The notes: a model not told the origin generated them from the sequence alone. A DNA stretch of 64,000 nt from Macrostomum lignano (GCA_002269645.1 NIVC01001226.1:62001-126000), one strand, 5' to 3'; numbered from the stretch's first letter, positions 1 through 64,000 are shown. Numbers and translations are program-made.

Positions 1-410
1 TAAAGAGACAATTAAAGAGCTAAGCAAACATAAATGGTAAGCAGGAACTTGAATTTGGTCAACTACATGTAATATTACAGGTATGAGAAACTACTGTTAG
101 TTGGAATTCGCAGTATTGAAAAGTGCTTTAAAAATGAATCCTAATTAGAAGTTGTTCCAAAACTGACGATAATCTTACAAGAATTGGAAAAAAACTGTGA
201 AAATGAGTTGCATGTTAGATTTAAATTTTTAATCACTGCTTTTTTTCAATAGTCTTCACTAATAGTGTCGACTTGCAGATCGCTGAAGCAAACCGCAGTC
301 TCACTGAAGCATGAACTTCACCCAGTCATCGCTGTTCTCGATCTCCTGCTCAAACCTGGGCGTCACTGAACTGCAGCAGTCGGCATTTGCGAAGGCTTTT
401 GTTGTACAGC

Positions 411-1216
411 ACAACAACAACAACAACAACAACAAAATACGCGGCCCCGCAAGCAAAGTCAGTTAGAGCAGGGCGCGTCAGATAGCGCGCCGCAGAGCCT
501 GGGAGCGAACGAAATCCGCTCCGTTGGCAGTGTCGGGCGCCCCAGCGTCGCACAGCAGGCAGTCCACGTATCGACGGGTTCGGGCCTGACCCCGCCTGAA
601 CGGGCCCTGCAAGGTGAGCAGCAGGACGTCCTGAACGGGTTGGGGCAGTAGCCCTCGGCCCAGATCACGTGGCCCGCCAGTTGGAGTCGCCGTCGGCGCA
701 GGATGGTGGACGGGCGCTGCAGCTTGGCCCGATCGTACAGGGCCTCGGTCCCGACGCTCTCGTCAGCTCGAAAGGCCGCACGGAGCAGCCCTGAGTGCGC
801 CGAGTCCAGCTGCCGCTCCAACGTAGCCGTCAGCGTCCACGTCTCGGCGTTGTAGAGCAGGACGGTTTTGACCACCGCCTGCCACAGCCGAGCCCTCTGG
901 CGGTCGGGCAGCGCTTCGGACTGGAGGACGGGTCGGATCGAACGAAAGGCCACCCAGGCAAGTCCTCTGCGCCGCCGGAGGTCTTCTTCCACGTGGGGCA
1001 CCAGACCGCCGAGGTAGGTGAACCGCTGGCAGCGTGCGAGCCTGGTCGTCTGCCCGTCTGCGCCGCGGCATGTCAGGTCTGCTGGGATGTCGGCCGGCAC
1101 AGTCAGCACCTCGGTCTTTAGCGTGTTGACAACCAGACCGACGCTCGATGCTACCTCGACCAACCTGTCGATCTGGCGTTGGGCGCCTCCAACAGACGAG
1201 GACAGGAGGGCGAGGT
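411..1216 (-). mobile_element. 5'-truncated RTE-type non-LTR retrotransposon (C-terminal RT region plus 3' tail)
   Basis: The minus strand reads (N)LALLSSSVGGAQRQIDRLVEVASSVGLVVNTLKTEV...FTYLG...LLYNAETWTLT...RRRRLQLAGHV, the post-YADD region typical of RTE-clade LINEs. A 1-nt frameshift near 640 restores ...PVQDVLLLTLQGPFRRGQARTRRYVDCL...RRAI* (TGA ~478-480). An (AAC)n/(GTT)n tail lies at 411-434. No TSD found. Confidence 0.85.
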
Positions 1217-3367
1217 TGCCAGTTTAAAGTGGTCCCGCAAAAGGGCCGTTGGACTACAATTTTCCTTACAATTTCTCATTTAAAATTTCCAATTGTGTAT
1301 TCTCACGTTTACTTGTAGTAGCGCGCAACTAATCTGTATCAATTGCTAAATCACTGCGTACTTTGTAAGCTTTGCGTACGGCTGTAGGGTCTTGCGCGAT
1401 CGATAATTTCTGTTTCTTGTTTTTCCCTCGGCAGCCAATGATAACTCTCCGCATATATTATGTTAACCCTCCTGCGCTCCTTTATTAACCCCGCCTGGCG
1501 GCGGGCTAGGGGTTTCTTCGCTTTTGTTCTGGCGTTCCTCCTTTTCCTTCTCTCTCTCCTTATCTCTCGCCACGGCTCCACTCTGTCTGGGCCAGACTGT
1601 CTGCGCGCTCTTGCTCTACTGTGTACTGCCACGGGCCGACGCCCAATCTCGCCCACTTTGTCTGTTTGCCTACTTGTTACTCACTGCCAACACTGTGCTC
1701 ACAGCCGTCACTTGCTACTCGGCTCCATCCCCATTATCATCATCTACTCAACTTAATCATCTATACGACTAAATTACATCAACCCATTGTTGCAGCCGCC
1801 AGTGCCCCATAACGTCATAAGCTTCTGTACGAATATTAAACATTGATAATTATAAACCAGTTGGCGTCGTTTGTTACGAGTATCTACCGCCATTGCCAAG
1901 TGCTACCGCTACAAACTCTACTCTGCCATTGTTGAGTTCACCATCCTTTTGGGACTAATAACGTCAGTACTCTCGTCAAACGGCGCTTTTGAGGGCTATA
2001 GCCACTGCTACGCCAATAACGTGACAGACAAAATTTTTCTGCTTTTTTGTTGGGCTATATTAAGCGTCCTGATTGTTTAACTGTGAATACAATAGCCAGA
2101 GCCGTAGATACGTAGAAGTCAAAGCAAAAACACTGCAACAGACAATCTTTTGAGCAGACAAAATTCTGCAGAATGCTTTTTAATTAGAGAAATTAATAGA
2201 AACAAAGCTCTATTCAAATTGCAGTTAATTTACTCCGGCCTATTGTTTTAAAAATTTAATCAGAATTCAATCTTTATAAAATTTTTATTAGAGATGACGG
2301 TTTGACTGAAGGTTCTTTTTTAACCTAATCCCATTTCAGAACTCTTCAGAATATCTGATCTCAGCTCAGTCGCAAATGCTACATGGGCAACATTTTTCCG
2401 AGTGCCTTTAAGTGATTTAGCAATGAAAAAAATATATTTCATTTCATTTCTGCATAGGCCTTGTTCTGCGTTTTTGCATATTGGTTAGTGTATTTGCTTT
2501 TACACTATTGATAGTAGTTATCAGTTGCGGAAGTGTCAGTAATTAGGGTAGTTTATAAATCAATAGCAGTTAGGCTCTCTGCAGGGAAGCTCTTAAGAAA
2601 ATTTAACCAAAGGCGTTAATGTAAACGGGGAATGGACCAGCATAGACATAGACAATTAGCTAATAATTGTGCGATAAGACGAGTCTTGCCCCCAAAGCAC
2701 AATTAAAGGGAAAATACTAGGATAATTTAGTGTAAGAACACCTTTTGTAAGTCGAAATTTTATTTTTGCTTTAAAAATTAAAATCTATATTTATATTGGT
2801 GTCCTGCCTCATTTCTTTAATCGCTAAATACTGGGATTAGGGAGTATCAAGAAACCTGGTGGCAGCGACCTAGCAAAATCAAACCAGTTAAATCCACTAA
2901 GAATAGTTAAGAACAATAAGGCAGTAGCCTAAACCGCAAGACCACGACTACACAAACATCATTGTTGCTTGCTGCTTCCCACGGCATGGGCCGTGTCATG
3001 AACAAGTCGCTGAATTATAATTCCGAAATAGTGTCGCTAATTAATAAACTCAAATTTGTCCTTCAATTAGCAGCCCACCTTGCTCTGAATAAAACCATAT
3101 ATTGTTTGAGAATAATTAAGTTCAAAAAGAGATTTTAAACAAACAAACAAAATTAATTAAATAAATATAATATTGTGTAACAGCTTTTTCAACTGTCTAT
3201 TCGCGATCATAAACTAGGCTCAAATAAGAAAATTAAAGAGCGAAAACTTTTTAATAACAAAGGAAGACAAAAGTTGAATGCTAAAAAACAATGAATAATA
3301 TTTTGGTTAAATGGAATATATTGTAGTTTATTTTGGTCTCAATGCAGCATATTGTCAGTTGATGTCT

Positions 3368-6188
<2,821 letters not shown>

Positions 6189-6839
6189 AAATAATATCTT
6201 TGCCACAGCTGAAAGTTCAAAGTGTGGAGTTGTGACATGTGAGTTCAAATAAAAAAAAGAAAAGATACAAAAAAGTCAGTACAGCTGTTGATGGATTAGC
6301 ATTAAGTTTTTTAATAACCATATTTGGACAAGAAACCTTTTTATGTACATTTTTGCTAAACTATACATTATAAAATATCAATAGGCCTAGTTATTATAAT
6401 TATTATGGTTATAAAACGATGGCCATGTCTCATACTTACAAAAAAATAAATTCAAGTTTAAGTTACCAGCTTGCTCTTGTTTACTGCTAGATGCTTTAGG
6501 ATAGTTGCATTGATAAACTTTATACTAAATATAGATAAGAAAGCATAGAAAAATTATAATTGCACTAAGATTCAAGCAGTGGAGCAGAGTGGTCAAAATG
6601 TATAAATATCCAGAAAAAATTCATGGGCTTGAAACTGGAAGGGAAGCACAATTGGATCTTTTTGACATAATACAAGACTGAATAAACCCATGTAAAGAAA
6701 CTATTTATTAATTCATTCTGTAATAAAGTTTAGCATAGAATTTAGCAAACTGCATAGAATGTTTTACAAATTAGAACTGTTATATACGCTTTCTTGGTAC
6801 ACCATGTTAATATATAAAGTAATCAGGAATGCAGCCTGA

Positions 6840-6975
6840 CTGTCCGTCTAGTCTGATCTGACGGATTGGCACAAAAAATGGCGCCACTGCTCAAGCAGAA
6901 GCTAAGGCCCGCTGCGCGCGATAAATATTAAAAGTACAGGATTTAACGCCAAATTATATCGTGGCGCCATTTACA
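6840..6975. promoter_or_regulatory. Putative promoter region with a perfect 12-bp inverted pair of YY1-like AAATGGCGCCAC sites
   Basis: AAATGGCGCCAC at 6876-6887 and its reverse complement at 6961-6972, in a local CpG-rich patch. It lies upstream of a minus-strand donor (GTAAGTATG, ending 6439) that would feed the AdipoR acceptor at 6209. Confidence 0.4.
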
Positions 6976-7977
6976 TTGACACTTGTTAAATGCAAAACAA
7001 AAAACTTTTGAAAAATACGCTATAACTATTAATACACAATTATTTTTTAGAAAAGTCTCCATCATATCGATGATACAATAAGTACAGCTACAGTTGTTTT
7101 ACTGTTCTACAGGTACTAATTTGATTTCATTTATTTATTGCTTTCCAAGAAGCAATTTGTGTCGAGCAATCGGCTATCCTTGAGTTTCGTTCGTTTAATT
7201 ATTTTCAGAGTTTTATATATATTTTTCCAGTAGCAGTAGTATAAAATACAAATATGAACATGTGCAAGCACCGTGTTGTTATATTATTTTTTATTGCAAA
7301 GTTGTACGACTATTTTTAATCAGTTTAGTCGCATCCCCAGCAATCTTTATTTCGTAAAGCCAGAAATACAAGCTAAAAAAAACATTTCAGACTCATATTT
7401 GTGTCCATAACTATGAAATAGCTAGTCGTAATATACAAACCTTTGATTTGATTTATTCTACTAGGTATCTCTAGGGAAAACCATTACTGGAAGGATAGAC
7501 TATGTAGCTAGCTACACTCCCCAACACCAATCATTAGGTATACCCGTGTGCTTAAATTAGCTGCAATTGCCAGGTCATGACCATGATGAATGAGTGGCAA
7601 GCTAGCACTAGCAGCTTTAATATTTTTACCTAGTTATAATAATATTTAGTCAACCCAATGCCAGAATTTTCTATATTATTGACTTAGCTATAAATCTACT
7701 AAACTGAATATTTTAAATTTAATGTGAAAGATCTAAATTATAATATAAAGGCATAGATTAATAATATAGTAATCTAAATCTCTACCCTAGAATTAGTCTT
7801 AGAATACTTTCTACAAAGCCAAAAATGTCTGCCAGGTTAGTAAAAGATTGTAGAAAACTTAAAAATATATATTTAGATAGACACCTAAATTTTGAGGTGT
7901 ATTGCATTATGACCACCTTAGTACTATCTACACTAAAGTTTTTACCTATAGTCAATAGAACATGATATACTTAATAG

Positions 7978-9057
7978 AGTATGGCACTTTTAACCCATGC
8001 TACTATTGGCATTCTTTCGTTATAGAAGACCCAAAAATGTGTGACTTTTGTAATGGAAGACCCATGAAAAAGTGGAAGAAATCAATCAAAAAACAAGCAT
8101 TCACTAACAAAATGAAAGCGTGGCAAAAGTTAATTCCACACAAAGTTGATGCTTTAATCAACAATGCTTAATTTCACACAAAGTTGTTATACTGTAATCG
8201 CAAGCGTTTATTCCACCAATCTCATACCCAGCCTGTCAAACTATAATACACTAGTGCCATGAGGTCACTGTGTATATACACTTTCGTTTTAGAAGACTGC
8301 AAAATATGAATATTTCTTATGGGTCTCGTGAAACGAAAGTAAGAAAGAAGCAGCGAGTAATTGGACCAGTTGACAGCCGCCTCACTCTCCAGTTGGTACA
8401 TCGTCATCAGCGACCTATATGGGGTAAATATGGATGAAAGATACTTGTACGAGTACAAAAGATTCAGAAATGCATGAAAGCAGCGTGCGCACGCACCCGC
8501 CTCACCTTCGAAAAAGAAGACCCAACTCATTTCACCTAAGTATTTACAACACGGAGGTCTTGCATTACAAAAGTAAGAGACCTTTATGTTAAACTTACTT
8601 GTTAAACTTGTTTCTGTTGAATTTCTAGACCACAATAGATTGCTAGTTTTTTCCATATCTCCTACTTTTGTTTTGGAAGACCTTTAATGGATGCTTAACA
8701 TTGTCGGTCTTTTAAAACAAAACTGTATATATCAGACATTCATAGAAAATGTACCCAAGGCCAACACAGGAAAAAAAATCATCTAAACCCTACATTTCTG
8801 CAGCTTTTGTTGCTGCTACCCCTACTACCTTCGTTTTCGAAGACCTTCAATGAAATAGTAGCTTGATGGTCTTCTAAAATGAAACTGTAATATAAACTGT
8901 AATAAAGGACACACAAAGCCATTAAGAATAAACAAACAAAATAATAGACAACAATATGTGAGCAGCTTCCTATGTTTTAGGTGGGTCTTCTTTTTTGAAA
9001 CTGCCAGCTTCCTATTTGATACATAGAGGGTCTTCTAAAATGAAAGAGTGCCCTACT
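7978..9057. other. Symmetric array of 12 copies of a ~19-bp motif (ACTTTYGTWWTRGAAGACC), possibly a non-autonomous DNA element
   Basis: GAAGAC cores forward at 8025, 8056, 8292, 8516, 8676 and 8839, and reverse at 8323, 8557, 8707, 8869, 8985 and 9030. Imperfect 11-bp terminal inverted repeat AGTATGGCACT (7978-7988) / AGTGCCCTACT (9047-9057). Confidence 0.65.
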
Positions 9058-9454
9058 ATTGTATAATCTATAATAAGTTTTTTGCTAGATTTTCTACACC
9101 ATGTCAAAGCTAAACCCTATTGAACTAATTAGCCCTTTTCATCTAGAAGTTTTAATTTCAGCCTTAGTATATTATAGAAAATATAGTATACCATATATTA
9201 GCATAGTATATGAATATAGACATTTTAGTATAAATAATTGTAACACAGCATAGAAGTGCTACTATTTAGTGATAATGCAAGGCAATATACTACTAGTATA
9301 AAAAGTCTAGCATAAGTAATATTAGTATATCATGGTATATCTAAAATTTATAGCTGTCTAGTGTACATCTATAGGTTCTTTAAATTCTCCTAATGCAGAT
9401 TTTTGAAAATTATTTTAATAAGAAAGCTGAAATTTGAAACTGCACTAGTTAGCC

Positions 9455-10070
9455 CCCATGAGCCTAAGCATCTTAGCAACTTCCCCATGAGCCTTGGCAT
9501 CTCAGCAATTCCCCCAATGGGCCTTGAAATCTTAGCAATTCCCCCATGAGCCTTGGCATCTGAGCAATTCCCCCATGAGCCTTGGTATCCCAGCAATTCC
9601 CCCATGAGCCTTGGCATCTCAGCAATTCCCTCAATGGGCCTTGAAATCTTAGCAATTCCCCCATGAGCCTTGGCATCTCAAGAATTCCCTCATGAGCCTT
9701 GGTATCTCAGCAATTCCCCCATGAGCCTTGGCATCTCAGTAATTCTCCCATGAGCCTTGAAATCTCGGCAATTCCAATAAGCTTTGGCAATTTGGCGTCC
9801 CAGCAATTCCCCCATGAGCCTTGGCATCTCAGAAATTCCCCCATGAGCCTTGAAATCTCAGCAATTCCCCCATGAGCCTTGGCAATTTGGCATCTCAGCA
9901 ATTCCCCCCCCCCATGAGCCTTGGCAATTTGGCATCTCAGCAATCCCCCCCCATGAGCCTTGGCGTCTCAGCAATTCCCCCATGAGCCTTGGCATCTCAG
10001 CAATTTCCCCATGAGCCTTGGCATCTCAGCAATTTCCCCATGAGCCTTGGCATCTCAGCGATTCCCCCAT
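9455..10070. repeat. 29-nt minisatellite (CAGCAATTCCCCCATGAGCCTTGGCATCT)
   Basis: Roughly 20 visible units; explains the ORFs at 9390-9943. Confidence 0.95.
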
Positions 10071-10448
10071 AAAGCTATGATAGGCATGATAGAAAAAGAT
10101 ACTAAACCCTATTAGCCAATCGTATCTATCTGTATGTTCTCAGCTAGTTAGTTGTAGGTTAAAATATGCAGTTTGTTTGTTTAAATTATGGTCAATATAA
10201 TTTTTGGCGCCAGTTTGACTGCGCTCAGTATTGATATAAGAAAGAATGACCTGCCAGTCAAAACTGACTGCTCAATTATTTCCAATTCGTTTTTTATGCT
10301 ATAAGAAGTATTCTCAAAAGATTGTTATCAGCTATGATAAGTGTAGTGTTGTGGGGGCGGGTGGTTACACAAAAAACTATATGGATATTTAAATACTTCA
10401 GAACGAATATATTTGAGCTACATTTCCAAGCCTTGTTTAACAGAAAGC

Positions 10449-19850
<9,402 letters not shown>

Positions 19851-20084
19851 GTTGTTTGACTCTTTTGCTGCATACTAAACAGACTACTGATTTTATTAGA
19901 GCTGTAAGTAGTAACTAAGGACTTATTGTTTTTCATTATTATTACTAGCATATTCAGAGACACCAGCTTTGCATTTTGTTTTGTCTTCCTTTATAAAATA
20001 ATGATTATTATTTAGCCGTGTTATAGGCTCTTGGACTGGTGTAGATATTCAGGAACTAAATTATAAACTTCATAATTTGTGTTA

Positions 20085-21170
20085 GAAAAACTTCAGGATC
20101 TGAGTTGTAGAACTTCAGGATGTGGGTTGAAGAACTTCAGGATCTGAGTTGTAGAACTTCAGGATCTGAGTAGATGAACTTTAGGATCTGAGTTGTAGAA
20201 CTTCAGGATGTGGGTTGAAGAACTTCAGGATGTGGGTTGAAGAACTTCAGGATCTGAGTTGTAGAACTTCAGGATCTGAGTTGTAGAACTTCAGGATCTG
20301 AGTAGATGAACTTCAGGATCTGAGTTGTAGAACTTCAGGATGGGGGTTGAAGAACTTCAGGATGTGGGTTGAAGAACTTCAGGATGTGGGTTGAAGAACT
20401 TCAGGATCTGAGTTGTAGAACTTCAGGATCTGAGTTGTAGAACTTCAGGATCTGAGTAGATGAACTTTAGGATCTGAGTTGTAGAACTTCAGGATGTGGG
20501 TTGAAGAACTTCAGGATGTGGGTTGAAGAACTTCAGGATCTGAGTTGTAGAACTTCAGGATCTGAGTTGTAGAACTTCAGGATCTGAGTAGATGAACTTC
20601 AGGATCTGAGTTGTAGAACTTCAGGATGTGGGTTGAAGAACTTCAGGATGTGGGTTGAAGAACTTCAGGATGTGGGTTGAAGAACTTCAGGATCTGAGTT
20701 GTAGAACTTCAGGATCTGAGTTGTAGAACTTCAGGATCTGAGTAGATGAACTTCAGGATCTGAGTTGTAGAACTTCAGGATCTGAGTTGTAGAACTTCAG
20801 GATGTGGGTTGAAGAACTTCAGGATCTGAGTTGTAGAACTTCAGGATGTGGGTTGAAGAACTTCAGGATCTGAGTTGTAGAACTTCAGGATCTGAGTAGA
20901 TGAACTTTAGGATCTGAGTTGTAGAACTTCAGGATGTGGGTTGAAGAACTTCAGGATCTGAGTTGTAGAACTTCAGGATCTGAGTTGTAGAACTTCAGGA
21001 TCTGAGTAGATGAACTTCAGGATCTGAGTTATAGAACTTCAGAATCTGAGTAAATGAACTTCAGGATCTGAGTAGATGAACTTCAGGATCTGAGTTATAG
21101 AACTTCAGAATCTGAGTAAATGAACTTCAGGATCTGGATTGAAGAACTTCAGGATCTCGGTTGAAGAAAT
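20085..21170. repeat. 22-nt minisatellite (GAACTTCAGGATCTGAGTTGTA) with three monomer variants
   Basis: About 48 units; variants end in -TCTGAGTTGTA, -TGTGGGTTGAA or -TCTGAGTAGAT. Confidence 0.97.
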
Positions 21171-21717
21171 AAAACATCCTCAGAAAATTTGATTCCATTA
21201 AAAATGCCTCTTCAAGTGCCAACACATTTTATTCCAGCACAAACCATTTTTTTTAGTTTCAGATACCAATGCAGATGAATTGTTAATTAATTGATTTTTA
21301 TAGTCATACGCACCATTTTTTGCAGAGTGTGCAGTGCTGCACTTCTCACGCACCAAAACCAGCGTGCAATGTCTTACTCGAGACACTCGAACTCGACCCT
21401 CTTCTGATCTGAGCTCTGTTTTGTTAAATAAGTTTTATTTTGTAAACAATTTTGATGCTTTAAATTATCTTTTGCCAGAAACTGTTGTGATCTCCTCACG
21501 CCTCTGCTTATCACGATTGTCACAATCCAAAATAGTTTGCTTTTTCTATCAAACCAGTTATTTGTTTTCACTAATTTTTCTTAATTTTAGATCAGAGTTT
21601 TGTTTGTTTTTTATATTATTGCACAATCAGTTTTGTTACTTTAATTTTTCTTAAACTCCAGTATACATATTATAGACTTAATAAACTTTACACCCTTGCA
21701 TGGTTTCTGCTTTGTTT

Positions 21718-22355
<638 letters not shown>

Positions 22356-22659
22356 CTATTTCAGTACTTTTTTATTTTTATTCCAATGCCCAACAAGTTT
22401 CTGAGCATATTTCACTACGGAGTACTTTTGAAAGCAACTTGTGCCGCTGAAGGCCAGAGATAAGAGCCCTGCTTATTAAAGCACGCCGCCAATCCACTGA
22501 GCTCAGACCAACTCTGTTTATGCTCTTAAATATACTGGCGTACTTAAAAACATTTACGTTCAATAGAGATTAAAATCTGATTTTCAGTTATACGAAATAC
22601 TTTGTTTGATATACGTCTCCGGCTTTCTGTTCTTTTAGTTGCTTTTTACACTGCTGCAA

Positions 22660-23120
22660 TACCCAGATCCTCAGTTGCTGGGCCAGCCTCCCAGATACTC
22701 CGTCTTTGGGCCAGCCTCCCAGATCCTCAGTTGCTGGGCCAGCCTCCCAGATCCTCAGTTACTGGGCCAGCCTCCCAGATCCTCAGTTGCTCGGCCAGCC
22801 TCCCAGATCCTCAGTTACTGGGCCAGCCTCCCAGATCCCCAGTTGCTCGGCCAGCCTCCCAGATCCTCAGTTGCTCGGTCAGCCTCCCAGAGTGTCAGTT
22901 ACTGGGCCAGCCTCCCAGATCCTCAGTTGCTGAGCCAGCCTCCCAGAGTGTCAGTTGCTGGGCCAGCCTCCCAGATCCCCAGTTGCTGGGCCAGCCTCCC
23001 AGAGTGTCAGTTGCTGGGCCAGCCTCCCAGAGTGTCAGTTGCTGGGCCAGCCTCCCAGAGTGTCAGTTGCTGGGCCAGCCTCCCAGAGTGTCAGTTGCTG
23101 GGCCAGCCTCTCAGATCCTC
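22660..23120. repeat. 28-nt GC-rich minisatellite (CCAGCCTCCCAGATCCTCAGTTGCTGGG)
   Basis: About 16 units; the same family recurs at 56150-56375. Confidence 0.95.
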
Positions 23121-23371
23121 GGGCTAATAAATCAATGTCTGGTTGAGTTAGCGGAGTAGTATAGTATTTAGTGCAAGGTATTCTTATAAAACATGATTAT
23201 TACTCGCAAAGAACATTAGATTTGGTGCAAATAGTTTAAGTTATGTGACAAATACTCCAGGCTAAGTAGTAAGAGTGTTAAAATTTTTATAATTTATTAT
23301 TAAAACTTGATAACTACCAGCTTTAAAATTTTTGAAATAAAAATTTGCAGTAACCATTCAGTTTAATAAAT

Positions 23372-23580
23372 CTCTGCAGTTGCTATGCAGGTATTGGGTG
23401 AATCCCAGCAGTTGCTATGCCGGTATTGGGTGAATCCCAGCAGTTGCTATGCAGGTATTGGGTGAATCCCAGCAGTTGCTATGCAGGTATTGGGTGAATC
23501 CCAGCAGTTGCTATGCAGGTATTGGGTGAATCCCAGCAGTTGCTATGCAGGTATTGGGTGAATCCCAGCAGTTGCTATGC
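23372..23580. repeat. 32-nt minisatellite (CAGCAGTTGCTATGCAGGTATTGGGTGAATCC) just 3' of the GPCR stop
   Basis: About 6 near-identical units. Confidence 0.95.
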
Positions 23581-23587
23581 TCACGCC

Positions 23588-30902
<7,315 letters not shown>

Positions 30903-31019
30903 ATTATCTGGGAAATGGCTGAATGTGAGCGCATTTGGATGCTTATTGGTTAGTTGCTAATCGGCAAATCAGAGGCGATGAGATCTGCCTGCAACTTGAA
31001 GCTTCTGTGGGAAAAGCGC

Positions 31020-31735
31020 TAAGGATAAGCTCCGAGGGTAAGCTACAGTGGTAAGCTCCGAGGGTAAGCTAACAGTGGTAAGCTCCGAGGGTAAGCTCTG
31101 AGGGTAAGCTCCGAGGGTAAGCTCCGAGGGTAAGCTCCGAGGGTAAGCTACAGTGGTAAGCTCCGAGGGTAAGCTAACAGTGGTAAGCTCCGAGGGTAAG
31201 CTAACAGTGGTAAGCTCCGAGGGTAAGCTCTGAGGGTAAGCTCCGAGGGTAAGCTCCGAGGGTAAGCTACAGTGGTAAGCTCCGAGGGTAAGCTACAGTG
31301 GTAAGCTCCGAGGGTAAGCTAACAGTGGTAAGCTCCGAGGGTAAGCTCTGAGGGTAAGCTCCGAGGGTAAGCTCCGAGGGTAAGCTACAGTGGTAAGCTC
31401 CGAGGGTAAGCTACAGTGGTAAGCTCCGAGGGTAAGCTCCGAGGGTAAGCTCCGAGGGTAAGCTCCGAGGGTAAGCTACAGTGGTAAGCTCCGAGGGTAA
31501 GCTCCGAGGGTAAGCTACAGTGGTAAGCTCCGAGGGTAAGCTCTGAGGGTAAGCTCCGAGGGTAAGCTCCGAGGGTAAGCTCTGAGGGTAAGCTCCGAGG
31601 GTAAGCTCCGAGGGTAAGCTCCGAGGGTAAGCTCCGAGGGTAAGCTCCGAGGGTAAGCTCCGAGGGTAAGCTCCGAGGGTAAGCTCCGAGGGTAAGCTCC
31701 GAGGGTAAGCTCCGAGGGTAAACTCCAAGGGCAAG
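31020..31735. repeat. 13-nt minisatellite (CTCCGAGGGTAAG) with CTACAGTGGTAAG variants
   Basis: About 50 units. Confidence 0.97.
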
Positions 31736-31764
31736 CGCCGAGGGTAAGCGGTAGGGGTAAATGC

Positions 31765-31995
31765 CGAGGAGACAGTAGAGTCGCCAAGGAGGCAGGGTTG
31801 TCGCCAAGGAGATAGGGTTGTCGCCAAGGAGACAGGGTTGTCGCCAAGGAGACAATGTTGTCGTCAAGGAGACAGGGTTGTCGCCAAGGAGACAATGTTG
31901 TCGTCAAGGAGACAGGGTTGTCGCCAAGGAGACAATGTTGTCGTCAAGGAGACAGGGTTGTCGCCAAGGAGACAGGATTGTCGCCAAGGAGGACA
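31765..31995. repeat. 20-nt minisatellite (TCGCCAAGGAGACAGGGTTG)
   Basis: About 11 units. Confidence 0.93.
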
Positions 31996-32599
31996 ATGCA
32001 TATTCCAGTCAATACAATAAGTGCCACAATGAAATCTACGTGTTTTATCAAAGCTTAAACTGAACCCACTCTTCCAATAGATGTCTTTTTAACAAAAAGG
32101 GGCTCATTCAACAGTCCAATTACGCTGAATCGAATGGGACTCAAAAATTGCTCAAAAAGATCAATGGAAGGCTTCCTTTTATTCTTCGTAAGTTAAAGCA
32201 ATTTACAAAAAGGCGAAGGAAAAAAAGGAGGGCTGAGAGAGCCACTTCAGTGAAAAAAATTCCTGCACGAACTTGACCTTTTTTATGACCGATGAAGGAG
32301 AAAGAGCCGCTGGTGCAGGTGTGGGATCCAGGATTTCGAGGTCAGTCGAGTTTGAGGGCTCTCCAGTCAGCCGGTCCCTGCAGTCTTGAGCAACTTTGAG
32401 TCTTGAGCTCGAATGTCTCATTACTTCCATCGTAACCGAAGCCGCGATTCCATTAATTGATTTTTGCAGCTCCTTTTTTCTTCATCTCTTCAGCTTTCAA
32501 TTTTTCCCAATTATTGAGCCCCAACAGCCTCTGCAGCGTCTGCATGAGATTTTGCGCTTTCTTCTGGCTCGCCTGGTGGAATCTTATTCGAAACTCTCT

Positions 32600-33830
32600 C
32601 ACTGAGACTCACTGATAATCTCCCCGAATCTCGCTGAGAATCTCCTTGAATCTCAGCTTAATTTCTTCCTGAATCTCAGCTAAGGTTTGAATATCACTGT
32701 TAATCTCTCTCTGAATCTCACTGATAATCTCTCACTGTTAATCTCTCTCTGAATCTCACTGATAATCTCTCACTGTTAATCTCTCTCTGAATCTCACTGA
32801 TAATCTCTCACTGTTAATCTCTCTCTGAATCTCACTGATAATCTCTCTCTGAATCTCACTGATAATCTCTCACTGTTAATCTCTCTCTGAATCTCACTGA
32901 TAATCTCTCACTGTTAATCTCTCTCTGAATCTCACTGATAATCTCTCTCTGAATCTCACTGATAATCTCTCACTGTTAATCTCTCTCTGAATCTCACTGA
33001 TAATCTCTCACTGTTAATCTCTCTCTGAATCTCACTGATAATCTCTCACTGTTAATCTCTCTCTGAATCTCACTGATAATCTCCTTGAATCTCAGCTTAA
33101 TTTCTTCCTGAATCTCAGCTAAGGTTTGAATATCACTGTTAATCTCTCTCTGAATCTCACTGATAATCTCTCTCTGAATCTCACTGATAATCTCTCTCTG
33201 AATCTCACTGATAATCTCTCACTGTTAATCTCTCTCTGAATCTCACTGATAATCTCTCACTGTTAATCTCTCTCTGAATCTCACTGATAATCTCTCACTG
33301 TTAATCTCTCTCTGAATCTCACTGATAATCTCTCTCTGAATCTCACTGATAATCTCTCACTGTTAATCTCTCTCTGAATCTCACTGATAATCTCTCTCTG
33401 AATCTCACTGATAATCTCTCACTGTTAATCTCTCTCTGAATCTCACTGATAATCTCTCACTGTTAATCTCTCTCTGAATCTCACTGATAATCTCTCACTG
33501 TTAATCTCTCTCTGAATCTCACTGATAATCTCTTTCTGAATCTCAAAGATAATTTTTCTCTGAATCTCTAAGACAATCTTTTTCTGAATCTCACTGACAA
33601 TCTTTTTGAATCTCACTGAGAGTCTCTCTGAATCTCGCTGAGAATCTTTCTGAGAATCTCACTGACAATATTTCTGAATTCCACTGAGAATTTCACTGAA
33701 AATCTTCCTGAATCTTACTGAGAATCTCTCTGATCTATCGGAATCTCACAGAGAATCTCTCTGATCTATCTGAATCTCACTAACAATCTCTCTGATCTAG
33801 CAGAATCTCACTGAGAATTTGTCTGAATTT
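32600..33830. repeat. TCTCTCTGAATCTCACTGATAA-based minisatellite (22-nt and 16-nt subunits)
   Basis: Long array with a duplicated internal block at ~32643 and ~33082. Confidence 0.93.
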
Positions 33831-34866
33831 CAAAATACCTCTGCCAACACCTCTGCCAAAATTCATGTCAAACATACATTACAAGCAGCCTCAACCGATG
33901 GGGTTCAGTGTAATTTTTTCCACACCTCAACTGTGTCATTACCGCAGCGAAGCGCACGACCCACCTAAAACTGGAACCAGCGAATTGCCCTCGAGCTGGT
34001 CGCGTGTGAATTCCCAATTGGCTCTCTCTCTACAACGCAACAACTCAAATTTGTCCCCCCATATATTTTCCGCGTAAAACTTCGGAACTCTCTAGCTATA
34101 GACACGAGATAAATTTATAGATATATAAAACAGGTTTTTTTCTGGATAACACACTTTGTTGGGAATTTCTGTGCCATGTTACTGTGCATATATGTGTGTA
34201 TCTACATGTAGCTATTGAATTTGCTGCTGTTAGGAGAAGAGGAAGAGAATCTGTGACTACATGTGTATAAGGTGTGAGACCGCCCCTACTCAGTGAAGTA
34301 ATTGAGTAAATTAGATGAGGAAAGTTGGCGCATTTGCAGGGGGACCTGATCGAGGGGCTTCCAGCTGCATCTTGCAGAGCTGACCTGACGTGCTTAACTG
34401 CGTGTTTTCGGTCCAAATGTTGGAGCACATTTGATAAAAGGATTCATCATGCACACATGTTAATTGTACATGTACAGACGTATACAGTATATATGTGACA
34501 GCACATATATATGTACTGAGGGAGCTCTCGATCCTTCCCCCTTACTTTACATGTACTTCGATCCTATACTGTCAGTAGTATAGCCATTGCATTTTCTTCT
34601 ATCTTAACCATTCTTTCCTTTCCTCTCTCCTATTTATACCTGCTCTACTGAATTTTCCTCTGTCTTGATGCAATTTTTATTTTCCAATTGGGATTGATCC
34701 ATACTTGCAGCATACTTTTATTTAGAGGTAATTCCAGGACATTTGATCGTTGCAATTGCGACATTTCGTAGCTAGTGTACGTCACCGGCATTCTCGTCAA
34801 CCCACGCCAGTCAAAACTCTCGTCAAACATTACGGCAATTCTCAGCAAATTGATTTTACATGAATG

Positions 34867-35040
34867 TATGGGTATTTTGTTGTACTTTTTATTTGCAACT
34901 CAGTTTGTCATAAATTACCATAGACTAATTTCCTTTTACAGTTCTTTCTCGTAGTTAAGTTTCTCGCCCCAAGCCCTCTCGTCTTTAACTCATAAAATAT
35001 ATTGCAATTCAAATCTAAGTTAAGTTGTAGTTTCACTACA
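34867..35040 (+). repeat. 5' LTR (174 bp)
   Basis: Base-by-base identical to 39409-39582 on manual comparison. Confidence 0.93.
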
Positions 35041-35105
35041 AATTGGTCCGGTGAGGCGGCGAAAGATATTACTCGCATACTCAATACTAACAGAAGACAA
35101 ATCCA

Positions 35106-36011
35106 ATGACGGACAGTGCAAGCAACAATTCCGCTCCTACACCACCTACAACCACGCAAGCCGCACCAAGTTCGGCCGCACCAGTGGTTACAACTGCAGT
35201 AGGAAACGCCGCCGACACCGCTATAGTCTCCCTGGCCCACCTGAAGCTGCCAATCTTCTATCGCAACAACCCGGAAGCATGGTTCCTCACGCTGGAGGCC
35301 CAGTTTATGCTCAACAGGGTGACCAACGAGACCGCCAAATTTTACCACCTAGTCTCTCATCTACCGGAGGATATCGCGGCTCTGCACTTGTCCGCTCAGA
35401 CTCCAAAACAGTACGAACAACTGAAATCAGCGATTACATCGACTCTGCAAAAGTCCAAGCAGGAGAAGGTTTCGGAAGTATTGCAAGTCTCGGACCTCGG
35501 AGGAGACAAGCCATCAATCTTCATGCGCAAACTCCGGAGCAAGATGGAGCAGTGCCAGATACAGCCCGACGAGGAACTCCTCAAGGCCACTCTGATGCGC
35601 TGTCTTCCACAGGACCTTCGTATCGCACTGTCGGGATTCCAACAGCAGTCATCCCAGCAAATTTCCGAGATTGCTGACTCGATGTTGGTCGTCAGAGGCC
35701 TTAGCTCTCCACCGCCAGCGACAGTTTGCCCAATTCAGCAGGCCGGTGCAGATCGGACACCCCAACAGCGCTTTGAGCAAGCTCCACACCGACAAGCACC
35801 TGGTAAGCCCACTGGAACAGACCCATTTAAGCCTGGCCAACGCCCCGTCGTTTGCCGCTCACACCTCTACTATGGCCGCCGTGCTCGGTCGTGTCGCCCG
35901 TGGTGCCAGTTTCCCAAGGACAGCTCGCGTCCGATCCGAGTGCTGCATCCCAATGAAAAAACGCCATCTCAGTCGCGTTCATCATCACCTTCTCGACAGC
36001 CGGAAAACTAA
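35106..36011 (+). CDS. gag: Retrotransposon Gag (301 aa)
   Basis: [22 protein letters not shown]...[11 protein letters not shown]-terminal motif and a C-H-C-C knuckle variant, [18 protein letters not shown], typical of CsRN1-like elements. Confidence 0.9.
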
Positions 36012-39000
36012 ATCGCACTGCGACCGAGGTCGCGGTGCGCAGTGCCGAGATACCATCGACCACCTGTTTGGAGTTAGATGTTAAAATCAACAATACCTAC
36101 AGCAAGTTTCTTGTGGATACCGGAGCCTCGGTTTCCATTGTTCCACCTCACCTCGTTAACGCACTCGTTCAAGATACAAACGTTCGTTTAATTACTGCTA
36201 CCGGAGCCGCCATACCAGTTCGCGGGTCGGTCCTACTGGATGTCTCAATCCGCGGTTTGCGTCGCGCCTTCCAGTGGACCTTCCTCGTGGCGTCAGTGGT
36301 GAAACCCATAATTGGTTACGATTTCTTGGCTCACCATGGGTTAGTTGTCGATTGTCAGCGCAAACACGTTCGAGACTCAGAAACAGGACTGTCTACTGTT
36401 ACCTTGTCAATTTCAAATGTTCATTGTGGCCCATTCACTGTGTCGGTAGAACTGCCACCCAACCTGGATTCTCGGACGAGTACGCTGTTGACAAAGTTTG
36501 CAGATTGTTTTTCTTTCGTTGAAGGCGGAGCCCTTCCGCCAGCTTCAGAGGTCAAGCATGACACTGTTCACCGGCTAGACACTGGTAGTGGACAACCAAT
36601 TCACTTGCGACCCCGGCAACTGCACCCTGCAAAACTACAGGCTGCAAAGCAGGAGTTTCAGCAGCTAATCGATGCTGGCTACCTCAGACCTTCCTCAAGC
36701 GCTTGGGCGTCACCCCTCCACATGGCACCCAAGGGAGCTGGCTGGCGTCCGTGCGGTGACTATCGCGAATTGAACAAACGAACAAAGCCGGACAACTATC
36801 CGGTTCCACACATTCAAACATTCACTCGGTACCTACACGGAAGCACTGTGTTTTCAAAGTTAGACCTTGTTCGCGCCTTTCATCAAATTCCAGTCGCCGA
36901 AGAGGATATTTGCAAAACCGCTATCACCACACCGTTTGGATTGTTCGAGTACACACGCATGCCCTTCGGCCTGAGGAATGCAGCACAAACATTTCAACGC
37001 TTCATCGACTCTGTTTTTCACGGACTGTCATTCGTCATCTCTTACATCGATGATGTCCTGATATTCTCAAAGACTCGTGAGGACCACTACTCGCATTTGG
37101 AACAAGTTTTGGACCGCCTATGAACACACGGCCTACAGGTTCATTTGAAGAAGTGCGAATTCTTTCAGTCCGAGGTAGATTTCCTTGGCCATCGCGTGAC
37201 TCCTGAAGGAATAAAACCTCTCCAGAAGAAGATCCAAATAATCACTGACTGGCCGACACCCATGGATTCGAATGCACTTCGGCGCTTCCTCGGTGTCGTC
37301 GGTTTCTACCGTCGATTCGTTCCCAACTTTGCCGACCGCATCTGTCCGCTGCAAGACCTACTCACTGCATCACTACAGTCAGCAGGAAACTTCCAATGGA
37401 CAGAGCAGCATCAGAAATCTTTCGAAAACATCAAACAAGCTCTCTCAGAGAGACTACTGCTGCATCATCCGGACCCCAACTGTACTGCGTACCACCTGTA
37501 CACTGATGCCTCAGCCGACTGTGTTGGTGCCGTTCTTCATCAATTCTCTTCAACCGGAACGTCACCTCTTGGCATGTTCAGCAAGAAGTTGTCGTCATCT
37601 CAAAGGATGTACAGCACGTTCGACCGAGAACTACTCGCGGCGTACCTGGCAGTGTTGCACTTCCGCAGCCTCATTGAAGGACTGAGCGTGACCTTGTTCA
37701 CCGATCATAAACCACTAGCTCAGGCCTTCCACGCCAATCGCACCACTACGTCAGATCGCAATCAGCGCTACTTGACCGTCTTGTCCGAGTACGTGGCAGA
37801 TGTCCAGTACATTCGCGGTGCAGACAACGTAATAGCTGATGCCCTTTCTCGACTGCCTGACTTCCCAGTGAATGATCACGTGTCCAACATCGCAACAGTC
37901 GCTGTAGTCGCTGCCCCATCAAGCCAATTCCCTGTTGATCTGCCCAGTATCGCTGAAGCACAACGACCGGAGTCGTTCTCAGCTGCACCAAATATTCGAT
38001 CGTATTCTCTGGACAAAGACGTCGTCGTTTGGTGTGAGACGTCAACGCCGTATCCTCGCCCGATCATTCCGCCGTCCCTCCGCGACGCCGTGATTGCCTC
38101 CTTCCATCGACTTGGTCATTTCGGCTACCGTAAAACAGCAAAACTCATCACAGAACGTTACTTTTGGCCCGGAATGCGCAAGTCCATCAAGACCTACTGC
38201 TGGAACTGCCAGGACTGCCAACGGAGTAAAGTCACTCGCCACACTGTCTCCCCGCAACAGGCCTTCGCACTACCATCAAATCGCTTTGAGGCGGTACACA
38301 TTGATATTGTGGGACCACTTCCACCAGCTAATGCTACCACCTTTGGCCACCAGTCTGCCCGCTACCTTCTCACGATGGTCGACCGCTCGACTGGCTGGCT
38401 AGAAGCTACACCACTGGAATCAATAACCGCGGAAGTAGTCGCCCATGCATTCGTCTCATCTTGGGTCTCGCGCTACGGAGTGCCACTGTATGTAATCACT
38501 GATCGGGGGCGCCAGTTCGAATCAGAATTCTTTCACTCGGTCTCGTCATCAATTGGTTTTCATCGATTACGCACAACGGCCTACCACCCTCAAACCAATG
38601 GCAAGGTCGAGCGAGCCCATCGCACCCTGAAGACGATGCTACGTGCTCGAGGCAATGACTGGCTGACAGACCTACCTGTGGCTCTCCTCGCGATGCACGT
38701 CGCACCTGACGACCAAGGAATATCACCGTTCACCAGGGTTACGGGCGAGCTTCCGATGGTTCCGCGCATTCTAACTTCTGAACCACTCGCCCCAACGGAC
38801 ATTCGGACACGGCTGCAGGAACTGCTGACAGAGTTACCGAGTCCACACGCGAAGACGCACGAACCACGGAGCTACGTACCCAAGGACCTGGAAATGGCTG
38901 AATTCGTCTGGGTTCGGGTCGATCGCGTGCGGTCGCCGCTCGAGGCGCCGTACTCAGGGCCGTATCGCGTGAAACAGCGAACTGACAAGTTCTTCGTTAT

Positions 39001-39214
39001 TTTCCTACCGTCAGGCAACACCGAATCTGTCTCTATCGATCGCCTCAAGCCGGCGCGACTTTCGCTTCCGAAGTCGGCTGTTCAGCCGGCCGCGAACTCG
39101 CTGCCGGAAAAAGCCGCCAAACCAAAGGAACCGGTGGACTCATCACCTCCTAGAGCGACCTCTAGCGGCCGCCGAGTCCAATTCCGACGCCATAATGATT
39201 ACATTTATTATTAA
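36002..39214 (+). CDS. pol: Retrotransposon Pol (PR-RT-RNaseH-IN) in the -1 frame, interrupted by an in-frame TGA at 37121-37123
   Basis: PR: [12 protein letters not shown]: [36 protein letters not shown]: LYTDAS, ELLA, TDHKPL, ADALSR. IN: H..GH...[29 protein letters not shown]. ORFs 36035-37123 and 37145-39214 are in the same frame. Confidence 0.92.
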
Positions 39215-39408
39215 CCTTGTAATGTATAACGTCTACTGACTGCTGTTCCAATGTTCTCAATATTTCTCAATGTTCAACCCTTCATATAAAATTTAGCTCG
39301 TATTTCAACTGTATAACCGCTTCGTTTCAATAATTTAAGCCATTCCACCATTTTATAATTCAGTTACAGTCTCTTTTCCCCGTGCTCCGCAATTGGAGGG
39401 GGGAGTCG

Positions 39409-39582
39409 TATGGGTATTTTGTTGTACTTTTTATTTGCAACTCAGTTTGTCATAAATTACCATAGACTAATTTCCTTTTACAGTTCTTTCTCGTAGTTAA
39501 GTTTCTCGCCCCAAGCCCTCTCGTCTTTAACTCATAAAATATATTGCAATTCAAATCTAAGTTAAGTTGTAGTTTCACTACA
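39409..39582 (+). repeat. 3' LTR (174 bp)
   Basis: Preceded by the polypurine tract and followed by the TSD AATG. Confidence 0.93.
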
Positions 39583-40504
39583 AATGCATGCTGCACACTG
39601 CACCATAGCAAGAGAAGTGTGTGGTCCAATTTTGGACCAACGCACCGTTTGTGGTCCAACGCACCCATGTGATCAAATTTAAAACGTGTACATACACTCC
39701 CTGGGGCTGGATCAATTAACTTTTGTGATAACGATCGGTCATCATGGGTCGTCGATTTGCGCCATAATTACTGGGTATGCTAATTAACAAAATAAATTAT
39801 TTAAATTGTACCCAGTTGCTTAAAAGTAAACTAATGTAGCTTTTGCTGTTTTTAAATATTTAATTATAAGTGAGTATACGAGTCGAAAGCATTTTCTATT
39901 TTTTGCAATACAAAATATAAAATCACACACAAGACCGTTAATCGAAAATGTCGTCGAAACAAGAACAGAGTTCCAAAATGGGGTTTTTGGTAGTTTCTGC
40001 ATAGGCCTGAAGCCTGGTTAGTGGCTAATGGCTAACTGGCTTCATTTAATTCCAATCCTGTCGTGGCTCAACCACCAGATTTTTTTTTACTGATTATATT
40101 ATTTAGTAGGGCCTATATAGTCCTAGAGCCTAGTCAATTAGTCATTAGTCTGTAAGTGTAAGTCTGATAATAAATTAATATTAATATATTAATAATAAGT
40201 GCTTTGGCAGCTTGGCTTTGCTTTGGCTTTATTTGTTCCTGACCTTAGCTTGTTTTCGTGATTGTGCCTAATTTTAAAGTAGGCTGGATAGCCCTAGACA
40301 GGCCCTAGTACCTAGTGCCGTGGCCTATAGCCCTACCCCCTAGGTAGGTAGGTCTAGAAAATTTAATTTCTTAGAAAAAAACTCGAATCAGGCGGCTTAG
40401 ACATAGCCTAGCCAAAAAGTTCAAAATAGTTTTTTGCGATTCAAAATAAAAAAATTCAAAGGACCTTCCTAGTATTCTACAACTAAGACTAGGCTAGGAA
40501 TAAG

Positions 40505-41199
40505 CCATACTCAGGAAGGTGGCCTGCACGCGGGAATTTTCCCGCGTGCACAAGCCACGCTAAAATTTTGGCGTGCAAAGTTGGCGTGCAAATAGGGGTC
40601 TCAAGCCATGCCTAAATTTTCAGTGTACAAGTTTTTTACTTGGCGTGTAACCTTGGCGTGCAATTACAAACTGATAGTAGGCCTATATCAACAAGTCAGA
40701 TATAGATGTATACACTATATATATACAATATATAAAGTTAAACGTGAACAATTGATTTTGAATATTGATTAAACCAACTAGTTGAGGCTACAGCCTAGCC
40801 TACAGCCAGGCCTATACTCTACAGCCTACATTAAAATTAAAATATCCAATAACTTTTAAACGCTCTTATTTTGTGACTCTTGTAGACTTTTAGTTTATTT
40901 GTTTCTTGAAATGTGAAAAAAAAGTTTTTGATACTCACTATGTTCTTTGTAGCGAATTTTCTTTTTTTATATAAACTTTGTTTAATGTAAGTAGAAAATT
41001 TATTTAAAAATAGTATCTAATACGGTTAATATTCAAATCACACGTACATGAGGCGTACATGATTTTTGGTGTTCAAGATTTTTGGCGTGCAACAGAAACG
41101 TCATGTTAAGGGTTTTTAAAAATTGGCGTACATTGGCATGCACCAAGGATTTTTCCATAAATTGATTCCCGCGTGCACTTGCCACCTTCCTGACTATGG
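40505..41199. mobile_element. Non-autonomous DNA transposon (MITE-like) with ~30-bp imperfect TIRs
   Basis: Left end CCATACTCAGGAAGGTGGC-CTGCACGCGGGAAT; right end (reverse complement) CCATAGTCAGGAAGGTGGCAAGTGCACGCGGGAAT. Flanks GGAATAAG / GGAATTAG match 7/8 (possible 8-bp TSD). Subterminal TTGGCRTGCA repeats. Confidence 0.7.
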
Positions 41200-41889
41200 G
41201 GAATTAGAATAGGGGCCTAGGACCCAACCTTTATGGGACCTCTATAAGACCTCTGAATCTAATGCCAATGGGCTTTAGGTAGGCCTCTCAAGTCTAAATA
41301 AATCTTTGATACTAGGCCTAGGCTACCATTCAGTTTGGCAACAAGACATTTTGGTGATAGACACTGGTAACAAGATGTTTCAGCAAAAATTTTAGGCCAT
41401 TTTAGCAAATCTTATTGTTATAACTAATTTTTAGACTTCAACTTGGACTTGGACTATCCTGAACTAGGCCTAATGTATTTTTGGTATTTTCTAATTTACA
41501 GACTCAGACTACTTATTTATAGACTAGTCTATAATAAAACTTGAAATTTAACATGTTAAAATCAATAAACAGTCCTAAATAGGATATTGGTCTTGAATTC
41601 CAGTGTATTTCGATGACACGGAAAATGGTGACTTTGGCAACAAGCAATGTTAAATTTGGCAAAAAGTTTCTCTTTCACTTTCACAAATCAGTTTCTATGG
41701 CTATTTATTTAGTCTTTTTATTATATTCTTACTAACATAAACAATGCGTCTATATCCTATCGTAACTGTCTACAGCCTATGAAATACTTTCCCTTTTTGT
41801 TAAATGTAATGAACACGTGTGTTTTAACAAGCAATCCTATGACATGCTGATTGTTTGTTGGGATAAGAAGCTTTGATAAACATGCTTGG

Positions 41890-42045
41890 GCGCAACCTTG
41901 GGATTTACTCGGCTATTTCTATTGGCAACACACACACATAAGTTGCTATTGGATGTAGTAGTAGTCACGTGACTGCTCTCAGCCAATAGTGACTTACATG
42001 TGTGTGTTGCCAATAGAAATAGCCAGGTGATTCCCAAAGTTGCGC
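41890..42045. mobile_element. 156-bp palindromic (foldback) MITE
   Basis: GCGCAACCTTGGGATTTACTCGGCTATTTCTATTGGCAACACACAC... pairs with ...GTGTGTTGCCAATAGAAATAGCCAGGTGATTCCCAAAGTTGCGC. A right-half copy lies at 56399-56481. Confidence 0.8.
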
Positions 42046-42479
42046 ATATATGTTTGATAAATATCCACACTCTGACTTTGTACCCACCAACTTGAAGAGC
42101 ACAACCAAGTATGTGAGTGAGCCCCATCACCAAGGCGGCTTCGTCACAGTATGATCAGCAACTCCAATCCTATGAAAAACATTTGCATGTACTGTGGTTT
42201 TTATGTCTATTGAATCGAAATTTCAATTTTATCATATAGCTATATCTTAAGTACCATGCATGCAAATACAAATGTTTCATGTAATTTGTTGTAAAATGTA
42301 GTACATGACTGTACCACAAAGCTAAAATTCACAAAGTTAAAATGCTCAACATTAAGACATGACTGTGTGGAGATAGACACACATCAAAAGAGTGTAGTCT
42401 CAGTTTTGAAAGGAAAAGTTAGCATAAGATTCACATCAAAAAGAACAAACAGCATTGCATTATGTTAAAAGCATTAAAG

Positions 42480-44025
42480 GGCATTTAGCCATGGAACTTT
42501 TAGCCGATTACAGGCTTCCAGCAGTGCCTCCTCAGATTGTAGTCCTTCAGAAAATTCTTGCCAAAGCTTTTGTGACAAGGGGGGCATCCAGAATGGCCTG
42601 ACAAGCTTTATCATGCAGGAGTTGGGTTAGCAAGTAAAACTGCAAGTCGTTCCTCTGTGCTCTGCTGTTAAGCTGGTGGTGCCAGCCTTCAAGGTCATTA
42701 TTTGTTCTAATCGGCTGCTTTTAGACTTAGAGGCACTCTGGTCTCCATAGCGAGCTGTTAATCCACGTGACCTAGCGTGCAAGAATAAAAAATGGCCCTT
42801 TTAAGAGTGCAAGAGAATATGAAGGCACAAGACGCAACCAATTTGCTCCACAATATCCATTTGCACCTACTTGGATGTAGTTAGCAAACAATGCTAATAG
42901 AGGCTTATCATGACAATCAATACTTGCACAAAAAATGTAAAAGCCATGCTCAATTAGGTTCACTGGCAGAAATGGAAACACCATGAACTTCCTACAGACC
43001 CGCTGTGTTTCAATGTTGTTCACATACTCGCCTTGCAGGCCAATTTGTTGAACGTTGCGCCATAATGCTTGAGTATAGTGGAACAGGCAGCCTATAAAGT
43101 CGGCCTCAGGAAAGGCTGCTCTAAGAGCCTGCCACACTGCAGCCTCAAAGTCAAGCAGAAATCAAGTGGGCCTGTGGTGAAAATGATATAATTTTTTCTA
43201 TTGGTTCTGTAATCCCATATCTACATGCATATCCGCATATACCTTGCAAGCGCAATGAGTTCCTTGATAGCGTTTAATACAGGGGGGGCATAGCCCAGCG
43301 GTAGCGCAGCTGCTCTGGTGTGCCGCAACCCAGGCTCAATTCCAAGTGCAGCCACATTAATTTGGGGCTGAATTGGAATTTCGGCTTGGCTCGCTTGTGC
43401 AATTAACGGCCTTAAGAGCCAACCCCCCAAGGTGCAATGAAGTGTATATGCCTAACAATTGATAAAGTTAGGGCCGCTATACACTCCTGTGTGAGTGTGT
43501 GCCTGCGTAATGTATCTGCACGCTTGTATGCCTCCTCAGGGGAGTCGGCAAAATGGGCAGTAATGCCTCTCGCCGGTTGTGTGCCAATGTCGCTTAAAGT
43601 GCGCCAGGGTGCACACAACCCCCCTGCCTCTAATAAAAAATAGCGTTGAATATGGCTGCATAGTCACTTTGCTGCTTTCTAGTCATTAGTGCAAAGAACA
43701 CCAGCACCTGCTTCAGCGCATCGTCTGGTCCAATAATGAATATGTGAATTGAGAAGAGCTGGACAAACAGGTGACGCACCACCTTGAAAGTGCCGTCCAT
43801 GTACCAGGTAGTCGCGATAGACAGAAGGTCCAGCTGGCTGTCCAGTGCAAACAAAATAATGCAGTTCTCCTCAGAACAAATGTCCGCTTTTAGGAATCCT
43901 GGTGCAATGAAAGTGTCACACAACTCGAAATCTGCACTCTGTGGTTCAGGTGCCCTATTGTGGCGTCGGCTGCGATTGGCACTGGGCCAACTTCTTGGGA
44001 ACCGGAATTGATGGCGCACTCTGTA
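42480..44025 (-). pseudogene. MULE (DDE) transposase pseudogene
   Basis: SANRSRR...PEPQSADFEL...WYMDGTFKVV..LFVQLFSIH...K..SDY (D1); DFEAAVWQAL...GCLFHYTQALWR (D2 plus CxxH); YIQ|VTWINS...IRTNNDLEGWHH (E). Contains stops, frameshifts and insertions, plus a GT-AG intron at 42870-42772. Confidence 0.85.
43283..43353 (+). mobile_element. tRNA-like Pol III head (SINE remnant) within the ~440-bp insertion interrupting the MULE
   Basis: A-box TAGCCCAGCGGTAG and B-box-like GGCTCAATTCC; no convincing full cloverleaf. Confidence 0.45.
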
Positions 44026-44037
44026 GACAATGCGCAA

Positions 44038-44338
44038 CAGCAGAGTACAATAGAGTACGCTGTCAGTTTGCAAGAGCAGCATCAGATAGCGCGCTTCAAA
44101 GCTTAGGCGCAAACAAAGGCCACACCGCCGGCAGAGTCTGGGGTGCCAGCGTCAGCCAGCAGACAGTCGATGTAGTGCCGAGTCCTTGCCTGTCCCTGCC
44201 AGTAGGATGCCTGCAACGTAAGTAGCAGCACCTCCTGTACCGGCTCTAGACAGTAGGCCTCAGCGCGGATGACGTGGCCTGCCAGCTAGAGTTGCCGACG
44301 TCGCAGCAGATCGCTAGGACAGGCCAGGCCGGCGCAAT
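44038..44338 (-). mobile_element. RTE-type LINE 3' fragment (301 bp) with 12-bp TSD
   Basis: The minus strand encodes RRQL*LAGHVIRAEAYCLEPVQEVLLLTLQ..., ending GCGCGCTATCTGA like the copy at 411-1216. It is flanked by GACAATGCGCAA at 44026-44037 and 44339-44350. Confidence 0.88.
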
Positions 44339-47300
44339 GACAATGCGCAATTGATAGCAATAAGCCTAAATTAGTCTCTTTCTACTGTTCTGTATTGTCT
44401 GTACTTAAAAAGAATCCTATAGCCTATTGTCAAGACTATTACATGGTGGGTAGTACTGTACATTATAGCCCATTGCCGATGTAACAAATTGCACGGATTG
44501 AGTTAGAACACTCTTTGAAACACACAGTTGTACTTAGACAATAAGCATTGTTGACAAAACATACTTGTCGCCATATTTAACATAGCTTGTTGCCAAAGTC
44601 ACAATTTTTCATGTTGCCAAAATCAACTATTGCCAAAAAGCCTGGCACCCATTGGTCCTATATCTAATATAATATAGGATATTGGATATAAGTAGGGCCT
44701 ATGATAGATAAGATAGGTAATGTTATTCATTGTCATAAATCAATATATAGACATAGTATAGGCCTAGATTTTACATAGGCCCTCTATAAGTAATATGTCT
44801 AAATAGATTAATAGAGTCATAAAAACTATATAATGATCCTATGGCTATAAGCCTAGGCCCTTATTGATATATTAATCTAGTCTAAGCCTAGTCTGATCTA
44901 GGTATATTAATAGTAAAAATATATAATATATATTTAATAATAATAAAAACTGTATTAATAACTAAAAAAGTAAGACAAGGCCTAAAAGTAAGATAACAAT
45001 AAATTAAACAATATTTATCAATGTCAACTTTTCTTTTAAAAGCCTATATAGTTTTGCTCATTAAATTATTTTTGTTAAAAATAATAATTGTTAAGCCATA
45101 GTCTGGATCATGTTGGTTGCACATCTAAACAAAAATCCAATAATTATAAATGCATGCCAAAAAATAGAGTGCATATCCATTCTCATAACTATGCTAGTGT
45201 TGCAACAATAAATGACCTTTACATTGTGAAAGTAAATTACTTTTTTAAATTGCATAATGGACCCTTTTTAGCAAATAATTTGGTTAATTTTTATGCTTTT
45301 TCGATAATACTAGGCCTATTCACAGTAAAAAATCAATACATGCAAAGATTAGTTTAACTGTTTTTTATAAGCTTTAAAAACCCTAAAAGCCTAAAATTTA
45401 CGCTTAAAAATGAACGTAAACATTAACAATGTACTTTTTTTCTATTTTACAATAACTCTTTTGCATGATTCTATGAAGTGCATGCCAGGTATGTATGCAT
45501 ACTATTTTCTTAAGAGTGATGCATGCCAATTGTGCATGCCTACTTTTGGTATGCAAGGCCAATGCACATCTAAATTTTTGGGCCTAGAGGTAAAAGGTAA
45601 AATGGATAAAGGGTAATAAGGAATCAACTATTTAGTTTTGTTAGTCTACAATGGATAATAATGTGACACCCAATAGAAGTTCCCAAAGGTCTTGTTTGGG
45701 AAGGGGCACCAGTAAAAATAGGGCCTAACTCCTGTAGGTGTGACTGGCATAGAAAATGATAATAGAATGGTTGTAATATGCACATTTAAACAAAAGTAGT
45801 TACTTAATAATATGTTACATTTGTTCCTTATTCTTTATTCTACTATTTCTTAAGCCTAAAGTTACTTAAAAGTTTATTATTCTTAACAAAAATAATTTAA
45901 CATGCAAAACTACAAGATAGTCAGCTAGGCCTAGGCCTATAATAAAGTTTTAACTAACTAATGGTAAACCAAACTCCAGATCAATGCGATCATGTGATAT
46001 ATCCTTGGCCTTAAATCTATTAGCCCTGTATGCCAAAAGCTAGGTATACACAATTGGCATGCATTACTTCTAAGAAAAAAAATATATATGCATACAGTAT
46101 ACCTAGTGTGCACTTTATAAAATCATGCAAAAGAGTTAATTTTAAGTAGAAAAAAGATTGAAAACTTCATTTTTAAGCATTAAATTCAAGTTTTCTAGTT
46201 TTTTAATCTTATTATAAGGCATTAAAACTAATGTTTGTATATATTGATTTTCTGCTATAAATATTGTAATATAGGCAAGAAAGGAAAGTAATGAACGAAA
46301 ATAATAAGTCAAGCAAATGACCCTCTTAATATAGTCTATCTTGTTTTGCAATGAAGGTGATACAAGATCTCTAAAACCAAGATCTCTAAAGCTTGTTTCT
46401 CCAAAACACAGACATCCTAGGTAGATGCCTGTGGGCTTGTGATAGGTCAAACAAGTCAGAGTAATTGTATTCTATAAAACTAGTAAACAACAATATGAGG
46501 AGTAAGCAATGTATATAGGCGAGTATATTGTTAGTTTATAATCTCATAGCACATAATACAATATACTATATACCATATATAACTTTATATCAATATAGTA
46601 TCTTATATTATATGCTATAACATTTTTCAGCCAGAAATTTCCAAGAAGACTTATTACCTTTGTATTGAAATTTAATATTTTTTAGGGATTCATTCATTTT
46701 GTTTGCTATTAGTTTGTTGGCTAAAATACGAAATAACTTTTTAGTAGTGCAATTTATGCAATTTATGCAATTTAAATCTGTAATTATTAACTTTGGAATT
46801 AACTAATCTAATAAGTTAGTATTTTATTATTAATAATATTTGGTAGATTGCCATCCCTGATATTAATTAGTAGTAAGAAAAGCAACTTGATCATTATTTG
46901 CTATATCAAAGGCACTAGTGTACATGTATATATATATACAATTTATAACAGAAATATAATAAAAAATTATTTGTATTATTATATAACTAATGTATTTTCA
47001 AAAAAAATATTTTAAAAATGGATTTTTTTGAAAATTGTATATGGGTCTTGAAAATACTTTCAGACAATACTTTTAAAAATGTTGTATTGCTCACTATTCA
47101 CATTCATCTTAACAAAAGTAGTATTAATTTTTTAATTTTACTATACATTTTTTCTTTTCTATTTTCTAATTGCACTAAACAACCTGCATTGAACACTACA
47201 CAGCCTATGTTATGCTACAATATTGTGCTATGCCATATGTGCCAATATATTAACTTTAGAAAGCTTCTGTCCATTGGAATTTTCTAGACAAAAAGAATTC

Positions 47301-47850
47301 ATTCTAAGTGTAGAGTGTGCACTACGACTATATACCAAATGCAGTAGGGACCCTTTGTGTATACCAGAATTTTGTTTGGCAAAGGCGATTTTCATTTTAG
47401 CTATAAGTTTTATATTGCTATACAATGCAATACAAGTTCTGCAATACAAGTACAATGCAATACAACAGGAAGTGAAACATAGCTACTGACTGATACTACT
47501 TAATAGTAGTATTAAAGTAATACTCGCTCTGAAATTTCTTTGTTTTGTTGAATCTTTAAAATTCCTAATTTTGAGCAACTCGTGCTAAAATTAGTCCAGT
47601 TAAGCTCTAGACAATTTTGTCTGCAATGTGAAATGCAAATTAATTATTAATGTAGGCATATAAAATGTCTCCATTTCTTATAAATTTCTTTAGAGTGTCT
47701 TATCAAAATATTTTGAGCATGGCACCTTCAACATTATCCCACGATTAAAGTTTCACAGGGAGGAAATTGGCAGACTAGTTTTATCAAGAAAATCTCAATA
47801 GACTTCAATTCCAGCATTCAACTTTCCTATCTTAACTTCTGCAGACAGTT

Positions 47851-50800
47851 ATGTCTCACTTCCTGTCAAAGCAGGCGGTGGAGTCAAGCGATGAAGACAG
47901 CAGCAGCGATAGTCTGAGCAGCAGCAGCAGTATTAGTGGCCGGGGCGGCGGTGGAGCTGAGGAAGCCAGCGACAAGCCCGACCAGTCTCCAGTGCCTTCA
48001 AAGAAGCGCAAAATCGATCCGAAATCCTCGTCAAAGCCGCAGAAGAAATCGCCTGAGCAGCACAAGAAAAAGAAGAAGAAAGATAAAAAGCAATTGGCCA
48101 AGAAAGACAAACAAAAGAAGAAGACTAATAAAGCCGCTATAGCGAGTGACAGCGATGGCGAAGACGGTGATGCGAACAACGATGTCGACAGCGAGGACAG
48201 CGAAGATGACGATGACAGCGAAGATGACGTTGAAGAGCTGCGCAAAGTGCAGCAGGGCTTCATAGTCGATAGCGAAGAGGACGAAGACAATGATAATGGG
48301 GAAAATGAAAGCGGCGGCGTCGGCGGAGGCAAAGCTGTTGCCGAGAAGCGCGGCGCTGGCGGCGGCGAAGGGGGCCACGGCGAAGGCGGCTTGAGCTCCG
48401 GCTCGGACTCTGAGCTGTCTGAAGATCTCGACGAAGAGGACCACGCCCTGATCGAGGAGAACACCGGCATCCGGCGTCGAGCTAAAAAACCAAAACGCGT
48501 AGTCGGCGTGGTTGATTCGGACGAAGACTCCGACGCTCGAAGCGGCGACTCCGGCGCAGCGACGGCGCCAGCCGGTGGGGCTAGCGCCGCTGCCGGCGCC
48601 GACGAAGCGATCCGGCGGGACATCTTCGGCGAGGACGACGACGACGACGAGGATGTCGATGGCAACGACCGCTCCGCGCTGCCTGCGAGCGCCGCCGCCT
48701 CCGCTGCTCTGCTGACTCGGCGGCCGGGTGAGTGGCAGAGACTGACAGGCACTGGGGGCTGGGGCAGACAGACACTGAGACTGACAGGCACTGGGGGCTG
48801 GGGCAGACAGACACTGAGACTGACAGGCACTGGGGGCTGGGGCAGACAGACACTGAGACTGACAGGCACTGGGGGCTGGGGCAGACAGACACTGAGACTG
48901 ACAGGCACTGGGGGCTGGGGCAGACAGACACTGAGACTGACAGGCACTGGGGGCTGGGGCAGACAGACACTGAGACTGACAGGCACTGGGGGCTGGGGCA
49001 GACAGACACTGAGACTGACAGGCACTGGGGGCTGGGGCAGACAGACACTGAGACTGACAGGCACTGGGGGCTGGGGCAGACAGACACTGAGACTGACAGG
49101 CACTGGGGGCTGGGGCAGACAGACACTGAGACTGACAGGCACTGGGGGCTGGGGCAGACAGACACTGAGACTGACAGGCACTGGGGGCTGGGGCAGACAG
49201 ACACTGAGACTGACAGGCACTGGGGGCTGGGGCAGACAGACACTGAGACTGACAGGCACTGGGGGCTGGGGCAGACAGACACTGAGACAGAGAAGCACTG
49301 AGACAGACAGGCACTGGGACAGACAGACACTGGGGCAGACAGACACTGGGACAGACAGACACTGGAACAGACAGACACCGATACAGACAGACACTGGAAC
49401 AGACAGACACCGATACAGACAGGCACTGGGCAGACACATTGATGTTGACAGACAAACGCAAGGGCGCAGGCAGTCACGTGACTAATTACGTCTATCGACA
49501 TTGTCAGGCCACAGCGACGACGACGACGAAGAGGACGACGATGACGACGACGACGGCATGGCGCATTTTATTGTCGACGAGACTCGAGAAGGCGCGGCTG
49601 CCGGCGGCCCGTCGACATCGTCTGCCGGCCAGCGGCGTCCCGGCGGCGGCGGCGGCAGTCGGGCGCTCCGACACGCGCAGGAAATTTTCGGCGTCGATTT
49701 CGACCGGGACGAATTTAAACAGTACGGAGAGGACAGCGCCGACGAGGACGAAGATGAAGACGAAGATGATGATGAAGAGGAAGACCTCGATGACGAGGAA
49801 GCTGAGGATGAGGAAGGTGCCGTTGCCAGGCGGAAGCGTCGGAAAGCCGCGGCCTCGCTGGCCGCACGCGCCGGTCCACGCGCCGCTGAAGAAGTTTTCG
49901 ACCCCTCCGAATTGGAACGATTCCATCTGACTAAGGAGGACGCCGAGATTCGAGCCACGGACCTGCCGGAGAGATTTCAAACAATGCGGCAGGTAGCAGT
50001 GAAACAGGCAGCTGACAATGACGAATTGCAGGAGGAAGCCGAATGGATTTACAATAACTGCTTTAGCAGCAGGACTATCATTAATCAGGTTTGGATTTGG
50101 GGCGCGTTTGCCGATATGTTGAGTTAATCAGCGTTTGGTTTTTCATTTATTTGCCATGAGCCAGTGGCAACCAGTGATCACTCTCTCTGGGCAATTCCCT
50201 ATGACCCACTCTTATCTATCTGAGCGATTCCCTATGACCTATTCTTATCTATCTGAGCAATTCCCTATGACCCATTTTTATCTATCTGAGGGATTCCCTC
50301 TGACCCACTCTTATCTATCTGAGCGATTCCCTATGACCCACTCTTATCTATCTGAGCAATTCCCTATGACCAATTCTTATCTATCTAAGCGATGCAGTTC
50401 AAGTTACGCACTTAAAATTACTATAAAAAGCGCGATTGCCGATATGTATCGTAAAAAAACTTTCCTAATGACTGCTAAATCGAAAAAATCCCCAGCTAAT
50501 ACCCGGTGACGAAGCTTACGAGCACGGACTTAGCCGACGCCGCGGCGAAACTGTCGCCAAAATCTTCGCCGCCCTCGCCCTGATGCGCAACAAACTTTAC
50601 GAAGTTCCCTTCATTGCCTTCTACCGGAAAGAGTTCGTAGAAAAAGAGCTGAACCTCACCGACCTGTGGCGAATTTGGCAAGCCGATGAGAAGTGGACTC
50701 AGTTGTGGCTTCGCAGGCGGCGGCTGCACGCTCTGCTCTCTCGGATGCAAAAGTACAAAGTTGAACGAGAATTCGCGCGCTATGAAGGCGCCCTGCCGGA

Positions 50801-53800
50801 CAATTATAGGCCACTTAGTGACGAGGATGTGGCCAGGGCCTTGAAAGTGAGTGAAAGATTTTCTAAATGTTTACATGGTATTGTATTAGATCTGAATCTC
50901 AGCTCAGGATCTGAATCTTATAGCTCAGGATCTGAATTTCAAAGCTCAGGGTCTGAGCCTCATAGCTTGGGATCTGAATCTCATAGCTTAGGATCTGAAT
51001 CTCATAGCTTAGGATCTGAATCTCATAGCTTGGATCTTTAAAATCTCATAGCTTAGGATCTGAATCTCGTAGCTTAGGATCTGAATCTCATAGTTCAGGA
51101 TCTGCATCTCATAGCTCAGGATCTGCATCTCATAGCTTGGGATCTGAATCTCATAGCTTGGGATCTGAATCTCATAGCTTGGAATCTGAGTCTCATAGCT
51201 TAGGATCTGAATCTCATAGCTTAGGATCTGAATCTCATAGCTTGGGATCTGTAAAATCTCATAGCTTAGGATCTGAATCTCGTAGCTTAGGATCTGAATC
51301 TCATGGCTTAGGATCTGAATCTCGTAGCTTAGGATCTGAATCTCATAGCTTAGGATCTGAGTCTCATAGCTCAGGATCTGCATCCCATAACTTGGGATCT
51401 GAATCTCATAGCTTAGGATCTGAGTCTCATAGCTTAGGATCTGAATCTCATAACTTGGGATCTGAATCTCATAGCTTAGAATCTAAATCTCAGCTCAGGA
51501 TCTGAATCTCATAGCTTGGGATCTGAATCTCATAGCTTGGGATCTGAATCTCATAGCTTGGGATCTGAATCTCATAGCTCAGTATCTGAATATCATAGCT
51601 CAGGATCTGAATCTCATAGCTCAGGTTCTGAATCTCATAGCCCAGGGTCTGAATCTCATAGCTCAGGGTCTAAATCTCATAGCTCAGGATCTGAGTCTCA
51701 TAGCTCAGGATCTGAATCTCATAGCTCAGGTTCTGAATCTCATAGCCCAGGGTCTGAATCTCATAGCTTTTGGTCTGAATTTCATAGCTCAGGATCTGAA
51801 TCTCATAGCTTTTGGTCTGAATCTCATAGCTCAGGATCTGAATCTCATAGCTTTTGGTCTGAATCTCATAGCTCAGGATCTGAATCTCATAGCTTTTGGT
51901 CTGAATCTTATAGCTCAGGATCTGAATCTCATAGCTTTTGGTCTGAATCTCATAGCTCAGGATCTGAATTTCATAGCTTAGGATTTGAATCTCATAGCTC
52001 AGGATCTGAATCTCATAGCTCAGGATCTGAATCTCATAGCTCAGGATCTGAATCTCAGCTCAGAATCTGGATCTCATAGCTCAGGATCTGAATCTCATAG
52101 TTTAGGATCTGAATCTCTTGGCTCAGGATCTGAATCTCATAGCTTAGGGTTATAATTAAACTAGGCAGCTATGGCACGTGATATTCCAATTATGTATCAA
52201 TCTGAACTCTCACAGGTGACCAGCCTAGAAGAGCTTGATGACGTCTATCAGCATTTTCTATTATACTACGGCCGCGACATGCAGGCTATGCACGAATACT
52301 TTGACGAGCTGCAGCAGCAGCAGGCTACTCAACAGCAGCAGCAGGCTCGGCGCAATCAATTACGTCGTCAGGCCAATACTAGGCCTCAGTATCGGCTGTG
52401 TCTGGAGGCTAGGTAATTGAAATGCCCATTTTTATAGTTGTATTGGCACCCCTGTACGAAGCATGAAATAATCGCCCTTGAAATAGGCATTGAAACCCTG
52501 TATATACCTTGAACTAATCGCCCTGTACATACATTGAGCTCATCGCCTCGTACATTCATTGAAATAATCTCTCTGTACATACATTGAACTGATCGCCCTG
52601 TACACATTTCACCTGTACGAGCTACTTATCGCGTACACACGAAAGAATTTCTATGTAAACGCATTAAAATAATCTTGCATGTGCTCGCCTTAAGTACCTT
52701 ACCTCATATCCCTTAATTCCTAGACTCGTTGGCCTTGCCCGTCGCTGGGGCCTCACTCCGGAACAATTTGCCGACAATCTCAAGGAGCAATTCTCTCGAC
52801 ACGAGGTCGATCAGTGCATGCTGGATCCCCTGGAAGCTGCCAGGGAATTTGTGTCCGAACGATTCCCAACGCCTGAGGACGCACTTGACGGGGCTCGGCT
52901 TGTTGTGGCCACTCAGATTGCCGCGGACCCTACGGTGCGCTCTGTTTTAACTTTAGGGTGTTCTGAGTTTGTGTCTAACACTTAAGGGGGTTCTGAGTTT
53001 GTGTCTAACACTTAAGGGGGTTCTGAGTTTGTGTCTAACACTTTATAGTGCTTTGAGTTGGTGTCTAACACTTTAGGGTGTTCTGAGTTTGTGTCTAACA
53101 CTTTATAGTGCTTTGAGTTGGTGTCTAACACTTTAGGGTATTCTGAGTTTGTGTCTAACACTTTATGGTGCTTTGAGTTGGTGTCTAGCACATTCTATAG
53201 TGTTCTGAGTTGGTATCTAACACATTCTATTGTATAATGTTTTGAGTTGATGTCTAACGCATTCTATAATGTTTTGAGTTGATGTCTAACGCATTCTATA
53301 ATGTTCTGAGTTGGTGTCTAACACATTCTATAATGTTTTGAGTTGGTTTCTAACACATTCTATAATCTAAAGTGTTCTGAGTTGGTGTCTAACACTTTAG
53401 GGTGTTCTGAGTTGGTGTCTAACACTTTAGGGTGTTCTGAGTTTGTGTCTAACACTTTATGGTGCTTTGAGTTGGTGTCTAGCACATTCTATAATGTTTT
53501 GAGTTGATGTCTAACGCATTCTATAATGTTTTGAGTTGATGTCTAACGCATTCTATAATGTTCTGAGTTGGTGTCTAACACATTCTATAATGTTTTGAGT
53601 TGGTGTCTAACACATTCTATAGTGTTCTGAGTTGGTGTCTAACACATTCTATAGTGTTCTGAGTTGGTGTCTAACACTTTAGGGTGTTCTGAGTTTGTGT
53701 CTAACACTTTATGGTGCTTTGAGTTGGTGTCTAGCACATTCTATAATGTTTTGAGTTGATGTCTAACGCATTCTATAATGTTCTGAGTTGGTGTCTAACA

Positions 53801-56800
53801 CATTCTATAATGTTTTGAGTTGGTGTCTAACACATTCTATAGTGTTCTGAGTTGGTGTCTAACACATTCTATAGTGTTCTGAGTTGGTGTCTAACACTTT
53901 AGGGTGTTCTGAGTTTGTGTCTAACACTTTATGGTGCTTTGAGTTGGTGTCTAACACATTCTATAATGTTTTGAGTTGATGTCTAACGCATTCTATAATG
54001 TTCTGAGTTGATGTCTAACGCATTCTATAATGTTCTGAGTTGATGTCTAACGCATTCTATAATGTTCTGAGTTGGTGTCTAACGCATTCTATAATGTTCT
54101 GAGTTGATGTCTAACGCATTCTATAATGTTTTGAGTTGGTGTCTAACACATTCTATAGTGTTCTGAGTTGGTGTCTAACACATTCTATAATGTTCTGAGT
54201 TGGTGTCTAACGCATCCCGCATTCAATTTTACAGGTGAGACAGATCGTACGCAGGCGCTTCTTCTCATCCGCCAAGTTGACCGTGCGGCCAACTAAAAAA
54301 GGCCAACGGGAAATAGACGAAAGCCACCATTTATATCCGTACAAGTACCTAACCAACAAGGAGGTTGATAGTATCCATGGCGACGCGTTTCTAAGAATTC
54401 AACAAGGCCAAAAAGATGGGTTAGTGACCTACGAGCTGCATATGGACGATAAGCCTACTAGGCGACAGCGAGTGGACATTGTCACCTATTCGTCCGAGGC
54501 CAAGCAGTACTTCTATCGGGACGAGTACAGCGCCCTCGCTCGGGCCTGGAATGCTCAACGATTTCAAGCTTTAGATTATGCGCTCGAGAAACTGCTCTAT
54601 CCCACTTTGCGCCGCCAACTGGAGGGAAGAATTATTCAAGAGGCTAGAGATGGTTAGTCTTTATTGGCTTGATATTATTCTCCACGTCTGCGTGTTCCTG
54701 GCATCTAAGTGTTCTTTCTTAGAATTATAAAGTTCTTTCTTAGAATTTGGGTGTTCTTTCTTAGAATTTGAGTGTTCTTTCTTAGAATTTAAGTGTTCTT
54801 TCTTAGAATTTGAGTGTTCTTTCTTAGAATTTGAGTGTTCTTTCTTAGAATTTGAGTGTTCCTTCTTAGAATTTAAGTGTTCTTTCTTAGAATCCTGAAG
54901 TTATTTCTTAGAATTTAAGTGCTCTTGCTTAGAATTCGAGGGTTTTTTCTTAGAATCGAAGTGTTGCTTCTTACAATTTAAGTGTTATTTATTATAATTT
55001 TAGCGTTCTTTCTTACCATTTAAGTGTTCTTTTTTAGAATTTGTGGTTTTTTCTTGGAATTATAGTGCTCTTCTTAGAATTTTAGTGTTCTTTTTTAAAA
55101 AAGTCAGCTTTCTTAGAATATAAGTTTAAGAGTACTCGTATAAGTTCTTACAACCTATTTCTCATTTCTTGAAATTCACTTGTACTTTCTTAGAATCAAA
55201 GTGTAATTTTTTAGAATACATGTGCTCTATCTTAGAATTTGAATCAATTTTTTCATCAAGCCAATCCTCATTACACAAAAGAGCTTTCCCAAACACCAAT
55301 CCACAGGCATCAGCCGGTCGTGCAGCCTAAAGATTAGCAATTGGCTCAAGTTCGCGCCCTACCCGGCTGGCGGCCTGGACGGCGCCGGCGGCGAGCACAG
55401 GCATCGAGCCGACTCGTCGAGTCGTAGACGCGACAGGCTCGCTAGAGTTATGGGCGTAGCCTACAGCACAGATAGAGAGATTGCCGCCTACGCTTCGGTT
55501 ATTAATTCAAACGGTGAAGTGCTGGATTTCTTAAGGCTGCCGTTCCTGCTGGCTAGTAAGAAATCGCAACGCGAGGAAACTGCGAAGAATAAGGTATGAA
55601 CTAGACAGAAATTATGTACTTGTTTATAGTATTCCGCATTATTTAAATTAATTTTTTTTTAAATAACACAATGTTCGTTATAGTCTATTGTTTTGGTCAT
55701 CATGTAAGTAGTCAAGAAGCGAATTTTAAAGCTATAATTTAACAAAAAAGTGATCTTTCACTGCCAGGCTCGCGAGCTTCACCTCATCAAGAAGCTAATC
55801 GCCAAGCATCGCCCAGACGTTATCGCTGTTGGCACCGAGTCCAAAGAGGCCCTGACTATTCAGCAGGAGCTTCGCGAACTCGCCCAGGAACTCCTAGCCG
55901 AGGGCTTAGCAACTAACTCGAGCGTCCATCTGGTTGACAACGAGCCGGCCCGAGTGTTTGAGAAATCCCGGCGCGCCGAGAAAGAATTGCCAACTTATCC
56001 AGAAATTCTGCGACAGAGCGTCTCGGTTGCTAGGCGACTGCAGGATCCCCTAGTGGAGCTGGCCGGCTTGGTTAATGCCGATGAGGATATCCTGTGCTTG
56101 AGGATGCATCCTATGCAGGTTGGTTGCTATAAAGCTTTGCTCTTATGCCCCCAGTTGCTGGGCCAGCCTCCCAGCTCCCCAGTTGCTGGGCCAGCCTCCC
56201 AGATCCTCAGTTGCTGGGCCAGCCTCCCAGCTCCCCAGTTGCTGGGCCAGCCTCCCAGCTCCCCAGTTGCTGGGCCAGCCTCCCAGATCCTCAGTTGCTG
56301 GGCCAGCCTCCCAGCTCCCCAATTGCTGGGCCAGCCTTCCAGCTCCCCAGTTGCTGAGCCAGCCTTCCAGATCCAGGTAAGTTATTGGACAGAATAGAAG
56401 TCACGTGACTGCTCTCAGCCAATAGCGACTTACATGTGTGTGTTGCCAATAGAAACGGTCGGGTGATTACCAAGGTTGCGCTTGTATGGCCATTGCCATC
56501 CCTACATCTCACTCACATTTCTGTCCTTTTGGCTCCATTCTCAAAACGACCTCTATATATTTTAGATTCTGAGATTCCCTTCGGTTGTTTAGACTGCACC
56601 ACAAGATTTCCCATAATTACACCTTATTGGAACCTCAGGTCAGCTGAAATCCTCAATCCATTCAATCCCAGGACGCGGTGCCCCGCGACCAGCTGCTATC
56701 GGCTCTGACCCTGGAATTCGTCAACAAAGTAAACGAAGTCGGCGTTGACGTGAACCGCTGCGTAGACTTGCCAAACTACGCCGCCCTGCTGCAATTCGTA

Positions 56801-59800
56801 TGCGGACTGGGGCCTCGCAAAGCTGGCGATATTGTTAGCAAGCTGCGCTACTCCGGCCAGCGGCTGCACAATCGGGTGCCGCAGATTATCGACCTACTGC
56901 GGATGGGTCCCGTTGTGTTCATCAACAGCGCCGGTTTCATACGCATCGACACTGAGGCGGTTGAGAACGAAGCGCCGCACGCTCAGACAGACATACTCGA
57001 CGCTACCCGAGTGCATCCGGAGTCCTACGAGCTGGCTAGGAAGATCGCTATGGATGCCGTTGATGCCGACGATGCTGCTGACGACGAGGAGGCTGCCAAA
57101 TCTGCTCTGCTGGAAGTGATGGAGCATCCGGACAGGCTGAAGGAGCTGGATATTGATGCGTTTGCCGAGGAGTTGAAGCGACAGGTTGGAAACTTGTTTT
57201 CTGGTTGGACTTTCGGGGTCATCTGGTTCAGGGTTTGGGTCAGCTGGTTCAGCGTTTAGGTCAGCTGGTTCAGCGTTTGGGTCAGCTGGTTTAGGGTTTG
57301 GGTCAGCTGGTTCAGGGTTTGGGTCAGCTGGTTTAGGGTTTGGGTCAGCTGGTTCAGGGTTTGGGTCAGCTGGTTCAGGGTTTGGGTCAGCTGGTTCTAG
57401 GTTTGAGTCATATGGTTCAGGATTTGGACCATCTAATTCAAGTTTTGATCAGCTGGTTTAGGGTTTGGGTCATCTAGTTCTAGGTTTGGGTGAGCTGGTT
57501 CAGGGTTTGGGGCAGCTGGTTCAGGGTTTGGGTCAGCTAATTCAGGGTTTAAGTCATCTGGTTCAGGAGTTGGGTCAACTGGTTATTTTCAGCCGGTTAA
57601 ATGGTTAGGCAAGATTCGGGTCACCTGTGCACAAATCAAGGTCAACTATTTCTCGCCCACCGTAGGAGTACGGCGAGAAGCACATAACCCTGTACGACAT
57701 TCGCAACGAGCTGTGCCAACCCTACAAAGATCTTCGAATTGAATATTCTCCGCCAAATTCCGAGGAGCGTTTCAACCTGGTCACCAGGGAGACTCCAGAC
57801 ACGTTCTACATCGGCAAGCTGGTAGACTGCACCGTGATGGGGTTCGCGCGCAGGCGGCCGAAACCGGACCAATTGGAAAATGCCAACCCTATTCGCAATG
57901 AGGAGACGGGCAATTGGGTCTGCCCGTTCTGCGGCCTGTCCAATTTTGTGGAAGTCAACCAAGTCTGGTCGCATTTCGATGGTCAGTCGTGTGAGGGCGA
58001 ACCAGTAGGAGTTCGAGTGCAGCTCGACAATGGATTGTCTGGATTCATTGGCACTAGGAATCTATCGGATAAGTCGGTTGTTAATCCTACCGAGCGAGTG
58101 GCCGTGGGCCAGCAACTGCACGCCAGGATTATGAAGATTGATATTGAAAATTTTCGAGTAGATTTAACTAGTAGAAGCTCGGATCTGAAGGATACGGCGT
58201 TTAAGTGGAAACCGCCTAGGGACGCTTGCTTTGATGAAGATGCTGAGGCTGTCGACCTGCAGGTGAGTTGCGGGCGCTGAAACCCGTGGAAATGTCCTTT
58301 CAGATATTTATTCCCAAATACCCCAATAAATTTCTCGAAGATACCAATAAGCTCGTGGACTTGTTTAAAATACCCAATTAGATTCCTTTAAAATACCCCA
58401 TCAGATTCCTTTAAAATGGCCAATTAGATTCCTTTAAAATAGCCAATTAGATTCCTTTAAAATACCCCATCAGATTCCTTTAAAATAGCCAATTAGATTC
58501 CTTTAAAATACCTTTTTAGCCTCCTATAAAATACCTCATTAGATTCATTTAAAATACCCAATTAGATTCCTTTAAAATACCCAATTAGATTCCTTTAAAA
58601 TACCCAATTAGATTCCTATTAAAGACCTATCAGATTCTTTTAAAATAATTATATACTATATTAAAGAATCCTCTATAATACACTATTCGATCACTGTAAG
58701 TATGTTGGCAATAACCATGCAAAGTTAAGCACAATTGGCTGCGGTTAGTACACAGGTTCTACAATACCATCTCAATTTAGCTTCACAATAATCCTACAAA
58801 ATATTTTCAGTCCGAGGAGGACAAGCGCAAGGAGACCAGGCCAACCTACGTGAAACGGGTGATCGATCATCCGAATTTTCACAACGTCACGTATCGCGAC
58901 TGCGCCAAACTGATGCACAGCTTGGACCTTGGCGACGCCGTGTTCCGGCCCAGTTCTAAAGGCACCGATCGGCTGACGCTGACCTGGAAGATTGAAGACG
59001 GCATTATTCAACACGTTGAAGTGCAAGAACGAAATAAGCAGAACGATTTCTCTTTGGGCAAGACGCTCCTTATTGAGGTTGGTGCTTCATTTTAAATGAA
59101 CTGTGACTGTTGGTGACTGTTGGGTCACTGTTGAGTCACTAGCGCATCATGAGTTGCAGAATCGTAAAATAGTCTCGGAAAGAGTTGTCCAGATTGACGC
59201 AGATTCGCTTTAGACGCAACTCAGTGATTCTAAGAGTCTAGAGTCACTTCTTTTCTATTTTACCTGTGCTACCTGCCACGACTCTGAAACTACTATGGAA
59301 CGCTTCTTGGCTTCTACCCCTTTACCTACCTCTCTACCTACCCCTTTACCTACCTCTCTTCCTACCCCTTTGCCTACCTCTTTACCTATCCCTTTACCTA
59401 CCTCTCTACCTACCCCTTTACCTACCTCTCTACCTACCCCTTTACCTACCTCTATTCCTACCCCTTTGCCTACCTCTTTACCTATCCCTTTACCTACCTC
59501 TCTACCTACCCCTTTACCTACCTCTCTACCTACCCCTTTACCTACCTCTCTACCTACCCCTTTACCTACCTCTCTACCTACCCCTTTACCTACCTCTTTA
59601 CCTATCCCTTTACCTACCTCTCTACCTACCCCTTTACCTACCTCTCTACCTACCCCTTTACCTACCTCTCTACCTACCCCTTTACCTACCTCTCTACCTA
59701 CCCCTTTACCTACCTCTCTACCTACCCCTTTACCTACCTCTCTACCTATCCCTTTACCTACATCTCTACCTATCCCTTTACCTACATCTCTACCTACCCC

Positions 59801-60582
59801 TTTACCTACCTCTCTACCTACCCCTTTACCTACCTCTTTACCTATCCCTTTACCTACCCATTTATCTACCCCTTTACCTTCCTATTTACCTACCCCTTTG
59901 CCTACCTCTTTACCTATCCCTTTACCTACCCATTTATCTACCCCTTTACCTTCCTATTTACCTACCCCTTTGCCTACCTATTTACCTACCCCTTTGCCTA
60001 CCTCTTTACCTATCCCTTTACCTACCCATTTATCTACCCCTTTACCTTCCTATTTACCTACCCCTTTGCCTACCTCTTTACCTATCCCTTTACCTACCCA
60101 TTTATCTACCCCTTTACCTTCCTATTTACCCACCCCTTTGCCTACTACAGGGCGAAGAATTCGAAGATCTAGACGAAATAATCGCCCGCTATGTGCAGCC
60201 AATGGCGGCCTACATTCGCGACATCAGCATGCACAAGTATTACGTCAGGCCGGCGCCTGGCGCCTCCGGCGTCGCAGCTATCGACGACAGTTTGCGCCAA
60301 GCTAAACAGGCCAGGCCAACTACCATTCCCTACAGTCTGTCGGCTGTGACCAATATGCCTGGCAAATTTCTATTGGCCTACCTGCCTAGGAGTAATGTAC
60401 ACCGCGAGTACATCACTGTGCGGCCTGGCGGGCTGCGCTATAGGGGCAGGCAGTTTGCCAGCTTGAATCAGCTGCTAGCCTGGTTTAAGCAGCACTATAG
60501 AGAGCCGCCGCCTAGCGCTGCTAATGTGCCCGGTTCGGCCCTGATGACCCCGGCTGGCTCTGTGATTTCGGCTAGAATGTGA
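47851..60582 (+). CDS. SPT6: Transcription elongation factor / histone chaperone SPT6 (~1693 aa, 12 coding exons)
   Basis: Exons 47851-48727, 49508-50088, 50496-50846, 52216-52412, 52724-52934, 54235-54652, 55307-55593, 55768-56118, 56672-57184, 57666-58262, 58811-59077 and 60151-60582 join in phase (5082 nt). Motifs: [38 protein letters not shown]-like, GLGPRKA, RVHPESY, CPFC, S1 domain, tandem SH2 (HPNFHN...[14 protein letters not shown]). AATAAA lies ~18 nt after the stop. Confidence 0.97.
48735..49440. repeat. 39-nt minisatellite in SPT6 intron 1
   Basis: GACTGACAGGCACTGGGGGCTGGGGCAGACAGACACTGA, about 14 perfect units, decaying into GACA repeats. Confidence 0.97.
50170..50390. repeat. 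33-nt minisatellite in SPT6 intron 2
   Basis: CTCTTATCTATCTGAGCGATTCCCTATGACCCA, about 6 units. Confidence 0.9.
50890..52150. repeat. 21-nt minisatellite in SPT6 intron 3
   Basis: CTCATAGCTTAGGATCTGAAT, about 55 units. Confidence 0.96.
52950..54215. repeat. 30-32-nt minisatellite in SPT6 intron 5
   Basis: TCTAACACTTTAGGGTGTTCTGAGTTTGTG and TCTAACACATTCTATAATGTTCTGAGTTGGTG variants. Confidence 0.95.
54705..55240. repeat. 21-nt minisatellite in SPT6 intron 6, decaying 3'
   Basis: TTCTTTCTTAGAATTTGAGTG units. Confidence 0.88.
56150..56375. repeat. 28-nt minisatellite in SPT6 intron 8 (same family as 22660-23120)
   Basis: CCAGCCTCCCAG(ATCCT/CTCCC)CAGTTGCTGGG, about 8 units. Confidence 0.93.
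56399..56481. mobile_element. Right half of the palindromic MITE seen at 41890-42045
   Basis: GTCACGTGACTGCTCTCAGCCAATAGCGACTTACATGTGTGTGTTGCCAATAGAAA...GGTTGCGC closely matches the right half of the 41890-42045 MITE. Confidence 0.8.
57215..57590. repeat. 21-nt minisatellite in SPT6 intron 9
   Basis: GGGTCAGCTGGTTCAGGGTTT units. Confidence 0.92.
58320..58640. repeat. 23-nt minisatellite in SPT6 intron 10
   Basis: CCAATTAGATTCCTTTAAAATAC units. Confidence 0.88.
59315..60145. repeat. 12/24-nt pyrimidine-rich minisatellite in SPT6 intron 11
   Basis: CTACCTACCCCTTTACCTACCTCT units running directly into the acceptor at 60150. Confidence 0.96.
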
Positions 60583-60789
60583 CACCTGTTTAATTCATTA
60601 ATAAACTTAACTAAATTGTACTTTGTTTAGCGTTCATCAATCTGAGGATTTATTTGTTGCTGCCTGTGTGTGTTTTTTAATTTTTTTTTATAGTCGTAGT
60701 TTGGTTGTACTTTTGTTGCCCTTTTTTATACAGAAGCTTTGGGAGCATTGAATCAAACAATTCACCTTTATTGTTTGTAACAAGGTTCC

Positions 60790-61640
60790 GACCTTGAAAT
60801 CATCTAGGGTCCTTGGGTCATTCAAGGTCAAGTAAAGTGGGAGATTTAGTGTATGATTTGAGAGTGGGGTCATCAAGTGGGGTCATTCAAGGTCAAGTCA
60901 AGTGCCAGGTCTAGGTGTATGCTTTGAGAACGGGGTCATTCAAGGTCAAGTCAAGTGGCAGGTCTAGGTGTATGATTTGAGAACGGGGTCATTCAAGGTC
61001 AAGTCAAATGGCAGGTCTAGGTGTATGATTTAAGAACGGGGTCATTCAAGGTCAAGTCAAGTGGCAGGTCTAGGTGTATGATTTGAGAACGGGGTCATTC
61101 AAGGTCAAGTCAAGTGGAAGGTCTAGGTGTATGATTTGAGAACGGGGTCATTCAAGGTCAAGTCAAATGGCAGGTCTAGGTGTATGCTTTGAGAACGGGG
61201 TCATTCAAGGTCAAGTCAAGTGGCAGGTCTAGGTGTATGATTTAAGAACGGGGTCATTCAAGGTCAAGTCAAATGGCAGGTCTAGGTGTATGATTTGAGA
61301 ACGGGGTCATTCAAGGACAAGTCAAGTGGCAGGTCTAGGTGCATGCTTTGAGAACGGGGTCATTCAAGGTCAAGTCAAGTGGCAGGTCTAGGTGTATGAT
61401 TTGAGAACGGGGTCATTCAAGGACAAGCCAAGTGGCAGGTCTAGGTGTATGATTTGAGAACGGGGTCATTCAAGGACAAGTCAAGTGGCAGGTCTAGGTG
61501 TATGATTTGAGAACGGGGTCATTCAAGGACAAGTCAAGTGGCAGGTCTAGGTGTATGATTTGAGAACGGGGTCATTCAAGGACAAGTCAAGTGGCAGGTC
61601 TAGGTGTATGATTTGAGAACGGGGTCATTCAAGGTCAGGT
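60790..61640. repeat. 53-nt minisatellite downstream of SPT6
   Basis: GGGGTCATTCAAGGTCAAGTCAAGTGGCAGGTCTAGGTGTATGATTTGAGAAC, about 15 units. Confidence 0.96.
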
Positions 61641-62327
61641 CTAAATCGAAATTTTCCGAATGCAAAAATTTCCAATCCCAAATGTCAATGGGTCATTTAA
61701 GGTCAAATGACTTTTTATTTTAACCACGTTGCCTGCCTTAACTCTTCAAATAGAATTACAAAAAATCAATAAACCTCGCTGCGTCCTTATTGGTGGGCAA
61801 AGTGTAACATTTCCTTTATACGCCGTATTTGTACTTTTCTCTTCCTAATTAATAAATTTGGCCAGCATTTGCGCTCATTCAATTCTACTAGAATCCTTAT
61901 TACTATAAGCATGAAAAATTCAATATGAAAGCAAAACTTGAGCTCTGTTAAAGCAAGTTCCCTATTAAAGTGCATTACAACAGTACAACACTGAAAGTAA
62001 TTATAAATTTGTGTAATTTTGTATGCCTTGCGTCATTCTTTCTCGATTTGGTGTTCTGTACAAAAAACTCGATAAAATAAAAAACTAAAGTTTTCTGCTG
62101 CTATTCTAATTACAAGGAATTTTGAGTATTCGGTGGTTTTCATTTTTTATGCTATCAGTGTACGAGCATAAGTTTATTCGGGCAACTATTATATTTAATA
62201 AACCGTTTATCACATGCTTCTACTTCTACTTGGCTTTCAGTTATCAGTAGCAAGTTTCGAACATTTCAAGTATATTTTGGACGGTTCATCCGTACATAAT
62301 CTTCAGGTTCATCTCTATGCTATGGTG

Positions 62328-63545
62328 TGGGGCTGATGCTATGGTGTGGGGCTGATGCTATGGTGTGGGGCTGATGCTATGGTGTGGGGCTGATGCTATG
62401 GTGTGGGGCTGATGCTATGGTGTGGGGCTGATGCTATGGTGTGGGGCTGATGCTATGGTGTGGGGCTGATGCTATGGTGTGGGGCTGATGCTATGGTGTG
62501 GGGCTGATGCTATGGTGTGGGGCTGATGCTATGGTGTGGGGCTGATGCTATGGTGTGGGGCTGATGCTGTGGTGCGGGACTTCTGTGGTGCGGGACTGCT
62601 TATGTGGTGCGGGACTGCTTCTGTGGTGCGGGACTGCTTCTGTGGTGCGGGACTGCTTCTGTGGTGCGGGACTGCTTCTGTGGTGCGGGACTGCTGTGGT
62701 GTGGGACTGCTGTGGTGTGGGACTGCTGTGGTGCGGGACTGCTGTGGTGTGGGACTGCTGTGGTGCGGGACTGCTGTGGTGCGGGACTGCTTACTGTGGT
62801 GCGGGACTTCTGTGGTGCGGGACTGCTTCTGTGGTGCGGGACTGCTGTGGTGCGGGACTTCTGTGGTGTGGGACTGCTGTGGTGTGGGACTGCTGTGGTG
62901 CGGGACTGCTGTGGTGCGGCACTGCTGTGGTGCGGGACTGCTTCTGTGGTGCGGGACTTCTGTGGTGCGGGACTGCTGTGGTGTGGGACTGCTGTGGTGC
63001 GGGACTGCTGTGGTGCGGGACTGCTTACTGTTGTGCGGGACTTCTGTGGTGCGGGACTGCTTCTGTGGTGCGGGACTGCTGTGGTGCGGGACTGTTTCTG
63101 TGGTGCGGGACTGTTGTGGTGCGGGACTGCTTCTGTGGTGCGGGACTGCTTCTGTGGTGCGGGACTGCTGTGGTGCGGGACTGCTGTGGTGCGGGACTGC
63201 TGTGGTGCGGGACTGCTTCTGTGGTGCGGGACTGCTTCTGTGGTGCGGGACTGCTGTGGTGCGGGACTGCTGTGGTATGGGACTGCTGTGGTGCGGGACT
63301 TCTGTGGTGCGGGACTGCTGTGGTGTGGGACTGCTGTGGTGCGGGACTGCTGTGGTGCGGGACTGCTTACTGTGGTGCGGGACTTCTGTGGTGCGGGACT
63401 GCTGTGGTGCGGGACTGTTTCTGTGATGCGGGACTATTGTGGTGCGGGACTGCTTTTGTGGTGCGGGACTGCTTCTGTGGTGCGGGACTGCTTCTGTGGT
63501 GCGGGACTGCTGTGGTGCGGGACTGCTATGGTGCGGGACTGCTAA
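62328..63545. repeat. G-rich compound minisatellite (19-nt ATGCTATGGTGTGGGGCTG grading into 16-19-nt CTGTGGTGCGGGACTG)
   Basis: The unit switches at ~62570; source of the WCGT-repeat ORFs. Confidence 0.96.
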
Positions 63546-64000
63546 CCTGTGGGGGGGGGGTAAGCATATGTCTGATGCGGATATCTCTACTTATAAAAAT
63601 CAAAATAATATATAAAGTAGATGTGACACTTCCAATAAAAGTTCAATTGGAACTTTTCAAAGTTCGGTTTGTTTAAGCGGTTTTGTGCGCTGCGGGGGGA
63701 GGGGTGGGCGGCAGCCGTCACGATTACGTCTCGCACCACCTCGAACTCGTCTTGCTGGCTTCCTTTACTTTGTCCCTAGTCTTATCTTGTCTTACTCATT
63801 TGTGTCTATTGTTGCTTTGAAAGGTTAGGCGGTAGAAGCAGCCAATTAGAAGTGGACCTGCCCAGCCAGTTTCAAGTCGGATCAAGGACACCCTAAACCT
63901 GTATTTGGATTGGAATACTTTCGTGTTTTTCAGTTTTTGTTTTACTTTACTAGATTTATTATAACGGTAAACTTTGTTAGGTTTTAGAAGTGTTATTTTA

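What the first reader, a model, noticed from the sequence alone, without database searches (positions are those of the whole stretch)
7978..9057. Symmetric 12-site lattice of a 19-bp motif: >> (><)(><)(><)(><) <<
Seen: motif ACTTTYGTWWTRGAAGACC occurs six times per strand in a mirror-symmetric layout. There are two direct copies on the left (cores 8025, 8056; 31 bp apart). Four convergent pairs follow, with unique spacers of 25, 35, 25 and 24 nt between cores (8292/8323, 8516/8557, 8676/8707, 8839/8869), then two reverse copies on the right (8985, 9030). The block is bracketed by an imperfect 11-bp inverted repeat, AGTATGGCACT/AGTGCCCTACT. Spacers differ in sequence but keep their length (25, or 25+10, about one helical turn). 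It is neither a tandem repeat nor coding, because the motif is on both strands. Inference: a binding scaffold for a dimeric protein, such as transposase subterminal sites of an undescribed DNA element or a recombinase/architectural site, or a series of hairpins/cruciforms. It sits between divergently transcribed AdipoR and RhoGAP.
Basis: partly seen in the sequence, partly recalled or inferred. Interest (0 to 1): 0.75.

Follow-up and report, generated by a model that had tools for sequence, protein, structure and literature searches.

The report
Small DNA transposon with twelve binding-site copies
The striking 12-site motif lattice is real, but it is the inside of a 1,045-bp non-coding "cut-and-paste" DNA transposon that inserted between two animal genes, so it is an unusual-looking member of an ordinary class of mobile DNA rather than a new kind of genomic device.

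Summary
Exactly 12 copies of a bipartite 19-bp motif (ACTTTYG-N5-GAAGACC) lie in 8013-9047, in the order + + (+-)(+-)(+-)(+-) - -. About 0.1 would be expected by chance, and there is no comparable copy elsewhere in the 64 kb.

The new finding is that the block has transposon ends. A 25-bp imperfect terminal inverted repeat (8008-8032 / 9028-9052, 22/25, both tips 5'-GGCAY) is flanked by a perfect 8-bp direct repeat, CTACTATT (8000-8007 and 9053-9060). This is a target-site duplication: none of 1000 control placements gave a direct repeat of 7 bp or more. GC content steps from 26% in both flanks to 37% inside. The 19-mer occupies positions 6-24 of each terminal repeat, so the ten inner copies are reiterated end-core sites, most likely transposase-binding sites.

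The element has no coding capacity. GG tips, a 25-bp terminal repeat and an 8-bp duplication match the published hallmarks of the Merlin superfamily. MULE, hAT or P relatives cannot be excluded without the transposase.

The paired sites show no covariation and no strand bias in G·U pairs. Their stems are too short for canonical miRNA precursors, so selection has acted on the DNA sites rather than on RNA hairpins.

Its bracketing inverted repeat and its coordinates are off.

The parts
8000..8007 (.). Left copy of the 8-bp target-site duplication, CTACTATT
   Evidence: It is identical to 9053-9060 and directly abuts the tip of the terminal repeat. None of 1000 control placements gave a direct repeat of 7 bp or more.
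8008..9052 (.). The whole element: a 1,045-bp non-autonomous terminal-inverted-repeat DNA transposon
   Evidence: It is bounded by the terminal repeats and the target-site duplication. GC is 36.7%, against 26.3% and 25.7% in the 300-bp flanks. The only long ORF (8222-8656, minus strand) has no Pfam match and no homologue.
8008..8032 (+). Left terminal inverted repeat, GGCATTCTTTCGTTATAGAAGACCC. It contains motif site 1 at 8013-8031.
   Evidence: It is 22/25 complementary to 9028-9052.
8044..8062 (+). Motif site 2, a direct subterminal copy 31 bp from site 1
   Evidence: 0 mismatches; 25.7 bits.
8130..8186 (+). A second, unrelated internal repeat: TTAATTYCACACAAAGTTG twice, 38 bp apart, with a partial third copy near 8207
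   Evidence: families D13 and D15.
8280..8340 (.). Inverted pair P1 (sites 3 and 4, 23-nt spacer)
   Evidence: I19. As RNA it folds at -19.8 kcal/mol, z = -2.8.
8504..8574 (.). Inverted pair P2 (sites 5 and 6, 33-nt spacer). It is the most degenerate pair.
   Evidence: The arms are 13/19 identical to each other. The plus strand forms no stable hairpin.
8664..8724 (.). Inverted pair P3 (sites 7 and 8, 23-nt spacer)
   Evidence: I10. It folds at -23.3 kcal/mol, z = -5.0. It is 76% identical to P4 over 74 bp.
8827..8886 (.). Inverted pair P4 (sites 9 and 10, 22-nt spacer)
   Evidence: I12. It folds at -20.3 kcal/mol, z = -5.0.
8984..9002 (-). Motif site 11, a direct subterminal copy 45 bp from site 12. 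It belongs to a roughly 45-bp tandem duplication of the right end and carries its own GGCA-like tip.
   Evidence: D2; 21.2 bits.
9028..9052 (-). Right terminal inverted repeat. Its reverse complement reads GGCACTCTTTCATTTTAGAAGACCC. It contains motif site 12 at 9029-9047.
   Evidence: (I2).
9053..9060 (.). Right copy of the 8-bp target-site duplication, CTACTATT

Best explanation
The lattice is the body of a single insertion of a non-autonomous 'cut-and-paste' (class II, terminal-inverted-repeat) DNA transposon, 1,045 bp long (8008-9052). It landed in an AT-rich intergenic tract between the AdipoR-like and RhoGAP genes and duplicated the 8-bp target CTACTATT.

Shown:
- the 25-bp terminal inverted repeats with 5'-GGCAY tips
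- the target-site duplication
- the compositional step at both junctions
- the 19-bp bipartite motif (ACTTTYG-N5-GAAGACC) at positions 6-24 of each terminal repeat
- ten more copies of that motif inside the element, with unrelated DNA between them

Inferred: the 19-mer is the recognition site of the family's transposase, supplied in trans. The 5-bp tip is where cleavage occurs. The inner copies are reiterated end-core ('subterminal') sites that load extra transposase. The four inward-facing pairs, spaced 4-5 helical turns apart, would put two bound molecules on one face of the DNA. That could aid cooperative binding or synapsis, or simply reflect repeated local duplication of end sequences.

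By its ends (GG tips, 25-bp repeat, 8-bp duplication) the element fits the Merlin superfamily best. That assignment stays provisional without a transposase.
For: - Ends: a scan of 314 x 353 candidate boundaries found 51 with at least 10/12 terminal complementarity. Only 8008/9052 also has an 8-bp flanking direct repeat.
- Control for the duplication: the same scan at 1000 random placements in this window never gave a direct repeat of 7 bp or more. In these particular flanks two random positions share an 8-mer with probability 1e-4.
- Composition: GC is 26.3% and 25.7% in the two flanks and 36.7% inside.
- Motif in the ends: the terminal motif copies are 17/19 identical to each other.
- Conservation: it drops to near-random level immediately outside the 19-mer. 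Inside, two invariant blocks are separated by about one helical turn, as expected for a bipartite protein-binding site.
- No RNA-level signal: partner arms are no more similar than non-partners (14.75 versus 13.98 +/- 1.67 of 19). G·U pairs number 5 on each strand.
- No coding capacity.
- Literature: Merlin elements have terminal repeats of 24-462 bp with a conserved terminal 5'-GG and 8- or 9-bp duplications (PMC8101967). Merlin and IS1016 both make 8-bp duplications (PMC10045372). Subterminal repeats are transposase-binding motifs found in both orientations, 5 to more than 50 times (PMC3355664).
Against: - Only one copy could be examined. No second copy, empty site or autonomous partner could be sought, because the source genome is not in any searchable collection.
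- The terminal repeats differ at 3 of 25 positions.
- The flanking repeat could also be read as 9 bp (CTACTATTG), which would leave the left tip one G short.
- The 8-mer CTACTATT occurs once more, 200 bp to the right (9259), so the flank is somewhat repetitive.
- A 19-bp reiterated site is longer than the 5-12 bp usually described for subterminal repeats (PMC3355664).
- Internal inverted pairs spread over the whole element are not a described Merlin feature.
- No Merlin, hAT or P transposase domain was found among 40 ORFs of the window.
Confidence: 0.78

Rival explanations
1. A host cis-regulatory or architectural array: a homotypic cluster of sites for a host DNA-binding protein (for example a multi-zinc-finger, IRF-like or SMAD-like factor). 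It would act as a shared enhancer, bidirectional promoter or insulator for the divergent AdipoR and RhoGAP genes. It may have been exapted from the transposon.
For: - It lies between divergently oriented genes.
- The site is bipartite, with invariant blocks and random flanks.
- The pairs are spaced at 4-5 helical turns.
- Part of the motif resembles an IRF/ISRE core (AAAAYGAAAGT), and the invariant AGAC resembles a SMAD box. Both resemblances are recalled from memory and were not tested.
Against: - The block has transposon ends and a target-site duplication, which fully explain why it is there.
- The motif is part of the terminal repeats themselves.
- The motif's CpG has decayed to TG or CA in 7 of 12 copies, as expected for unconstrained copies.
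- No further site occurs anywhere else in the 64 kb.
- A more conventional CpG-rich promoter-like stretch lies at about 6820-6980.
Confidence: 0.1
2. A cluster of structured small-RNA genes (miRNA-like, short-hairpin or endo-siRNA hairpins). Each inward-facing pair would be transcribed and would fold into a hairpin that is processed.
For: Three of the four pairs fold into hairpins more stable than shuffled controls: -19.8, -23.3 and -20.3 kcal/mol, with z from -2.8 to -5.0. Transposon-derived hairpins are a known source of small RNAs (established knowledge).
Against: - The stems are only 17-24 bp, with no lower stem beyond the motif. That is too short for canonical Drosha substrates (established knowledge).
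- Pair 2 does not fold on the plus strand.
- Four of the 12 sites have no partner.
- Partner arms show no covariation, and the two strands have equal numbers of G·U pairs.
- There is no Rfam match at gathering thresholds, and only chance-level matches at E up to 10.
Confidence: 0.06
3. A transposon, but of another superfamily with duplications of about 8 bp (a Mutator-like element, hAT, P, or an undescribed superfamily) rather than Merlin.
For: - hAT also makes 8-bp duplications (PMC3355664). The MuDR/IS256 group is reported to make 4-10-bp duplications (PMC10045372).
- The duplication here can be read as 9 bp, the usual MULE length (established knowledge).
- The window contains a decayed MULE, so that superfamily is present in this genome.
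- Many reiterated subterminal sites in both orientations are classic for hAT and CACTA elements.
Against: - The tips are GG, not the CA/TA-type tips usual for hAT and P (established knowledge).
- The terminal repeat is short for a typical MULE.
- The resident MULE's 73-bp terminal repeats are unrelated.
- The three structural hallmarks together match the published Merlin definition.
Confidence: 0.35

Closest known systems
Merlin superfamily DNA transposons (related to bacterial IS1016/IS1595) and their non-autonomous derivatives
   Same: It has terminal inverted repeats of at least 24 bp that begin with 5'-GG, an 8-bp target-site duplication, and an animal host (PMC8101967).
   Different: No transposase can be tied to it. 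The twelvefold reiteration of the end core and the four internal inverted pairs are not described features of Merlin elements in the papers read.
Subterminal repeat regions of hAT (Ac/Ds, TCUP) and CACTA (En/Spm) elements
   Same: Many copies of a short transposase-binding motif lie inside the ends, in both orientations. They include inverted dimers in En/Spm (from memory) and 39 CGGCAC/CACGGC repeats in TCUP (PMC3355664). hAT also shares the 8-bp duplication.
   Different: The motif here is 19 bp and bipartite rather than 5-12 bp. It is the core of the terminal repeat itself. It is spread over the whole element rather than confined to the last 200-300 bp. The tips are GG rather than CA/TA or CACTA.
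IR/DR ends of Tc1-like elements such as Sleeping Beauty (from memory)
   Same: Each end carries two direct copies of a transposase-binding site of about 20-30 bp. The outer copy lies a few bases from the tip. This resembles sites 1-2 and 11-12 here.
   Different: Those elements duplicate TA, not 8 bp. Their tips are CAGT-type. They have no internal inverted pairs.
Foldback elements
   Same: The orientation of reiterated motifs is mirror-symmetric overall, and the whole element can fold back on itself.
   Different: There is no long-arm homology. Only the 19-mers, plus about 74 bp between pairs 3 and 4, are similar. The repeats are not tandem sub-repeats filling long arms.

Membership tests
Class II terminal-inverted-repeat DNA transposon (non-autonomous) | Terminal inverted repeats at both ends | tested here: met
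   8008-8032 and 9028-9052 are 22/25 complementary.
Class II terminal-inverted-repeat DNA transposon (non-autonomous) | A direct target-site duplication that directly abuts both ends | tested here: met
   CTACTATT occurs at 8000-8007 and at 9053-9060. None of 1000 control placements gave a direct repeat of 7 bp or more. The flank-specific chance is 1e-4 per position pair.
Class II terminal-inverted-repeat DNA transposon (non-autonomous) | No transposase gene of its own | tested here: met
   The element is 1,045 bp. Its only long ORF (8222-8656, minus strand) has no Pfam match and no homologue.
Class II terminal-inverted-repeat DNA transposon (non-autonomous) | Multiple dispersed copies in the genome, and empty sites | not testable with these tools
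   The source genome is not in any searchable collection. There is no second copy in the 64-kb window. Metagenome and viral scans gave only single chance hits.
Merlin superfamily | 8- or 9-bp target-site duplication | tested here: met
   It is 8 bp, or 9 bp if the ambiguous G is counted. The criterion comes from PMC8101967 and PMC10045372.
Merlin superfamily | Terminal inverted repeats of 24-462 bp with a conserved terminal 5'-GG | tested here: met
   The repeat is 25 bp, and both tips read GGCAY. The criterion comes from PMC8101967.
Merlin superfamily | Mobilised by a DDE_Tnp_IS1595-type transposase | not testable with these tools
   The element is non-coding. No such domain was reported among 40 ORFs of the window (that output lists 25 of the 28 matched families). 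The rest of the genome is unavailable.
hAT superfamily | 8-bp target-site duplication | tested here: met
   The criterion comes from PMC3355664.
hAT superfamily | Short terminal repeats with CA/TA-type tips (5'-YARNG; established knowledge, from memory) | tested here: not met
   The tips are GGCAT and GGCAC.
Mutator-like elements (MULE) | Target-site duplication usually 9-11 bp, and often long terminal repeats of 100 bp or more (established knowledge). The reported range is 4-10 bp (PMC10045372). | tested here: inconclusive
   The duplication is 8 or 9 bp and the terminal repeat is only 25 bp. The decayed MULE in the window (41602-44628) has unrelated 73-bp terminal repeats.
Animal miRNA cluster | A hairpin of about 33-35 bp including a lower stem, a transcribed-strand bias, and arms that covary | tested here: not met
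   The stems are 17-24 bp with no lower stem. There is no within-pair excess of identity, and G·U pairs number 5 versus 5 on the two strands. There is no Rfam family match.
Foldback transposon | Long inverted arms built of tandem sub-repeats | tested here: not met
   Self-BLAST finds only the 19-25-bp sites and one 74-bp unit as similar. There is no arm-length homology.
Satellite / tandem repeat | Head-to-tail units of constant period | tested here: not met
   Tandem Repeats Finder reports no array across the block. The DNA between sites is unrelated.

The most novel reading that the evidence does not exclude
The element may represent an undescribed transposon family, or a sub-lineage of Merlin or a new superfamily, with a distinctive binding mode. 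Its transposase would bind a long bipartite 19-bp site as a dimer across inward-facing site pairs set 4 or 5 helical turns apart. The four internal pairs would then be functional: end-mimics that nucleate or regulate the synaptic complex, or hairpin sources of silencing small RNAs. They would not be mere duplication debris. A host factor could also have captured the array as a regulatory module for the two flanking genes.
Probability: 0.15. Interest if true: 0.55.

Novelty: new member of a known kind. Interest (0 to 1): 0.3.

Why it matters
It turns an eye-catching 'lattice' into an annotated mobile element with exact ends. That keeps it from being mistaken for a regulatory module, an RNA gene cluster or a new class of element. 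It also supplies a concrete query (25-bp ends, 19-bp site, 8-bp duplication) for finding the family and its transposase in the source genome.

If the internal inverted pairs prove functional, the element would be a compact natural substrate. It could be used to study how reiterated, helically phased binding sites organise a transposase complex in a poorly studied superfamily.

Tried and rejected
- **Known RNA families.** Rfam found nothing at gathering thresholds over the whole window. At E up to 10 over 7800-9300 it gave only chance-level hits. ARAGORN found no tRNA.
- **Relatives elsewhere.**
  - Three protein searches returned only a Macrostomum lignano protein and unnamed metagenome fragments. 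The query from inside the lattice (the ORF at 8222-8656) found nothing.
  - Two exact-protein look-ups failed.
  - Motif scans of metagenome and viral contigs gave 82 loci (80 is the per-scan listing limit) with no cluster of sites.
  - Full-text searches for motif and end k-mers found nothing relevant.
- **Spliced-leader gene, alternative first exon or splice-site reading.** Read outward, several copies end in AAAG|GTAAGA-like donors. Read inward, they resemble pyrimidine-tract/AG acceptors. The downstream sequences are not conserved, there is no Sm site, and the signal outside the 19-mer is 0.74 bits or less. Rejected.
- **Small-RNA promoter (PSE or Ruby-motif-like), heat-shock element, STAT site or CENP-B box.** These were resemblances from memory only. 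The spacings or invariant positions do not fit. Not pursued.
- **Coding repeat.** One frame reads F-[RC]-x-x-R-P in several copies, but half the copies lie on the other strand and there are no homologues. Rejected.
- **Each inverted pair as a nested miniature element.** The pairs have no GGCA tips and no flanking duplications. Rejected.
- **Simple mirror duplication of two halves.** The similarity relations among copies are reticulate, and there is no arm-length homology. Rejected.
- **Link to the MULE relic or to the foldback-like repeat at 45-46 kb.** Their ends are unrelated.

Full report
**Observation.** The 19-bp motif ACTTTYGTWWTRGAAGACC is real and local.
- Allowing 3 mismatches, it occurs 11 times in 8013-9047 and once, weakly, elsewhere (45542). 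Shuffles give 0.11 on average, and none of 100 reaches 12.
- The twelfth site (8984-9002) has 4 mismatches.
- A PWM built from the 12 sites, which makes this check circular, scores them 21-27 bits. The next best position in the 64 kb scores 16 bits.
- The order is + + (+-)(+-)(+-)(+-) - -.
- The spacers between 19-mers are 23, 33, 23 and 22 nt, which gives 42, 52, 42 and 41 bp start to start. The direct copies are 31 bp and 45 bp apart.
- Tandem Repeats Finder sees no array across the block. Self-BLAST shows that the DNA between sites is unrelated, except that pairs 3 and 4 share a 74-bp unit at 76% identity.
- Pfam confirms the neighbours. HlyIII/AdipoR exons lie on the minus strand at 3411-5576, and RhoGAP exons lie on the plus strand at 12690-19850.

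**Anatomy of the site.** I aligned all 12 copies in one orientation. Mean pairwise identity is 0.2-0.4 at almost every flanking position and 0.5-1.0 at positions 1-19. T4, T5, A15, G16, A17 and C18 are invariant. The motif is therefore bipartite: ACTTTYG, then 5 variable bases, then GAAGACC. The two blocks are about one helical turn apart, which is the pattern expected for a protein-binding site. The CpG at positions 6-7 has decayed to TG or CA in 7 copies.

**The key result: the block has transposon ends.**
- I scanned all boundary pairs (314 on the left by 353 on the right) for terminal complementarity of at least 10/12. That gave 51 candidates. Only one of them, 8008/9052, also has a long flanking direct repeat.
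- The ends are GGCATTCTTTCGTTATAGAAGACCC (8008-8032) and, on the other strand, GGCACTCTTTCATTTTAGAAGACCC (9052-9028). They match at 22 of 25 positions.
- They are directly flanked by CTACTATT at 8000-8007 and again at 9053-9060.
- The same scan at 1000 random placements in this window never gave a direct repeat of 7 bp or more.
- The local flanks are rich in TAGTA-like words. Even so, two random positions in them share an 8-mer with probability only 1e-4.
- GC content is 26.3% and 25.7% in the 300 bp on either side and 36.7% inside. This fits a foreign segment inserted into a uniform AT-rich tract.
- The element is thus 1,045 bp long. Its only long ORF has no Pfam match and no homologue, so it is non-autonomous.

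**How the lattice fits the transposon.** The 19-mer occupies positions 6-24 of each terminal repeat, and the two terminal copies are 17/19 identical. The other ten copies are therefore reiterations of the end core.
- Each end carries a second copy in direct orientation. On the right this belongs to a roughly 45-bp tandem duplication that even repeats a GGCA-like tip.
- The interior carries four inward-facing pairs. Each pair looks like a left-end core facing a right-end core.

The inference is as follows. The transposase of this family, encoded elsewhere, recognises the 19-mer. The GGCAY tip is the cleavage region. The inner copies recruit additional transposase. This is what the literature describes for subterminal repeats: binding motifs in both orientations, present 5 to more than 50 times (PMC3355664). 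The spacing of the pairs at about 4 and 5 helical turns would place two bound proteins on one face of the DNA. That fits cooperative or dimeric binding, but nothing here tests it.

**DNA site or RNA hairpin?**
- Three of the four pairs fold better than shuffled controls: -19.8, -23.3 and -20.3 kcal/mol, with z from -2.8 to -5.0. Pair 2 does not fold on the plus strand.
- The stems are 17-24 bp, with no pairing beyond the motif. By established knowledge that is too short for a canonical animal pri-miRNA.
- Partner arms are no more alike than non-partners (14.75 versus 13.98 +/- 1.67 identical positions of 19). G·U pairs are equally frequent on both strands, 5 versus 5.
- Rfam gives nothing.
- Selection has therefore acted on each 19-mer as a sequence, not on base pairing.

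**Superfamily.** Published definitions state that Merlin elements have terminal repeats of 24-462 bp with a conserved terminal 5'-GG and 8- or 9-bp duplications (PMC8101967). Merlin and its bacterial relatives (IS1016) both make 8-bp duplications (PMC10045372). This element meets all three structural criteria.
- hAT shares the 8-bp duplication but usually has CA/TA-type tips (from memory).
- The MuDR/IS256 group makes 4-10-bp duplications and often has long terminal repeats.
- The flanking repeat here can also be read as 9 bp.
- No Merlin, hAT or P transposase domain turned up among 40 ORFs of the window. The decayed MULE at 41.6-44.6 kb has unrelated 73-bp ends.

I therefore call the element Merlin-like by its ends, at roughly 0.4 probability. 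The broader call, a terminal-inverted-repeat DNA transposon, I hold at about 0.8.

The proposed bracket AGTATGGCACT/AGTGCCCTACT is not the terminal repeat. Its right arm is the last six bases of the element plus five bases of the duplication. Its left arm (7978-7988) lies 20 bp outside the element. The stretch 7983-7996 (GGCACTTTTAACCC) looks like a collapsed end sequence, but with two gaps it could be chance.

**What could not be done.** The source genome is not in any collection I could search.
- The only named relative of any window protein is from the flatworm Macrostomum lignano, at 62% identity over 37% of one exon. The organism is an invertebrate animal and possibly a flatworm, but that is not established.
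- Exact-protein look-ups failed.
- Motif scans of metagenomes and viral contigs gave only isolated chance hits.
- Copy number, other insertions, empty sites and the autonomous partner all remain untested. These are the decisive next steps.

**Verdict.** It is a new member of a known kind. The internal arrangement is unusual and tidy, and worth a note for transposon specialists, but it is not a new class of genomic feature.

Noticed in passing
window 7983-7996: GGCACTTTTAACCC lies 12 bp left of the target-site duplication. It reads like the element's end sequence (GGCACTCTTTCATTTTAGAAGACCC) with two internal deletions. It could be a relic or footprint of an earlier insertion of the same family, or chance.
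   Followed up: partly
window 8130-8216: Inside the element there is a second, unrelated repeat. TTAATTYCACACAAAGTTG occurs at 8130 and 8168 (95% identical, 38 bp apart), with a partial third copy near 8207. CACACAAAG recurs at about 8911.
   Followed up: no
window ~5590-5800: A tRNA-derived SINE-like sequence lies just upstream of the first AdipoR coding exon. It has a B-box-like GGTTCGATTCTCGAACC, followed by ...CAGTTCACCCAGCTGTAAAATGGGTGCC.... ARAGORN does not call it a tRNA.
   Followed up: partly
window ~6820-6980: A CpG-rich island sits in otherwise AT-rich DNA. It carries an inverted pair AAAATGGCGCCAC / GTGGCGCCATTT about 85 bp apart. This is a more conventional candidate for the AdipoR-side core promoter than the lattice.
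   Followed up: no
window 9453-10070: A 29-bp minisatellite (CCCCCATGAGCCTTGGCATCTCAGCAATT, about 20 copies, 80% matches) lies 400 bp to the right of the element.
   Followed up: no
window 13800-15150, 15630-16750, 17250-18430: Long micro- and minisatellite arrays lie between the RhoGAP exons. They include (TCTG/TCTGTC)n-type repeats that read as CLSV.../TDRQ... in translation. They create long spurious ORFs.
   Followed up: no
window 35000-39211 (+): A Gypsy-type LTR retrotransposon coding region: DUF7041 gag-like, aspartyl protease, RVT_1, RNase H, integrase zinc finger and rve domains. A separate decayed ORF that looked like a reverse-transcriptase fragment lies at 462-1223 (-), with only a weak sub-threshold DUF6451 match.
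   Followed up: partly
window 41602-44628: A decayed Mutator-like element. It has 73-bp terminal inverted repeats (41602-41674 / 44556-44628, 78%) and two ORF fragments with weak, sub-threshold MULE transposase-domain matches. Its ends are unrelated to the lattice element.
   Followed up: partly
window 45049-46263: A foldback-like structure with several long inverted-repeat blocks (for example 45436-45547 versus 46036-46155, 84%). It contains the single weak 3-mismatch motif match at 45542, which appears to be coincidental.
   Followed up: partly
window 47836-59100 (+) and 29886-30956 (-): A multi-exon SPT6 gene (acidic N-terminus, HTH_44, YqgF, HHH, S1 and SH2 domains) and a single-exon rhodopsin-type 7TM receptor ORF.
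   Followed up: no
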